Shown: positions 1-64,000, counted from the first letter of the stretch. The stretch: 64,000 nt of DNA from an uncultured Alphaproteobacteria bacterium (GCA_964561475.1 CAZLPU010000007.1:15367-79366); one strand, 5' to 3'. Translations and numbers: made by a program. Notes: generated by a model not told the origin, from the letters alone.

Positions 1-1743
1 ATGAGCGATCTGGGCGACAACGACAATAATCAGCTTCTCTACATTCCGGTGGAAGGAACGCCGCTGACGGTCTCGTTCGCGGCCCAGCAGGTCACCGATC
101 CGAATGGTGATTTCAACGAGGCGACCCAGGTGGATGTCGCGCCCCTCGCGGAGGATACCGGCGCGGTCTACGACTCCATCATCTATTTTGGCGACAGCTT
201 CACGGACAGTGGGGAAATCTACAATCTGACCGGCGAATTGCTGGTCCAGCCGCTTCCCTCCGATGCTTTCGGCTATGACGGTCAGGTTTCCAACGGTCCG
301 GTCTATGCGGATTATGCCCCGGAGCTTATGGGTATCGAGGCCGATGGCAGCCTGAATTATGCCGTGGGGGGCGCCAGGGCCGTGGGCGAGCAGGACTTGG
401 GCGCGATCCTCGCCTCAAGCCCCCTGGCGAGACCCGACCCCAATCCGGAATTCACCAGCTATGACATCAATCTGGGCGCCCAGGTTGACCGGTTCCTGGA
501 GGATGCAGCGCAGTTGGGCGATCTCTCCGGTTCGGCGGCATCCATCACCATCGGTCTGAACGATTTCCGGCAACTGCCCAACCTGATCGACCCTGCCAAC
601 CCCAATCCGGCCGCCATTCAGGCCGCCGCTTCCCAACTCTCGGCTCAGGTTCTGGCCGCCACCATGCAGGCCGCCGCCGATCTTGCCACGGCAGGGGTGG
701 GTACGATCATCCTCGGCACGCTCCCTCTGGTATCCCGTGAGAATCCGACACCGGAACAGGATCTGCTCAACGGCGTGGTCGGTCAGTATAATGACGCTCT
801 CATGGCCAGTGTCGCGGGGCTTGAGCAGCAAGGTATCGAGGTCGTGGTGGTCGACTTGGAAGCGATGTTCCTGGAAATGACGGCCAATGGCTCCAACTAC
901 GGCTTCTTGAATACTTTGGATGCGCGTCTTGATGGGCCCCAACTGATCGATCCGGACGGGGATGGGCCGTTGCCCCCCGCGCCGGGATATGACGTGAACC
1001 CGGAGATTGCCGCCCTCGACGCGGATCAGCACGTGTTCTGGGACACAATCCATCCCACGACCGCTGCCCATGGTGTTCTGGGTGCCTTCCAGGCCTCGAC
1101 CCTGTCCGGGGATAGCATCGAGTTTCTGGGGGATGAGGAGAACGACAGTCACGGATCCTTTGATGACGACCTGATCTTCGCCCAGGGCGGGAATGATACC
1201 ATCCGTGGTCAGAATGGCGATGATGCCGTCTTCGGTGGTGCGGGCGAGGACCGTCTTGGCGGCGGAGCCGGCTCTGACATTCTGGCCGGTGGCGATGGCC
1301 AGGACCGGGTCCATGGCGGCCGGGGCGCGGATGTGGTCGCGGGCAATGGCGGAGACGACCGGCTTTTCGGCGGCCACGGGGATGATGCTCTCATCGACGG
1401 TCTGGGGTCGGACTATGCCAATGGTGGCCACGGGGATGACGTGTTCTTCTATACCGAGGCTGAATTGATCGGCGGCACCAATGGTACGGACCAGGACGTG
1501 TTTATCGGAGGCGGTGGAGACGACACCTTGTATCTCGTCGTGTCCGAAAGTTCCCGCGCAGCCGTGGAGGCGGAACTGGAACAGGGGCTTGGTCGTGTCA
1601 CCCATTTCGAGGCGTTGGGTCTGACCACCCAGGGCATCGAGAATGTTGTGCTGCTCGATGACCGGGCGGCGTTCGGCACGGTGATGGCGTCACCGGATCT
1701 CCAGCCGGTTCTGGATGAAGCCGAGGCCTGGAACCTGATCTGA
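1..1743 (+). CDS. Secreted SGNH/GDSL-family lipase/esterase with C-terminal RTX (GGxGxD) calcium-binding repeats. May be truncated at the 5' end by the window edge.
   Basis: The frame is open from nt 1. IYFGDSFTDSG is the GDS nucleophile block and FWDTIHPT is a DxxH-type block. A run of nonapeptide repeats follows (GGNDTIRGQNGDDAVFGGAGEDRLGGGAGSDILAGGDGQDRVHGGRGADVVAGNGGDD...). No classical signal peptide, consistent with a type I secretion substrate. Confidence 0.8.
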   Translation: MSDLGDNDNNQLLYIPVEGTPLTVSFAAQQVTDPNGDFNEATQVDVAPLAEDTGAVYDSIIYFGDSFTDSGEIYNLTGELLVQPLPSDAFGYDGQVSNGPVYADYAPELMGIEADGSLNYAVGGARAVGEQDLGAILASSPLARPDPNPEFTSYDINLGAQVDRFLEDAAQLGDLSGSAASITIGLNDFRQLPNLIDPANPNPAAIQAAASQLSAQVLAATMQAAADLATAGVGTIILGTLPLVSRENPTPEQDLLNGVVGQYNDALMASVAGLEQQGIEVVVVDLEAMFLEMTANGSNYGFLNTLDARLDGPQLIDPDGDGPLPPAPGYDVNPEIAALDADQHVFWDTIHPTTAAHGVLGAFQASTLSGDSIEFLGDEENDSHGSFDDDLIFAQGGNDTIRGQNGDDAVFGGAGEDRLGGGAGSDILAGGDGQDRVHGGRGADVVAGNGGDDRLFGGHGDDALIDGLGSDYANGGHGDDVFFYTEAELIGGTNGTDQDVFIGGGGDDTLYLVVSESSRAAVEAELEQGLGRVTHFEALGLTTQGIENVVLLDDRAAFGTVMASPDLQPVLDEAEAWNLI

Positions 1744-1765
1744 TCGGGGTTGGCACTGGATAGGG

Positions 1766-1792
1766 GCGTCCCGGGGCTGGTCCCCGGGGCGC
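1766..1792 (+). terminator. GC-rich hairpin 23 nt downstream of the lipase stop codon; possible terminator.
   Basis: Arms 1766-1776 and 1782-1792 pair (core cccgggg/ccccggg) around the loop ctggt. There is no clear T-tract, so it is not a canonical intrinsic terminator. Confidence 0.3.
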
Positions 1793-2534
1793 TCTCCCGT
1801 CTGCGCGTGCAATTTGGATATATTTTATCTTTATGCGAATTATATAAGACACTGACCGGCCTTTTTCCGGCAGGCAATTCCGATCCCGTCGCCGTTAGAT
1901 GTCCGGGCACCGGATCCCGCGCGTGACCCAAGCCTTTCAGGCGAAGGCGGGCAGGGGCCGCGATCCGCGGTCGGCGGGTACGGGTGATCAACCCTCATCA
2001 AACCGCAGCACATGCGGTCACCGGCCAGGGCACCCCACCTGGTGCCTCTCTCACGCCGAATGGGCCTTGCCTGATTCCCGACCTTCCAACCCTGCCGATT
2101 GTACCGGCTCCTTCAAAATAGGGGCGCAATGCAACTGGTGCCGGAATGCCTTCACCCTTTGGCTAGGTCTGCGCCATGCCTTTGTCGGAATCGGTCGAAA
2201 AATGCTGCGGTAACGGGTGTTAACGGGTAGAAAACGAATGAGTGAGGTGGTGGGCCAAGCCCGGTGCCGAGGCGGGGTGATCAAGAGACAGACCCATCTT
2301 TATGGGCGAACGGTCATGATATGGTGACCGGCATGGGGGAAATTCCAGTCATTAGTGATAGTTGGCCCGGGGCGTGAGTGCCCCCTGTTGCTGGATTTGG
2401 CGCCTGTCCCGGCGCCCGGGATTGGGTGAGGCCCAAGCCCCAATGCCGGGGTTCCAAGCCTGATGCCCGAAAGCCGGGGGCCGGCGCCATCATGTGCTGA
2501 GCGTGTCTGAGAGGCGCGGCAGAAGGAGTGTGCC

Positions 2535-5500
2535 ATGGCGGACCTGCCCGGAAGGGATGAGACCGGGGTGCAGGGTGTGATCCAGCCACCGTCCCCGGGC
2601 GGCGCGGACCCCCAGACCGGCGCGGCCCGGAAGGAGGGCGGTGTTGGGGCCTTTCCGGTGGAGGCCTTCGATGCGGTCCTGTTCGATCTCGACGGGGTGA
2701 TGACCCGGACGGCGGATATTCATGCCTGGGCCTGGAAACGGCTCTTCGATGAAATTCTCGCCTGGGACGCGCGGGGCCGGGGTGAACCGGCCCGGGACGG
2801 GGACACGAACGGGTCCTTCGAACCTTTCGACGAAGACGCGGACTACCGGCGTTTTGTCGACGGCAAACCCCGTATGGACGGGCTGACATCCTTTCTGGAT
2901 GCCCGGCAGATCGCCATTGACGCCGGAACCCAGAGCGATGAGGCCACGGCCTGGACCCTCCAAGGTCTGGCCCGGCGCAAGGATGACTACTTCCACCAGC
3001 TGCTGGACGAAAAAGGGGTGGACGTCTTTCCCGGATCCCTGGAATTCGTCGAAAGTGTGCGCCGGGACGGGCTCAAGCTGGGTCTCATTTCCTCAAGCAA
3101 GAACACACCCGCCATTCTGGCAGCCGCCGGGATCGACGACATATTCGATGTGGTCATCGACGGCAATGTGGCCGAGCGGGAAGGCCTCAAGGGCAAGCCC
3201 GACCCGGCAATCTTTCTCACAGCCGCCGACCGTCTGGGGGTGAAACCCGCCCGGACCGCCGTGATCGAGGACGCGGTGGCTGGTGTGCAAGCAGGCTGCC
3301 GGGGCGGATTTGCCATGGTGGTCGGGGTCAATCGAAGCGGCGCCACCTTGTCCCTGAGGCAAGCGGGCGCCCATCTGGTGGTGAGTGATCTGGCGGAACT
3401 GCTCCCGGCCGGCGGACCGCCCCTGGCCCTTGATTGCATGAACGCCATCGAAAACCGGCTGAAAGGCCGGCGGGCCGTGGTGTTCCTCGACTATGACGGC
3501 ACCGTCTCTCCGATTGTGGACCGGCCCGAGGATGCGGTCATTCCGGGCGCCACCAAGGAGGCCATCGAGGTGCTGGCCGAGGCGACGACCGTCGCGTTCA
3601 TCAGCGGGCGCATGAAGGAAGAGGTGAAGGGTTTCGTCGGCCTCGACAACGTGATCTACGCGGGCAGCCACGGCTTTACCATCGAGGGCCCCGGCGGGCT
3701 CGCCTTCACCCAGGAGGACGGCGCTGCGGTGATGCCGGTGATTGCCGCCTCCGCCAAGACCCTCCAGGAAGAGCTGGGAAGCATCAAGGGCATTCTGGTG
3801 GAGGACAAAACCTTCGCCGTCGCGGTCCATTTCCGTCTGGTTGCGGAGGATGATTTCCCCAGGATCGAGGCTGCGGTGGACCGGGTGGTGGAACAGCACA
3901 AGGATGTGCTGCGCAAAAGCGGCGGCAAGATGGTCTTTGAACTCCGCCCCCGGATCGACTGGCACAAGGGCAAGGCCGTCACCTATCTTCTCGACGAGGT
4001 GGGTCTGGGCGGGGATACCCCGGGCGGCTCCAGCGGCGTGATGCCTTTCTATCTCGGAGACGACGTGACCGATGAGGACGCGTTTGCCTCCCTGAAAGGT
4101 CGGGGCATCGGCATTCTGGTGAGCGACCGTCCGGCCCCCACATCCGCCATGTTCCGCCTGCGCAGCACCGATGAGGTCCGGCAGTTTCTGGAAGAACTCA
4201 CCTCACGGCTGGATCCCAGAGACAGCGGCAGCGCCTCCGGCGCCGACGGCTCCGCCATGACGGACGCCGGCATTCCGGATAAGGCCAGCGACGTGAGCGC
4301 TCCCGAGGCGGACAATGCCCAAGCCGGGACCAGCGGGACCAGCGGGACCGGCGGGACGGCGCATGCATCAGCGCCGGTGGCTGACGGCACGGAAGATCCA
4401 GCCTGGGTGTTCGGCTATGATGATTATGATCCGGAGAACCAGGGGCTGCGGGAAACCCTGCTGACCGTCGGAAACGGGCGGTTTGCCACACGGGGCGCCT
4501 TCTCCGAGGCCCAGGCCAGCGATGTTCACTATCCGGGTACGTATCTTGCGGGCGGCTTCAACCGTCTGGTCACTGAGGTGTCCGGCCAGGACATCGAGAA
4601 CGAGGATCTGGTCAACACCCCCAACTGGGCCGTGTTCACCATCCGCCCGGAAGGAGGCGAGTGGTTGGACCTGGACCGGGCCGAAATCCTGTCCTTCAGC
4701 CACAAGATCGATCTGCGCGCCGGTGTGATGATCCGGACTGTGCGGGTGAGGGACAAGGACGACCGTATCACCCGGGTGACGGAGCGGCGTCTGGTGCACA
4801 TGGCCAAACCCCATCTGGCCGCCCAATCCCTCACGGTCACGGCGGAAAACTGGTCCGGCGGGCTGGATATGCGCGCCGCCGTGGACGGCACGGTGATCAA
4901 CCGGGGTGTGCCCCGCTACCGGGACCTGAACTCCAATCATGTGGAACCCATGGATGAGGGGATCGAGGGGGAGGACATTCTGATCCTGCGCACCCGGCTC
5001 ACCCAGTCCCGGGTGGAAATGGTCCATGGTGCCCGGATCCGCCTTTATGACGGGGACAGAGAGATCAAGGTCGCCCGGACCTCCATGATCGATCCCGGCT
5101 ATGTGGGCCAGGACTTTCAGGTGCGTCTGGAAGAAGGTCGGCCCGTGAGCGCGGAAAAGATCGTTGCGCTCTACACCTCCAAGGACTGGGCGATTTCGGA
5201 ACCGGGACTGTCCGCTTTCGAGGCAGTGCTCCATGCGGACCGGTTCGCAAGCCTGGAGCAGGAACACCGGAATGCTTGGAGCCGTCTGTGGACGGACTTC
5301 AACACGGAATTGAAGCTCTCGCCGAATGGCGCGCAGGATTTTGTCGGGTCCGGCGGGGATGGTCTTGATGCGAACGGTATTATCCGCCTGCACCTGTTCC
5401 ATTTGCTTCAGACCTGCTCACCGAACATGACGGACCTGGATGGGGGCGCTCCCGCCCGGGGTCTCCATGGGGAAGCCTACCGGGGTCACATTTTCTGGGA

Positions 5501-6881
5501 CGAGATCTATATTTTGCCGATCCTCACCCACCGCGCACCGGACATCGCCCGGGCGGCGCTGATGTACCGGCACCGGCGTCTGGATGCGGCCCGGTCCGCG
5601 GCCCGGGAGGCGGGCTACCGGGGCGCGATGTTTCCCTGGCAGTCCGGCAGCGACGGGAGCGAGGAAAGCCAGCAGATCCATCTCAATCCCCAATCCGGCC
5701 ACTGGGTGGCCGACAACAGCCGGATCCAGCGCCATGTGAACGCGGCGATCGCCTATAATGTTTGGACCTATTTCCATGTAACCGGCGACCGGGAGTTCAT
5801 GGGCGGTCCCGGTGCGGATCTTCTCTTGGAAATCGCCCGGTTCTGGGCGTCCCTTGCGACCTGGAATGCGAGCCGTGGGCGCTACGAGATTCTGGGCGTC
5901 ATGGGTCCGGATGAATTCCATGACGGCTACCCGGACCAGGACGCCCCCGGCGTGGACAACAATGCCTACACGAACATTCTTGCGGCCTGGATCCTCTCCA
6001 AGGCAACGGATTTCCTGGAGGTTCTGGACGGGCCGGACCGGGACAGCCTTATGAGCCGGCTTGCCCTCACCCAGGAGGAAATCGGCCGCTGGGATGAGAT
6101 CAGCCGCAAAATGTTTGTGCCCTTCCATACGGACCCGGAGGTGGGGGAGGTGCTCTCCCAGTTCGAGGGCTACGGCGACCTCAAGGACTTCGACTGGGAA
6201 GGGTATGCGGAGAAATACGGCGACATCCACCGGCTGGACCGGCTGCTCGAGGCCGAGGGGGACACGCCGAACCGCTACAAGGTCTCCAAGCAGGCCGATA
6301 CCTTGATGCTCTATTATCTGTTCAAAGAAGAAGAGCTGAAACCCCTGTTCGAGCGTCTGTCTATTGAGTGGGACGAAGACCTGGCGGAGCGCACGGTGGC
6401 CTATTACCTGCCCCGGACCTCCCATGGCTCTACGCTGAGCCGTCTCGTGCATGCCTGGGTGCTGGCGCGTCTGGGAGACGGGGACGGCGCCCGATCCAGG
6501 GGCTGGGACCTGTTCAAGGAAACATTGCTCAGTGATGTGACGGATATTCAGGGCGGAACCACCCGGGAGGGTATTCATCTGGGCGCCATGGCGGGATCCG
6601 TGGATCTTCTGCACCGGTGTTACGGCGGGTTGAGCGCCTTGGATGGTGCCCTGAGCATTGACCCTGTTCTGCCTCCGGACATTGAGCGTCTGTCTTTCAC
6701 CGTGCGCTATCGGGGCAGCCATGTGGCGATCACCGTGGATCAGGATGAAGTGAAACTCAGGGTGAACCGGGCCATGCCCGAGGCGCCCTTGCGGGTCTAT
6801 GTGCGCGGCCAGGAACACGAACCGGCCTGGAACATGGACCTTTCCGTCAGTGCCAAGACCGGCCAAAGCCTGGTGCGTTGA
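2535..6881 (+). CDS. Three-domain fusion: HAD beta-phosphoglucomutase-like, trehalose-6-phosphate phosphatase-like (OtsB), and glycoside hydrolase family 65 (disaccharide phosphorylase-like).
   Basis: ATG at 2535 sits 6 nt after AAGGAG. VLFDLDGVMT plus KGKPDP are HAD motifs I and III of the beta-PGM type (about 2670-3400). VVFLDYDGTVSPIV plus YLGDDVTDEDAF are trehalose-phosphatase HAD motifs (about 3470-4210). A long GH65-like region follows (about 4390-6881) with HLFHLLQ, GLHGEAYRGHIFWD, FPWQSGSDGSEES and VSKQADTLMLYYL. Confidence 0.85.
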   Translation: MADLPGRDETGVQGVIQPPSPGGADPQTGAARKEGGVGAFPVEAFDAVLFDLDGVMTRTADIHAWAWKRLFDEILAWDARGRGEPARDGDTNGSFEPFDEDADYRRFVDGKPRMDGLTSFLDARQIAIDAGTQSDEATAWTLQGLARRKDDYFHQLLDEKGVDVFPGSLEFVESVRRDGLKLGLISSSKNTPAILAAAGIDDIFDVVIDGNVAEREGLKGKPDPAIFLTAADRLGVKPARTAVIEDAVAGVQAGCRGGFAMVVGVNRSGATLSLRQAGAHLVVSDLAELLPAGGPPLALDCMNAIENRLKGRRAVVFLDYDGTVSPIVDRPEDAVIPGATKEAIEVLAEATTVAFISGRMKEEVKGFVGLDNVIYAGSHGFTIEGPGGLAFTQEDGAAVMPVIAASAKTLQEELGSIKGILVEDKTFAVAVHFRLVAEDDFPRIEAAVDRVVEQHKDVLRKSGGKMVFELRPRIDWHKGKAVTYLLDEVGLGGDTPGGSSGVMPFYLGDDVTDEDAFASLKGRGIGILVSDRPAPTSAMFRLRSTDEVRQFLEELTSRLDPRDSGSASGADGSAMTDAGIPDKASDVSAPEADNAQAGTSGTSGTGGTAHASAPVADGTEDPAWVFGYDDYDPENQGLRETLLTVGNGRFATRGAFSEAQASDVHYPGTYLAGGFNRLVTEVSGQDIENEDLVNTPNWAVFTIRPEGGEWLDLDRAEILSFSHKIDLRAGVMIRTVRVRDKDDRITRVTERRLVHMAKPHLAAQSLTVTAENWSGGLDMRAAVDGTVINRGVPRYRDLNSNHVEPMDEGIEGEDILILRTRLTQSRVEMVHGARIRLYDGDREIKVARTSMIDPGYVGQDFQVRLEEGRPVSAEKIVALYTSKDWAISEPGLSAFEAVLHADRFASLEQEHRNAWSRLWTDFNTELKLSPNGAQDFVGSGGDGLDANGIIRLHLFHLLQTCSPNMTDLDGGAPARGLHGEAYRGHIFWDEIYILPILTHRAPDIARAALMYRHRRLDAARSAAREAGYRGAMFPWQSGSDGSEESQQIHLNPQSGHWVADNSRIQRHVNAAIAYNVWTYFHVTGDREFMGGPGADLLLEIARFWASLATWNASRGRYEILGVMGPDEFHDGYPDQDAPGVDNNAYTNILAAWILSKATDFLEVLDGPDRDSLMSRLALTQEEIGRWDEISRKMFVPFHTDPEVGEVLSQFEGYGDLKDFDWEGYAEKYGDIHRLDRLLEAEGDTPNRYKVSKQADTLMLYYLFKEEELKPLFERLSIEWDEDLAERTVAYYLPRTSHGSTLSRLVHAWVLARLGDGDGARSRGWDLFKETLLSDVTDIQGGTTREGIHLGAMAGSVDLLHRCYGGLSALDGALSIDPVLPPDIERLSFTVRYRGSHVAITVDQDEVKLRVNRAMPEAPLRVYVRGQEHEPAWNMDLSVSAKTGQSLVR

Positions 6882-6891
6882 GGGAAATAGG

Positions 6892-7824
6892 ATGGCACCG
6901 ATTCTGACCGTCACCATGAACCCGGCCCTGGACGTGACCGCCCAGGTCTCCCACATGGCCCCCCGGGAAAAGCTGCGCTGCAAGGATCCCACCTATGAAC
7001 CCGGCGGCGGGGGCATCAACGTCTCCCGCGTGGTCCGGGAGATGGGTGGGGAGACCCTGTGTTTTGCCGTCTTGGGCGGGCATACGGGCCAGAAGCTGCG
7101 CACCCTGCTCGAGGCCGCTGATCTGCGTCCGGAGGTTTTCGAGATCGGGGAGCTGAGCCGGGAAAGCATCATGATCTATGATCAGGCCGGTGAAACCCAG
7201 TACCGGTTCATCATGCCGGGACCCCAGCTCAGCGAGCAGGAATGCGCCGGTGCCCTGGAACGGATCGAAGCTCTTGTGCCCAAGGTGCGCTATGTTGTGG
7301 CCAGCGGCAGTCTGCCGCCTGGGGTTCCGGCATCCTTCTATGCCGATCTGACCAAACGGGTGCGTGCCGCGGGCGGGGAAATCGTTCTGGATACGTCCGG
7401 TCCCGCCCTCAAGGCTGCTGCCCAGGCGCCGGTCTCGGTGCTCAAGCTCGATGAGGAGGAGATGAAGGAGGTTGCGCCGGATTCCCTTGCCTCGGAAGAG
7501 AATGAAGAAAAGCTGGCTCTGGAGCTTCTCGGGAGTACCGGAGCGGACGTTATTGTGGTGACCCTGGGCGCCCGGGGTGCCCTGGTGGCCACGCCCGAAG
7601 GGGTCGAGCGGCTTCCTTCCGCGAAAGTCCGCCCGGTGAGCACCGTTGGGGCCGGGGACAGTTTCGTGGCGGCCATGACCAAGGCCCTGTGTGACGGTCA
7701 TGACGTGCACACCGCCACCCGTTACGGCTCCGCAGCCGGTGCAGCCGCCGTCATCACTCCCGGTTCTGAACTCGCACGCCGGGCGGATATCGAACGTCTG
7801 TTTGCAGAACTGAAGGGGGCGTAG
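6892..7824 (+). CDS. PfkB-family carbohydrate kinase (1-phosphofructokinase / hexose-phosphate kinase subgroup).
   Basis: The N-terminus MAPILTVTMNPALDV is typical of the FruK/LacC/PfkB subgroup. The C-terminal VSTVGAGDSFVAAM is the PfkB signature-2 (GAGD) motif. The ATG lies 10 nt after the upstream stop codon, so the two genes are probably co-transcribed. Confidence 0.8.
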   Translation: MAPILTVTMNPALDVTAQVSHMAPREKLRCKDPTYEPGGGGINVSRVVREMGGETLCFAVLGGHTGQKLRTLLEAADLRPEVFEIGELSRESIMIYDQAGETQYRFIMPGPQLSEQECAGALERIEALVPKVRYVVASGSLPPGVPASFYADLTKRVRAAGGEIVLDTSGPALKAAAQAPVSVLKLDEEEMKEVAPDSLASEENEEKLALELLGSTGADVIVVTLGARGALVATPEGVERLPSAKVRPVSTVGAGDSFVAAMTKALCDGHDVHTATRYGSAAGAAAVITPGSELARRADIERLFAELKGA

Positions 7825-7861
7825 TTGCGGGCCGGTTCACCGGTCCGCCCGCTGCAGGGTC

Positions 7862-8056
7862 CTACTCCGTGCTCAGTTTGAATTCGATCCGCACCCGGAC
7901 ACCTTCCCGGGCATAGGGGCGGCCATCGCGCATCTGGGGCCGATAGCGCCAGCGGGCCACCGCCCGTGTGACTTCCCGGGCAAAGCGCTGATTGGTGGCC
8001 TCGATGACCAGGATGCTGCGCACCGTGCCGTCAGCTTCGATGGTGAATTCCACCAC
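7862..8056 (-). pseudogene. TonB C-terminal-domain-only ORF; probable gene remnant.
   Basis: EGFAVVEFTIEADGTVRSILVIEATNQRFAREVTRAVARWRYRP matches the TonB_C pattern (V.F.I..dG.V....v......F...a..A....ry.P). The start is a GTG. The open frame extends only a little upstream and runs into the 3' end of the P450 gene. There is no TM anchor and no Pro-rich spacer. Confidence 0.5.
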
Positions 8057-8117
8057 GGCGAAGCCTTCGCGGCCCTCTGACGCATCCCGGCGGGCTCGGG
8101 GCGCGCGCCATGGGGCG

Positions 8118-9473
8118 TCAGCGCCGGTGCACCCGCACGGGCATGGTGGTGTAGCCCTTCACGAAGCTGGAATAGACCCGGCCCGGCTCTTCCATCACTT
8201 CCACCCAGGTGAACCTCTTCATGATCTCTTCCCAGATGATCCGGAGCTGGAGTTCCGCAAGCCGGTTGCCCACGCAGCGGTGGATACCGAAGCCGAAGGA
8301 CAGGTGCTGGCGGGGCCGGTCCCGGTCGATGATCAGGTCATAGGGATTGCTGATCATCTCCTCGTCCCGGTTGCCGGACACGTACCACATCACCACCTTG
8401 TCGCCCTTGTGGATGACCTTGCCGCCAAGCTCCGTATCCAGAAGGGCGGTGCGGCGCATATGAGCCAGGGGCGTCTGCCAGCGGATGATTTCCGGCACCA
8501 TGTTGGGGATGAGGTCCGGGTTCGCCCGCAGCTTGGTATATTCGCCGGGGAACTTGTTCAGGGCGTAGACGCCGCCGGTAATGGAGTTGCGGGTGGTGTC
8601 GTTGCCGCCGACAATCAGCAGAATGATGTTTCCCAGATATTCCTGGGCGTCCATGTCCCGGGTGGCGGCGCCGTGGGCCAGCATGGAGATCAGATCCGGC
8701 GTGGGCTCCGCGTTGACCCGCTGGTTCCACAGCTCGGTGAAGTACACCGCGCATTCCATCAGTTCTTCCTGACGGGCCTCGGCGCTTTCCACAATGCCGG
8801 AGTTTTCATCAGCCGTCGCCACATCGGACCAGCGGGTGAGCTTGCGCCGGTCCTCCCAGGGAAAATCGAACAGGGTGGCGAGCATCTGGGTGGTCAGTTC
8901 GATGGAAACCCGGTCCACCCAGTCGAAGGTCTCTCCGGAGGGCAGCCCGTCGAGGATCTGGCCTGCCCGTTCCCGGATCAGGCCCTCCATGCGCCCGAGA
9001 TTGGCGTTGGAGACGATGGGCTGGACCACCTTGCGCTGGGCATCATGCTTGGGTGGGTCCATGGCGATGAACATGGGCAGGGGAAAGTCTTCCTCATCGT
9101 CCTGGATGGCGATGCCGCCGAGTTTCTGGTCGGACGAGAAGATGTGGTGGTTGGTCTCCACCTGGAGAATGTCCCGGTATTTGGTCACGGACCAGTAGGG
9201 GCCGAACATGCTGTCGGGGCAATGGTGGACCGGGTCTTCCTTACGCAGACGTTCGAAATAGCCCCATTGGTTGTCCGCCCAGAACAGGGCCGGATGGCTG
9301 ACATCGATCTTGCTGAGGGGGATGGAGTAGGGGTCGGCATAGGGGTCGATGCCGTGATCCATGGTGACTTTTGCATCCGCCCGGCGTGGCCCGTTGTTGT
9401 GGTTTGCCGAGCCGTGATTGGCAGAACTGGGACCTGCTGGATTGGAAGGGCGATTGTTGGAAAAGTCGGTCAT
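8118..9473 (-). CDS. Cytochrome P450, CYP153 family (alkane / terminal methyl hydroxylase type).
   Basis: Close recalled similarity to CYP153A sequences throughout: FGPYWSVTKYRDI, LPMFIAMDPPKHD, VSIELTTQMLATLFDFPW, the I-helix LLIVGGNDTTRNS and the heme loop FGFGIHRCVGNRLAE. A GGGAG RBS lies upstream of the ATG at 9473. An alternative start is Met38. Confidence 0.9.
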   Translation of the reverse strand: MTDFSNNRPSNPAGPSSANHGSANHNNGPRRADAKVTMDHGIDPYADPYSIPLSKIDVSHPALFWADNQWGYFERLRKEDPVHHCPDSMFGPYWSVTKYRDILQVETNHHIFSSDQKLGGIAIQDDEEDFPLPMFIAMDPPKHDAQRKVVQPIVSNANLGRMEGLIRERAGQILDGLPSGETFDWVDRVSIELTTQMLATLFDFPWEDRRKLTRWSDVATADENSGIVESAEARQEELMECAVYFTELWNQRVNAEPTPDLISMLAHGAATRDMDAQEYLGNIILLIVGGNDTTRNSITGGVYALNKFPGEYTKLRANPDLIPNMVPEIIRWQTPLAHMRRTALLDTELGGKVIHKGDKVVMWYVSGNRDEEMISNPYDLIIDRDRPRQHLSFGFGIHRCVGNRLAELQLRIIWEEIMKRFTWVEVMEEPGRVYSSFVKGYTTMPVRVHRR

Positions 9474-9723
9474 CGTCTGGCGCTCCCATCACCATTCAAA
9501 GGGCGTGTGTCCTGCGGGTGGACTGAACCCCCGGGGACTTTGGCCACAATGATGGACCGATTGAAGCCCCGGCGTCGAGGGGGGATGCCTCATGAATGCA
9601 CGAGCGCGCCGTGTGGGAAAGTCGCGCGCCGGATCGGTGTTTTCACGGATCTGCTTCATGGACTGCCGTGGTCCGACGGCGGGACACGCCACGGGGTCGA
9701 TACAGAGCAAAGCCCCGAGAGCT

Positions 9724-9766
9724 GTGTCAGATTAGAGCCGTGTCAGATTAGGGCTGTGTCAGATTT
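9724..9766. repeat. Three tandem copies of a 16-nt unit, core GTGTCAGATT(A/T).
   Basis: Copies at 9724-9734, 9740-9750 and 9756-9766 with an exact 16-nt period. The third copy overlaps the stop codon of the 9759-10385 ORF. The array lies about 250-290 nt upstream of the P450 start codon. Confidence 0.75.
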
Positions 9767-10385
9767 CGGTACCCCGGAACAGGGCCCGCAATACATCCTT
9801 GATCCCAAGGATGATTTTCGCGTGGGCATCACCGGTCACGGAAATGAACAGCACGCCGCTTTCACCGCCGCAGGCCAGAACCGCCATCACGTCAAAGCCG
9901 TCGATCCGGTTCAGCACAATGGTCTTGGAGGTCTCGTCGGTGATTTCGAAACTGTAGTTTTCCCGGCTGAAATGGGCGACGGTCCGGCGCATTCGCACCA
10001 TGCATTCGGTCTGATTGCGGATGCGTTCTGAGGCGAAAGTGGCGGTGTGCCAGGACCAGCCCGCTTCGGATGTGCGGGACACGGGATTGAAGATCATTTC
10101 CCAATCCTGGCCCCATTCCTGGACAAGGGCGTCTTCCGGCGCCTGATCCCAGTGGCGTGCGGCCGCTTCATTGAGGTCCTGATCGGGATGCCATACCCCG
10201 TTGCCCTGCTGGGTGCCTGTGTGATGGCTGCCATAGGGCTGGCTTTCCGACAGGTCGCTTTCCGGGGCCGCGGCAGCGCCGCTAAGGGTCCCGAGAGCCA
10301 AGGCTGCACTCAGCAATGTGCCGCGCACCAGTGCCAGACCCGATTTGCCCGTCCCGATTGCCCTGTCCATGTCCGCCTCCTTCAT
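9759..10385 (-). CDS. Hypothetical exported protein.
   Basis: ATG start. The signal-like stretch LALVRGTLLSAALALGTLSGAAAAPE is present. No family recognised. Codon usage matches the host. Confidence 0.5.
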   Translation of the reverse strand: MKEADMDRAIGTGKSGLALVRGTLLSAALALGTLSGAAAAPESDLSESQPYGSHHTGTQQGNGVWHPDQDLNEAAARHWDQAPEDALVQEWGQDWEMIFNPVSRTSEAGWSWHTATFASERIRNQTECMVRMRRTVAHFSRENYSFEITDETSKTIVLNRIDGFDVMAVLACGGESGVLFISVTGDAHAKIILGIKDVLRALFRGTEI

Positions 10386-11170
10386 AACCCGTCATGTCCC
10401 TGCCGGGAGGGCCGGGGACGAACCGTACGCATCTGGCCCGACCCGCTGATCTTGGCCCAATCTGCTCATCATGAGGGGCCGTGCTGAACTGCAACACAGC
10501 CGAGGCTCAAGGTCCAAGCTCAAGTGTGACTGCAAAGGCGCACAGGACCCAACCCTGGGCTCTGCCTCCCTTACACCATCCCCCTGCCGCCGTCTTCGCG
10601 GATCCGCCGCCGTTTTCCGGGCCTGGAATGCCGATGACCGCGGCGCCAGTCTGGCCTTGTTCCTGCAATCGGCATTCAGCTACCGCATGCCCGCTGGCAG
10701 AAGTCCGTTGTCAGGCAGGTTAGAGGCGCATCGGCGCCAGAGCCTGTCCCAATTGGCTTACGGACATCCACGACGGCGGCACAGCGGAACCCCATTGTTA
10801 TTAAGGCTAATCCGGCGGAAAAACCATAGCAACGTCGCGGGAGCAGGGTACCCATACGAGGTGCATCGACCTATGCCTAGACCTGTCGGAGGTTGCGGGA
10901 TGATCAACACCCTGTGGACAAGGCGCGGACCGGTCCGTTTGAGGGGGTGCCTGAGAGGGCCAAACCGCGTCTAATCGGTTACGGTTGCTTGTGAAATTTG
11001 TGTGTCGCCTCGTTTTCCCGTTGCGATGGACAATCTGTTAGGTAACGATCCGAGGCGATATCTACGGTGAAGGCGTGGGGATGAGCGACTGCACACGTGC
11101 AGCGTGCTGGGTGAACGCCATCACCAACCTGTCTCTTTGGTCTATCATCATTTGCCATTTGGAGGGCGGT

Positions 11171-14100
11171 ATGGCCGTGACGTCGGGCAACGACATTATT
11201 AATGGTGTACCTGGGGCTGATGACACAATCTCAGCGCTTCAGGGTAACGATATTATCAATGCGGGGGATGGCGCCGACGAAGTTCGGGGCGATCAGGGCA
11301 ACGACACGATCAACGGCGGAACAGGTAACGATCTGCTCCGCGGTGATCGGACCTGGCTGAGCAATCAGGACGGGGATGATTCGATTGAAGGCGAAGACGG
11401 CGACGACACCATCGAAGGTGGCGGCGGCGCGGATATCCTGAATGGCGGCGCGGATAACGATTCCATCTCCGGCGACCTGTTCGGTTACTTCGGCAGCAAT
11501 TTCGGCAATGATGACATTGATGGCGGCGCGGGGGATGACCACCTGTTCGGCGCCGGCGGCAACGATACGATCCGGGGCGGTACGGGCAATGACGTGATCA
11601 GCGGCGGCCTTTCCCCTGACGACAACTACGCCGACAGCCGGGATGGCGATGACGAACTCTTCGGCGATGCCGGGAACGACATCATCATGGGCGGTGCCGG
11701 TGATGACCTGATTGACGGTGGGGCCGACAGCGACACCGCTGAATTCATTGGCCGCCGGGACGATTACACCGTTGCCGTGGTCAATGGCGAACTGGTGGTG
11801 ACCGGGCCGGATGGCGAGGACACTCTTGTCGATATTGAATTCCTGAAATTCCGTGATGGGACGATTTCCACGGCCGATGCCCTGTCCGGCGGCGATCCGG
11901 CTCCTGAGCCTGAGCCCGCACCGGAACCTGAGCCCGAACCCGCACCGGAGCCCGAGCCCGAGCCCGAGCCCGAGCAGGGGGCGGATATTGAAGGCACCGA
12001 CGAGGGTGAGCCGCTTCTGGGGACCGCCGATGGTGAGACCATCAACGGCCTTGGCGGCAATGACGAGATCTTCGGCCGGGGCGGTACGGACATCATCAAT
12101 GGCGGCGCCGACGACGATCTGATCTATGGCGACGGCATTTTCACGTTTCAGTACGGGGAGTTTGGTCTTCCCGGGCCTGACACCATGACTGGTGGTCTGG
12201 GTAATGACGTGTTCCGCGATCTGATCACCAATATGGACGGTGATGTCATCACCGACTTCCAGACCTTTGCCGATGGCGTTGGTGATGTGCTGCGGGTCTG
12301 GCTGGCGACGCCGGAGCAGACCACATTCTCCCAGGTGAACGACAATGGCGACATCCTCCTGACCATGAATGTGGATCCAGGCGACGGTAATGTCGTCTCG
12401 GCCACCGTGCGGTTTGAAAATGTCACCGGCACCTTCGAAGAGCGCACGGCGCCCACAGGCGATGTGGATTTCATTCTGCTCGCCGACGGCCAGCCGGAAC
12501 CTGAGCCCCAGCCCGAGCCCGAGCCCGAACCCCAGCCGGAGCCTGAGCCCCAGCCGGAGACCGAGCCCGCACCGGAGTCCCAGCTTCAGGCAACCTTCCA
12601 GGTCCGTGAGAACCAGATCTATGGCGACCGGTTCAACGCCGAGATCCATGTCCTGAACACCGGGCCGGATCTTGAGAACTGGACCCTCGACTTCACCCTG
12701 GGCGGTGCGGACATTCTGAGCATCTGGAGTGCCGAACTTCTCGATAGCGCGGACGGCAACTTCGAAGTCACCGGTGACGGCTGGACCACGTCCATCGACA
12801 ATGGCGAAGAGGTCTGGTTCGGCGTGACCGTCTCCGGCAAGCCCGAAGATGTGGACTTCTCCGTCCTCGGTGGCCAGCCCCAGCCGGAACCAGAGCCGGA
12901 GCCCGAGCCCGAGCCCGAGCCCGAGCCAGAGCCCCAACCTGAGCCGGAACCGGAACCCGAGTCCAATCTCAGTGTTCGGACGGAAATCCGGAATGACTGG
13001 GGCACGGGTTTCACCGCCGATGTCTATCTGAGCAACGACAGTGATGAGGATATCGACGGCTGGTCCTTCCTGGTGGATCCGGATTTTGTGATCCGGGAAG
13101 CCTGGGGCGGCGCCGAAGTTCTTTCCTCTGGTGAAGAAGGGTATGTGCTGGGCGGTACCGGCAACGACGCCTTCATCCCCGCTGGCGGAGAAGTGGCATT
13201 CGGCATCACCGCCACCGGTTCCTCCGCTGATCTGGACAGCTTCGTGATTGTCGGCAGTGATGCGGACCCGGACCCGCTGCCGGATCCGGGACCTGAGCCG
13301 GTGGACGGTCAGGATGCACCGTTCCTGGTGACCGATCTGAGCACCGTCATTGGGCTGACCATTCCAGGCCTTATCCGTGAGGTCTACCAGCAGCCTATCA
13401 ATGGCGGCGGCACCACCACCATCGTGGCGCCCCAGACAAGCTTTGACGAGATCGACTTCACCTACGCCAACGGTGTCGAAATCGTCACCCAGCCCCGTCT
13501 GCCGGACTTGGATAATCCCCAGTTCGCCGACTTCTTCAGCCCGTTCGTTCCTTACGTCCACAACGACAATGTGGCCACGATCCACAAGGGCACGTTGCTG
13601 ATCGAACAGGGCGGCAGCTACACTATCTCCATGGCGGCCGACCAGGCCGGGCAGCTCTTCATCAATGGCGAACAGGTTCTCATTGATGAAACCCGAAACC
13701 TGGGTCCGGACGGGATTGTGCCTGAGACGGTGACCCTGACCCTGGGTGCCGGCGAGCACGAGTTCGAGGTGCGCCACTTCGAAAGCCGCCAGGGCTTCCC
13801 CATCAGCTTGAAGATGGAATACTCCGGCCCGGATACCGGCGGTCAGTTCGTGCCCATGGGTCCGGAGATCTTCGAAGTCACCATCGATGATGCCTCCTAC
13901 TTCGATGCGCCGACGGCGGAGGAAATCTGGCCGGAGTTCATCGTGCCCGGTGACGAGACCACCAAGCTCCAGGGGGCCCGCGACACCAATGACGGTGGTG
14001 CCCGCCTGATCGCCTTCAACGACTTCCAGGGCGATACGGTTTCCATCGACCAGATCTCCGGAAGCTCCGTGGGCGGATTCTTCGACGTGGTGATCATCAG

Positions 14101-14299
14101 CCAGCCCGATGGGGACAACCCGGGCATCGCGAACCTGATCTATACGATCGGTCAGGATGCCATCAACGCCATCGACATTGCCGATGGTGAGACTTACCTG
14201 GACAGTGCGACATTCCGCTTCGAGGACGAGTTCGGCAACTTTGCCGACTATGAACTCTTTGCGGAAATCCAGACCGCGGTTGAGCCGGACTTTGGCTGA
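11171..14299 (+). CDS. Large secreted or surface multidomain protein: N-terminal RTX repeats, Pro-Glu linkers, a second short RTX block, two CBM2-like beta-sandwich modules, a PA14 domain and a ~250-aa unassigned C-terminus.
   Basis: ATG at 11171 is preceded by GGAGGGCGG. GGxGxD nonapeptides span about 11171-11815. The CBM2-like modules are FNAEIHVLNTGPDLENWTLDFTL..IWSAEL (about 12590-12870) and RNDWGTGFTADVYLSNDSDEDIDGWSFLV (about 12968-13255). The PA14-like region is GLIREVYQQ...GTLLIEQGGSYTISMAADQAGQLFINGEQV...HEFEVRHFES (about 13366-13830). Confidence 0.85.
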   Translation: MAVTSGNDIINGVPGADDTISALQGNDIINAGDGADEVRGDQGNDTINGGTGNDLLRGDRTWLSNQDGDDSIEGEDGDDTIEGGGGADILNGGADNDSISGDLFGYFGSNFGNDDIDGGAGDDHLFGAGGNDTIRGGTGNDVISGGLSPDDNYADSRDGDDELFGDAGNDIIMGGAGDDLIDGGADSDTAEFIGRRDDYTVAVVNGELVVTGPDGEDTLVDIEFLKFRDGTISTADALSGGDPAPEPEPAPEPEPEPAPEPEPEPEPEQGADIEGTDEGEPLLGTADGETINGLGGNDEIFGRGGTDIINGGADDDLIYGDGIFTFQYGEFGLPGPDTMTGGLGNDVFRDLITNMDGDVITDFQTFADGVGDVLRVWLATPEQTTFSQVNDNGDILLTMNVDPGDGNVVSATVRFENVTGTFEERTAPTGDVDFILLADGQPEPEPQPEPEPEPQPEPEPQPETEPAPESQLQATFQVRENQIYGDRFNAEIHVLNTGPDLENWTLDFTLGGADILSIWSAELLDSADGNFEVTGDGWTTSIDNGEEVWFGVTVSGKPEDVDFSVLGGQPQPEPEPEPEPEPEPEPEPQPEPEPEPESNLSVRTEIRNDWGTGFTADVYLSNDSDEDIDGWSFLVDPDFVIREAWGGAEVLSSGEEGYVLGGTGNDAFIPAGGEVAFGITATGSSADLDSFVIVGSDADPDPLPDPGPEPVDGQDAPFLVTDLSTVIGLTIPGLIREVYQQPINGGGTTTIVAPQTSFDEIDFTYANGVEIVTQPRLPDLDNPQFADFFSPFVPYVHNDNVATIHKGTLLIEQGGSYTISMAADQAGQLFINGEQVLIDETRNLGPDGIVPETVTLTLGAGEHEFEVRHFESRQGFPISLKMEYSGPDTGGQFVPMGPEIFEVTIDDASYFDAPTAEEIWPEFIVPGDETTKLQGARDTNDGGARLIAFNDFQGDTVSIDQISGSSVGGFFDVVIISQPDGDNPGIANLIYTIGQDAINAIDIADGETYLDSATFRFEDEFGNFADYELFAEIQTAVEPDFG
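11897..11975 (+). repeat. Coding hexanucleotide microsatellite (GAGCCN)n encoding Pro-Glu linker 1.
   Basis: Near-perfect gagccc/gaaccc/gcaccg repeats translate to PAPEPEPAPEPEPEPAPEPEPEPEPE. Confidence 0.9.
12491..12577 (+). repeat. Coding microsatellite encoding Pro-Glu/Gln linker 2.
   Basis: Translates to QPEPEPQPEPEPEPQPEPEPQPETEPAPE. The same hexanucleotide family as linker 1. Confidence 0.9.
12875..12962 (+). repeat. Coding microsatellite encoding Pro-Glu linker 3.
   Basis: Translates to QPQPEPEPEPEPEPEPEPEPQPEPEPEPE. Contains the longest uninterrupted gagccc run of the three. Confidence 0.9.
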
Positions 14300-14325
14300 T
14301 CCGCAGCGCTGAGATCTGTTAATGG

Positions 14326-14366
14326 AGCGGTCCCGCCTGGGCGGGGCCGCTCTTTTGCTTTTGTAA
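14326..14366 (+). terminator. Rho-independent terminator after the RTX/PA14 gene.
   Basis: The hairpin is gagcggtcccgcc / ggcggggccgctc (13 bp with one G-U pair), followed by ttttgcttttg. It starts 27 nt after the stop codon. Confidence 0.65.
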
Positions 14367-14409
14367 GCCGGGGGCTCTGTGGCAGGGTGCTTCTCTGGAG
14401 GGAGTATCC

Positions 14410-15342
14410 ATGACGACAGGCGCGGCGGAGGAGGGGCGGGCGGTTCTCGCCCATCACGGTCGAAGTTTCAATTGGGCCGGGCGGTTTCTGACCGGTCCGA
14501 CCCTGGACCGGGCCGCGCGTCTCTATGCTTTCTGCCGTTACATTGACGATCTGGCCGATGAAAACCCGGATGTGGAGGCCGCCGCCCGGGATCTGGACGA
14601 GGTCTGTGCCGATCTGCGCCGGGGGGCAAGCGACCGGGCCGATGTGGCCGGTTTTTTCGATCTCACCGGCGGCGATCCCCGGGCCCTTGCCGGTGCGCTC
14701 CTGCTCACGGAAACCGTCCGGCAGGATCTCCATCCCATCCGTATAGAGAGTAAGCAGGCGCTTCACGTCTACTCCCTCGGGGTGGCCGGATCCGTCGGCC
14801 TGATGATGTGCCCCATTCTCCGGGTGGATGAAGTGGACCGGGCCATTCCCTTCGCCATCGATCTCGGCATGGCCATGCAGATGACCAATATCGCCCGGGA
14901 TGTTCTTGAGGATGCGCACCGGGACCGGGTTTATCTGCCTGCGGAATGGACCGCCGGGCAGATCGACCCGTCGGATATTGCCGCAAACCGTGACCGCGCC
15001 CGGGAGAGGGCCTGGCCCGCGGTACTCCGCCTGCTTGACGAAGCGGACGCCTATTACACCAGTGCCCGGGGCGGTTTGTGCTTCCTGCCATTGCGCGCCA
15101 GGGCAGCCATTCATGTGGCCTCCCGGGTCTACAGGGGGATCGGTTCGGTCATCCGGTCCCGGGGTCCGGCCCGTTACTGGCAGGGGCGGGCCTACACCAC
15201 AAGGGCCCATAAGGTGCTGCTCACGGCCCAGGCCCTTGGAGGGCTTGCCCTGCTTCCCAGCCGCAAGAGGGCCTGCCATGATGGAGCGCTCCATGGCGCG
15301 ATTGCACCAACCCTTGCCGCCCATGGAGTATGCGGTGGCTGA
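14410..15342 (+). CDS. crtB: Phytoene synthase.
   Basis: Squalene/phytoene synthase motifs are present: YAFCRYIDDLADE (first Asp-rich box) and MQMTNIARDVLEDAHRDRVYLP (second box). Confidence 0.9.
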   Translation: MTTGAAEEGRAVLAHHGRSFNWAGRFLTGPTLDRAARLYAFCRYIDDLADENPDVEAAARDLDEVCADLRRGASDRADVAGFFDLTGGDPRALAGALLLTETVRQDLHPIRIESKQALHVYSLGVAGSVGLMMCPILRVDEVDRAIPFAIDLGMAMQMTNIARDVLEDAHRDRVYLPAEWTAGQIDPSDIAANRDRARERAWPAVLRLLDEADAYYTSARGGLCFLPLRARAAIHVASRVYRGIGSVIRSRGPARYWQGRAYTTRAHKVLLTAQALGGLALLPSRKRACHDGALHGAIAPTLAAHGVCGG

Positions 15343-16555
15343 AGAACGCTGTGATCTGATCATTCTGGGCGGCGGACTCGCGGGGCTTTCCCTTGCCGCG
15401 GCGCTGGCGGAGCTTGGTGCCGATTGTCCGTCCACTGTGATTATCGAGCCCAGACCATCCTATGTCCGGGACCGGACCTGGTCCTACTGGCGTCTCCATG
15501 GCCACCGCTTTGATGAATGCGTGCGTCGGCGCTGGCACCAGTCTCTGCTGCGGGCCAGGGGCCGGTCCGTGACCGTGACCGCCATGGACTATGAGACCAT
15601 TGAGGCGGACCGGTTCTATGAAGTGGCCTTGGACCGGATCGAATCAAACAATAAGATCAGTATCAGGATGGGCTGTGCGGCAATCGATCTTGTCCCCGCC
15701 GGGCAACCGGGTGCTGGCGCTGATGAAGTCATGGTACAGACGGATCAGTCCCTGATCCGGGCAAGGCTCTGCCTGGATACCCGTCCGCCCCACTGGGGCC
15801 AGGGCCGCAACGGGTTTCTGGAGGAGGGCACCGTCCAGTCCTTTGCCGGCCTGGAAGTGGAGACCGCCGAGCCGGTTTTCAATCCCGACCAGGCCATTCT
15901 CATGGACTTCATGAATGGGACACGAGAGAAGGAAGTGCGCTTCTTCTATGTCCTGCCTTTCAGCGAGCGCCGCGCGCTGGTGGAGGATACCCGCTTCACG
16001 CCAGAGGCGGGGGTTGTTCCCCCCCAGGATGGTCTTGAGGCGGAGATCCGGTCCTATCTCGGTTGTTCCTTTCAGGTTCACTACCGGGAGCAGGCGTGCC
16101 TGCCCATGATTGCGGGCCTCGCCCGGGCCCTGCCGGATCCTGCCGGCCGCATCCTGCCCCTGGGCATGGCATCCGGTGCCCTCAGGCCATCGTCTGGATA
16201 CGGATTTCTGGCCATCCAGCGTCAGGTGGATACCCTTGTCGCCGCCATCGTGGCCCACGGCATAGCGCCGGAGGCTCTGGCCCGGGCCATGGTCCGCCGC
16301 CCTGGCTGGATGGAGTGGATGGACCGGGTGTTTCTCGATGTGCTCTATCACAATGCGGACAAAGCCCCGGACTGGTTCCTGGGCATGTTCGAACGGGCCT
16401 CCCAGACCCGGGCGATCCGGTTCATGGCGGATACCGGGTCCCTGGTGGATGCTGCCGCGGTCGCCGCTGCCATGCCCAAGCCGCCTTTTCTGAGAGCGGC
16501 CGCCCGGGTGCTCTATCGCCAGGCGCGGGGGAAGGACAATGACTCTGCCTCCTGA
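15323..16555 (+). CDS. crtY: Lycopene beta-cyclase (CrtY type).
   Basis: The FAD fold CDLIILGGGLAGLSLA is near the N-terminus. RFFYVLPFSERRALVEDTRF matches the CrtY FxYxLP...E.T block. The start is uncertain (ATGs at 15278, 15281, 15293 and 15323), and every option overlaps the crtB 3' end (stop at 15340-15342). Confidence 0.8.
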   Translation: MEYAVAEERCDLIILGGGLAGLSLAAALAELGADCPSTVIIEPRPSYVRDRTWSYWRLHGHRFDECVRRRWHQSLLRARGRSVTVTAMDYETIEADRFYEVALDRIESNNKISIRMGCAAIDLVPAGQPGAGADEVMVQTDQSLIRARLCLDTRPPHWGQGRNGFLEEGTVQSFAGLEVETAEPVFNPDQAILMDFMNGTREKEVRFFYVLPFSERRALVEDTRFTPEAGVVPPQDGLEAEIRSYLGCSFQVHYREQACLPMIAGLARALPDPAGRILPLGMASGALRPSSGYGFLAIQRQVDTLVAAIVAHGIAPEALARAMVRRPGWMEWMDRVFLDVLYHNADKAPDWFLGMFERASQTRAIRFMADTGSLVDAAAVAAAMPKPPFLRAAARVLYRQARGKDNDSAS

Positions 16556-17135
16556 TAAGGCCGTTCTTGATAGTCTGCGTGAAGAGATCTGGTCGGACCT
16601 TTCCGCAGCGGTCACCGACCGGTCGGACCCCTGGCGCACACCGGTCCTGGCCACGGTCGCAGGGGACGGCGCGCCCATGGCCCGCACCGTAGTGCTCCGT
16701 GGGGTGTGCATCCCGTCTGGAGAATTCGAGGTGCATACGGACCGTCTGTCTGCCAAGGTCGATGAGCTGGCGGGGGACAACCGGGTCACGCTGCTGTTCT
16801 GGTCCGAAAGTCGCTCCATCCAATTGCGCTGTACGGGAACGGCGGTTTTCGCCGGTGAAGACCGGCGCGCCGAGGCCTGGTCCCGCCTTCCCGATCATGG
16901 CAGGGCCCAATACCGTTTGCCGGAAGCGCCCGGCACACCTCTTGCCAACGAAGAAGAGGCGGCAACGGCCGCCCGCCCCGTGGATCATCCGAACGACAAC
17001 GGCTTTGACCGGTTTCAGGTGATCACCATCGGCTGTCAAGCCATCGACTATCTTCACATTGCCCGGTCCGGTCACCGGCGAATCCATTTTCGGCACGCTG
17101 AGGGCACGTGGCAGGCCACTCGGGTTGCGCCCTGA
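16539..17135 (+). CDS. Pyridoxamine 5'-phosphate oxidase-like FMN-binding split-barrel protein.
   Basis: A general PNPOx-family pattern: WRTPVLATVAGDGAPMARTVVLRGV, then LLFWSESRSIQLRCTG. The gene overlaps the crtY 3' end by 17 nt. Confidence 0.65.
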   Translation: MTLPPDKAVLDSLREEIWSDLSAAVTDRSDPWRTPVLATVAGDGAPMARTVVLRGVCIPSGEFEVHTDRLSAKVDELAGDNRVTLLFWSESRSIQLRCTGTAVFAGEDRRAEAWSRLPDHGRAQYRLPEAPGTPLANEEEAATAARPVDHPNDNGFDRFQVITIGCQAIDYLHIARSGHRRIHFRHAEGTWQATRVAP

Positions 17136-17327
17136 CATTCCATTTTTCCCTCCTTTTTGCCGTGTTGCTGACGGGGCACACGTATTTTTAACCTGCAGAC
17201 CGGGTAATGGCGTCAGCGTGTCCGTTGGGATGCGCCCGGCCTCGCTCAATCCGGCGCAGACCTGATCACCTGTGGGATCGGGCCTGGGGAGATTTTGCAG
17301 CAGGCCCCACGCAGATGAGGTGAAGGG

Positions 17328-17702
17328 ATGCACACGAATATCTTGGCCCTGGCGGCCGCGGCCACCTTGGCCTTGTCGCCCGTTCTGGCACACGCTTCGA
17401 ACCCTGAGGGTGAAAGCGCGACCCAACAGATTCCCACACAGGGACAGTCTCCGGAGACGTCTTCTGACGGTATGGTCGAAGGGCTCAACGATCCGGCTCC
17501 GGCTTCCGTCCTGGAGCCTGGCGGTGCGGCCGGCTCGGAAGCCGTCATTGCCGGCATGACTGTGGTACAGGCTGCGGCTGCTGCCACCACGGCCGGCGTG
17601 TTGATCGGCACTGTCGCTTTTGTGGCGGCCAACAACGACAACGGCCGGACTTCCAACGGCACGTCCAGCACAGCCGCGCCGTCCACATCCGGCACAAACT
17701 GA
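17328..17702 (+). CDS. Small exported Ala/Thr/Ser-rich protein. Resembles YjbE/GfcA by composition and position only.
   Basis: The signal peptide is MHTNILALAAAATLALSPVLAHA. The mature part is low-complexity (AAAAATTAGVLIGTVAFVAANNDNGRTSNGTSSTAAPSTSGTN). It lies directly upstream of a yjbH-family gene. Confidence 0.45.
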   Translation: MHTNILALAAAATLALSPVLAHASNPEGESATQQIPTQGQSPETSSDGMVEGLNDPAPASVLEPGGAAGSEAVIAGMTVVQAAAAATTAGVLIGTVAFVAANNDNGRTSNGTSSTAAPSTSGTN

Positions 17703-17935
17703 CGGACCGGAATCGGAAGACAAGGGGCATGGGTGATCGCGCCCATGCACCCCGGTTTTGACCGTTCCGAGGGCCTATCATTCAGTCCGTGTGGTCACGG
17801 TCCTGTGCGAATTTGGGCCAACCAGTATGGCAGCCGGGCGAATCCCGCTAGCCTGCCGTCTGTTTCATGCAGATGGGGTGGCGGCCAGGGGACCTGCAGG
17901 GAACGCATTTGTTTCCCGCAGATGTCCTTGAGGTC

Positions 17936-20626
17936 ATGGGTCCCAACCGCCACGCACGTCTCACCACTGTTTTCCGTTTGCTGATTGTTCTGCTGGCTGG
18001 ATGCGCTCTCGCCGCACCCATTCGGCTGCCTCTTTTCGGGTCGGCCCAGGCCCAGATTCATGCCACCGATGACGGTGATCTCGGGCATGGGACGGAACCA
18101 CCCTGGAACCTGCTCGACCCCAATCCCTGGCGGCCGTCCCTCAGCTATTCCGGCGGTACCGGACTGATTGATATGCCGACGGCCCGGTTCATGGCGGATG
18201 GCATGATCGCCTTGAGCGGTTCGGGCAAACAACCCGATCAGCGTGCCGCCTTTCTATTTCAGGCAACGCCCTGGGCGGAAGGTGTGTTCCGGTATGCCCA
18301 TATTAATGGTTTCTTGACGGATCAGCCGAATTTTTATGACCGGAGTTTCGCGGTCAAGATCCGATTGATGGAAGAGGGGACCGTGCGCCCGGCTCTGGCC
18401 GTGGGTCTTTCCGATCTTCTGGGTACGGGGGTTTACGGCGGGGAGTATCTGGTGGCCAGCAAGCGGTTCGGCGATCTCGATGCCAGCCTGGGTCTGGGCT
18501 GGGGACGGTTCGGGTCTTCCGGCGCGCTGATCAATCCCCTGAGCCGTCTTGACGATGCCTTTGCCTCCCGGGAGGGACGCACCCTGGATGACACGGGCCA
18601 GTTCGATTTTGGTTCCTATTTTTCCGGCCCGGATGTGGGCCTTTTTGGCGGGATCGAGTACACACCGCCGGTGGCCTCTTTGGATGGTCTGAAGTTCCAG
18701 GTGGAGTATTCGTCGGATCGTTATCTGGAGGAGGAGGCCGCCCCCCTTGTGAATTTCGATCAGCGCTCCCCCGTCAATCTGGGGGTCAGCTATCAACCGG
18801 CGGACTGGATCGAGCTGGGCAGCCATTACCTTTACGGCACCACTTTGGGGGTTCGGTTTGCGGTCAAGGCGGATCCATCCAAACGCACAGCCCTGTCTCA
18901 ATTCGGGGCCCAGGCCCCTTTGTTCCGTGTCAGGCCGGAATTGAGTCGAAAGCCCCCGGAAGATCCGCCGGTGAGCGTCCAGGAATTTGAGCGCCTGCGG
19001 AGGATCCCCAATCCCCTCGAGCGGGCCGGCACGCCTGCCTTGTCGCCCAGGACAGGTTTTGCCCGTGGCATTACCGATTTGAGGGGGGCGGACCCATCGA
19101 AGCAAAGTCTGATGAACCGAAGCCTTGAAGCGCGCCAGGAGAGCAACAGCAGTGTGCCCCTAACGGTTTCCCGGCGCTACCTCGGATCGTCTCTCCGCCT
19201 GACCCGGAAGGAAGGCCTGTGCACGGCATCGGGCTCCGTCCGGGCAAAAAATCCCAAGGCTTCCGCCTGCGATGTCCAACGGGCGCGCAAAGCCGCCATC
19301 CGCCGGGCGGATCTGACCCCCTCCCGGAGCAGGGCAAGGGAGCGCATGCGGAAAATGGCGGAACGGACGGTGCAGCTTGCTGGCGGACAGCGTCTGGAAA
19401 TCGGTCCGGCGGCCACCCGCTTCGCCACGGACAAGGCCCTGTTCACGGCGATTGAACAGGAAGCGGATGACCTTTACATCACGGTGCAGACCATCAGCCG
19501 GAATGACGCCACCTTAAAGGTGACCATCTCCAACCGGCGCTATGACCGGGCGGCCCAGGCATTGGGGCGGATCGTTCGGGTTTTGTCCCGTCTTGCGCCG
19601 GATGATATCGATATCTTTGACATCACTTTGACGACGGGGGACCTGCCGGTGACCCGGATGACACTTTCCCGGGCGGGACTGGAGCGGGTTCTCTTGTCTG
19701 GAGGCGGTACGGAGGAAATTCTTACCCTGGCGCGGTTCGAACCCGGGTCACGGGAGACTGTGGGGACCAAGGGCGCGTTTCCGTCCGTCGGCTTTGGCCT
19801 GCGCCCAGGATTCCGGCAAAGCCTGTTTGATCCGGACGATCCGTTCCGCTACCAATTTCTCCTGAATGCGGGCCTGGCGGTCAGCCTTGCGCCCGGTCTC
19901 ACTCTGGAGACCAGTGCGGGCATCAACCTGATCAACAATTTCGACGAAATCACCCGGGAGTCCGATAGTGCTTTGCCCCGGGTGCGGAGCGATTTTGCCC
20001 GCTATCTCCAGGAAGGCGCCACGGGGCTCACCACCCTCCAGCTCAGCTACCGGTTCAAGCTGGGCCGCCAGACCTTTGCCCGGTTTACTGGCGGCATCCT
20101 GGAGGAAATGTTTGCGGGTGTGGGCGGAGAGATCCTCTTCAAGCCCCACGGCAAGCCCTGGGCTCTGGGTGGTAATCTGTTTGCTGTACAACAACGGGAT
20201 TTCGACAAGGGCTTCCGACTGCGGGACTATCAGACGGTCACCGGCCATGGGAGCCTCTACTATGATCTGCCGTTCCATGATTATACGGCTGTGGTTCATG
20301 CGGGTCGCTATCTGGCCGGCGACTATGGGGCAACCTTTGAGCTGAAGCGCCGTTTCGATACCGGTGTGGAGATTGGTGCCTTTGCCACACTGACCAATGT
20401 GCCCTTTGACGAGTTCGGCGAGGGCAGTTTCGACAAGGGACTGATCATCCGCATCCCCTTCGGCTGGTTCTCACCTTTCCCGACCCGGGAGGAGTACCGG
20501 ATCGATTTGCGGCCGCTGACCCGGGATGGCGGTCAGCGGCTCACCAACACACCTCTCCTGTTTGAAGAAATCCGCCATGAAACCGTTGGCGAAGTGGTGC
20601 GGAATTTCGATGGCTTCACGGATTGA
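17936..20626 (+). CDS. YjbH/GfcD-family outer-membrane exopolysaccharide protein.
   Basis: YSGGTGLIDMPTARFMADGMIALSGS...FLFQATPWAEGVFRY matches the conserved YjbH N-terminal block. The signal-like stretch RLLIVLLAGCALAAP follows Met at 17936. The C-terminal half is beta-strand-rich and ends in an aromatic-rich tail. Confidence 0.8.
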   Translation: MGPNRHARLTTVFRLLIVLLAGCALAAPIRLPLFGSAQAQIHATDDGDLGHGTEPPWNLLDPNPWRPSLSYSGGTGLIDMPTARFMADGMIALSGSGKQPDQRAAFLFQATPWAEGVFRYAHINGFLTDQPNFYDRSFAVKIRLMEEGTVRPALAVGLSDLLGTGVYGGEYLVASKRFGDLDASLGLGWGRFGSSGALINPLSRLDDAFASREGRTLDDTGQFDFGSYFSGPDVGLFGGIEYTPPVASLDGLKFQVEYSSDRYLEEEAAPLVNFDQRSPVNLGVSYQPADWIELGSHYLYGTTLGVRFAVKADPSKRTALSQFGAQAPLFRVRPELSRKPPEDPPVSVQEFERLRRIPNPLERAGTPALSPRTGFARGITDLRGADPSKQSLMNRSLEARQESNSSVPLTVSRRYLGSSLRLTRKEGLCTASGSVRAKNPKASACDVQRARKAAIRRADLTPSRSRARERMRKMAERTVQLAGGQRLEIGPAATRFATDKALFTAIEQEADDLYITVQTISRNDATLKVTISNRRYDRAAQALGRIVRVLSRLAPDDIDIFDITLTTGDLPVTRMTLSRAGLERVLLSGGGTEEILTLARFEPGSRETVGTKGAFPSVGFGLRPGFRQSLFDPDDPFRYQFLLNAGLAVSLAPGLTLETSAGINLINNFDEITRESDSALPRVRSDFARYLQEGATGLTTLQLSYRFKLGRQTFARFTGGILEEMFAGVGGEILFKPHGKPWALGGNLFAVQQRDFDKGFRLRDYQTVTGHGSLYYDLPFHDYTAVVHAGRYLAGDYGATFELKRRFDTGVEIGAFATLTNVPFDEFGEGSFDKGLIIRIPFGWFSPFPTREEYRIDLRPLTRDGGQRLTNTPLLFEEIRHETVGEVVRNFDGFTD

Positions 20627-21329
20627 CCTTCGCCGGTCGGCGCACGCATTTCAGCTTCTGACCCTGGTGCTCATCCTTCCGGGACTTTTCAGCGTGGCCG
20701 GATGTTCCGGAGACAGCACAGCGGGCCTCTTGGGACGCTATCTCCGCCAGGCGGTGCTGCCGGACCAAGGCGAGAGCTACACACGGAAGCAGGTCGCCGA
20801 CAAGCCCCATGCCTCACTGGGTCTGGCCATTGGCGCATCATCGAAGGGTCTTGTCTTTCTTGAGGAGGTGCGGGGCCGGGATCATCGCTGGGTTTCCGGA
20901 GATCCCATCGCCATCGTCACCCGTGGGCCACGGATCCTGGCGGCGGCGGGACTTGAGCATCCTCAGGCTCCTGCGGACTTGACGGGTACCCGGTTCAACG
21001 GACGCGATCCGGCCGACGGCATGCTCCACACCCTGGTCCGCCCTTTAACTGCGATCCGGTTCCTTGATTTTCGCCGGGAACGGATCTTCAATGTGCGTCT
21101 TTCCTGCCGGTTTGTCCCCAAGGGGGAGACGACCGTGATGATTGTGGGGATTACCCACAAAGTCGTTGAGGTGCGGGAGCGTTGTCATGCGCCGCTGATC
21201 CACTGGCGTTTCACCAATGTGTTCTGGGCGGACACGTCCACCGGACGGGTCTGGCGGTCACGCCAGCATGTTCACCCCAAGGCGCCGGTGATCACAATGG
21301 ATGTGCTGCGTCCCTCCGCCGTGCGCTGA
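20577..21329 (+). CDS. Lipoprotein, YjbF/GfcB-like (tentative).
   Basis: The lipobox is LFSVAGC-SG. Size is about 250 aa. The call rests on its position beside the yjbH-like gene, and its start overlaps the yjbH-like 3' end by 50 nt. The family call is weak. Confidence 0.5.
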   Translation: MKPLAKWCGISMASRIDLRRSAHAFQLLTLVLILPGLFSVAGCSGDSTAGLLGRYLRQAVLPDQGESYTRKQVADKPHASLGLAIGASSKGLVFLEEVRGRDHRWVSGDPIAIVTRGPRILAAAGLEHPQAPADLTGTRFNGRDPADGMLHTLVRPLTAIRFLDFRRERIFNVRLSCRFVPKGETTVMIVGITHKVVEVRERCHAPLIHWRFTNVFWADTSTGRVWRSRQHVHPKAPVITMDVLRPSAVR

Positions 21330-21569
21330 TCGGGACAAGGCAGGCGGAATCAAGTCAATGTACCAATTGCCTGCGGCTGCCATGACCGTCGGCGTGGCTT
21401 TTCTCCGGACTGGCGGATGGAGAAAAGCGGGGAGGAGAGCGGTTTCGCGCGCACGCCGAAAGGGGGCGGGCCGCCATGGCGGGTGTGGGCTTATGCAAGT
21501 CCGCTCACGGAGAGCCTTTGCGCGCTTTTGGGACGCAGAGCCTCCTCCCGCTCAAGAGTAGCTCAAATC

Positions 21570-24335
21570 ATGGTTCAGACCATCCGCCTGTCCCGCCTCG
21601 TTCCTCTTCTTTGCATGTTTTTTTGCCTGCTGTCCGGGGGTTCGGGAACTGCCATCGGCCAGGGCATTGATCTCAATGATCTCCAGCGGCTCCAGGATGA
21701 GGAATTCCGTGCCCGTGCGGAAGAAAGTGGAAATGCATCCGGTGGTCAGGAAAGCGGCACCCGGGTCATCATGCCACCGGAAGAGCGCAGCGATCCAGAA
21801 AAGGCGTCCCGGATCGAGCAGATCTTCTCGGCAAGAGCCGGCCGGCCTGTGCGTCAGTTCGGATACGGTACTTTCAGAGGCCGTCCGGTCTATGAGTTGA
21901 GCCAGGGCGGCGGCATCCAGGAAAGCTATGTGCTGGGTCCGGGGGATGAGATTGTCGTGACCCTTCGCGGCCAGGAGAACACGCGCTACCGGCGCCGGAT
22001 CGACCGGAACGGGCAGATTCTGCTGCCCCGCCTTGCGCCCATCGCCGCCAGTGGACGCACCCTGGCGGATGTCCGCGCGGAGCTCGATGAAGCGGTTGCC
22101 AAGACCTTCATTGCCACGGAGGCCTTTATCGCGCTGGGAGAAATCCGCCAGCTGCGTATTCTGGTGGCCGGGGAAGTGGTGGAGCCTGGCCCGCGTCCGG
22201 TCACTGGTTTGTCCACGGTGCTTGATGCCCTGTTGCTCTCCGGCGGCATCGCCAAGACCGGTTCCCTGCGGAATATCCGTATCCTGCGCGGGGGCAGCGA
22301 ACGGCGGATCGACCTTTACGGGGTCCTCACCGGATCTGACCGGGTGTCCGGGCTTCAACTCCAGGAGGGGGATACGGTGCTGGTGCCGCCGTTGGGCCGC
22401 ACCATTGCCGTGGTCGGTGCTGTGCGCAGACCGGGTATCTATGAAATCCCCGATGGCGAACGCCCCAGTGCCCGTGCCCTGATTGATCTTGCCGGGGGAG
22501 AGGAAGTCCGCGGGGCCTACCGCTACACACTCCTGCGCACCAGGGATGACGGGGTACGCGCCTTCGAGACCCTGAGTGATCTGGGCCGCGTGGTTGTGGG
22601 TGATTCGGACATTCTGTTCGTTCAACCTGCTGTGGATACCGATACGGGAAAGGTCTCTCTGCGGGGCCATTCCACCCTTGCCGGGGAGTTCTCCCTGACC
22701 CAGACCCGGACCATGGCTGATCTATTGCAGGACCCGTCGGCCTTCCGTGAGAGCCCCTATCTGCTTTTCGGCATTCTGAGCCGGCGGGACCCGGACAGTC
22801 TGAGCCGGACACTGACGGCCTTTTCCCCGGTTCAGGTGCTGAAGCAAACCAAATCCATTCCCTTGCGGGATCATGACATTGTCTGGATCTTGAGTACCAG
22901 GCAGGTGCGGGCGCTATCGGATGTGACACGAAGTGCGGAGTTGGCCCGGAGGGAACGCCAGCACAGCCGCTTCGTGGCCCGCCAGGGACAGGTTCAGGCT
23001 CAAATGGGGAAGGCTGATGATCTGGGTGCGCGCCTTGCCACAGCCGGTGGGGCGGTTGCCGGTGAAGCCGCGGCAGGTCTGAGCGGCGATGAAGATCTTG
23101 GGGAACGTCTGCCGCCTTTGGGCGCGGGTGTCCGGGGAACGGTGGGGAGGGACAATCTGCGTTCTTTCGCCGGGGCTCAGGACACGCCGGGCGCCGGCAC
23201 CGGGCTCCTCGCGCCGGATCAGGATCCCGCTCCGGTCAATGCCGGGGGGGCCGCACCGGAACTCACCCGACCCGTGCTTGCCCACGGTCTGGGCGTGGAC
23301 CAGGAAGCGCTCCATGGGTTCCTTACGGATTATCTGACAGCGCTGAGAGGCGCGGTGCGGGTGCCCGGATACTATTTCGTGTCAACGGGCACAAGCCTTG
23401 GGGATCTGGTCGGAGTGGCGGGTGGTCTGCGCCGGACGACGGATCTCGCCACGGTGGAAATCACCGGCACGACCTACGATAATGTTCATGGGACCTCCAG
23501 AACCATCCGCCGGAATATCTCTCCCGGGACGGATGGCCTCGCGGGGATCCGAATCCAGCCGGGGGACTCGGTGGTGCTGCGTGAGGTCTATTCCGAGCGG
23601 TGGAATGGCCGGGTCAATGTATTCGGCGAGGTGCGGTTCCCGGGATCCTATGAGGTGATCCGGGGAGAGAAGCTCTCGTCCCTGATGGGGCGGGCCGGTG
23701 GCCTTACCGATCAGGCTTATCCCATTGGTGCTATTTTCGCCCGCCGTTCCGTGGCGCGACAGGAGCGGGAAAGCAATCTGCGCAAGGCGGAGGATCTGCA
23801 ACGCTTGATCATTGCCCAGAGCAGCCGGCGGGAGGTCAACGCCGAGCAGATCGCGTTTCTCAGTCAGCTGATGGAGACACTGCGCCAGGACCAGCCCGTG
23901 GGCCGGATCACCGTGGAGGTGGATCCCACAGTGCTCGCCGCGGAGCCTTCACTGGATATTGAGCTGGAGCCTGGGGATGCACTTTACATTCCCTCCCGTC
24001 CGTCCACGGTGCTGGTGGCCGGTCAGGTGCTCAATCCGGCTGCGTTCCAGGTGGAACCGGGCAAGCGGGCGACCCATTACCTGCGTCTGGCGGGTGGCCT
24101 CAACGATCTGGCGGACAGAAAGCGGATCTATGTGATCTATCCGGACGGTACATCGGAAAGGGTGCGCAGCGGTTTCTGGCGCCTGCGGGGTACCCGGATC
24201 ATTCCTGGTTCCGTGGTCGTGGTGCCCTATGATGTCACGCCCTTTTTCTTCTCGGATTTCCTGCGCGATACTCTTTCCACCACGAGCCAGCTCGCGATTA
24301 CCGCTGCGTCCATTTCCGCCGTGATCGCTAATTGA
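21570..24335 (+). CDS. Very large polysaccharide export protein (Wza/GfcC-like, Poly_export plus several SLBB-like repeats).
   Basis: The signal peptide is MVQTIRLSRLVPLLCMFFCLLSGGSG. The Poly_export block is YVLGPGDEIVVTLRGQEN...IDRNGQILLPRLAPIAASGRTLADVRAEL. SLBB-like GD.V.VP motifs recur (EGDTVLVPPLGRTIAVVGAVRRPGIYE, PGDSVVLREV..VNVFGEVRFPGSYE, PGDALYIPSRPSTVLVAGQVLNP). Confidence 0.8.
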   Translation: MVQTIRLSRLVPLLCMFFCLLSGGSGTAIGQGIDLNDLQRLQDEEFRARAEESGNASGGQESGTRVIMPPEERSDPEKASRIEQIFSARAGRPVRQFGYGTFRGRPVYELSQGGGIQESYVLGPGDEIVVTLRGQENTRYRRRIDRNGQILLPRLAPIAASGRTLADVRAELDEAVAKTFIATEAFIALGEIRQLRILVAGEVVEPGPRPVTGLSTVLDALLLSGGIAKTGSLRNIRILRGGSERRIDLYGVLTGSDRVSGLQLQEGDTVLVPPLGRTIAVVGAVRRPGIYEIPDGERPSARALIDLAGGEEVRGAYRYTLLRTRDDGVRAFETLSDLGRVVVGDSDILFVQPAVDTDTGKVSLRGHSTLAGEFSLTQTRTMADLLQDPSAFRESPYLLFGILSRRDPDSLSRTLTAFSPVQVLKQTKSIPLRDHDIVWILSTRQVRALSDVTRSAELARRERQHSRFVARQGQVQAQMGKADDLGARLATAGGAVAGEAAAGLSGDEDLGERLPPLGAGVRGTVGRDNLRSFAGAQDTPGAGTGLLAPDQDPAPVNAGGAAPELTRPVLAHGLGVDQEALHGFLTDYLTALRGAVRVPGYYFVSTGTSLGDLVGVAGGLRRTTDLATVEITGTTYDNVHGTSRTIRRNISPGTDGLAGIRIQPGDSVVLREVYSERWNGRVNVFGEVRFPGSYEVIRGEKLSSLMGRAGGLTDQAYPIGAIFARRSVARQERESNLRKAEDLQRLIIAQSSRREVNAEQIAFLSQLMETLRQDQPVGRITVEVDPTVLAAEPSLDIELEPGDALYIPSRPSTVLVAGQVLNPAAFQVEPGKRATHYLRLAGGLNDLADRKRIYVIYPDGTSERVRSGFWRLRGTRIIPGSVVVVPYDVTPFFFSDFLRDTLSTTSQLAITAASISAVIAN

Positions 24336-25679
24336 TCAGGACGGGGCGGAAGCGAGCCGTTCCCGCGTGGGGAAGAAGGTGATGGGTGTGCGGAACAGGA
24401 AGAGCAGGCCGGCAATCAGGATCGTGGCGACCATGAAGTCTATGTTGAGCCGGAAAAGATTATAGACGATCCGGCCCACCAGACTGGCAAAGGCGAAGGA
24501 CAGGAAGAAAGCCATGAGGCCCATATCCTTGCGCTCAAGGACGGTCCGGATCATGCGCAGGGCCAACCCTGCCGCGAGGCCCTGGAAGAGCCCCCAAAGC
24601 AATACACCACCCCAGCCATAAGCCACAAAGCCCCACACCAACGGCGGCAGACGGAAACCGCCACTGTTCGTAGTGGTTTCCGCACCGATCACCAGTTTGG
24701 TCACCACCGCCGGGTTCCATTCATAGTGATAAGGCACAAGGCCGCCGAACACGGTTCGACCCAAGGAATGCTCCGCCCCCGACTCATGCCAGGCAAGCCA
24801 GAACCAGGTGAGATCCGCAACATCCGGAGCGCCCTTGACGATGGCAATCAGGTCGATCTCCTCCCTGAGCCCGATGAGATAATAGATGACGTCATTGGCC
24901 GCCGAGCCGAAACAAAAAAGGGCAAGATAGAAGAGGGCCATGAGCCCGACATAGCGTCCGCCCCGGTACCACACCGAACAGATCAGCAGAGTGAGGAGAA
25001 TGGGTTCGGCCAGCACCGCCCGGCGTAGGGTGAAAAGAGTGAGAACGAAGATCGGCAGCAGCCAGATCAGCACAAGATAGCGCTTTGGCCCCTTCAGGGC
25101 GAGAAAGGCGATGATCAGAAAGGGGCAGGTGACGCCGTAGAGGACGATGGCCAGACGGTAATAGGCAGCATAGGCCTCATACCGATCAAAATAGTCTCCC
25201 GCCATATATTTGGCGGTAAGCGGATTTTCGGTAAACGCTGGAATGAACCCCATCCCCAAGTAGGCGTAGGCATAAAGGGCAATGGAAAGGGTGGCGAGAC
25301 CGAACAGGGCGATAAAGGGCGCCGGTCCTGGCCGGGCGGCCACGGCACCAATCCCCTTCATGAAGGGATCCGTCAGGCGTCCGGCAAGGTTGCGTTCCCG
25401 AAAGGCCAGGTGAAAGCCGAGAACGAAGGGGATGGTTCCTGCCACCAGAGCAAAACTCAGGGTGGTCAGCGCTTCTTCTTCGAGAAAGAGACGATCCTTG
25501 AGGGGGGTGATCAGAAAGACCGGACCCGCCACATAGGCAATGAGGACGAAGGGCAGACCCTGCACAACAGTGAGATTTCGTGCCGAGGGCCAGGAGAAGG
25601 CCATCAGCACCAGAGGCGTACTCAGTGTCAGGATGAGAACCAGCTGATACAGGAAGACTGTCTGTTCGGAGGCGGGCAT
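24336..25679 (-). CDS. Polytopic membrane protein, candidate repeat-unit polymerase (Wzy-like).
   Basis: About 10-12 hydrophobic segments and no soluble domain. It sits in a minus-strand operon 12 nt downstream of the Wzz-like gene. The assignment rests on topology and context only. Confidence 0.55.
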   Translation of the reverse strand: MPASEQTVFLYQLVLILTLSTPLVLMAFSWPSARNLTVVQGLPFVLIAYVAGPVFLITPLKDRLFLEEEALTTLSFALVAGTIPFVLGFHLAFRERNLAGRLTDPFMKGIGAVAARPGPAPFIALFGLATLSIALYAYAYLGMGFIPAFTENPLTAKYMAGDYFDRYEAYAAYYRLAIVLYGVTCPFLIIAFLALKGPKRYLVLIWLLPIFVLTLFTLRRAVLAEPILLTLLICSVWYRGGRYVGLMALFYLALFCFGSAANDVIYYLIGLREEIDLIAIVKGAPDVADLTWFWLAWHESGAEHSLGRTVFGGLVPYHYEWNPAVVTKLVIGAETTTNSGGFRLPPLVWGFVAYGWGGVLLWGLFQGLAAGLALRMIRTVLERKDMGLMAFFLSFAFASLVGRIVYNLFRLNIDFMVATILIAGLLFLFRTPITFFPTRERLASAPS

Positions 25680-25691
25680 GCTGCGTGAGCC

Positions 25692-26828
25692 CTATTCCGC
25701 CGCCAGAACATGTGTGGGGGCCGTTGTCCGGCCCGCCGGCCTTGCCGGGGGCGGATGGGTCTGATGAGCGCCGGAACTGGAAGGCTTGTCCGGTCTCGAT
25801 TTGGCCCGGCGTACCGGTCTTCTCTGTCCAACGCCAAGGGGCGCCGACCCGATGAGCATTTCGGTCATGATGACTGCGGTCATACCGATCAGCACACCGG
25901 CAAAGGCCAGCAGAACGATCTGGAGAACGGGTTTAGGGGAGGTGGGCAAGCTGGAAACCACGGGCAGATCGATCAATTCCGCCGCGTAAGGGAGATTGTC
26001 CGTGAGAAGCATATCCTGCTGTTCCACCTCCGCCATCAGATTGATCAGAACGTTGCGGAGGTCGGAAATAGACGTGTCCTGAAGGCGGCGCGCGATGAAG
26101 GCCCGTTTGACCTGCCCCTGTTCGATTCCGTCCTCCCGCATGAGTTTTTCTGCATGGGCGTGGACCTTGAGCAGAAGGTTGAGCGCAAATTCCCGATCCG
26201 TGTGACTGTAGGAAATGGTGGTCACGCCGCTTTTGGAGGCATTCAGATCCAGCGCCGTGCCGAGATAGGCACTCAGGCGCTGGGCATCTGGCGGTACCCA
26301 GCCGCCCACACCAAAGAGATCCTTGGGCAGACGCTTGAGTCGGTACATCAAGGATGCAGGCTCTTGCCAGCGCCCATCCCGCCACTCCGACGCGAAAATC
26401 CGCGAGGGGATCACCGGATCGTTCATCAGGACCCGGGCAAGCCGGACACTGACCAGCATGTCCGTATAGCGCTGAAAAGCCGGGTCCGGCGCACCATCCA
26501 ACCCCGGGAGGAAGGCAGCAACGCCGGAAAAGCCACCACCGAGGGAGCGCGACCGGTTGAGACCGGTGAATTCCGACTCGTCGATGGGCGGAGCCACCCG
26601 AATCACTGCCGTGTACAGAATAGGAGAGCTCCAGACCCACAGAACCGCCAGGATCGCCATGGCCATAATCGGTCCGATAAAGACCCTGGGACGCCGGATG
26701 AACATTCTGAGAATGTCCATCAGAACGAGATCCTCCGGCCCGTCATGGTCGGGACGCCCCCTGTCGGATGTCCGCTCCTGGGCATGATGGTTGGGGGAGG
26801 GCGCCGTTCGGCTGTCACGCTCTTCCAT
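25692..26828 (-). CDS. Wzz/chain-length-determinant-like protein with no kinase domain.
   Basis: DILRMFIRRPRVFIGPIMAMAILAVLWVWSSPILYTAVIRVAPP matches the Wzz N-terminal TM plus Y.a motif. A second TM lies near the C-terminus (VLQIVLLAFAGVLIGMTAVIM). No Walker A is present. An alternative start is at 26720. Confidence 0.6.
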   Translation of the reverse strand: MEERDSRTAPSPNHHAQERTSDRGRPDHDGPEDLVLMDILRMFIRRPRVFIGPIMAMAILAVLWVWSSPILYTAVIRVAPPIDESEFTGLNRSRSLGGGFSGVAAFLPGLDGAPDPAFQRYTDMLVSVRLARVLMNDPVIPSRIFASEWRDGRWQEPASLMYRLKRLPKDLFGVGGWVPPDAQRLSAYLGTALDLNASKSGVTTISYSHTDREFALNLLLKVHAHAEKLMREDGIEQGQVKRAFIARRLQDTSISDLRNVLINLMAEVEQQDMLLTDNLPYAAELIDLPVVSSLPTSPKPVLQIVLLAFAGVLIGMTAVIMTEMLIGSAPLGVGQRRPVRRAKSRPDKPSSSGAHQTHPPPARPAGRTTAPTHVLAAE

Positions 26829-26836
26829 GATGTGGC

Positions 26837-28126
26837 TCACGCGGCTTTGGCGGGAAGAGCAGTATCCGGATGGGCGTCCGGCGACTCGAGAACCGGCCGG
26901 ATGGCGGGCTGGTCCCGGGGATCGCATTCGGGATGGGCGTCAAACAGGGCATCCAGAGTTGCGTCAAACGCATGGGGTACGGCGAACCGGCGGCGCTCAT
27001 AATATCCGGCATTGCGACCTGCGGAAATCGCCCGGGCCACCTGGCCCATAAAATCCGGTGCCCCGTCGGTAAGGGCAATCGGTGCGCCAATGGTCTCAAG
27101 CCCCTTTGTGCGTGAGGCGACGACCGGCAGACCCATGGCCAGATACTGATAGAGTTTCAGGGGATTGGAGTGCTCTGCGAACCGATCCTCCTTGTGGGTC
27201 CGGAAGGGTATCAGGCCCACGTCGCAGCCTTGCAGATAGCGCGGCAGGCTGACATAGGCTCGCTGTCCCAGGAAATGGACATTGGGTCGGCGCAAGAGGG
27301 CGGCAAGATCGTCCGGGCTGACCCCTCCTGTCATGAAGCCGATCAGCACGATATTGAGGCTGGGCATGGCATCCGCCAGGGCCTCCAGAAGAGACCAGTC
27401 GATGCGCTGGCTCAGTTCACCCACATAGACCGCACGCGGTCCGGGGATCTGGTCCAGGGAAACAGGCACCTGGGAGGACTTGGCCGGATCGAACAGTTCC
27501 GCTTCATAGCCGTTCGGCAGGAAGGCCATGCGGCGCGGATTGAGCGCAGCGATATCATCCTCATAGGTCCTGGAGGCGTAGACCGTGAGGTCGGCTCTGG
27601 CCGCCAAATGGGCCGCCGCCTTCATCCGCCCACGCAATCCTCCCTGTACTGTGTAATTCCGTTTGTGGGCATCCAGACTGTCGATCACCCGGAAAATGGT
27701 CAGCGGAGACTCAAAATGATCCGCAAGCCCGGCGAAGATCGGATCATCGCAGTAGAACAGGTCCGGCCTGCGGAAGGGCTTGAGTGCATGGGCCATCGAA
27801 AGGGGCGGGACAGTGGTCCGGTGCCAGTGGCGGTGGAGCAGGTCCGAGGCAAATCCGGGCAGGGGCAGGTCCTTGGGCGGTGCAAGGGCGGCCGGGACAT
27901 AGGACACAATGTCCTTGCCAAAGGGATGGCCGCCGTCGGCCCAGGTCCGCACACGGCCTTTCAGCTCAGCACTCCAGGTGGCGCCCACATGGAAAGGCGA
28001 GATGGGTGCGGACAAATAGGCCACCTTGTAGCCCTGACGGGTCAGCCAACGGGCCCAGTAATGGGAGCCCCGGGGCGGTGCGTTATAAGGGTTGACCGAG
28101 GCGACAACAGCAAGTTTCCGGGCCAT
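26837..28126 (-). CDS. GT-B fold glycosyltransferase (family 1/4-like).
   Basis: Start MARKLAVVASVNPYN follows a GGAGA RBS. The C-terminal half (VHFLGQRAYVSLPRYLQGCDVGLIPF...SNPLKLYQYLAMGLPVVAS) matches the Glyco_trans_1 pattern. Confidence 0.7.
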   Translation of the reverse strand: MARKLAVVASVNPYNAPPRGSHYWARWLTRQGYKVAYLSAPISPFHVGATWSAELKGRVRTWADGGHPFGKDIVSYVPAALAPPKDLPLPGFASDLLHRHWHRTTVPPLSMAHALKPFRRPDLFYCDDPIFAGLADHFESPLTIFRVIDSLDAHKRNYTVQGGLRGRMKAAAHLAARADLTVYASRTYEDDIAALNPRRMAFLPNGYEAELFDPAKSSQVPVSLDQIPGPRAVYVGELSQRIDWSLLEALADAMPSLNIVLIGFMTGGVSPDDLAALLRRPNVHFLGQRAYVSLPRYLQGCDVGLIPFRTHKEDRFAEHSNPLKLYQYLAMGLPVVASRTKGLETIGAPIALTDGAPDFMGQVARAISAGRNAGYYERRRFAVPHAFDATLDALFDAHPECDPRDQPAIRPVLESPDAHPDTALPAKAA

Positions 28127-28226
28127 GGAAGGTCTCCAGTTTATTCTCGTTGCGGAAAAAAGGTTGATGGAAGTGTCGTCTGAACAAAGATGAAGAGGCG
28201 TCCCCTCAAAACGAGGACCGGCGGTT

Positions 28227-29276
28227 TCAGGCGGCGTCCTGCAAAACTTCCCGGGTCTGACGGGCGGAGCGGGCCCAACTGTAGTCAACGGCCCGGATGC
28301 GTCCCAGACGGGCAAGCCGATCCCGGTCCCGGTCATTATCCGCCAGATCGATAATCGCACCGGCAATAGCGCCAGCATCCATGGGATCGATCAGCATGCC
28401 CGCATCACCGACCACCTCGGCCATGGCAGTGTCCCGGCTGGTAATGACCGGCACGCCACTGGCCATGGCCTCGAGCGGGGGCAGCCCGAACCCTTCGTAG
28501 AGAGAAGGGTAGACCAGCATCCGGGCACCGGCGATCAGGGCAGGGAGTACTGCGTCGGGCACATGGCCGGTGAAATGGATCCGCTCCGGCAATGTGCCGA
28601 ATGTGCACGCGGCGTAATGGCGGGCCTCGCCTTCCTGACCGGCAATGATAAGTGTGGCCTCAAGCCCGTGACGCTCCTGCACCTGCGCCCAGGCCTGCAC
28701 AAGCCGACCGACATTCTTGCGGGGCTGGACCGACCCAAGACACAGAACATAAGGACCGTCTGGCAATCCCAGGCTGGCGCGCATGGCGGCGATGGTTTCC
28801 TCGGACTGGGGTGCGAACCGGTCACTGACCCCATTGGGGATCACCGCGATACGCTCCTCGGGCACATTCACATGGGCGAGAATACGGTCCTTGGTGAAGG
28901 CGGAAATGGTAATGATGCGGCGCACCCGGGGCAGCAGCCTGGACAGCAGGAACTGATACCACTGGGCATTCCGCCGGCTGAGGGTTTCCGGGCAGTCGAA
29001 ATACACCATGTCATGAACGGTGACCACCTGGCTCGCGAAACGCCAGGGCCCCGAATTGCTCGGACTCCAGAGCAGTCCGCGCACTTTCCCGGGCAGGAGA
29101 CATTGCTCCCACGCATGGGCACGCAGGCCTTGGAGCCGTTGGCTTGGATGAACGGTCACGGTGCGGGCGTCCTGGTCCGGATCATCCTGCCAGTGGGACA
29201 GGATCTCCCGGGCGTAGCGCTGCACGCCGGTGACGGGCTGCATGAGAATGCGCCCATTGACAGTTAAGGTCATCAT
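28227..29276 (-). CDS. Glycosyltransferase family 4.
   Basis: TGVQRYAREIL is at the N-terminus. The EX7E-type block is YPSLYEGFGLPPLEAMASGVPVITS. The start is taken at an ATG (MMTLTVNG); the track ORF begins at a GTG at 29288. Confidence 0.85.
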   Translation of the reverse strand: MMTLTVNGRILMQPVTGVQRYAREILSHWQDDPDQDARTVTVHPSQRLQGLRAHAWEQCLLPGKVRGLLWSPSNSGPWRFASQVVTVHDMVYFDCPETLSRRNAQWYQFLLSRLLPRVRRIITISAFTKDRILAHVNVPEERIAVIPNGVSDRFAPQSEETIAAMRASLGLPDGPYVLCLGSVQPRKNVGRLVQAWAQVQERHGLEATLIIAGQEGEARHYAACTFGTLPERIHFTGHVPDAVLPALIAGARMLVYPSLYEGFGLPPLEAMASGVPVITSRDTAMAEVVGDAGMLIDPMDAGAIAGAIIDLADNDRDRDRLARLGRIRAVDYSWARSARQTREVLQDAA

Positions 29277-29756
29277 CAAGCCCTTCACTTCTTGATGATT
29301 GAATGTGGACAGCTCGTAATGTGTCCGAGTCGCGCCGCCGTGTCGCCATTTCTTGCGCTGAAACGGAATTTACTGCCCGGGCTCACACATCACGGAGCCC
29401 ATGGGAAGGTCAGCTCCGTTCGATTAAGGAAGCGTCAACATGGGACCAACGGACTGATCCGGCGGCCTGTGTCGGGCGTCAAACCCAGGAAGGCTTCAGC
29501 CCTTGTTAAGGATGATCTGGCTGCCTGCGACCCAGTTGCGCATTTTTTCTCATACGATCCCCATCCTGAGCCTTCCGCCTGGCAATCAAGGACCAGGTCG
29601 CTGGGATCAGTATTCAGGGATCGGCACCCAGGGAGCAGCCTTGTGTCTACGTCCGCCCACCCCGCGCCGCTTGACGATCAGCCCCCTGCCCAAGCGCCCT
29701 CGTCTGAGCAAAGCCATGGCTTGGCACAGACCGAGGACGGCGAAGGGCCTCAGGCG

Positions 29757-30743
29757 ATGGCCATAACCATCGGCGAGACCCCTGCCAATCAGGATACGCC
29801 CGATCGGGAGATCCTCGGCGCGCTGATCGCGGAACGGCTCCGGTCAAGTGCGGCTCATCTGACCGCAGAGTTTCGCCAGTCCGGGCGCATTCCCGCCTTC
29901 GTTCTGGACGACCTGGTGCCTGCAAGCATCGCGAGGCGAATTTACGCCGCCTTCCCGGAAACCCGGTTCATGCGCACCCTGAACACATTCCGGGAACATA
30001 AATGCATCGCCGCCCAGATGGATGATCATGATCCGATCCTGGAGGAAGCGGTTTATGCTTTCCAGCAGCCGGAGGTCATTGAGGCAATCGCGGCCATCAC
30101 CGGGCTCGAAGGTCTTGAGCCGGATGAGCATCTCTATGCCGGTGGCATCTCCCGAATGGAGAAGGGCCATTTCCTCAATCCCCATCTGGACAACTCCCAT
30201 GACAAGGATCGGCAGCGCTATCGGGTCCTCAACTTATTGTGGTATGTGACCCCGGACTATCCGGATGGTCAGGGGGGCAATCTGGAGCTTTGGGACGCGG
30301 GGCCCAAGGGTACACCGCGGGAAATACCGAGCTTTTTCAATCGGCTGGCCGTGATGGCGACGGACCGGACCTCATGGCATTCGGTGAGCCCCATCACCGG
30401 TGACGTGCCCCGGTGCTGCGTCTCGAACTATTATTTTTCCCAGGTGCCTCTGGGTGAATCCCCCTATTTTCATGTAACGTCCTACCGGGGACGGCCCGAG
30501 CAGACATTCCGTGATCTTCTGCTCAGCACGGACGCCCGGATCCGTATGGCCTTGCGCCGCCTCTTCCCGAATGGTGTCCGGGAAAATCCCCATGTCTACA
30601 AGCGGCCGGACTTGCCGGACCAACCTATCACGGGGGACCAATCTGGCACGGGGGATCAATCTGCCACGGAAGATCGTGCGGAGACCGGAGATCGTCATGG
30701 GGCCGCGACTGGTGATAGGTTTGACGACAGTACAAAACCCTGA
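29757..30743 (+). CDS. 2-oxoglutarate/Fe(II)-dependent oxygenase (prolyl-4-hydroxylase-like fold) with a low-complexity C-terminal tail.
   Basis: The H-x-D...H facial triad context is GHFLNPHLDNSHD ... NRLAVMATDRTSWHSVSPI, with LELWD between. The start is uncertain because the frame is open back to a TTG at 29292. Confidence 0.65.
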   Translation: MAITIGETPANQDTPDREILGALIAERLRSSAAHLTAEFRQSGRIPAFVLDDLVPASIARRIYAAFPETRFMRTLNTFREHKCIAAQMDDHDPILEEAVYAFQQPEVIEAIAAITGLEGLEPDEHLYAGGISRMEKGHFLNPHLDNSHDKDRQRYRVLNLLWYVTPDYPDGQGGNLELWDAGPKGTPREIPSFFNRLAVMATDRTSWHSVSPITGDVPRCCVSNYYFSQVPLGESPYFHVTSYRGRPEQTFRDLLLSTDARIRMALRRLFPNGVRENPHVYKRPDLPDQPITGDQSGTGDQSATEDRAETGDRHGAATGDRFDDSTKP

Positions 30744-30879
30744 CAATGCCGACGCGTGGTCGCGATTGTGCGTTCGCGCGTCTCATGGTTTCCCTGCCGA
30801 CGATCTTTAAGATGACCATCTATAGGATGGATGCTGGCGAGCGTCGCGGGCAGGCGCACCGGAAAACTGGACAACATCA

Positions 30880-31446
30880 ATGCTTGATATCGTCGCTCTC
30901 GACATACCAGACGTGAAGCTGATCACGCCGAAACGCTTTGAGGATCCCCGTGGTTTCTTCTCGGAGACCTATAATGAGCGCCGGTTTCGTCAGGAAGCGG
31001 ATATCCCCCATGGGTTTGTCCAGGACAATCATTCCCTGTCCGTACCTCGCCATACCTTGCGGGGCCTCCATATTCAGCGTCCACCCTATGCCCAGGCCAA
31101 GCTGATCCGGGTGCTGCGGGGCTCCATCCTGGATGTGGCGGTGGACGTGCGCATCGGATCGCCGACCTATGGTCGGGCGGTGACCACGGAGCTCAGTTCC
31201 CGGAACTGGACCCAGCTTTACGTCCCGGAAGGGTTTCTCCACGGTTTCGTGACCTTGGAGGCCGATACGGAAGTGCTCTACAAGGTTTCGGCCTTCTACA
31301 ACAAGGATTCCGAGGACGGGGTGATCTGGAACGATCCGGACATCGCGGTACCCTGGGGCGTGGCGCCGGAGGATGTTCTGCTTTCGGACAAGGACCAGGT
31401 GCTTGGTCTGCTGAAGGATTTCGACTCGCCCTTCTGTTTCGGCTGA
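30880..31446 (+). CDS. rmlC: dTDP-4-dehydrorhamnose 3,5-epimerase.
   Basis: PKRFEDPRGFFSETYN, QDNHSLS...TLRGLHIQ and AKLIRVLRGSILDVAVDVR are canonical RmlC cupin blocks. Confidence 0.92.
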   Translation: MLDIVALDIPDVKLITPKRFEDPRGFFSETYNERRFRQEADIPHGFVQDNHSLSVPRHTLRGLHIQRPPYAQAKLIRVLRGSILDVAVDVRIGSPTYGRAVTTELSSRNWTQLYVPEGFLHGFVTLEADTEVLYKVSAFYNKDSEDGVIWNDPDIAVPWGVAPEDVLLSDKDQVLGLLKDFDSPFCFG

Positions 31447-31495
31447 TGGGACCGGTGCGTTGTGATGCGCCCTATTCGATGGCAAAGGTGACAGC

Positions 31496-32629
31496 ATGAA
31501 AATTCTTCTAACCGGCGGTGCGGGCTTTATCGGATCCGCGGTGGTGCGCCATCTGCTCACCCACACCGATCATCACGTGGTGACCGTGGATAAGCTGACC
31601 TATGCCGGGTCCCTGTCCACCCTGGATGAAGTACTGCCCAGCGACCGGCACGCTTTTGAGCAGGTCGATATCTGCGACCGGAAGGCTCTTGAACGGGTGT
31701 TCCGCGAGCATGAGCCCGACGGGGTGATGCATCTCGCAGCGGAGTCCCATGTGGACCGGTCCATCGACGGTCCGTCCACGTTTATCGAGACCAATGTCAC
31801 CGGCACATTCACTTTGTTGGACGTAGCGCTGCGCCACTGGCAGGAGCTGGACGAGGGCCGTCAGAAGGCGTTCCGGTTCCACCATGTTTCCACCGATGAG
31901 GTGTATGGCGCTCTTGGAGCGGAAGGGATGTTTACTGAGGAAACACCCTACGCGCCCAACTCACCCTATGCTGCGAGCAAGGCCGCGTCGGATCACCTGG
32001 TGCGGGCTTGGTGGAAAACCTACGGTCTGCCCGTCGTCATCAGCAATTGTTCCAATAATTACGGACCCTATCAGTTCCCTGAGAAACTGATCCCCCTTGC
32101 GATCCTCAAGGCAGTGCGGGGCGAGGCCATTCCGGTCTATGGAAAGGGTGACAATATCCGCGATTGGCTCCATGTCGAGGACCATGCCCGGGCCCTGGTG
32201 CTGATTTTCACGCAAGGAGTCGTGGGCGAAAAATACAATGTGGGCGGCGAATGCGAACTGACCAATCTGGACATGGTGGAACGCCTTTGTCGGCTCGTGG
32301 ATGAGCGTTGCCCCGCCCTGGATCAGGGTCCCCGCACGGGCCTGATCACCTTTGTCTCTGATCGTCCGGGCCATGATTTCCGTTATGCGATCGAGACGGA
32401 CCATATCCGCGCCACTCTGGGTTGGCAGCCGGAACGCACCATTGATGAAGGGCTGGCCCAGACCGTCGACTGGTACCTCAACAATGGCGACTGGATCGAA
32501 AAAATTCGAGCCGAGCGGTATGACGGCCAGCGGCTCGGTCTGGGCGCCGGTGGAGCCTCCACTGGACATGAGGCCGCTCATTCCTCTCCCCGGTCTTTGC
32601 GGGGCGAGAGCCCGAAGGCGGTAGCATGA
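31496..32629 (+). CDS. rmlB: dTDP-glucose 4,6-dehydratase.
   Basis: [21 protein letters not shown] is the Rossmann motif. HVSTDEVYG and [15 protein letters not shown] give the catalytic YxxxK, followed by [18 protein letters not shown]. Confidence 0.92.
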
Positions 32630-33546
32630 AAATCCTGGTTCTGGGCAGAAGCGGCCAGGTGGCCCAGGCTCTTCAGCAGGCTGATTGGCCCCAGGACATG
32701 AGTGTCCAGGCCGCGGGACGGCCCGAGGGAGACATCACCCGCTGGCCCGCCATGGCCCGTGTCTTTGAGGACATCTGCCCGGATCTGGTGGTCAATGCCG
32801 CCGCCTATACGGCTGTGGATCAGGCGGAAACCGATGCTCACGAGGCTAGGGCGGGCAATGTCATCGGTCCGGCCATCATTGCTCAGGCCTGCGATCTTCA
32901 CGGCATACCTTTGATCCATCTGTCGACGGATTACATCTTTGATGGCTGCAAGCAGGAACCCTACCGGGAAGACGACACGCCAAATCCCCAGAATGTCTAC
33001 GGCCTGACCAAATGGCACGGCGAAGAGGCGGTCGCCGCCACCTTGGAACGCCATGTCACCCTGCGGACGTCCTGGGTCTATAGTGCGGGCGGCAGCAACT
33101 TTGTACGGACCATGCTGCGGCTGGGTGCGGAACGGGACCGTCTGTCCGTTGTCGATGACCAGACCGGAGCGCCCACCTTCGCGCCGGATATTGCCGCTGC
33201 AATCGTGGCTCTCTGTACCCGGATCAGGGACGGCGGCGATCCGTGGGGACCGATGCATTTCTGCGCGGCGGGGCACACCACCTGGTATGGCTTCGCCCAG
33301 GCGGTTTTTGAAAGCGCTTCGGGTCGGGAGGGCGCACCGCCGTTGCCCGCCCTCAGCCCCGTCGCCACCGCCGCGTTTCCAAGGCCCGCGTTCCGGCCCG
33401 CCAATTCGAGGCTTGATTGCAGCCGGTACGACCAGATGATCGGCGAGCCGAGGCGGACCTGGCAGGAGGGGCTTGCCGATTGTCTGGACCAGCTTTTGGG
33501 TCCAGTGCAGCCAAACGGTCAGTCGGTTATCGCCAAGGCCGGATAG
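32626..33546 (+). CDS. rmlD: dTDP-4-dehydrorhamnose reductase.
   Basis: [38 protein letters not shown] and YGLTKWHGE (YxxxK) are present. There is a 4-nt ATGA overlap with rmlB. Confidence 0.9.
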
Positions 33547-33796
33547 AGTGTGATCCGACCGGGTTGGATCACCAGCCGCGATCGCGGACTGGCGCCCCTG
33601 CGCCGCCCTGCGCCGCGTCAGCGGACGTGCTGCGCACCGTGAGCGACAAATCGCCATTGCCCATTCCGTTTGAACACAACCGACCTTAAAATCTGCACAC
33701 GGTCTTTGCCCCCTGTTAATCCTCCTCTGGATACGGATGAGAGCATGTCATCCGGCACCCCGCCACCCGCCGGGGTCGATCCAGAGGAGCGCAGCC

Positions 33797-34834
33797 ATGG
33801 CAAATCCGTCCGTCAAGAGATCTGACCCGCCGCTGGAGCCCCTTCTGGATGCCGCTGAAGCGGCCGCTTCCGGCGGTCAGCCCCGCGCCGCAACAGCGCC
33901 CTCCCTGGCCCTGCTCCTGCCCACTCTGAATGCGGCACCCCATCTTGATGCGTTTCTGCCTGCGCTGGAGCGCCAGAACCGCCGGTGGAACAGGTTTCTG
34001 GTGATCGATTCCGGCTCCCGGGACGGCACAGTGGAGCGTTTGTCCGCCTTCGGCGCGGAGGTGGTCTCCATCCCCCAGTCGGAATTCAATCATGGCGGCA
34101 CCCGGCGCCGGGGTGTGGAAGCCCTGAAGGATCATGAAATCATCGTCTGTCTGACTCAGGATGCGATCCTTGCGGAGGAAGACAGTCTCGACCGCCTTGT
34201 GGCGCCCTTTGAGGATGAGCGGGTGGGGATGACCTATGCCCGCCAGCTTCCCCGGCCCGAGGCCCGGGGGATCGAGCGTCATGCGCGGCTGTTCAACTAT
34301 CCGGGTATGGATCAGGGCCACGAACTGCGCCGCCTCGCCGATCGGGAGCGGCTGGGCATCAAGACCGTGTTCTGCTCCAATTCCTGTGCCGCCTATCGCC
34401 GGAGTGCCCTGATGGAAGTCGGCAACTTTCCGGAGGATGCCGTCTTCGCCGAAGATCAGACCGTATCCGGACGGATGATCCTGCGGGGATGGTCCATGGC
34501 CTACTGCGCGGATGCGCCGGTGATCCATTCCCATGATTATACCGTTTCGGAGGATTTCAAGCGGTCCTTCGATGTGGGCGTGTTCCATGCGCGCAACCCC
34601 TGGCTTTGGGAAGTTTTTGGCACCGCCGAAGGGGAGGGGCTGCGCTATGTCCGTTCGGAACTTGATTATCTGCGCCGCCATGAGCCTCTGTCGATTCCCG
34701 GCGCGGTCGTCCGTACGGCCGCCAAATATGCGGGATACCGTCTTGGCCGCTTGGAGCGGCGGATGTCCGCTGCCCTCAAGGCCCGCCTCAGTATGGCGGG
34801 CTATTACTGGCGCCGGCAAATGACCGAGGAGTGA
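33797..34834 (+). CDS. Glycosyltransferase family 2 (rhamnosyltransferase-like).
   Basis: LALLLPTLNAAPHLDAFLPAL...FLVIDSGSRDGT is a GT-A N-terminal pattern, followed by the DxD-like TQDAIL. A GAGGAG RBS lies 6 nt upstream of the ATG at 33797. The gene is embedded between rmlD and rmlA. Confidence 0.75.
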   Translation: MANPSVKRSDPPLEPLLDAAEAAASGGQPRAATAPSLALLLPTLNAAPHLDAFLPALERQNRRWNRFLVIDSGSRDGTVERLSAFGAEVVSIPQSEFNHGGTRRRGVEALKDHEIIVCLTQDAILAEEDSLDRLVAPFEDERVGMTYARQLPRPEARGIERHARLFNYPGMDQGHELRRLADRERLGIKTVFCSNSCAAYRRSALMEVGNFPEDAVFAEDQTVSGRMILRGWSMAYCADAPVIHSHDYTVSEDFKRSFDVGVFHARNPWLWEVFGTAEGEGLRYVRSELDYLRRHEPLSIPGAVVRTAAKYAGYRLGRLERRMSAALKARLSMAGYYWRRQMTEE

Positions 34835-35093
34835 CAGTCTGTGGCGCAGGTCCCTCTAAAAGGCCATGTTTTCCCCGCCTGGAAGATGATAGCATTCTTA
34901 AAGTAAGATGGCCATGGGTCCGCGGTTTTTCCAATGGTGCTTGCGCTCAGGCCTGAATGACCAGGGCAACTTTGAAGACCGGGTTCAAGCTTTGTTTACC
35001 ATCTCCGGCCACACAGTTTGATAAGGGTCGTGAATGAGGACGCCTGTTCCGCAAAGCCATGGCGGTGCGGTCCGGGCGAGAGAGGTGAAGGCG

Positions 35094-36029
35094 ATGATTG
35101 ACAAGGGAATTATTCTGGCAGGCGGATCGGGCACGCGGCTCTATCCCGCCACCATTCCCGTGAGCAAGCAATTGCTGCCGGTCTACGACAAGCCCATGGT
35201 CTATTACCCCCTCACCACCCTGATGCTGGCCGGGATCCGCTCGGTGCTGATCATCACGCGGCCGGAGGAACAGCATCTGTTCAAGGCGGTTCTTGGGGAT
35301 GGATCCCAATGGGGCCTGTCCCTGTCCTATGTGGTCCAGGACGAGCCCAGGGGCATTGCCGAGGCTTTCATTATCGGTGAGGAGTTTATCGCTGGTGATC
35401 CGGTCTGCCTCATTCTGGGTGATAATATTTTCTACTCGGAGGGTTTGAGCCACCGGCTTCAGTCCGCCGCTCGTCTGGAGGACGGGGCCATCGTCTTTAC
35501 CCAGTGGGTGAATGACCCTGAGCGCTACGGCGTGGCGGAATTCGATGATCAGGGCCGGGTCCTGAGCATCGAGGAAAAGCCCGCTAAGCCGAAATCGAGC
35601 TATGCGGTCACAGGGCTGTACTTCTATGACGGGACGGTCAGTGCCCGGAGCCGGACATTGAAACCGTCAGCCCGTGGTGAGCTGGAAATCACGGATCTGA
35701 ACAGTCTGTATCTCGAGGACGGCACGTTGCGGGTCGAAATTCTCGGCCGGGGTGTGGCGTGGCTCGATACGGGCACCCATGATTCCCTGCTTGAGGCGTC
35801 AAACTTCGTTGCGTCCATCGAGCGACGCCAGGGTCTCCAGATCGCGAGCCCTGAGGAAATCGCATTCCGGATGAATTGGATCGACGGGGATCAGTTGGTG
35901 GCTTTGGCGCAGCCGCTCATGAAGACCGAGTACGGACAGTACCTGCACCGGCTGGCCACTGCGCCCCAGGCCCATGGGGTCGCCAATCCGACCGTGCCGT
36001 CCTTTCCCACCCTGGCTGCCGTCCGGTAG
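35094..36029 (+). CDS. rmlA: Glucose-1-phosphate thymidylyltransferase.
   Basis: [59 protein letters not shown] and [13 protein letters not shown] are present. Confidence 0.92.
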
Positions 36030-36134
36030 CGACGCGCGGGCCTTCCTTCCGCCTCTTGTTGAATGGGCCGCCGATTGCGGTGTGCCCAAACGAACCCGGC
36101 CGCCTTCCGCTGGCCTGACAGATTGTGGACCGCC

Positions 36135-37325
36135 ATGAGCAGACCCGACTTTCTCGTTTTCGGCGCACCTCTCATCGAACAGGCAGAGATTGACGAGGTC
36201 GTCGCGACCCTGCGCTCCGGCTGGCTGGGGACGGGTCCGAAGACGGCGCGTTTCGAAGAGGACTTTGCCCGGTACAAATACGGTGGAGCCGGGCTGGAGC
36301 GGGGTGCCGCCGCGGTCAGTTCCTGCACCGCCGCGCTTCACTTGTCCCTGTTATGTGCGGGCGTCGGCGACGGGGATGAGGTGATCACCACACCCCTGAC
36401 ATTCTGCAGTACAGTGAACACCATCCTCCATGCGGGTGCAAAACCGGTTCTGGCGGATGTGGACCCGCTGACCCAGAATATCGATCCTGCACGGATTGAG
36501 GAGCGGATCACACCGCGGACAAAGGCCATTCTTCCCGTGCATTTTGCGGGCCGCCTGTGCGATATGACCGCGATCATGGACATCGCCCGGCGCCATGGCC
36601 TGAAAGTGATCGAGGATTGCGCCCATGCCATCGAGACATTTGGTCCCGAGGGGCGGGCCGGCACCATCGGCGATTTCGGCTGCTTCAGTTTCTATGTGAC
36701 CAAAAATGTGGCTACCGGCGAGGGGGGCATGATCCTGGCCCGCGAGCCGGAGGATCTGGAAAAGGTTCGCCGCCTGCGCCTCCACGGGTTGAGCCGGGAT
36801 GCCTGGAACCGTTTCGGTAAGGAAGGTTACAAGCATTATCAGGTGACGGATCTTGGCTTCAAGTACAATCTGACGGACCTGCAGGCCGCTATCGGTCTCC
36901 ATCAGTTGCGCCGTGTGGAAGACTGCTGGACCAAGCGCCGGACCATCTGGCAGCGTTATGATCAGGCGCTTCAGGGCTATGGGTTCACCCGCCCGGCGCC
37001 GGACGCGCCCGGCACGCGCCACGCGTATCATCTCTACACGATCTTGATCGATGAAGTTGCCTGCGGCGTTGGCCGGGACTCCGTGCTTGAGGAAATGACC
37101 CGCCGCAATATCGGCGTGGGCGTCCATTATCTCAGCATTGCCGACCATCCCTTCTACCAGGATGCCCTGGGCATGGACCCGGCGGAGACACCCAATGCCA
37201 CCAGGATCGGGCGCCAAACCGTCAGTCTGCCCCTGTCCGCCAGAATGTCCCTTGAGGACGTTGAGGATGTGGTCTGGGCGGTGGACGATCTGTTCGGTGC
37301 CTCGCCAAGGGCGTTGGCCGTTTGA
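36135..37325 (+). CDS. DegT/DnrJ/EryC1/StrS-family PLP-dependent sugar aminotransferase.
   Basis: The N-terminus is FGAPLIEQAEIDEVVATLRSGWLGTGPKTARFEEDFA, followed by SSCTAALHL. FSFYVTKNVATGEGG carries the PLP lysine context. Confidence 0.88.
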   Translation: MSRPDFLVFGAPLIEQAEIDEVVATLRSGWLGTGPKTARFEEDFARYKYGGAGLERGAAAVSSCTAALHLSLLCAGVGDGDEVITTPLTFCSTVNTILHAGAKPVLADVDPLTQNIDPARIEERITPRTKAILPVHFAGRLCDMTAIMDIARRHGLKVIEDCAHAIETFGPEGRAGTIGDFGCFSFYVTKNVATGEGGMILAREPEDLEKVRRLRLHGLSRDAWNRFGKEGYKHYQVTDLGFKYNLTDLQAAIGLHQLRRVEDCWTKRRTIWQRYDQALQGYGFTRPAPDAPGTRHAYHLYTILIDEVACGVGRDSVLEEMTRRNIGVGVHYLSIADHPFYQDALGMDPAETPNATRIGRQTVSLPLSARMSLEDVEDVVWAVDDLFGASPRALAV

Positions 37326-37392
37326 TCGGCTGGGCTGAGACAGTGTCACCGAGAGAAAATCAGTAAACGGCTCATCAGAAAGACGCAGCGCC

Positions 37393-38085
37393 ATGGCTTG
37401 GGACTATCGCAACTGGGTGATCCGGCGGATCCACGATCGGGCCGTGGAAGAAGCCGCGCGCCGTCATTTCAGTGGACGCCTTATTGACATCGGTTGCGGC
37501 ACCAAACCCTACAAGACCATGATGGCACCGGTCGTGGAAAGCCATACCGGTGTGGACCACGACGGCTGCATTCACGATCACTCCGCCATCGATCTCGTGG
37601 GCAGCGCCTATGAAATTCCGTGTGATGACGGGCAATTCGATTCTGCGCTGTGTACGGCGGTTCTCGAACACCTGGAGGAACCTGAATTGGCTCTCCGGGA
37701 GTGCTTCCGGGTTCTCAAGCCAGGGGGTGCTGCTCTTTATACCGTTCCCTTTATTTGGCACATCCACGAAGCGCCCCGGGATTTTTACCGGTTCAGTGAG
37801 TTCGGCCTGCGCCATCTGTTCGAGAAAACGGGCTTCGAGGCGGTCGAGATCCAGCCCTTGTCCGGCTTCTGGATCACGTTTGCCACCCTGTTCACCTATT
37901 CGATCAGCCGTCTGAACCGGGGGCCACTGCGCTACATCCCGATCATTCCGGCCTTGTCGACTTTTATTCAGGGTACAGCCTGGCTGATCAACCGGGCGGA
38001 TCGAAGCCATGAATGGACCTGGATGTATCTGGTGACCGCCCGCAAGCCGGTGGCCGTCTCCGGCGATGTTCCGATTGCCGCATAA
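37393..38085 (+). CDS. Class I SAM-dependent methyltransferase.
   Basis: LIDIGCGTKPY is motif I, followed by FDSALCTAVLEHLEEP and LKPGGAAL. The C-terminal stretch is hydrophobic. Confidence 0.75.
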   Translation: MAWDYRNWVIRRIHDRAVEEAARRHFSGRLIDIGCGTKPYKTMMAPVVESHTGVDHDGCIHDHSAIDLVGSAYEIPCDDGQFDSALCTAVLEHLEEPELALRECFRVLKPGGAALYTVPFIWHIHEAPRDFYRFSEFGLRHLFEKTGFEAVEIQPLSGFWITFATLFTYSISRLNRGPLRYIPIIPALSTFIQGTAWLINRADRSHEWTWMYLVTARKPVAVSGDVPIAA

Positions 38086-38204
38086 GTCAGGGGCATAATT
38101 CCGTAAGCGAATTGTCCAGAATCATTCATGGTGTTGAAAGACCGCCGGGGGCGGGATGGCGAAATGTGGGGCGGGTTCGGTTACTCTTTCGGAGGGCTCG
38201 GTCC

Positions 38205-40322
38205 ATGAGCGGTATTGCGGGTTTCATCCATCTGGGCGCAGGCCGGATTGACAGCTACAGGCTTGCCACCATGACCGGTGCCATGGCTCATCGCGGTCCT
38301 GACGATGAGGGCTTTGTGGCCATGGACACTCCGTCGGGGCGCTGTCTGCCTTTGAGCGGTACCGGGACAATCCCTTCGGTGCGCCGTCGGCTTGTGCCCC
38401 TTTCGTCTCCCGGTCCCATGGCGCGGGTCGGACTTGCGCACCGGGACAATGCCCTGTCGGAACCATCGGAGGCGGCCCATCAGCCTTTTCTGTCCACGGA
38501 CCGGATGGTGTCTGTCGTCTCTGACGGTGAGATCCACAACGCAGCCGATTTGCGTCGGGACCTGGAGCGCAAGGGCCAGGCCTTCCGGACCAGGAGTAGT
38601 GCGGAAGTCATCCTTGTGGCCTACCGTGTGTGGGGTCCGGATTGTTTTGCCCGGTTCAACGGATCCTGGGCGATTGCCCTGTTCGACGCGGCGCAGAACA
38701 CCCTCATACTCAGCCGGGACCGGGTGGGGCAGAAGCCCTTGTTCTGGACCCGGATGGGTGAGGTGATCTATTTTGCGTCGGAAATCAAGGGTCTGCTGGC
38801 CCTGCCTGACGTGGGCGCAAAGCGTGGCCTTAATCGGGAAGCAGCCGCGCGCTGGCTTGGTCTGGGCGTCCGGGATTGTGGCCGGGCAACCTTCCTTGAG
38901 GGGATCGAGCGGGTGCCGGCAGGCACGGCGGGGCCCGTGAACAAGAGTTTTCCGTATTCCCTGGAGCGCTACTGGTCGTTGCCCCGTCGGCGGCTGCGTG
39001 CACGGGACATCAGCGTGTCGGATGCGGCGGACCGGTTGCGCAATCTCCTGTCGGATGCGGTGAAACTGCGCCTGCCCTGCGATGGCGCCATGGCGGTGGA
39101 GTTGAGCGGTGGTCTGGATACGGCCAGTCTCGTTGCGCTCAGCACCCGCGCGTCAGGCAGTGGTGTCACCACGTACACGGTAAAACACAATGCGGAAGAC
39201 CATCAATCGGGACAGTGTGGGGAGGAATTTCTTGCCCGGCAGGTGGCGGAGCGTTGGCGTACGGATTACCGGGTCCTGGTTCCGGGACCCTTGGGTTTCT
39301 GGCGTCATGCCGGGGCGTTCTCTCAGTTGCAGGATGAGCCCTATCATGGGCCCGGACTGTTTTCGCGGCAGGTATTATGGAGCCAGATGCGGGGGCAGGG
39401 CACAAGAGCGCTCATGACAGCGACGGGGGCGGATGAGATCTTCGCCGGTCAGATGCGTCATATTCAGTATGCCCTGGTCAGCATGATGCGCGGCGGCCGG
39501 ATGGGTGATCTTGCTGGCACCGTGATGGGCACCTCGAGCCTCTCCGATCCCGGGCGCGGCATGCGCCATACGTTCCAGGGCCTGTTGCGGGCCGCCGCCG
39601 TGGCTGCGGGGCGTCCGGATCCCTTCGCAGGCCGGTCATCCCTTGGCCGCCGATCAGGCGGCGGAGCATCAGCGGCCGGAAACGGAGTTGAGGCTTTCCA
39701 GTCGGTGCTGGCGGATCTGCGGCCCAGGCGGATCAATCCGTTCCGCGCCGCTGGGCTGGAGCGGGCACTGATCCAGGACATGAACGTCACCAGCATGCCG
39801 GGTTGGCTGGCCGCGATGGATCAGGGCGCCATGGGCGTGCCACTGGCCTTGCGTATGCCCATGCTTGATCCAAAGGTGCTTGATTTCGTCTTTACCCTGC
39901 CTGTTGCCTATTTGATCCGCGGCGGCTGGACCGGTTGGATCCTGCGCAAGGCCATGGAGCCGCTTCTGCCCGAGGCGACCGTGTGGCGGCGGCGGAGTTC
40001 GGTCCCAGGCACGTCCCGCGGGATTTCCCGGGACGGCTTCATGCGCCAGTCCCGACCCTATATCGATCTGCTCATCGAGCAAGGCGATGTGCCCTGGTTG
40101 GACAAACGCAAGGCAGAATCCGTCTACGGAGATTGGAAGGCGGTGTCTTTCCTGCTCTGGTATGAGCGGGTGATCAACGGCAACGATGCCCTGTTCCAGC
40201 GCATCGAGGCCCTGGCGGACCGTCAGTATGAGGCGGAAGGCCGCAAGGATGCCACCGGCCCGTTCGGCGCCTTCCGTCCAGCCTATCTCGAAGAAAGGGT
40301 TGAGACCGCCCAGGCCGCCTGA
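38205..40322 (+). CDS. Asparagine synthetase B-like amidotransferase homologue with Ser in place of the N-terminal nucleophile Cys.
   Basis: A GGAGGG RBS precedes the ATG at 38205. The N-terminus is MSGIAGFI (canonical form MCGI.G), followed by HRGPDDEG. The PP-loop is AVELSGGLDTASLVAL (SGGxDS-type). Confidence 0.8.
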   Translation: MSGIAGFIHLGAGRIDSYRLATMTGAMAHRGPDDEGFVAMDTPSGRCLPLSGTGTIPSVRRRLVPLSSPGPMARVGLAHRDNALSEPSEAAHQPFLSTDRMVSVVSDGEIHNAADLRRDLERKGQAFRTRSSAEVILVAYRVWGPDCFARFNGSWAIALFDAAQNTLILSRDRVGQKPLFWTRMGEVIYFASEIKGLLALPDVGAKRGLNREAAARWLGLGVRDCGRATFLEGIERVPAGTAGPVNKSFPYSLERYWSLPRRRLRARDISVSDAADRLRNLLSDAVKLRLPCDGAMAVELSGGLDTASLVALSTRASGSGVTTYTVKHNAEDHQSGQCGEEFLARQVAERWRTDYRVLVPGPLGFWRHAGAFSQLQDEPYHGPGLFSRQVLWSQMRGQGTRALMTATGADEIFAGQMRHIQYALVSMMRGGRMGDLAGTVMGTSSLSDPGRGMRHTFQGLLRAAAVAAGRPDPFAGRSSLGRRSGGGASAAGNGVEAFQSVLADLRPRRINPFRAAGLERALIQDMNVTSMPGWLAAMDQGAMGVPLALRMPMLDPKVLDFVFTLPVAYLIRGGWTGWILRKAMEPLLPEATVWRRRSSVPGTSRGISRDGFMRQSRPYIDLLIEQGDVPWLDKRKAESVYGDWKAVSFLLWYERVINGNDALFQRIEALADRQYEAEGRKDATGPFGAFRPAYLEERVETAQAA

Positions 40323-40427
40323 GACAGGTCATCGCGCCAGGTTCAAGGTGACCTAGGGCCACCCAGGTCCGCCCGGATCTTCCATACCCGTCATTGCGAC
40401 CGGATTTTCGTTCAGGGGAATTTCATC

Positions 40428-41621
40428 ATGACTGGTCCTTGCGTTCTTCACAGTACTGATATCTGGCTGCCATCCACACAGACCTGGCTGCACAATCAAA
40501 TTCGTTTCCTCCCCAGGCGCATCAATACCCATGTGGTTTGCGGCCGGGGAGAGAACCTTGACCTGTTCCCGGTGGACAATCTCCATGTGCTCCGGGTGCA
40601 GAACCCGGCCCGGTTCATTCTGGAGAAAGCCTTGATCAGGGCAGGGATCGCCCGGGGGCTGCCGTTTGTCGGTGATATCGCGCGACGGGTGGGGGCACGG
40701 ATCATTCATTCCCATTTCGGTCCCGGCGCCTGGGCGGATGCTCCCGCTGCCGCCCGGGCCAAGGCCCTCCATGTGGCCACCTTTTATGGTTATGACATTG
40801 ATCAGTTGCCCAACCGGGATCCCGCCTGGGCGCTGCGCTATCAGGACCTGTTCCAGAGTGTGGACCGGGTGCTGTGCGAAGGCCCCCATATGGGCCGGAA
40901 ACTGGAGGCGAGGGGATGCCCCGCTGCAAAAATCCGTGTTCATCCCTTAGGGGTGGATCTGGACCGTCTCGCCTACCGTCCCCGGCTGAGGGCCCGGGGA
41001 GAGCCACTGCGGGTCTTGCTGGCCGCAAGCTTCCGGGAAAAGAAGGGTCTGCCCGACGCCATGCGTGCCCTGGGGCGCATCCGCAAGGAAGTGGTTCTGG
41101 AGATCACCGTGATCGGTGAGGCCCGGAACACGCCCGAGGATCAAAAGGAGAAAGCCCGCATTCTGGAGGCGGTCCTGGAGGCGGGCCTTGAGCGCCACGT
41201 GCGCTTTCTGGGTTATCAGTGCCATGACCGTCTCCATGAGGAAGCCGCCCGCCACCATGTCTTCCTCCAGCCCAGCCGCCACGCCTCCGATGGCGATTCC
41301 GAGGGCGGAGCACCGGTCACGCTCATTGAGATGGCCGCCACGGGGATGCCTATCGTCTCCACGGAGCATTGCGACATTCCCCAGGTCGTCCTCCACGGTC
41401 AGACCGGGCTTCTGGCCCCGGAAGGCGATGTGGATGCCCTGGCGGCCCAGCTTCTATGGTGTGCCCGCCGTCCCGATGCCTGGCGTCCCATGCTCGACGC
41501 CGGTCGGGTCCATATCGAACGCCAGTTCGACGCGGCGGGACAGGGGCTCGCCCTCGCCGATCTCTACGAAGACCTGCTCAACCCCCGCCCGGCCCAAACC
41601 TGGCTGCCCCAAGCGGCGTGA
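40428..41621 (+). CDS. Glycosyltransferase family 4 (WcaL-like).
   Basis: The C-terminal block VFLQPSRHASDGDSEGGAPVTLIEMAATGMPIVSTEHCDIPQVV matches the GT4 E..G....EAMA.G.PVV pattern. Confidence 0.8.
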   Translation: MTGPCVLHSTDIWLPSTQTWLHNQIRFLPRRINTHVVCGRGENLDLFPVDNLHVLRVQNPARFILEKALIRAGIARGLPFVGDIARRVGARIIHSHFGPGAWADAPAAARAKALHVATFYGYDIDQLPNRDPAWALRYQDLFQSVDRVLCEGPHMGRKLEARGCPAAKIRVHPLGVDLDRLAYRPRLRARGEPLRVLLAASFREKKGLPDAMRALGRIRKEVVLEITVIGEARNTPEDQKEKARILEAVLEAGLERHVRFLGYQCHDRLHEEAARHHVFLQPSRHASDGDSEGGAPVTLIEMAATGMPIVSTEHCDIPQVVLHGQTGLLAPEGDVDALAAQLLWCARRPDAWRPMLDAGRVHIERQFDAAGQGLALADLYEDLLNPRPAQTWLPQAA

Positions 41622-41654
41622 TACGACAACAAAGCCCGTAACAGTGGTCAGCCG

Positions 41655-43178
41655 TCAGCCACATTGGCCACTTGCAGGCCTCACTTTGGGAGTTGAGGGC
41701 GCCTTATTCAGGCGAAATTGCCTCCGGCCTTGCTTTGCACCATGTTCATAGAAGAGCTGCGTGATAGCCTTGTTTTCATTCTCGTTGATTTCGAGAACCT
41801 GCCAGCAATAGCGCCGAGTATCGCATTTGCTGCTGTCCACGGTTTCAGCCAAAATGAAGCCCTCAAGCTCCTGATGTTTATCTTCGTCAAAGTATTTGAC
41901 GACAAAGTAATCTGGATCTCGATGAGTCCCCACTTTGCGTATCATTGCGTTTTCGTCGATATATTTTGTGGGATTAATGGGAATCATTGAATTCGCAGCA
42001 AGCCTCCATGGTCCGCGCTCTTTGCCAATTTTCTTCGCAGCTTCAAAGTCCTTGGCTGTCCAAAATGGAGTTGGACACGACAAAGTAGCTGGAAATTTGC
42101 GCCGTCTAAGGGAAGTCTCGTAATTTGCCGCACCATCCTTGCTTATGGAGACTATCACATCAAAACCGTGGGTCTCTTCCATAGTATCTGGAGGACGGTT
42201 CTCGATCCGATCTGTACCCATACCCTCGATTCCAAGCAATTTGGCCAAATCATTTGTGTAAGTCGGGCGGGAGCTTGCATAGGTGACAATGCCGGTCACT
42301 GGTACACCGGGTAAATCATACCGGGAGGGAATCATTTTGAAGTCAGTTTGAAGTTCTCCCTCAATACGGTTAAGAATATGACCTGGAATGTCGGGATCAT
42401 GAACAATTTGTATCTTTTTATCAAATGGAAGATTATTTTTAAACGCAATCCAAAACACCTCCGCTTGTCGGCATAATTTAATCAAATCATTATTTGCTGT
42501 TGTCTTTGCGACGTCAAAAACCTTTTGTGTTTTCTCAAATATATCAATTTTTTGACCAGCATCCCCGTTAAAAAATGAGTGATGATCATCGACTATCTTT
42601 TGACACACATCAATAGCATTCCACTCACTCTGAGAAGCAGTTTTAACTGGCATCCGAACTTTAAAATAATATTCAGGGACAAGTCCCCGTTTCTCAGATC
42701 GAACAGGATACAAGTCATCCGGATTTGTCGATAGAACCCGATAAATTACACCTTGACCATTCAGACCAATATCTGCGCCAGTCATTTGCGGCAACGGTTT
42801 CTTGGCTTGATCCTTAAGCGAGCGTCTCCACTGGTCCAATGTGTTACTTACGACTTTATCGACCAAAATTTTGCATGGTGCGTTAGCTTCAACATTGAAG
42901 TAAATTGATACGCATTCGAGTACCGTCTGCGCAACACTGCTCACATAGCTTTGAACTCTCGATTTATCGTTGATACTATGACGATACTCTACGATAATCT
43001 GGCTAATTATGTTTTTATGATTTATGTCATCTATCTCAAGAGTGACCTTTGTCGCGTCCACCTCATTTGGTGAAATGTCTTTCGAATGTGCCGTGGACGT
43101 GTATAAGGATATGGTCGCGGCTAAGCATACAAGCGAGAGCCTTTTGGCGACAGAGATTGATTGTAAGTGCGCGATCAT
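41655..43178 (-). CDS. Hypothetical exported protein (507 aa), family not recognised, encoded in low-GC DNA.
   Basis: This is the only long ORF in any frame across the region. The signal-peptide-like N-terminus is KRLSLVCLAATISLYTSTAHSKD. Codon choice is AT-rich, unlike all neighbours. The ATG overlaps the upstream ORF stop (ATGA). Confidence 0.6.
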   Translation of the reverse strand: MIAHLQSISVAKRLSLVCLAATISLYTSTAHSKDISPNEVDATKVTLEIDDINHKNIISQIIVEYRHSINDKSRVQSYVSSVAQTVLECVSIYFNVEANAPCKILVDKVVSNTLDQWRRSLKDQAKKPLPQMTGADIGLNGQGVIYRVLSTNPDDLYPVRSEKRGLVPEYYFKVRMPVKTASQSEWNAIDVCQKIVDDHHSFFNGDAGQKIDIFEKTQKVFDVAKTTANNDLIKLCRQAEVFWIAFKNNLPFDKKIQIVHDPDIPGHILNRIEGELQTDFKMIPSRYDLPGVPVTGIVTYASSRPTYTNDLAKLLGIEGMGTDRIENRPPDTMEETHGFDVIVSISKDGAANYETSLRRRKFPATLSCPTPFWTAKDFEAAKKIGKERGPWRLAANSMIPINPTKYIDENAMIRKVGTHRDPDYFVVKYFDEDKHQELEGFILAETVDSSKCDTRRYCWQVLEINENENKAITQLFYEHGAKQGRRQFRLNKAPSTPKVRPASGQCG

Positions 43179-44200
43179 TCCATAATCCCCGGTACGAGTA
43201 TCAGTGTACGAGTCGGTTCATGCCCCATCGAAGTGAGGCTTCGCTGCGGATGTGGGTAGGTCCGAACTGGGATATTTAAGCCAGTTGCCACAATACCCAA
43301 AGCATCACGAAGACAGCCTGGGCTCACTAATCTGTTTTCGCGAAGGATATATAGCCCAGGCTGCAGTATGAATGGTAATTTTTGGGCAAAGTCGAATGCT
43401 AGATTGTTCCATTCCGCGTGAGAAATGGTGTTAAAACTGATATGTGGTAGGATCTTCCGCAGATTCTTAAGTACTGTTGTGGACACCTGCAGATTTCCCT
43501 CTTTAATAAGTATGGTAATCCTTTCCGTGCTTAGCGGTAATAGATTACTGTCTTGATCCTGCGAGCAAGGCGCAGGTAGGCTTTCAGTCCATAAGGGCGT
43601 GGATTTGTCGTACACTCTATGGCCATATTGCTCGGTCGTCTCCGATCTATTCGGAATGTGTCCTATATTCCTGATCCTCCCGGCATCTGATGGTCGGCTT
43701 TTCTCATCGGTCATTGGCGCCTTTTTAGCGCCCTGCCCATTTTGGTCGGTATGAGATGCGGCAGTGGCTCGTAGTGCTTGGTCGAGAGCCTTATCCTGAT
43801 CCATCGCAGTTTCCTGCACAGACTCCGACGGGCCTCCGAAAATAAACGGAATGACAACCGCCAAAATAGTAAGGCAAAGCGCGAAGGCTTTATCAGGCGT
43901 CACCCATTCCCGAGGGTCCTTAAACCGCTTCCAGATATCTCTCAACGCCATTCAGGAGCCCTCTGATAAGCGCTTGACTCAACCTCTGCCGTGCATCGGC
44001 CACACGTGATGAGTGCGAAATAGACTCTGAGTTGTCGCTGATGCCACCGTTGAAATAAGTACTAACAGGACATTAACAAGCGCAACCTGACACTTGCGAG
44101 GAATGCCTGATAAATGGTCAAGGTTCTGAGATGGTTGTGTTTTGTGGTCTATGTGCAACAGACGCGTTGGCAATCGTATTGGGATTACCGTGGTTGCAGG
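41700..44200. other. Compositional island: about 2.5 kb of low-GC DNA in a high-GC background.
   Basis: Hand counts on 60-nt lines give 30% at 42961-43020, 35% at 42421-42480 and 42% at 44101-44160. The flanking line 41401-41460 gives 67%. GC rises gradually at both edges. Confidence 0.7.
43175..43951 (-). CDS. Hypothetical membrane-anchored protein (258 aa), family not recognised, encoded in low-GC DNA.
   Basis: A GAGGG RBS lies 8 nt upstream of the ATG. A short basic N-terminus is followed by one TM helix (AFALCLTILAVVIPFIFGG), a polar, probably disordered linker, and a ~130-aa C-terminal domain. Confidence 0.55.
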   Translation of the reverse strand: MALRDIWKRFKDPREWVTPDKAFALCLTILAVVIPFIFGGPSESVQETAMDQDKALDQALRATAASHTDQNGQGAKKAPMTDEKSRPSDAGRIRNIGHIPNRSETTEQYGHRVYDKSTPLWTESLPAPCSQDQDSNLLPLSTERITILIKEGNLQVSTTVLKNLRKILPHISFNTISHAEWNNLAFDFAQKLPFILQPGLYILRENRLVSPGCLRDALGIVATGLNIPVRTYPHPQRSLTSMGHEPTRTLILVPGIME

Positions 44201-44512
44201 CAGGAAGCTGAAGGCGTGGCCTCGTTCCACACGGTAGGAAGTTGGTCCAAAGCTGACTAGAAATTGCCGCACTTGGGGCGTCGGTTTGGCTCTATAAGGG
44301 CCTGACGGAAAAGTGACCCGGGCCGGAAGGGCTGGAAGCGGGCCTGGAGAGATGTGATGCCCGGCGCTTGGTCGATCTGTTCTGGGCCATGGTCTGGCGG
44401 TGACGCAGCCTTTCGTATCACGCTGGCTTGTCAGGCCGGGCACCGGTGTCCTTGTTGAACCATGCTGCTGACCTCGTTTTGGAGGAGTTTGACCGTGCCG
44501 ACTGAGTCCCCC

Positions 44513-45718
44513 ATGCAGCCCGCGGCCAAATCGGGCCTCAACGCCAGGCAATCGGGTAATGCCGAACATTCGCTGACCCCGGCCCTCATGCCGGACGGGG
44601 CGCGGGACCGGGTTCGGGCCTGGCTCAGCGGCGATGCTCTGCCCCTGTGGGCTGAAAAGGGTGTCGAACCCAACGGCGCCTTTCTGGAACAGCTCACCAC
44701 CGATGGCGCGCCGGATCCGGACGCGGTGCGGCGGATCCGGGTGCAGGCCCGGCAGGTCTATGTTTTTGCCCAAGCCACTCTGCTCGGCCTTGGTGATTGG
44801 CGGGATGAGGCGGCCCACGGTCTGGAATGGCTGGTGAAAAAGGGCTGGGATGAGAAGGACGGCGGTTTCTTCCACCACCTTAACGGCGACGGTACCGTGG
44901 CGAACGGGAAGAAAGATACCTACGACCACGCCTTCGTCCTGTTCGCCCTGGCCCACGCCAAGCTGGTCGATCCCCACGGCATTGCCGACACCTGGATCGG
45001 CAAGACCATGGAATACATCGAGCGGGATCTGACCGACGCCGATGCCCCGGGAGCCCTGGCCTTCCATGAGGGCGTGCCCCGGGTTCTGCCACGGCGCCAG
45101 AACCCGCACATGCACCTGACCGAAGCCTTTCTGGCGCTTCACAATGCAACGGGTGATTCGGCCTATCTGGAGCGGGCCGGCAAGCTTGTGGACCTGTTCC
45201 GGAGCCATTTCTTCCACAAGGAAACAGATACGCTGGCGGAATTTTTCACCGACGACTTCAAGCCGGTGGAGGGGGATCCGGGCCTCATCGTGGAGCCGGG
45301 ACACCATTTCGAATGGGTCTACCTCCTCGATGCCTATGCAGACGCCGCCCTCAAGGAGACCCTGCCCGAAGCGGAGGCCCTCTTTGCCGTGGCCCGGGCC
45401 CGGGGCATCGATCCGGTCTCCGGTCTGGTCTATGACGAGATCTGGCGGGACGGGGGCACCGCCAAGGAAACCAAGCGCATGTGGCCCCAGACGGAAGCCC
45501 TGCGCGCCCATGTGATTCGGGCCAAGGACGATTCCCTGCTGGTCTCCGCTGCGGAAGAATGGCTCGATCGGATTTTCCGCTATTATCTCGATCCGGCACC
45601 GGCCGGCACCTGGCGGGATGTCATGGGCGCAGATAACCGGCCCGTTGAAGGCAAGCCGATCCCCGCCAGCACCTTCTACCATGTGCTTTCAGCATTCAGT
45701 GCAGTGCTGGAGGCGTGA
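44513..45718 (+). CDS. AGE-family (N-acylglucosamine 2-epimerase superfamily) epimerase/isomerase, often annotated as mannose-6-phosphate isomerase.
   Basis: WLSGDALPLWAEKG, YDHAFVLFALAHA, NPHMHLTEAFLAL, EPGHHFEWVYLL and MWPQTEALRA are present. The start is uncertain (44462, 44513 or 44588). Confidence 0.8.
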   Translation: MQPAAKSGLNARQSGNAEHSLTPALMPDGARDRVRAWLSGDALPLWAEKGVEPNGAFLEQLTTDGAPDPDAVRRIRVQARQVYVFAQATLLGLGDWRDEAAHGLEWLVKKGWDEKDGGFFHHLNGDGTVANGKKDTYDHAFVLFALAHAKLVDPHGIADTWIGKTMEYIERDLTDADAPGALAFHEGVPRVLPRRQNPHMHLTEAFLALHNATGDSAYLERAGKLVDLFRSHFFHKETDTLAEFFTDDFKPVEGDPGLIVEPGHHFEWVYLLDAYADAALKETLPEAEALFAVARARGIDPVSGLVYDEIWRDGGTAKETKRMWPQTEALRAHVIRAKDDSLLVSAAEEWLDRIFRYYLDPAPAGTWRDVMGADNRPVEGKPIPASTFYHVLSAFSAVLEA

Positions 45719-45947
45719 CCCGCCCCGACGGGCATGGTAAATCCCTGCGCGACTGAAGGGGCCCATTCACGCGGCGCCCAATTCCCATGCCCCGGCCCAT
45801 CAAGCCCCGGTCCGATATGCGCTCTGGACACCCACTCCCATAACGAACAGCCCATCAGGCCCGTGTTTCCTGAGAGGCCCTTGTTTGAAGGGAGATTTGG
45901 TGTTTCCAGAAGGATCCGGGGCAATCGGTATCGAAAGCGAGGACAGG

Positions 45948-47657
45948 ATGAGCGACCAAAGCTCGGCCGCCCAAGTTGCCAGCGGCTCGACCGCCCATAA
46001 CGACGACATGGCCTCGGGCCGCCCGGCCCTGAAGGCCTGGAAGTCCCTTGAAGCCCACGCCGCGGAGTTGAGGGGCCAGTCGATTCTGAACCTGTTCGCC
46101 GAGGACGAGGGCCGGTTCGGCGCCATGAACGCCTCCACCTGCGGCATCCTGCTCGACTACTCCAAGACCAAGATGACCCCGGACACCATGGCCCTGCTTC
46201 TGGCCCTGGCCCGGGATGTGGATCTGGAGGGACGGCGCACGGAAATGGTCACCGGCGCGCCCATCAACGTCACGGAAAAGCGCTCCGTGCTGCACACGGC
46301 CCTGCGCCGCATGGACCGGGCACCGGTCACCGTGGGCGGGCGCAACGTGGTCGAGGATGTGGAGCGGGTGGTCACCCACATGTCCGGCTTCGTGGAGCGG
46401 GTCCATAGCGGGGCCTGGGCGGGCTACACGGAAAAGCGCATCACCGATATCGTGAATATCGGCATTGGCGGCTCCGATCTGGGTCCCCGGCTGTTGTGCG
46501 ATGCCCTCAAGCCCTACCACACCGGCGGCATCCGCCCCCATTTCGTGTCCAATGTCGATGGGGTCGACATCATGGACACCCTGGCGGGGCTCGATCCGGA
46601 AACGACCCTGTTCATTATTTCATCCAAGAGCTTCACCACCCAGGAAACCATGGCCAATGCCCGGTCGGCCCGGGCTTGGCTCGTGGACCGTCTGGGAGAT
46701 CAGGCGGCGGTGGCCAAGCATTTCGTGGCCGTCTCCACCAATCTCGAAGCGGTCAAGGAGTTCGGCATCGATCCGGACAACACCTTCGAGTTCTGGGACT
46801 GGGTCGGCGGGCGCTATTCCCTCTGGTCCGCGATCGGTCTGTCCATCGCGCTGACCCTGGGCATGGCCCATTTCGATGCCCTGCGCCGGGGTGCTTTTTC
46901 CATGGACCGCCACTTCATGGATACGCCCCTGGAGCAGAACCTGCCGGTGTTGCTGGCCCTGGTCGGCATCTGGCATGCGAATTTCCAGCACCACCGCACC
47001 CTGGCGGTCCTGCCCTACAGTGCCCGGCTCGGCCTTCTGCCGTCCTATCTCCAGCAGGCGGATATGGAGAGTAATGGCAAGAGCGTCACCCGGGACGGCG
47101 AGCCGGTGGGCTACCAGACCGCACCAGTTCTCTGGGGAGGCGTGGGCACCGATGTGCAGCATTCCTTCTTCCAGATGCTCCACCAGGGCACCCAGGTGGT
47201 GCCGTGCGAATTCATCGGCGTTTCCGAGCCGGATACGGGCGATGAGGCCCATCACCGTCTGCTGATGGCCAATTTCTTCGCCCAGACCGAGGCCCTGATG
47301 CGCGGGCGCACGGGCGCGGAAGCCCGGTCCCTGCTGACCGGCGGCGGTGAGGATCCGGCCCAGGCGGATGCCCTGGTGCCCCACACCACATTCCCCGGCG
47401 GACGGCCCAGCGTAACCCTGCTGATCGACAAGCTCAGCCCGGAGCGCATGGGGGCCCTCATCGCCCTTTATGAACACAAGATTTTCACCCAGGGCGTCAT
47501 CTGGGACGTGAATTCCTACGACCAGTTCGGGGTGGAGCTGGGCAAGAAGGTTGCCAAGCGCCTCCTGGAAGACGACGGCGTGTCGGACATGAGCGCATCG
47601 ACACGGGGTCTGGTGGAGGCCTACAACGGCCACTGCCGCGATCGGGACCGTATCTGA
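45948..47657 (+). CDS. pgi: Glucose-6-phosphate isomerase.
   Basis: DYSKTKMT, NIGIGGSDLGPRL, IISSKSFTTQETMANA, WDWVGGRYSLWSAIG, QQADMESNGKSV and GVELGK are present. An alternative start is at 46008. Confidence 0.92.
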   Translation: MSDQSSAAQVASGSTAHNDDMASGRPALKAWKSLEAHAAELRGQSILNLFAEDEGRFGAMNASTCGILLDYSKTKMTPDTMALLLALARDVDLEGRRTEMVTGAPINVTEKRSVLHTALRRMDRAPVTVGGRNVVEDVERVVTHMSGFVERVHSGAWAGYTEKRITDIVNIGIGGSDLGPRLLCDALKPYHTGGIRPHFVSNVDGVDIMDTLAGLDPETTLFIISSKSFTTQETMANARSARAWLVDRLGDQAAVAKHFVAVSTNLEAVKEFGIDPDNTFEFWDWVGGRYSLWSAIGLSIALTLGMAHFDALRRGAFSMDRHFMDTPLEQNLPVLLALVGIWHANFQHHRTLAVLPYSARLGLLPSYLQQADMESNGKSVTRDGEPVGYQTAPVLWGGVGTDVQHSFFQMLHQGTQVVPCEFIGVSEPDTGDEAHHRLLMANFFAQTEALMRGRTGAEARSLLTGGGEDPAQADALVPHTTFPGGRPSVTLLIDKLSPERMGALIALYEHKIFTQGVIWDVNSYDQFGVELGKKVAKRLLEDDGVSDMSASTRGLVEAYNGHCRDRDRI

Positions 47658-47948
47658 TCGCTTGGGAAAACCGGTACCGGCGGGGGTACCGGAAGCGGCC
47701 CGTTCCAAGAGGCCGCACACGGGAACAGGACACGGGGAAACAGTCGTAAATCATCCGGATGGATGTTTGGGGGATACTTCAGGGGGAGGCTTGGGCCTGC
47801 GCTCTCATGGTGCAGGGTCTTGTCCGGGCTGGAACGCCGATCAGTACTCTGATCAGCGATCGGGCCTGGGCGCGGGCAACGGGCCTGACCGTCCTTTATG
47901 AGTATGGGCTTGCATGAGGATGGGCCCCGCATTGGCATGGGTACACTG

Positions 47949-49067
47949 ATGACGATTTTTCCCGTTGTTCTTTCCGGCGGCGTCGGGTCGAGGCTCTGGC
48001 CCGCATCGCGCGAATCCAACCCCAAACAGCTCCATGCCATGGTCTCCCCACGGACCATGGTGCAGGAAACCGTGCTCCGCAGCCGCACGGCCATGTTGAG
48101 CAGCGGCGGCGCCGGTCAGTCGGGAACCAACGCCGCCCAGCCCATCGCCGATCCCATCGTGGTCTGCAATGTCCGCCACACGGGCGCCATCGAACAACAG
48201 CTTGCGGATATCGGCGTAACACCCCATGCGATCATTGCCGAACCCGTAGGCCGCAACACCGCGCCTGCGGCGGCCCTGGCGGCTGTGGTGGCCGCCCAGG
48301 AAGATCCCGAGGCCATCCTCATTCTTCTGCCTGCGGATCACCACATCACCAATACGGAAGCCTTCGGCACCGCCATGTCCCGGGCGGTCTCCCTGGCCCA
48401 GCAGGGTCTGGTGGTCACCTACGGTATCGTGCCCGACAGCCCGGAGACCGGTTACGGTTACATCCGCCGGGGTGAGCCGATGACCGACGTGCCGGACTCC
48501 TATTCCGTTTCCAGTTTTGTCGAAAAGCCTGACCGTGAAACGGCGGAGTCCTATGTCGCCTCGGGCGATTACTACTGGAACGGCGGCATCTTCACCGTGG
48601 GATGCAGCACCCTGGAAGGGGAGATGGACCGGTTCTGCCCGGACATCCTCGCCCATGCCCGCAAGGCCGTCGCCAAGGCGGACCGCAAGGGCCGGGTCAT
48701 TCTTCCCGACAGTGACGTTTTCGGTGCCTGTCCGTCGGATTCCATGGACTATGCCGTGATGGAGCGCACCGAGCGGGCCGCCGTGGTGGCCGCGGATATG
48801 GGTTGGAGCGATGTGGGCTCCTGGTCCGCGCTCCACGATGTGTCCGAACGGGATGAGCATGGCAATGTGCTCACGGGGGATGTGGTCGCCATCGACAGCG
48901 GCAACTGCCTCGTGCGCTCCCAGGACCGGCTGGTGGCCGTGGCGGGCGTGGAAAACCTGATCGTGGTGGAAACCCCCGATGCGATCCTGGTGACCACCCG
49001 GGACAAGGCCCAGAAGGTCAAGGATATCGTCAATACCCTGAAGAAAACCGGCCGCTCTGAGCTTTGA
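47949..49067 (+). CDS. manC: Mannose-1-phosphate guanylyltransferase (nucleotidyltransferase domain only, no C-terminal cupin isomerase domain).
   Basis: FPVVLSGGVGSRLWPASR is the GG.G.RLWP.SR signature, followed by EPVGRNTAPA, PADHHI, FVEKPD, YYWNGGIF and WSDVGSW. Confidence 0.85.
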   Translation: MTIFPVVLSGGVGSRLWPASRESNPKQLHAMVSPRTMVQETVLRSRTAMLSSGGAGQSGTNAAQPIADPIVVCNVRHTGAIEQQLADIGVTPHAIIAEPVGRNTAPAAALAAVVAAQEDPEAILILLPADHHITNTEAFGTAMSRAVSLAQQGLVVTYGIVPDSPETGYGYIRRGEPMTDVPDSYSVSSFVEKPDRETAESYVASGDYYWNGGIFTVGCSTLEGEMDRFCPDILAHARKAVAKADRKGRVILPDSDVFGACPSDSMDYAVMERTERAAVVAADMGWSDVGSWSALHDVSERDEHGNVLTGDVVAIDSGNCLVRSQDRLVAVAGVENLIVVETPDAILVTTRDKAQKVKDIVNTLKKTGRSEL

Positions 49068-49076
49068 GAGGCGGAG

Positions 49077-49155
49077 CGGACCGTGGCTGGCGTCGCCTGA
49101 AGACCAGCAGGTCATGTTCAGTGCATCAACGGCCGGACAGCCAGCCCACGGTCCG
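49077..49155. repeat. Long-range inverted repeat between convergent manC and the greA-like gene.
   Basis: The left arm cggaccgtggctgg (49077-49090) pairs with the right arm ccagcccacggtccg (49141-49155) apart from one extra G. The spacer is 50 nt. Confidence 0.5.
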
Positions 49156-49170
49156 TGGGCGGAATGGCCC

Positions 49171-49614
49171 TCAGAGAACCTCTTCCACCGTCATCGTCTT
49201 TCCCCGGAAGGTATAGGTCTCGCCGGCCTTCTTGCCTTCCATGGCCTTGTAGATGGGGGCTTCCGTTGAGATCCCCATCAGCTCGACGCCATCGCAGGTG
49301 AACCGGGTGGTGGATACCGCCACGACGAAATGGCGTCCGCCGACCTTCACAACTGCGCCTTCTTCCACCGCCGATTTGGGGCTGAAATCCACCCGCTCAA
49401 TGTGTTCCAGTTTGTGGGCGTGGGTGAGGACCGGCTGATCGAAGGCTTCGGCCAGTTCACCCGCCGCGACGGCCTGGGCCTGTTCGTCATGTTCGATGGG
49501 TTCGCTCCGGTCCAGCCGGGCGCTTTCCAGGAACTCGAGATAGTCTTCCCGGGCATGGGCCAGCGCGTCGCTTTCCAGTTTCAGCATGGTCTGTCTGATT
49601 GCGGTCTTGTCCAT
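49171..49614 (-). CDS. GreA/GreB-family C-terminal-domain protein (Rnk-like regulator).
   Basis: A GGAGG RBS precedes the ATG at 49614. The C-terminus VKVGGRHFVVAVSTTRF...MGISTEAPIYKAMEGKKAGETYTFRGKTMTVEEV fits the GreA_GreB_C pattern (iS..SP...A..Gk..Ge). Confidence 0.6.
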   Translation of the reverse strand: MDKTAIRQTMLKLESDALAHAREDYLEFLESARLDRSEPIEHDEQAQAVAAGELAEAFDQPVLTHAHKLEHIERVDFSPKSAVEEGAVVKVGGRHFVVAVSTTRFTCDGVELMGISTEAPIYKAMEGKKAGETYTFRGKTMTVEEVL

Positions 49615-49666
49615 GGGATCCTCCAGGCTGTGGTGGTCGGGTCTTGGTGTCCTTTCGCGCAGCCGG

Positions 49667-50800
49667 TCAGGCGGCGTGCGTGTTCTGTCGATGAACGGGT
49701 CCATCCTGGTCCGGTTCATTCCCCTCAGGTCTATCCGGGTGGCACCCTTTTGAAGCGGCGCGGCGCAGCACGGTGAAATAGTTCGGCTGTATCTCCATGA
49801 TCTTCGCGTACCCGCTCATCATCAGCATACGGTGGAACAGGGGGAGATTGTAGTGGGGCACCCACATCATCATGTGGTGCTCCACATGGTAGTTCACCTG
49901 ATAGGGCGCCAGCACGAGGCGGACAAGGGGACCGGCAAGGGTGGTGCGGGCATTGCGCAACGGGTCGTCATTGTCCGGGACCATGGCGTGTTCGGCGATG
50001 TTGCGGATCCGGGTGACCAGGGGCAGCCATGTGGCCATGGGCACGAGCCAGAGCAGGACATAAAGATGGGCCTGGCCCATGGCACCAAGACCGCAGAGCA
50101 GGATCAGGTTGACGGTCACGAACCGGCCCACACCCCGCCAGGCCCGTACGAGGCGCTCCGTGGGCGGTGTATCGGGGGTGCCCCAGGCCGCACGAAACTG
50201 ATTGCGCCGCTGTTTCAGGAAGGTCTGGCCGGTCAAATCCCGGATAATCTTCCGGCGCAGGCTGGCCCCCGTGATCGGGAACGGGGCGGAAAGACCCAGA
50301 TCCGGGTCCTCCGGCTGCTGCACATGGCGGTGGTGGCGCAGATGATAGGCCCTGTAGACGAAAAGATCCGTACCCGTCGGCGCGCCGCAGAGCCACTGGC
50401 CGATCCAGTCATTGAGTCTGCGGTTGCGGATCAGGATGCCGTGGGCCGCGTCATGCATCAGCACGGCAAGGCCAAGCTGGCGCCCGCCCACGATCATCAC
50501 CCCCGGGACGAGCACCAGCAACCCAGCCCACCAGGCATAGGCGGCGGCCAGGCTGAAGACCGCCATGGTGGCGAAAATCCAGGCCCAGGCATTGACCACC
50601 GCCAGAACGCCCTTCCAGTTCGAGACCGTGCGCAGGCGCGCCACCTCCTCAGGGCTCAACACGTCCGCCGGATCGAAGCGCCAATGGGGAGGCGAGTGGG
50701 AAGGCGAGTGTGGGGGCGAGAAGGGCGGGGTGGCGGCAGGCGCACCGGCGGCTGTTGGATGGGTGTTTGGCCCATCGGGCTCTGGCGGGAAAAAGGCCAT
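49667..50800 (-). CDS. Membrane fatty-acid desaturase family protein.
   Basis: Three histidine boxes are present (HDAAHG, HLRHHRH, HVEHHMM) with hydrophobic spans between them. The N-terminus is Pro/Ser/His-rich and low-complexity. Confidence 0.8.
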   Translation of the reverse strand: MAFFPPEPDGPNTHPTAAGAPAATPPFSPPHSPSHSPPHWRFDPADVLSPEEVARLRTVSNWKGVLAVVNAWAWIFATMAVFSLAAAYAWWAGLLVLVPGVMIVGGRQLGLAVLMHDAAHGILIRNRRLNDWIGQWLCGAPTGTDLFVYRAYHLRHHRHVQQPEDPDLGLSAPFPITGASLRRKIIRDLTGQTFLKQRRNQFRAAWGTPDTPPTERLVRAWRGVGRFVTVNLILLCGLGAMGQAHLYVLLWLVPMATWLPLVTRIRNIAEHAMVPDNDDPLRNARTTLAGPLVRLVLAPYQVNYHVEHHMMMWVPHYNLPLFHRMLMMSGYAKIMEIQPNYFTVLRRAASKGCHPDRPEGNEPDQDGPVHRQNTHAA

Positions 50801-50933
50801 GGAACGTTTCCCTCGGTTTTTTGCTCATCCCTTTTTTGCTGATTTCAAGGGTGCCCCAAGCCAAACGCCTTTCCAAGTCCTCCGCTTTCAGCCGGATTTG
50901 TCCCGCCCGTCCTGTCCCGCCCGTCCTGGCCCG

Positions 50934-52127
50934 TCAGTAGGTCAGGGTCAGGGCCGCAAGGGTGCTGAAGAGAACCAGACTGGCGCTGTAATAGTCGTCC
51001 TGCCGGGACACCCGGGGAAAATAGATGTCACTGGCGGCAAAGGCATTGCCCTGATCGATCTTGGAGGCAAACTCCACCAACCTGCGCACGGCGAGGAAAC
51101 CGTTGGCCGCGTTGTACCGGGCGGTCTCGCCCGTGAACGGATTGATCCAGCTCGGCGGTGTGCTGGAGCGGGAATGCTCATCCCACGCCGTGGTGAACCG
51201 GTCCAGGAACCGGATTTCCGTGTGGCCGGACCAGATGAGATAGAGCGGGATCCGGATGGCGTCATAGCCAAATCGCGAGGGCCAGTCCGCCGCGGGCACC
51301 AGGGTGGCGTCCGCGTTCAGTTCCATCCAGTCCAGAGGCAGGCTGTCGGCACCGAAACCGGCGGTCTGCACCAGGATGATGCAGTCCCGGTAGATCTCCA
51401 CCCAGACCGGATGACCGGTGGCCTTGGCGATTTCGTCCAGGGCCGGAAAGACACAGTAGGACAGATTGACAATCCGCTTGCCCTTGCTCACGAAACCCGC
51501 CGCACCGGGAAGCAGAATCGTGCGTCCGGCGAACCGGTCCACCACCGAACGCTCCATGCCCCGGATGATTTCCATGGCCTCGTCCCGGTAGGCGGGTTCC
51601 TGGAAAAAGTCCGCCCCAAGAAGAAGCGCCCAGGCGATCAGGATGTCCCCATCGGTCGCGTTGTTGGGGTCGCTGACCGGGTTTTCAGGCTCGGAGGGGT
51701 CCCATTTCCAGGCGAAAAGCCCGTCATTGCGCCAGAGATTGCTTTTCGTCCAGGACCAGATCCGGTCATAGCTGCGCCGGTCCTGGCCGAACAGGGCGAA
51801 AAGCATGCCCGTCGCCTGGCCCTCCGAGTGGGAAATTCCCTTGTTGCCCGTGTCCAGGATCCGGCCATCGGAGGTCATGAACTTGGCCATGTAGCGTTGC
51901 CACTGGCGGTCCACGGCGCCGGTGTTCTGGGCCGCGGCCGGCATACTGTTCATGGTGCTGACCATCAGAACGAGCAGACCCGCCAGAACCATCAGGGGCG
52001 CCCGGATCCGGGTGGCCTTGGGTCCGTTCCCGGGCCGCCGGGCATGCCGTGCGGAGGAGCCTGGCAGGGGGCTCTGGGATGGGGCGGGACAGCGGAAATT
52101 GAGCATTAGCAGGCCACCTGGTCTCAT
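50934..52127 (-). CDS. Glycoside hydrolase family 8 (endoglucanase / BcsZ-like).
   Basis: GISHSEGQATGMLFAL is the catalytic Glu block. NATDGDILIAWALLLGADFF nearly matches the GH8 signature. The stretch APLMVLAGLLVLMVSTMNSMPAAAQ is signal-like. Confidence 0.8.
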   Translation of the reverse strand: MRPGGLLMLNFRCPAPSQSPLPGSSARHARRPGNGPKATRIRAPLMVLAGLLVLMVSTMNSMPAAAQNTGAVDRQWQRYMAKFMTSDGRILDTGNKGISHSEGQATGMLFALFGQDRRSYDRIWSWTKSNLWRNDGLFAWKWDPSEPENPVSDPNNATDGDILIAWALLLGADFFQEPAYRDEAMEIIRGMERSVVDRFAGRTILLPGAAGFVSKGKRIVNLSYCVFPALDEIAKATGHPVWVEIYRDCIILVQTAGFGADSLPLDWMELNADATLVPAADWPSRFGYDAIRIPLYLIWSGHTEIRFLDRFTTAWDEHSRSSTPPSWINPFTGETARYNAANGFLAVRRLVEFASKIDQGNAFAASDIYFPRVSRQDDYYSASLVLFSTLAALTLTY

Positions 52128-52423
52128 GAGGACGGACGGGACGTCGTCAGGACGGACAGTCGGATTTGAGCAGACCCATTGATTGAGGCAGGGCCTTCAC
52201 GCTGGAACTTGGGCGCGCACTCTCACTCGAGCAGTCCATCTGTCGTGAGATTCGCCGTGCAATCAAAGTACGACACCCGACCGCGACGCCCCAAGCTGCA
52301 ATTGGTCTTTTCAAGCGCGCACCCTGCCTGGGCAGGACCGGCTGGATCTGGTGATAGCAAGAAGGTCCGAAAGGGAGGCGGCCAATTTATGACTGAACCC
52401 GACAGAGGGAGGCCCTCGCCGGG

Positions 52424-52453
52424 TTAAACAGCCGTAAACGGGCCTCGCGGCCC
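52424..52453 (-). terminator. Candidate intrinsic terminator downstream of the PQQ-dehydrogenase gene.
   Basis: The palindrome gggcc-tcgc-ggccc lies at 52440-52453. On the minus strand it is followed by GUUUACGGCUGUUUAA. It lies about 30 nt after the stop codon. Confidence 0.4.
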
Positions 52454-52481
52454 GAGCCTGGATGTAGTGCGCGGTTGCGGA

Positions 52482-53714
52482 TTACCGGCCGGCGGGGGTC
52501 AGGCGCAGGAGTTTGCCGGACGAGCCGTCGGTGAGCACGTAGATGGCGCCGTCGGGGCCCGGGCGGGCGTCCCGGATCCGTCCCTCACTCGACAGAATGA
52601 TGTCCTGGGACGGCACGGCGTTCCCAGACAATCCGGCACTTCCCATTCCGCCACTTTCCGATCCGACGTTGGGCAAATCGACGCGGCGCAGATCACCGGG
52701 CACGAGCCCGGCCACCAGCAGGTCCCCCTGCCAGTCGGGGAACTGGCTGCCTTCATAGATCGCCAGTCCCGCCGGGGCGATGGAGGGGGTCCAATGGAGG
52801 ATGGGCTCCGGGAATGCCGGATGGCTGGTGAACGGCGAGACATAGGCGCCGTTGTAATCCAGACCGTAGGTCACGACCGGCCAGCCATAATTCTTGCCCG
52901 CCTCGATCCGGTTGATCTCGTCACCGCCCCGGGGACCGTGTTCATGGGCATAGATGGTCTGGGTGGACGGGTCATAGACCACGCCCTGGGCGTTGCGGTG
53001 GCCGGAACTGTAAATGTACCGGCCCGGCCCCGTGCGGTCCGCGAAGGGATTGTCCGCGGGCACCCCGCCCTCATCGGTCATGCGGACCATGGAGCCCATC
53101 TGATTGTCCAGATCCTGGGCGGCTTCCCGGTAGTCAAAGCCATCCCCGATGGCCAGCACGATGGTGTTGTCGGGCAGAAAGGCCATCCGGGCGCCGTAAT
53201 GGACGGCGGTGTCCTTCGTGGGGGCTGCCGAGAAAATCACCTCCACATTGGTGAGGGCACCATTGTCGTAGACACCCCGGGCGACCGCCGTGGAATTGGC
53301 GTCTTCCCCGCCTTCGGCAAAGGTCAGATACACCAGACGGTTCTGGTCGAAATCCGGGTGGAGGGCGATATCCATCAGGCCGCCTTGACCGGCAAAATAG
53401 ACCTCCGGCACACCGCTGACCGGCTCGGCGCGCAATGACGTGCCGCCTTCCACAAGGCGCAGGTCGCCGCTTTTCTCCGTCACCAGAATGTCGCCATTGG
53501 GCAGGAAGGCCAGGGCCCAGGGATAGGAAAGACCCGCACCCACGAGGGTCTCGACCTCGACAAGGCTGGTCAGATCACCGGCGGGTGCGGCAATGGGGCC
53601 TTCGCCTTGGCTTGGCGCGGTGCCCTGGGCGTGAGCCGGGGCAATGGCGGGACCAGCGAGGGCCAGGACGGATCCACTGATAAGGGCGGCCGCGAGCAGA
53701 ACGGATCGACGCAT
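52482..53714 (-). CDS. PQQ-dependent soluble sugar (aldose/sorbosone) dehydrogenase, beta-propeller.
   Basis: The signal peptide is MRRSVLLAAALISGSVLALAGPAIAPAHA. LSYPWALAFLPNGDILVTEKSG, HYGARMAF, YSSGHRNAQGVVYD, HEHGPRGGDE and NYGWP match the YliI/sGDH family. Confidence 0.85.
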   Translation of the reverse strand: MRRSVLLAAALISGSVLALAGPAIAPAHAQGTAPSQGEGPIAAPAGDLTSLVEVETLVGAGLSYPWALAFLPNGDILVTEKSGDLRLVEGGTSLRAEPVSGVPEVYFAGQGGLMDIALHPDFDQNRLVYLTFAEGGEDANSTAVARGVYDNGALTNVEVIFSAAPTKDTAVHYGARMAFLPDNTIVLAIGDGFDYREAAQDLDNQMGSMVRMTDEGGVPADNPFADRTGPGRYIYSSGHRNAQGVVYDPSTQTIYAHEHGPRGGDEINRIEAGKNYGWPVVTYGLDYNGAYVSPFTSHPAFPEPILHWTPSIAPAGLAIYEGSQFPDWQGDLLVAGLVPGDLRRVDLPNVGSESGGMGSAGLSGNAVPSQDIILSSEGRIRDARPGPDGAIYVLTDGSSGKLLRLTPAGR

Positions 53715-53952
53715 CGGATTCTCCGGAATAACGGAACCTTCTTCCTTCCAAAGAAAGCAGATCCCACGCATTATGTCAGGCTGTAATGGACATTTTCCCG
53801 GATTTGCCCATGGGTTAGCGGTGTGGCATTTGATCGAAGGGCGAGAACTGTCCCCACGAAATCCGGGGTTGGGGGCTCTCAACGGGGCCGGTTTGCGGGG
53901 CGCCAGCGCCCGGCGCCAAGGGCCCCGGCAACAGGTTTGACGGGTGAACATC

Positions 53953-54435
53953 ATGATTTCGGTCTTGCGGGTGTTAGTGGTTTTTGCGCTGGCTGTTGCC
54001 GTGACGGCGGTTCTGCTGGCGGCCATCAATACGCAGTTTGTCATCGCGGCTTATGACAGCGCGGCCCGCAATGTGGAGGGCGTGTCCGCCATCACCTTCT
54101 CCGAGAGGGTGGACTGGACCCTTCATGACATTCGGACGATGAATGATTTTGATGCCCCAAGCGAACTGCTGGCCGTGGTGGTGACCATCGCCCTGGGGGT
54201 TGCCTTCTTGGTGGCGGACCTGCTGTCCCGGCTGATGAAGCCTCTGCGCGGTGCAGTTTTCCTGGTGGCCGGCGCCTGCGGGATTAGTGCGGCGCTTTAT
54301 GTTCTCGATGCCGCACTTGGCCTCCAGCCCATCGCCGGAGCGCGGGGCATGGTCCCTCTGCTGGTCCATGGGCTAGCCGGAGCAATGGGCGGGGTGTTGT
54401 TCGCGGCCCTGACACCGGCCCCCGGATCCAAGTGA
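53953..54435 (+). CDS. Hypothetical small membrane protein (about 4 TM).
   Basis: Four hydrophobic segments are present. The start is ambiguous (GTG at 53944 or ATG at 53953). No family recognised. Confidence 0.45.
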   Translation: MISVLRVLVVFALAVAVTAVLLAAINTQFVIAAYDSAARNVEGVSAITFSERVDWTLHDIRTMNDFDAPSELLAVVVTIALGVAFLVADLLSRLMKPLRGAVFLVAGACGISAALYVLDAALGLQPIAGARGMVPLLVHGLAGAMGGVLFAALTPAPGSK

Positions 54436-54535
54436 TTCTCATTCCATAAAAGCGAGACACGGACCATCCGACCCAGCCCCATGGACGTGCTTTCACGGGC
54501 GCAATTCAGGCTGATTTGCTGAGACTTGGGGTTGG

Positions 54536-55930
54536 TCAGACCGCTGATGCCAGGATCCGCCCAGGGGTGTGGGTTTCCCGGTCCGGCGCCGCCTTTTTGC
54601 AGGTGCAGGGTTTGGCGTTCCGGTCGACATTCACGCTGGCCAGGAGGTCAGGGTTGATTTGAACATCAGGCCCCGGCTGCTCACTGGCCTGGGCGGAGGC
54701 GGACCGGACCCCGCCGGTTCGAATCCCGCCAGTCTGAATCCCATCAGTCTGGACCTCGCCCGACTGGAGCGCCGCTGCTTGGGTCACGGCCTCTGAGCTG
54801 GATTGGGGCGCGGCGGATTGAGCCGCCCGGGCGATGGCGTCCAGGGTGGTTTGCCGGTCCAGCATGCTCTGGGTCTGCGGATAGCCGAATTTTTCCAGAA
54901 TGGAGGCCCACCGGTAGACAAAATCGTGGCGCCGGGCGGTGTTCCAGACATTGGCCCGGTGGATCGCATCCATGCGCGCCGGGATCGACTGAATATCCTG
55001 GATCAGATCGACGATATTCGGCGCGTCATAGGGGGCCTGGACCACGGCATCCTGCCAGTCGAAATCCGACCGGATGACCGGGTGATCTTCCGGATAGCTT
55101 CCGACAATCACCGACCCTGCCGCCGCGGCTTCATAATACCGGTGGCCGATTTCGAGGGCGCCGCCGGTGCGTTCCGGCTGATCGAAATTGGCGGTATTGG
55201 CGATGAAGAACTTCGACCGCTTGGCCGTGTTGGCGAAATAAGCCCGGTGCTCAGGCCCGTTGATGGTCTTGCTCGAGGCCACCGTGTCGTACACGTAGTA
55301 GAAGTTCGACACACCGGCATGGCGGACCAGGGCCTCATGGGTGACCTGGGACCGGCGGCCGATATTCAGCACATCAATCGCCCTGTCCGGGTAGTGGGGA
55401 TAGGGACAGAATTTCACCACATCCACGCCGAAATTGAGGAAGGAGCAGGGCCGTCCCGTCACCTCGGACATGACGTCGACGGAATGCTGGGTGCTGACGA
55501 AAATATGGTCACAATCCCGCAGGGGCTCAGCAAGATAGGGGTTCTGCTTCAGGCCCTTGGCCCACACTTCCGGCACATAGGCGACCAGGACATCGGTCTG
55601 GCGGCGCAGGTTGCGGAAGTCGAAAAGCTTGTAGGTCGAGCTCATATTCGGCACGAGGGCGAAAATGAGGTCGTAGTGTTCCTTGATGCTCAGGGAACCG
55701 AATCGGGGGGAGGCGAGGGTTCTCGACAGGGTTTTTGAACAGGTGGCCTTATAGACTGCGGTGAGCACCTTGCGTCGGACATTGAACGGCAGATTGGACG
55801 GCGCGAGCAGGTCCGCATCCATCCAGTCCCGGATCAAATCCTCGAACTCGTAAAAACTCGCCGCGGCAAGGTTGTAGTTCTGCGCCCGGCACGAGAAGAC
55901 CAGTGTTTTGGGTTGACCAGACGGTGACAT
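54536..55930 (-). CDS. CgeB-like / Glyco_trans_1_2-type glycosyltransferase (tentative) with a low-complexity C-terminal tail.
   Basis: KRSKFFIANTANFDQPERTGGALEIGHRYYEAAAAGSVIVG resembles the CgeB-family R.FE..a.G block. The C-terminal 90 aa are repeat-rich (QTDGIQTGGIRTGGVRS). Confidence 0.5.
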   Translation of the reverse strand: MSPSGQPKTLVFSCRAQNYNLAAASFYEFEDLIRDWMDADLLAPSNLPFNVRRKVLTAVYKATCSKTLSRTLASPRFGSLSIKEHYDLIFALVPNMSSTYKLFDFRNLRRQTDVLVAYVPEVWAKGLKQNPYLAEPLRDCDHIFVSTQHSVDVMSEVTGRPCSFLNFGVDVVKFCPYPHYPDRAIDVLNIGRRSQVTHEALVRHAGVSNFYYVYDTVASSKTINGPEHRAYFANTAKRSKFFIANTANFDQPERTGGALEIGHRYYEAAAAGSVIVGSYPEDHPVIRSDFDWQDAVVQAPYDAPNIVDLIQDIQSIPARMDAIHRANVWNTARRHDFVYRWASILEKFGYPQTQSMLDRQTTLDAIARAAQSAAPQSSSEAVTQAAALQSGEVQTDGIQTGGIRTGGVRSASAQASEQPGPDVQINPDLLASVNVDRNAKPCTCKKAAPDRETHTPGRILASAV

Positions 55931-56168
55931 AGCTTTGCCCTTTGCCCCAATTCCTTAAAATCGTACGAAAACGGAACGTTATTCGAAAACCGAAGGCGGC
56001 CGCGCGGTCCTGTCCGCACGCGCCTCATTCATGGCTCCAAACATATGCGCGGGCCATGAAGGGGGATGTGTTCTGCGTCACGGTCTGCCCGGCGACCGCT
56101 TCTTTTATTGGCCGTTTCGCATGACAGCTCACCACCCTGGTGGCGCCTTTTGAGACAGGGCCCTTGTG

Positions 56169-56217
56169 GATAAGGCCCTTTGAGATAAGACCCCTTGGAT
56201 AAGGTCCCCGGGATAAG
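56169..56217. repeat. Four direct repeats with a GATAAG core at 14-15 nt spacing.
   Basis: GATAAG occurs at 56169, 56184, 56198 and 56212. The flanks are similar (cttgtGGATAAGGccc / tttgaGATAAGAccc / cttGGATAAGGtcc / cgGGATAAGGcat). Confidence 0.75.
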
Positions 56218-56361
56218 GCATTGTCCGCCAAGGCCTTGGAAGCACCAGAACCATACCCTGCTATTATGCCATCAAACGGGTGAAGAAAAAGAAATGTTTT
56301 TTGGGTGATCCAGTTTTTGCGGGAAGATCTTGTCTTTGTGGAGAAATCTTCACCTTAAGCG

Positions 56362-56378
56362 TAACCTGTAACAGGTTA
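56362..56378. promoter_or_regulatory. Perfect 17-bp palindrome TAACCTGT-A-ACAGGTTA; candidate operator.
   Basis: The 8-bp arms at 56362-56369 and 56371-56378 are exact reverse complements. The site lies in a lower-GC part of a ~1 kb intergenic region. Confidence 0.45.
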
Positions 56379-56548
56379 TCGAATGTTGGCAAAATGGGGG
56401 CAGGACTACTTCGGCACGGCTCAATGCTTGCTGTACACCGCAAAAGTGCGAATCACAACTTGCCGCTAATCTATCCGTTCCATGGCAATCGCCGCGAGGC
56501 ACCCATGCTGATGATCTATGGGCCGGAAGGCATTGCCCGAAAGAGACG

Positions 56549-56604
56549 GGTAGCCAGCAACTGGTAGCGAAAGATTGGTAGCCAAAGACGGGCAGCAAGA
56601 GAGT
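56549..56604. repeat. Four direct repeats with a GG(T/C)AGC core at exactly 14 nt spacing.
   Basis: GGTAGC occurs at 56549, 56563 and 56577, and GGCAGC at 56591. The units are GGTAGCCAGCAACT / GGTAGCGAAAGATT / GGTAGCCAAAGACG / GGCAGCAAGAGAGT. Confidence 0.75.
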
Positions 56605-56935
56605 GTCACTCAAACACGGAGCGCGTTCCCATACGATTTAACCCTCGCCCACGGCTTTGAACCGGTGCAAGGGTAGAAAGGATGGAACCGCTGTTTTCAT
56701 CCGTTTCCGGATAGCATCGTTTATACCAGCATTCCCCAAAGAGCTATCCTAAATTTTTTAAGGCAGCGGATCCCCGCAACGTGGGAGCCTATGCCAGGCC
56801 CGGCGGCGATGGCTGGCAGGATCGTGATGCTGCCGAATGCGCTCCCCTGCATCCATAGCGTGAGGATTTGTGCTATTTCTGGCCCGTCGCCACGGATTGG
56901 GCGGGCAGCGGAACCACGCATCGAGGGGTAGGGAC

Positions 56936-59215
56936 ATGACGCGGCTCGGGATCATGATCTGCGCACTGTGTGTTGCCATGGCCTCTGGTCCGGCCACGGC
57001 CATGAACACAGACACAGACTTCCATTCGGGCACAAACACCGACAACGATATGAACACGGACACTGTCGATGTCCTTGGTGCCTTGCCGCTCATCCGTGAC
57101 GTGAAAATTGCCCCGGACGGACGCCATATTGCCGTCATTCAACAGGGCGCAGCCAGCGCCGGGGCCATCATTTATCCCAATCGGGACGGCCAGGCCGGCG
57201 CACCGGCCCTGATCGCGCCGGACAACGCCGAAATCACCGCCATTGCCTGGGCCACGAATGACCGTCTGCTGGTGGCCGCCCGGGAAGCGGGTGCGCCCCG
57301 CCGCGGTGGCGGCATTGTCGATCGCACTCAGATCATATCGGTCCGGCCGGACGGGTCCGATGCGGTGATTCTGCAACAGCGCATTACGGGTCTTGCGGGC
57401 AGAGACAATCCGGGGCCCAGCGCCAATCAAGGGCTTCTTGCCCTGCTGCCCGCCAAACGCAACAAGGTCCTGATCAGCGCCGAGGACCGGGACGGGGCGG
57501 TCAATGTCTATGAGGCGGAAATCCGCTCCGGCACGGCGAGCCTATTGGAAGAGGGGATCGTCGAGCGGCGCGCGGGACGCCAGACAATCCGCTGGCAGAG
57601 CACCGTGGACGGCAGCGGTCTCTTGCGGTGGACCATCGATGCAGCGGACGACCCGGCGTTCATGGTCGTGGATCTGCGTCGACCGGGCAGGACATGGCAG
57701 ACCATTCAGCGCTACGACCTTGCCTTGCCCCCGCCCGCGCGCATCGTCTCCTTTGGCGCCCGCCCGGATGAAATCTACGCCATTGCCGACAATGAGAACG
57801 GCGTGCCGTCCTTGTATGAATACGACATCGAGGCGAGCAAGCCGGGCCGATTGGTTCTGGCACCCGGGAGCGGTGCGGTGACAGGGATCGAAATGGATCG
57901 CGCCACCGGTGCCCTGGCGGCCATTCAGGTGACGGACGATGAGCGTGCTCTGCGCTATCTCAGCCCCGCCCGGACGGAGCTGAAAGCCCTTGTCGACCGG
58001 TCCTTCGGCGCAACATCGGTCAACCGGATCCTTTCATCCACGGCCGACGGCAAGCTCCATGTGCTGGCCACGTCCGGGCCTTCGGTGCCGCGCAGTTTCT
58101 ACCTGTTTGATAGTGGGGCAATGACCGCGCGCCGGATCGGTGATGCCTATCCGACTCTGGAGGGCTCGACCCTCTCCCCGGTGCGGGCCTTCACTTATAA
58201 AACGCGCGACGGCCTCGCGCTGCGGGCCTATCTCACCGCGACTGAACAGCCGGACGGACAAGACCCTGGTCCGGCGCCCCTTGTGGTCCTGATCCATGAC
58301 GGGCCGTCCAGGGGCGTGCTTCCGGATCTCGATCCCCAGGGGAGGCGGGTGCAGGGCTTTGCCACCATCACCCCCGATCGTGTGGGCATCCGGGCCAGTC
58401 GGCGTACGGAACCGGGTGATCGGTTGGCCCGGCTGATCTACATCCGCACCGCGATCATCAGCACGATCCGGTTTGACGACTTTTTCGGCGGCCGGTCCGC
58501 GCCTGCGGTCCCTGAACTGAACCGTCAGGGCGGGACGGAAGGGCGTGCGGTGATGGCCTTTGACTACTTGGCCCAGTTTCTTGCCAGCCGGGGTTACGCT
58601 GTTCTGACCCCCAATTTTCGGGGCTCGGAGGGTTTCGGACAGGAAATCCGCGCTGCCGGTCAGGGCGAGTGGGGCCGGGCCATGCAGTCGGACCTTGCCG
58701 ATGCCATCGCCCATGTGGGTCGGGAAGGCTGGGCGGACACCGCCCGGGTCTGCCTTGCGGGGCAGGGTTATGGCGGCTATGCGGCCCTCATGGGCGTGAC
58801 GGCACCGGGATCACCGGGCGCGGTGGACGGGGCGGACTGTGCCATCGCCGTGGCGCCGATCGCCGATCTGGACGAGGCCATCGGCGAAAGCGATGGTCCC
58901 TATGCGGAGGCGTTCTGGGAAGGGGCATTCGGTCCGGACTGGAACAGCCGCGGCGTGCGCGAGGATCTTTCGCCCGTGGCCCGGGCCGGTGATATTGCCG
59001 CTCCGGTGCTTCTCATTCACGGGCAGGGGGATACCACAGTTCCCTTCGTCCAGAGCGAGACCATGGCAGACGCACTCCGGGAGGCTGGCGGCGTGGTCGA
59101 TTTGATCCGCCTCGACACAAACCGCCACGGCCTCGCCGAAACCCGACCCCGGCAACAAGCCCTTCGGGCAATGGACGCTTTCCTGACCCGGTACCTGCCG
59201 GGCACTGACGGGTAA
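56936..59215 (+). CDS. S9 (prolyl oligopeptidase/DPP) family homologue lacking the nucleophile serine; predicted pseudo-peptidase.
   Basis: The signal peptide is MTRLGIMICALCVAMASGPATA, followed by a beta-propeller-like N-terminal region. The alpha/beta-hydrolase part has YAVLTPNFRGSEGFG, the nucleophile elbow CLAGQGYGGYAAL (canonical G-x-S-x-G-G), LLIHGQGDTTVP (Asp) and NRHGL (His). Confidence 0.8.
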   Translation: MTRLGIMICALCVAMASGPATAMNTDTDFHSGTNTDNDMNTDTVDVLGALPLIRDVKIAPDGRHIAVIQQGAASAGAIIYPNRDGQAGAPALIAPDNAEITAIAWATNDRLLVAAREAGAPRRGGGIVDRTQIISVRPDGSDAVILQQRITGLAGRDNPGPSANQGLLALLPAKRNKVLISAEDRDGAVNVYEAEIRSGTASLLEEGIVERRAGRQTIRWQSTVDGSGLLRWTIDAADDPAFMVVDLRRPGRTWQTIQRYDLALPPPARIVSFGARPDEIYAIADNENGVPSLYEYDIEASKPGRLVLAPGSGAVTGIEMDRATGALAAIQVTDDERALRYLSPARTELKALVDRSFGATSVNRILSSTADGKLHVLATSGPSVPRSFYLFDSGAMTARRIGDAYPTLEGSTLSPVRAFTYKTRDGLALRAYLTATEQPDGQDPGPAPLVVLIHDGPSRGVLPDLDPQGRRVQGFATITPDRVGIRASRRTEPGDRLARLIYIRTAIISTIRFDDFFGGRSAPAVPELNRQGGTEGRAVMAFDYLAQFLASRGYAVLTPNFRGSEGFGQEIRAAGQGEWGRAMQSDLADAIAHVGREGWADTARVCLAGQGYGGYAALMGVTAPGSPGAVDGADCAIAVAPIADLDEAIGESDGPYAEAFWEGAFGPDWNSRGVREDLSPVARAGDIAAPVLLIHGQGDTTVPFVQSETMADALREAGGVVDLIRLDTNRHGLAETRPRQQALRAMDAFLTRYLPGTDG

Positions 59216-59224
59216 CGCAGACGG

Positions 59225-60802
59225 TCAGCCGGCGGCGGCGAATTCCGACGCTGGCGGGATCAGGTGTTCCAGGACCTTGGCGGAGGAAATCACACCCGGG
59301 ACGCCCGCGCCCGGATGGGTTCCCGCACCCACCAGATACAGGTTCCGCAGCCCTTCGCTCCTGTTGTGGAAGCGGAAATAGGCGGACTGGGTGAAATAGG
59401 GCGCGATGGAAAAGCCTGCCCCTCCGGCGCTCAGATAGTTGGTCTGGAAATCCGCCGGGGTCATCCAGAAGTCTTCCACGATCGAGTCTTTCAGGCCCGG
59501 CAGCATGGACTGGTCCAGGGCCTCCACGATCCGGTCTCTCAGGCGGCTGCCCTCCACGGACCAGTCAATGTCCGCCCGCAGATTGGGCACCGGACAGAGC
59601 ACATAGAAGGACTCACAGCCCGGCGGCGCGAAGGAGGGGTCCGTGGCCGTGGGCCGGTGGGCATAAAGGGAGAAGTCTTTTGGCATGGTCTTGCCGTGGA
59701 AAATCTCCTTCAAGAGTTCCTTGTATCGGGGACCAAGCCAGATCGTGTGGTGGGCCACATCGGGATAGGGGCGGGTGGTGCCGAAATAGAGCACATAAAG
59801 CCCCATGGAGAGGCGCCCGGTGCGATGCTTCGTACGCAGAGTGGCAGGCTGATCCTTGCGGGGCACCATCTTGTCGTAAAGATGCATGGGATCCGCGTTG
59901 GAGACCACCAGATCCGCGGACACCTTGCGTCCGCCCTCCAGGGTCACGCCGATGGCCCGGCCGTTCTCGGTCTGAATTTCGTCAACGGTGGTGTTCAAAT
60001 GGACACCGATCCCTTCTTCCCTGGCCAGCTTTACCAGTCCGTCCACCAGGGCCCCGGTGCCGCCCATGGCGAAATGCACCCCCCATTTGCGCTCCAGGAA
60101 GTGGATCAGGTTGTAGATGCAGGTGGTCTCGAAGGGATTGCCGCCCACCAACAGGGGCTGGATGGAAAAGGCCTGACGGATTTTCGGGTGCTTGAGATAT
60201 TTGGCGATGAGCTGCCAGACGGTGCGATAGTTTTCCAGCCGGATCAGGGCGGGAACCTGGGCGGCCATCACCCGGGGGTCATGGAAGGGCTGATCCGCCA
60301 GAGCGGTGAACCCCACGTCGAAAATACGTTCGGAATGGTCCAGAAGCCGCAGATATCCGTCCGCGTCCTTTTCACTGATCCGGCGGATCTCTCTCAGTGT
60401 GTCCTCGACGGTGCCGCCATAATCGAACCGGTCGCCGTCCGGATACCGGAACCGGTACCAAAGATCGAGGGGCACGAGGCGGACATAATCGGAGAGGGAT
60501 TTGCCGAAGAGATCGAACAACTCTTCCAACAGAAACGGCGCGGTGATGACCGTCGGCCCCGCATCGTGGCGAAAGCCGCCCCGCTCGAACACCTGCGCCC
60601 GACCGCCCGCGCGGGGGGCCCGGTCGAACATCTCGACCGCGTAGCCCTTGGCCCGGAGACGGAGAGCCGCGGACAGTCCGCCAAAGCCCGCGCCGATGAC
60701 CACCGCTTTGGGTGTTGAAGCAACCAGGGCACCGGAGGGGGTCTCAAAAGGTGCTGGGGAGTCAGAGTGTCCGCTTTCCGGTGTATTGTTGGTCTGGCTC
60801 AT
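59225..60802 (-). CDS. crtI: Phytoene desaturase.
   Basis: KAVVIGAGFGGLSAALRL is the FAD fold. The C-terminus is NLYLVGAGTHPGAGVPGVISSAKV. Overall CrtI-type length. The ATG is at 60802. Confidence 0.9.
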   Translation of the reverse strand: MSQTNNTPESGHSDSPAPFETPSGALVASTPKAVVIGAGFGGLSAALRLRAKGYAVEMFDRAPRAGGRAQVFERGGFRHDAGPTVITAPFLLEELFDLFGKSLSDYVRLVPLDLWYRFRYPDGDRFDYGGTVEDTLREIRRISEKDADGYLRLLDHSERIFDVGFTALADQPFHDPRVMAAQVPALIRLENYRTVWQLIAKYLKHPKIRQAFSIQPLLVGGNPFETTCIYNLIHFLERKWGVHFAMGGTGALVDGLVKLAREEGIGVHLNTTVDEIQTENGRAIGVTLEGGRKVSADLVVSNADPMHLYDKMVPRKDQPATLRTKHRTGRLSMGLYVLYFGTTRPYPDVAHHTIWLGPRYKELLKEIFHGKTMPKDFSLYAHRPTATDPSFAPPGCESFYVLCPVPNLRADIDWSVEGSRLRDRIVEALDQSMLPGLKDSIVEDFWMTPADFQTNYLSAGGAGFSIAPYFTQSAYFRFHNRSEGLRNLYLVGAGTHPGAGVPGVISSAKVLEHLIPPASEFAAAG

Positions 60803-60807
60803 CTGAT

Positions 60808-60845
60808 CCCATCCTTCTGGCCCCCATCCAAAGGATGGGTTTTTC
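60808..60845. promoter_or_regulatory. Hairpin plus duplicated SD-like heptamer in the crtI 5' leader. On the plus strand it reads as a terminator-like hairpin with a T5 run.
   Basis: Plus strand: CCCATCC (60808-14), CCCATCC (60823-29), aaa, GGATGGG (60833-39), ttttt. Minus-strand mRNA: aaaaaCCCAUCCuuuGGAUGGGggccagaaGGAUGGGaucagAUG. Confidence 0.45.
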
Positions 60846-61344
60846 TGGCGCCGGCCTGTTTCCAGATCGGTTTCGCGCCGGTTTTTCATCAAACTGCTGG
60901 AGCTTACCGCTCGTCCATGGTCCTACTTACGTGTCCGGTTCCGCTGCGGATGAAGCCGGGTGTCGGCTTGGGAAGCGAATTCGGGGACCGTGGGCCGTGA
61001 CTGAACTTCGTTATAGTGTACGAATCTCCCCTGGGGAGATTTGGCGGCGCCGGTTCGCAGCGGCATATTGCTTTTTAGCCCCGCCGCCAACACCATGCGC
61101 GAAGACACCTGTGTCCGGTCAGCATGGCCCGCGGGGGGCGCGGCTCCAGGATCCCCTATGGGCGGGCGCGCCGTCGCCGGAAGTCCACCCATAACAGGAT
61201 CATAAGAGAAGGAGCGCGAAGCGGGGGAATGAGGCAGAGGGATCTTGCCCAATCCGGCGCAGCGCCTGGGAGAAACAAAAAATGGATGCAGGCCGCCTTG
61301 CGCCGGTTCACGGCGCAACGGGCAATGATGGGGTGGACGGGATC

Positions 61345-62250
61345 ATGACCGGGCGCGGGGATTTTGCGGCCTGGCGGGAGACCATCGAAAGCCGTCTCTC
61401 GAGCCTGATGACCTTCGCGGGGGAGACGCCTGCGTCCTTGAGAGATTCCATGCGCCACAGCCTGCTGGCGCCGGGCAAGCGGCTTCGGGCCCTGCTCGTG
61501 ATGGCCTGTGCCTCCGAACGCACTCTGGCGCCCGACAACGCCCCCGGCCATGCCCTGGACAGCGCCTGTGCCGTGGAAATGGTGCACGCCGCATCGCTCA
61601 TCCTTGATGATCTTCCGTCCATGGATGATGCGTCCCTGCGCCGGGGACAGCCCGCGAATCACGTTGTTTTCGGCGAAAGCACCGCGATCCTGGCAGGAAT
61701 TGCCCTTCTGTCCGAAGCATTCCAGGTGGTGGCCCGTGACCCCCATCTTTCGCCGGATGCCCGTGCCGAAGCGGTTCGTGTTCTGAGCAACGCCGTCGGC
61801 GTCAAGGGGCTTGCCGCCGGTCAGTTTGCCGATCTCGAGCGCGAGCGCAGCCACACCACCTGCGCCTTCGAGACCATCCACGCCCAGAAAACCGGTGCAC
61901 TTTTTGCCGCATCCGCCGAGATGGGCGGTCTGATCGCCAGGGCCTCCACGGAGAGCCGAATCCACCATGCCCAGCTCGGCATGGCCATCGGCATGGCCTT
62001 CCAGGCCTTTGACGATGTGCTCGATCACATTGGCAAGCCCGCCCATACGGGCAAAAATGTCGGCCAGGACATGGCCCAGGGATCCCTGGTCAACCGGCTC
62101 GACGTGGACGGCGCGACGGCGAAGATTTTCTGCCATCTCGACGAGGCGGAGACCCATCGCCGTGCCGTTTGCGCTGACAACGGGCCGCTTCAGGGCTATA
62201 TCTCCCATTTGAGGGGAGAGCTTGAACGGCATCTCGACTTGTGTTGCTGA
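61345..62250 (+). CDS. crtE: Geranylgeranyl diphosphate synthase.
   Basis: The polyprenyl synthetase FARM is ASLILDDLPSMDDASLRRG and the SARM is AFQAFDDVLD. The gene is divergent from crtI. An alternative start is at 61282. Confidence 0.85.
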   Translation: MTGRGDFAAWRETIESRLSSLMTFAGETPASLRDSMRHSLLAPGKRLRALLVMACASERTLAPDNAPGHALDSACAVEMVHAASLILDDLPSMDDASLRRGQPANHVVFGESTAILAGIALLSEAFQVVARDPHLSPDARAEAVRVLSNAVGVKGLAAGQFADLERERSHTTCAFETIHAQKTGALFAASAEMGGLIARASTESRIHHAQLGMAIGMAFQAFDDVLDHIGKPAHTGKNVGQDMAQGSLVNRLDVDGATAKIFCHLDEAETHRRAVCADNGPLQGYISHLRGELERHLDLCC

Positions 62251-62542
62251 CAGGACTTGTATTCCTGACAGGACGTGGGGCATTGGCCTGACCAGGACTG
62301 TCGGCTGACTCGTTTGGCCTGAGGATTTGCCACCAGGTGCTGGGCGGGTCCCGCACAGTGCCGCGGTTTGTTGTCTCGGGCCATCGCGTGGGGTCAGGAT
62401 CTGCGGTCCGCGGCGCCTGTACCGTTCAACAGCTTTCCATGAATAGTCTCGCTGGCTCGCCGCCGGTACCGTGCCTTTGGGGATCTTTTGCAGGTCTCCC
62501 TGGTGCGCCGGCGCCGGGCTCGCTCAACTACGCACAGGCGCC

Positions 62543-63535
62543 ATGACCATTGCCCCGCCGTTGAATGTCGAGACTGTCAGTATACGGTATGGCTCCGTCA
62601 CCGTGGTGGACCAGGTGTCCCTGTCCATCGGACGGGGCGAAATTTACGGTCTGCTCGGGCCCAATGGTGCGGGCAAATCCACGTTGATCCGGGCGATCTC
62701 CGGGCGTCTGCCTTTGGCGGGCGGCGGGGTGCAGATCGAGGGCAGAGCCATCACCCCCGGAACCGGTCCCTCCCGCCATCTCGGACGGGTGCCCCAGAAG
62801 CCGGCCCTGTTCGACCATCTGACGGTGCGCGAAAACCTCTTCACCTTTGCCCGCTTGTTCGGGGTTTCAGGGCGCACAGTGCGCCGCAAGGTCGAGGAGA
62901 TCCTCGAAGCCATCGGCCTTCAGGAGGCCGCGGGGCGTCCGGCGGACCGGCTTTCCGGGGGCATGCGCCAACGGCTCCACATGGGGGCGGCCCTGCTCAC
63001 CGAACCCAGCATTCTCATTCTCGATGAACCAACAGTGGGCGTCGATCTCGCCTCCCGCCGGGGCCTTTACGACATCCTTCTGGGATTGCGCGACCGGGGC
63101 CTCGCCATTCTGCTCACCACCCATGACCTGCCCGAGGCCCGGCTGCTCAGCGACCGGATCGGCATTCTGATCGCTGGTCAACTCACCGCTGAGGGGACGC
63201 CCGAGGCACTGATCCAGGCCCGGTTCGGCGGCAAGCGTCATGCCCGTGTGGTCTGCCGTCCCGGCACCCAGGACTGGGAAACCACATTCCTTGAGACCCT
63301 CGGCCTTACGTGTATGGACGCCGGGCAGGAGTGGATCGGCATGGTGGACGAGGCATCGGTCATGCCCCGCCTGTTCGAGGCCTGCCGGGAGCGCAGCGAC
63401 TTGATCGCTGAAATGACCCTGACCCGGCCGGATCTCGCGGATTTGCTTGACGATCTCACCGGAACCAAACCGGTGCCCGCCGGAGAGACGGCAACCCTCG
63501 GCCGCCTGGCGGCACGGGAAGGAGGGCAGCCATGA
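62543..63535 (+). CDS. ABC transporter ATP-binding protein (ABC-2/DrrA-like).
   Basis: Walker A is GPNGAGKST, the signature is LSGGMRQRL and Walker B is ILILDEPT, followed by the H-loop TTHDL. Confidence 0.88.
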   Translation: MTIAPPLNVETVSIRYGSVTVVDQVSLSIGRGEIYGLLGPNGAGKSTLIRAISGRLPLAGGGVQIEGRAITPGTGPSRHLGRVPQKPALFDHLTVRENLFTFARLFGVSGRTVRRKVEEILEAIGLQEAAGRPADRLSGGMRQRLHMGAALLTEPSILILDEPTVGVDLASRRGLYDILLGLRDRGLAILLTTHDLPEARLLSDRIGILIAGQLTAEGTPEALIQARFGGKRHARVVCRPGTQDWETTFLETLGLTCMDAGQEWIGMVDEASVMPRLFEACRERSDLIAEMTLTRPDLADLLDDLTGTKPVPAGETATLGRLAAREGGQP

Positions 63536-64000
63536 AACGCATCGCCATTGCCCGGGCCATGGCCCTCGGTCTGTTCCGCGACACCGGTGCCCTTGCCATG
63601 GCTTTTGTCACGCCGCCGGTGGTGTTCGTGATCTTCGCTTTGATTTTTTCGCGCACCGGCGGAGCGGATCTCCAGGTCGCCGTGGCCATTGCCGACGAGG
63701 TGGGCAGCGCGGATTCCCAGGCCGTGATCGAGGCCCTGGGCGAGGCCTCCACCATCCGCCCCGTTGGAGAGGTGCAGATCAGCCGGGCGGGAGTGGAGGC
63801 CATGCTGCGCCGTGGCGAGGCGGATGCAGCCCTGGTTTTGAGCCCGGCGCCCCAGCCCGGTCCGCCCGCCTTTTTCACGGTTCTCGAAGCGCCCTCCCGG
63901 GAAATCGCGGCCGTGGTGCTGGACGGGACCATCCGGGAGCTTTTGCGACAGAGTACCGCCGTGGCTCCGCTGCCCCTGGACCGGGTCTCCGTGGGTCCGG
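63532..64000 (+). CDS. ABC-2 type transporter permease, 3'-truncated by the window edge.
   Basis: My own translation from the ATG at 63532 (ATGA overlap with the ATPase stop) is MKRIAIARAMALGLFRDTGALAMAFVTPPVVFVIFALIF..., open to nt 64000. One TM is followed by a soluble loop, as in ABC-2 permeases. This ORF is absent from the supplied track. Confidence 0.6.
   Translation, partial: MKRIAIARAMALGLFRDTGALAMAFVTPPVVFVIFALIFSRTGGADLQVAVAIADEVGSADSQAVIEALGEASTIRPVGEVQISRAGVEAMLRRGEADAALVLSPAPQPGPPAFFTVLEAPSREIAAVVLDGTIRELLRQSTAVAPLPLDRVSVGP

Follow-up and report, generated by a model that had tools for sequence, protein, structure and literature searches.

A segment of about 2.5 kb with foreign composition interrupts a surface-polysaccharide locus in an uncultured alphaproteobacterium and carries two coupled genes without detectable relatives, whose products are predicted to be a pair of envelope proteins. 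We studied this segment within a 64-kb stretch of DNA, hereafter the window. That it is a foreign insertion and that its two products are ORFans we hold with high confidence, and a location of both proteins in the envelope is likely. The more specific idea that they form an accessory module of the moron or exclusion type is tentative, and the whole reading (a recent foreign insertion, an ORFan operon, an envelope pair and a moron- or exclusion-type module) has in our estimate a probability of about 0.5.

In the preferred reading, DNA from a donor with roughly 40-46% GC would have been inserted recently in the short spacer between two host glycan genes, bringing with it one self-contained, translationally coupled operon antisense to these genes. 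Its two products, ORF258 and ORF507, would work as a pair on the periplasmic side of the inner membrane, as an accessory module of the mobile gene pool that alters or guards the envelope, and would have no part in building the neighbouring polysaccharide. A preliminary description of the same DNA had interpreted it as a two-gene envelope module, acquired recently and unaccompanied by visible mobility genes; the analysis below supports that view.

Composition of the low-GC segment

A maximum-likelihood fit with two change points (log-likelihood gain 90) delimited the foreign segment at 41730-44190 (about 2.46 kb, no strand assigned). GC is 45.6% between these limits and 63.1% beyond them, and no compositional break in the window is stronger. 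The slightly wider interval 41655-44200 has 46.1% GC versus 62.6% in the remainder and is the lowest among all windows of 2,546 nt (mean 61.8%, SD 3.0). Sliding GC reaches its minimum of 37.5-38.8% in windows of 400-500 nt within the segment, and the tetranucleotide distance of the segment is the largest value in the 64 kb. Hand counts had earlier suggested 30-42% GC against 65% in the flanks; the drop is real, but its size was overstated. The segment had also been called the only sharp break in the 64 kb, which is essentially right, although a second and milder dip, to 51% GC, occurs at about 55.9-56.9 kb, within a gap that is non-coding.

Codon statistics agree with base composition. GC at third codon positions is 0.49 for ORF258 and 0.43 for ORF507, against 0.72-0.83 for host genes, and the codon adaptation z-scores of the two ORFs (-5.5 and -4.8, with 33 host genes as reference) lie about 5 SD below the host. 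The segment thus differs strongly from its flanks in GC, GC3 and codon adaptation, with the deviating composition and codon usage of a genomic islet. A de novo origin of the genes from resident DNA was rejected because the composition is foreign.

Insertion site, junctions and relatives

The host locus is a surface-polysaccharide cluster of about 31 kb (17.8-49 kb, capsule or O-antigen type) in a genome of about 62% GC. The insert is flanked by a GT4 glycosyltransferase gene on one side and the sugar-nucleotide genes AGE-PGI-ManC on the other. On the left, the GT4 gene (40428-41621, plus strand, assigned with Pfam) is intact to its last residue, the alignment to its orthologue in a related contig (L003) reaching residue 397 of 397; it converges with ORF507 across a gap of 33 nt. 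On the right lies the AGE-family epimerase/isomerase gene (44495-45718, plus strand, GTG start; PF07221; P0003, 407 aa). The pair is encoded on the minus strand, antisense to the run of plus-strand glycan genes at 31496-49067.

Both junctions were recovered in Logan contigs from two other sequencing runs, assembled independently: L083 is 100% identical to window positions 39391-42405 and spans the left junction, and L001 is 100% identical to 42677-44918 and spans the right one, so that the sequence is identical in three runs. A metagenome-type assembly and an abrupt GC jump are what an assembly chimera, or contamination by a low-GC piece from another organism, would also present. That explanation was rejected because both junctions recur in independent assemblies; the piece moreover lies exactly in the intergenic spacer between intact syntenic genes, and we consider a chimera extremely improbable.

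Three relatives (L003, L084 and L087) keep the gene order DegT, methyltransferase, AsnB-like, GT4, AGE, PGI and ManC. Their GT4 and AGE genes abut, separated by 82-190 bp; tblastn finds neither ORF in these relatives, and their loci contain no comparable low-GC islet. Conservation of the pair at this position would have spoken for a resident gene pair; the pair is instead missing from the syntenic site with its flanks conserved, in relatives that are distant (AGE proteins 53-57% identical). Since both junctions were reproduced independently and the site is empty in three relatives, the segment is a real, lineage-specific insertion. Acquisition, as previously proposed, is therefore supported; that it was recent is supported by the lack of amelioration, on which the argument rests because the available relatives are distant and not sister strains. 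The GT4-AGE spacers of the relatives proved too divergent for an alignment that would place the junction at single-base resolution, and no record of P0001 or P0003 was found on other contigs.

In two further contigs the gene directly upstream of AGE differs, being AsnB in L004 and NeuB in L088, which marks this point as a variable boundary. We propose that recombination is tolerated where the variable part of the glycan locus meets the conserved part, and that this is why the insertion lies here.

Mobility functions and junction repeats

As noted in the preliminary description, no integrase, transposase, tRNA or phage gene is found nearby: the 64-kb window contains no tRNA, and its large ORFs and the unused frames of the island contain no integrase, transposase or phage domain. 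A Pfam search of the four unused frames of 41622-44461 for a decayed transposase or integrase likewise returned nothing. The segment accordingly shows none of the mobility signatures of an islet (integrase or transposase, tRNA target, significant flanking repeats).

Two pairs of repeats lie near its ends. A perfect 9-nt direct repeat, GAAATTGCC, occurs on the plus strand at 41714-41722 and 44260-44268, a candidate target-site duplication or microhomology. An inverted repeat that matches at 15 of 19 positions has its left arm at 41732-41750 (plus strand), 9 nt inside the direct repeat, and its right arm at 44235-44253 (minus strand), 6 nt inside. These repeats could be the traces of a non-autonomous transposable cassette, that is, passenger genes between IS-type inverted repeats that a transposase encoded elsewhere moved in trans, leaving a 9-bp target duplication. 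Such cassettes are documented (MICs; e.g. PMC4337579, PMC2266710), and here each copy of the direct repeat is just outside an inverted-repeat arm, in the expected order, with both repeat types close to the compositional change points. Yet the score of the direct repeat was equalled in 14% of shuffles and that of the inverted repeat in 15% (p about 0.14-0.15 each), so that neither is significant alone; the arms are set off from the direct repeat by unrelated spacers of 9 and 6 nt; and ORF507 would read through the left repeat. The 11-nt core of the inverted repeat (GCTTTGSACCA, up to 1 mismatch) has no further copy in the 64 kb, where no transposase is present either. The pair thus has in common with mobile insertion cassettes that its passenger genes come with no transposase and are accompanied by imperfect terminal inverted repeats and a candidate 9-bp duplication; it departs from them in the lack of statistical significance, the non-abutting geometry and the lack of a cognate IS in the 64 kb. 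We regard a cassette as quite unlikely.

A translationally coupled two-gene operon

The segment holds exactly two ORFs, both on the minus strand: ORF258 (43175-43951), the first gene of the operon, which by ORF call, hydropathy and AlphaFold2 (AF2) model encodes a predicted bitopic inner-membrane protein, and ORF507 (41655-43178), the second, which by ORF call, composition and Cys positions encodes a predicted Sec-exported soluble protein. The plus strand reads tcat at 43175-43178, hence ATGA on the minus strand, where the stop of ORF258 overlaps the start of ORF507; the ORF calls and this reading bear out the coupled pair that had been described. The 258 codons of ORF258 begin at an ATG immediately preceded by an in-frame TGA, with AGAGGG 8 nt upstream. 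The longest open frame in the island is 496 codons, compared with a maximum of 228 across 1000 shuffles. Both ORFs run uninterrupted from start codon to stop codon, are accompanied by SD-like motifs and have the amino-acid composition of ordinary globular proteins; they share no similarity with each other. By frame length, overlap, SD-like motifs and composition, both are genuine genes. Stoichiometric co-translation suggests that the two products may act together.

Upstream of ORF258, the operon has its own foreign leader of about 300 nt (43952-44260, minus strand, 40-57% GC), which by composition is non-coding foreign-side sequence and presumably contains the operon promoter. It contains no long or Pfam-matching ORF and no Rfam match, and Rfam likewise matched nothing across the island and the window as a whole. 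A promoter and terminator scan gave results no better than shuffles, and a simple scan of the minus-strand leader, built for neither alphaproteobacterial nor foreign promoters, detected no sigma-70-like site.

At the other end, the last approximately 25 codons of ORF507 (41655-41731, minus strand, encoding …GRRQFRLNKAPSTPKVRPASGQCG) lie beyond the compositional boundary at 41730, a point at which the preliminary description is corrected. In 60-nt windows the DNA of these codons has a host-like GC of 55-58%, and the protein after residue 480 is coil in the AF2 model. Because the final codons sit in host-like GC, the tail may be read-through into host-side sequence, leaving ORF507 with a non-native C-terminus, either truncated or fused.

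Such an end would suit an inert fragment, a piece of a larger foreign operon captured by illegitimate recombination, whose ORFs are idle or unexpressed in this host and still open because too little time has passed. The very poorly host-adapted codon usage, the lack of mobility machinery and of significant end repeats and the lack of a promoter-like site upstream of ORF258 in the sigma-70 scan point the same way, as does the finding that imported ORFans are chiefly of unassigned function and rare in pangenomes (PMC13012023). Against it, both ORFs are complete and coupled with SD-like motifs, the insert has its own upstream leader, the sequence is identical across three sequencing runs, and the scan was not built for promoters of this kind. 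We consider an inert fragment possible though rather unlikely.

Searches for homologues

Neither protein has a match among about 15 billion known or predicted proteins. A word-indexed search of 5.8 billion clustered proteins returned only the self hits of ORF258 and ORF507, and an exhaustive phmmer (HMMER) search of 1.84 billion representatives returned only the self hit of ORF507. HMM scans of both full proteins against Pfam, NCBIfam, PADLOC and PHROGs gave nothing under E = 0.26; the best PHROGs values (0.26-0.48) do not constitute a match, and neither protein matched any model of a known anti-phage defence system in PADLOC-DB at E up to 1. With three fragments of ORF507 and the C-terminal domain of ORF258, Pfam searches at E up to 10 gave noise (E of at least 0.03, scattered over unrelated families). 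PDB sequence searches found nothing meaningful for either protein. Searches with tblastn against 50,697 phage records were empty, tblastn and blastn detected no match in phages and plasmids, and scans of metagenome and viral contigs revealed no homologue of either protein.

AlphaFold2 without an alignment gave models with pLDDT of 36 and 43 for the two proteins, unusable overall, and Foldseek searches with these low-confidence models returned TM-scores below 0.2, which we treated as meaningless. The earlier statement that neither protein has a catalytic or otherwise recognisable motif therefore stands, since no HMM, sequence or structure search matched a characterised family; a confident match to a well-characterised family would have counted against acquisition. 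With no detectable homologue, ORF258 by word-indexed search and ORF507 also exhaustively, both predicted products are true ORFans.

Predicted envelope topology

ORF258 looks like a protein whose short, basic N-terminus stays in the cytoplasm and is followed by a single TM helix, a polar linker and a C-terminal domain. It contains a single Kyte-Doolittle 19-mer segment above 1.5 (peak 2.45, residues 22-40, AFALCLTILAVVIPFIFGG, encoded at 43832-43888 on the minus strand), and the AF2 model has a helix at residues 19-38 with pLDDT of about 70-78; together they place one hydrophobic helix at approximately residues 19-40, in agreement with the N-terminal TM helix reported before. The flank on its N-terminal side is net positive and that on its C-terminal side acidic, as read from the sequence. 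ORF258 has, by hydropathy and model, the single TM-grade helix with a positive-inside flank that characterises a bitopic protein. The linker (residues 65-140, approximately) is polar and modelled with low confidence, and is followed by an alpha/beta domain of about 120 aa. We infer an N-in/C-out inner-membrane protein with a periplasmic domain of that size on a long flexible linker.

This layout recalls TonB/TolA-type proteins, which share the short cytoplasmic N-terminus, the single TM helix, the long flexible periplasmic linker and the small alpha/beta domain at the C-terminus. Unlike them, ORF258 has no TonB_C, TolA or other Pfam or NCBIfam match (the Pfam searches included both the full length and residues 120-258), and ExbBD/TolQR partners are absent nearby, so the apparent likeness is one of topology only.

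ORF507 (507 aa) has a signal-peptide-like N-terminus, as claimed, over residues 1-32 of the translation (43083-43178, minus strand): by eye, K12 and R13 are followed by a 13-residue h-region, LSLVCLAATISLY, and by TSTAHS and then KD, a layout resembling n, h and c regions, with a hydropathy below TM grade. No other segment of the protein is of TM-grade hydrophobicity either. The several Cys residues reported number nine, eight of them downstream of the predicted signal peptide; the mature mass would be about 54 kDa, and no internal repeats were found. ORF507 is thus predicted to be a soluble, Sec-exported and disulfide-capable periplasmic protein.

Possible roles of the pair

Independence of the pair from the glycan pathway is probable because it lies on the opposite strand, has its own foreign leader and lacks any glycan-enzyme domain. 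Its position nevertheless raises the idea of a serotype-specific glycan module, an imported periplasmic activity that modifies or trims the polymer of the surrounding locus or controls its chain length. O-antigen gene clusters are mosaics with low-GC imports such as wzx, wzy and transferase genes. The pair likewise consists of foreign low-GC DNA within a capsule/O-antigen-type locus (17.8-49 kb), between GT4 and the sugar-nucleotide genes and at a boundary that is variable in relatives, and both predicted products face the periplasm, where polymer modification occurs. Unlike wzx, wzy and transferase genes, it encodes neither a transferase domain nor a membrane protein with several spans. Neither a recognisable glycan-enzyme domain nor co-orientation with the glycan operon was found: the pair is antisense to that entire plus-strand operon, no GT, acyl- or pyruvyl-transferase, lyase, hydrolase, Wzx/Wzy/Wzz or other Pfam or NCBIfam signal appeared, even with fragments at E up to 10, and three relatives have a complete locus without the pair. 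A glycan module is in our judgement unlikely.

An accessory moron- or exclusion-type module, the role in the preferred reading, would be consistent with the small autonomous unit, the atypical composition and the predicted membrane and periplasmic products, which are shared with prophage morons and lysogenic-conversion or superinfection-exclusion cassettes. Unlike these, the pair has no prophage or phage gene within the 64 kb, no phage-like match in PHROGs, phage records or viral contigs, and no detected flanking promoter/terminator pair. The preliminary description had floated phage exclusion, a toxin/partner pair and surface modification, which here are conjectures.

Variable islets typically carry defence and competition genes, and a small, foreign, self-contained and tightly coupled two-gene unit could in principle be a conflict system, either a toxin/immunity pair acting at the envelope or a new pair that defends against phages. 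We find this highly unlikely: there is no PADLOC, PHROG or Pfam hit, both proteins have predicted export signals, unlike a secreted effector with a periplasmic immunity partner, and secretion-system or defence-island neighbours are lacking in the 64 kb. It is also a long shot that the pair is the first sighting of a previously unseen two-component envelope system, in which a membrane-anchored periplasmic adaptor and a secreted 54-kDa partner with a new fold would serve phage exclusion or surface-glycan remodelling and move as a minimal transposase-less cassette.

Comparison with imported ORFans

ORFans are mostly horizontally imported, often AT-rich and chiefly without an assigned function (PMC13012023, PMC2718499), and those acquired horizontally are rare in pangenomes (PMC13012023). 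The pair shares with imported ORFans and clusters of atypical genes (Cortez et al. 2009, PMC2718499; uz-Zaman & Ochman 2026, PMC13012023) its AT-richness relative to the host, its lack of homologues and its occurrence as a small cluster that is missing from relatives and presumably derived from an unsampled mobile gene pool. It differs from them in lacking any integrative-element signature and in a host lineage that is barely sampled.

As an instance of imported orphan genes the segment is clean, though not unusual: its bounds are sharp, it is unameliorated, the site is empty in relatives and both junctions were independently assembled. The case has modest immediate impact, since nothing points to a function and the host has not been cultured. 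Two long and well-formed genes without relatives are nonetheless a usable test case for the origins of bacterial ORFans and for alignment-free structure prediction, and if the pair is functional, it would represent two new families of proteins at work in the envelope of Gram-negative bacteria. ORFans have been described as shorter than other genes (PMC3514957); ORF507, unlike these, is long for an ORFan.

Composition and reality of the segment

Sliding-window composition across the whole window showed one deep GC trough, at about 41.6-44.3 kb. The interval 41655-44200, singled out in a preliminary description made from the sequence alone, has 46.1% GC against 62.6% for the rest of the window, the minimum among all windows of equal length (mean 61.8%, SD 3.0). 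A two-change-point likelihood fit placed the borders at 41730 and 44190 (45.6% GC inside, 63.1% outside). The GC drop reported in that description is thus real, but its hand counts (30-42% against 65%) exaggerated it: GC is 37.5-38.8% in the lowest 400-500-nt windows. Calling it the only sharp break was fair, the other dip in the window being much milder (51% GC at about 55.9-56.9 kb).

An assembly chimera is effectively excluded, because both junctions were recovered at 100% identity in independent Logan assemblies of two other runs. One contig (L083, SRR6462991) is identical to window positions 39391-42405 and runs from the GT4 gene into the second gene of the segment, and another (L001, SRR6462993) is identical to 42677-44918 and runs from the two segment genes into the AGE gene; a third (L002) corresponds to 42530-44141. 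Within the island, the Logan contigs of this organism end where AT content is highest (42406-42529).

The coupled gene pair

The segment contains two long ORFs on the minus strand, encoding products of 258 aa (ORF258, 43175-43951) and 507 aa (ORF507, 41655-43178), and the ATGA overlap described between them was found at 43175-43178 (tcat on the plus strand). Both differ from the host genes of the window in GC3 (0.49 for ORF258 and 0.43 for ORF507 against 0.72-0.83) and in codon adaptation (0.397 and 0.434 against 0.684 ± 0.052 in 33 host genes; z = -5.5 and -4.8). The longest open frame of the island has 496 codons, more than the maximum of 228 over 1000 shuffles, and the two ORFs are therefore genuine coding sequences, in the donor at least. 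An in-frame TGA lies immediately 5' of the ORF258 ATG, with AGAGGG 8 nt upstream, and GGGGA precedes the ORF507 ATG within the 3' end of ORF258. In the insert, the two genes form a translationally coupled unit that runs antisense to the host glycan genes and has a foreign leader of ~300 nt to itself. The 3' end of ORF507 (~25 codons, 41655-41731) extends beyond the compositional boundary into DNA of 55-58% GC and specifies a Pro-rich coil of basic character; read-through into host-side DNA may have replaced the native C-terminus. That the pair is inert cargo, possibly 3'-truncated, is one of the main rival explanations.

ORF258 starts with a basic 21-residue N-terminus followed by one strongly hydrophobic helix (hydropathy up to 2.45 at residues 22-40; AlphaFold2 helix 19-38, pLDDT ~70-78), an acidic flank, a second helix (43-64), a polar stretch at ~65-140 (coil at low confidence in the AlphaFold2 model) and a mixed alpha/beta C-terminal domain of about 120 residues. 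The single strongly hydrophobic helix agrees with the N-terminal TM helix first proposed, and the predicted layout is that of a bitopic inner-membrane protein, N-in/C-out. The signal-peptide-like N-terminus and several Cys noted for ORF507 were also seen in the translation: K12 and R13 precede a 13-residue moderately hydrophobic core, TSTAHS and then KD, with no further hydrophobic segment, and the remainder has the composition of an ordinary globular protein with 8 Cys past the putative cleavage site. This fits a predicted Sec-exported periplasmic protein. Neither internal repeats nor similarity between the two proteins was found.

Homology and structure searches

No family model in Pfam, NCBIfam, PADLOC or PHROGs matched either protein, nor did Pfam match the protein fragments, in line with the initial impression that neither has a catalytic motif, Walker box, or nuclease, protease or glycosyl-hydrolase signature. 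A word-indexed comparison of both with 5.8 billion protein clusters returned self-matches alone, and so did phmmer when ORF507 was run exhaustively over 1.84 billion representatives; PDB sequences, 72,556 plasmids, 50,697 phage records, and JGI metagenome and IMG/VR contigs gave no match. These searches show ORF258 and ORF507 to be singletons. The structural comparison proposed at the outset was run and gave no match, but AlphaFold2 without alignment produced unusable models (mean pLDDT 36 and 43) and Foldseek returned noise (TM-scores < 0.2).

The polysaccharide locus and its empty site in relatives

The surface-polysaccharide locus spans about 17.8 to 49 kb and contains group-4-capsule-like YjbH/YjbF and Wza-type export genes, several GT4 and GT2 transferases, dTDP-sugar genes, a DegT aminotransferase, a methyltransferase and an AsnB-like amidotransferase. 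A GT4 gene (40428-41621), complete through its final residue, directly precedes the insert in gene order, and the AGE-family epimerase/isomerase (44495-45718), PGI and a ManC-type nucleotidyl transferase follow it.

Sampling of the host lineage is very sparse: within the 5.8 billion clusters, nothing matches its AGE protein at more than 57% identity. We compared the locus with those of three distant relatives (JBHJGV010000005, GCA_964522525 from the same sample series, and GCA_964449455). The order AsnB-GT4-AGE-PGI-ManC is kept in the first and third, and GCA_964522525 additionally has DegT and methyltransferase genes upstream. In all three, distant as they are, the pair is missing at the syntenic site: the GT4-AGE gap is 82-190 bp, tblastn found no match to ORF258 or ORF507, and no low-GC islet of this kind occurs in the loci. 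Two further relatives have a different gene upstream of AGE, AsnB in one (L004) and NeuB in the other (L088), so the insertion site is the border between the variable and conserved parts of the locus. The GT4-AGE spacers of the relatives were too diverged for base-exact junction mapping. The comparison shows a foreign 2.5-kb segment inserted into a conserved intergenic spacer. Of the known relatives, the one nearest to the host is GCA_964522525 (L084-L086; SRR6462993, SRR6462995), which supplies the 57% AGE match and has the syntenic locus without the insert.

Two observations concern other genes of the locus. The AsnB-like gene (38013-40322; true start probably residue 65, about 38205) begins with MSGIAGF, against MSGIAGY in GCA_964522525 (4678-6711) and MGAIAGY in JBHJGV010000005 (6458-8542) and GCA_964449455 (4438-6522). 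Where class-II glutamine amidotransferases have their N-terminal nucleophile Cys, all four genomes have Ser or Gly, which suggests that a glutaminase-inactive or mechanistically altered enzyme is a conserved trait. Neighbouring proteins of 447 and 411 aa without Pfam match (24336-25679 and 25692-26927, minus strand) could be divergent membrane proteins of the Wzy/Wzx type; of all host genes tested, only one has lower codon adaptation than the gene of the 411-aa protein.

Delivery and possible role

No tRNA or Rfam family was detected in the window, no integrase, transposase or phage gene among the ORFs scanned, and no decayed mobility gene when the four unused frames of 41622-44461 were scanned with Pfam, as the preliminary description had held for mobility genes, phage genes and tRNAs nearby. 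A main rival on delivery, though not on function, is a transposase-less insertion cassette, for which a perfect 9-nt direct repeat (GAAATTGCC, 41714-41722 and 44260-44268) and, just inside it, an inverted repeat (15/19, 41732-41750 and 44235-44253) have the expected order and nearness to the change points. However, each repeat is equalled in about 14-15% of shuffles, unrelated spacers of 9 and 6 nt part the inverted arms from the direct repeat, and the 11-nt core GCTTTGSACCA (at most one mismatch) has no additional copy in the window. We therefore regard the repeats as a lead, not a finding.

Composition, the empty site and the empty searches support the cautious original reading of an acquired envelope module without visible mobility genes. 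Both products would be exposed to the periplasm, one as a tethered and the other as a soluble protein, and translational coupling would give matched synthesis and probably a complex. A serotype-specific, glycan-modifying module is another main rival, but the pair is antisense and self-contained, neither product gives a glycan-enzyme signal, and the loci of relatives are complete without it. On these grounds we favour, with low confidence, a candidate accessory envelope module of the mobile gene pool over a step of the adjoining glycan pathway. A conflict system is also among the main rivals; the pair has none of the features tested for PADLOC defence systems or glycan enzymes, and those tested for prophage morons and TonB/TolA proteins are likewise absent.

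Horizontally imported AT-rich ORFans are a familiar phenomenon (PMC2718499; PMC13012023; review PMC12315717), and the feature is an ORFan-bearing islet, a known class. It departs from known examples only in that the genes are unusually long and well formed, the insertion is unusually clean and unusually deep databases return nothing. It has the composition and empty site of genomic islets but not their mobility signature. The insert would not surprise a specialist, and the host being uncultured, open questions are reachable only through experiments; it offers a tidy test of where ORFans originate and of alignment-free structure prediction.

Other loci in the window

Between a divergent 464-aa gene without Pfam match (54536-55930, minus strand) and the S9 peptidase gene at 56870-59215 (plus strand), about 940 nt are non-coding (55931-56869); here GC falls to about 51%, the second-lowest value in the window. 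Four spaced copies of GATAAG(G/A)(C/T)CC at about 56170-56225 could form a candidate regulator-binding array. A single 1448-aa ORF (2535-6881) combines a HAD hydrolase domain, a trehalose-phosphatase domain and a GH65 phosphorylase complete with its N-terminal, catalytic and C-terminal domains, a triple fusion unusual for disaccharide metabolism. Finally, a 1074-aa protein (11075-14299) with RTX calcium-binding repeats, a Pro-rich repeat stretch, a PA14 domain and CBM2 (cellulose-binding domain) matches over two stretches is probably a secreted adhesin or glycan-binding protein.
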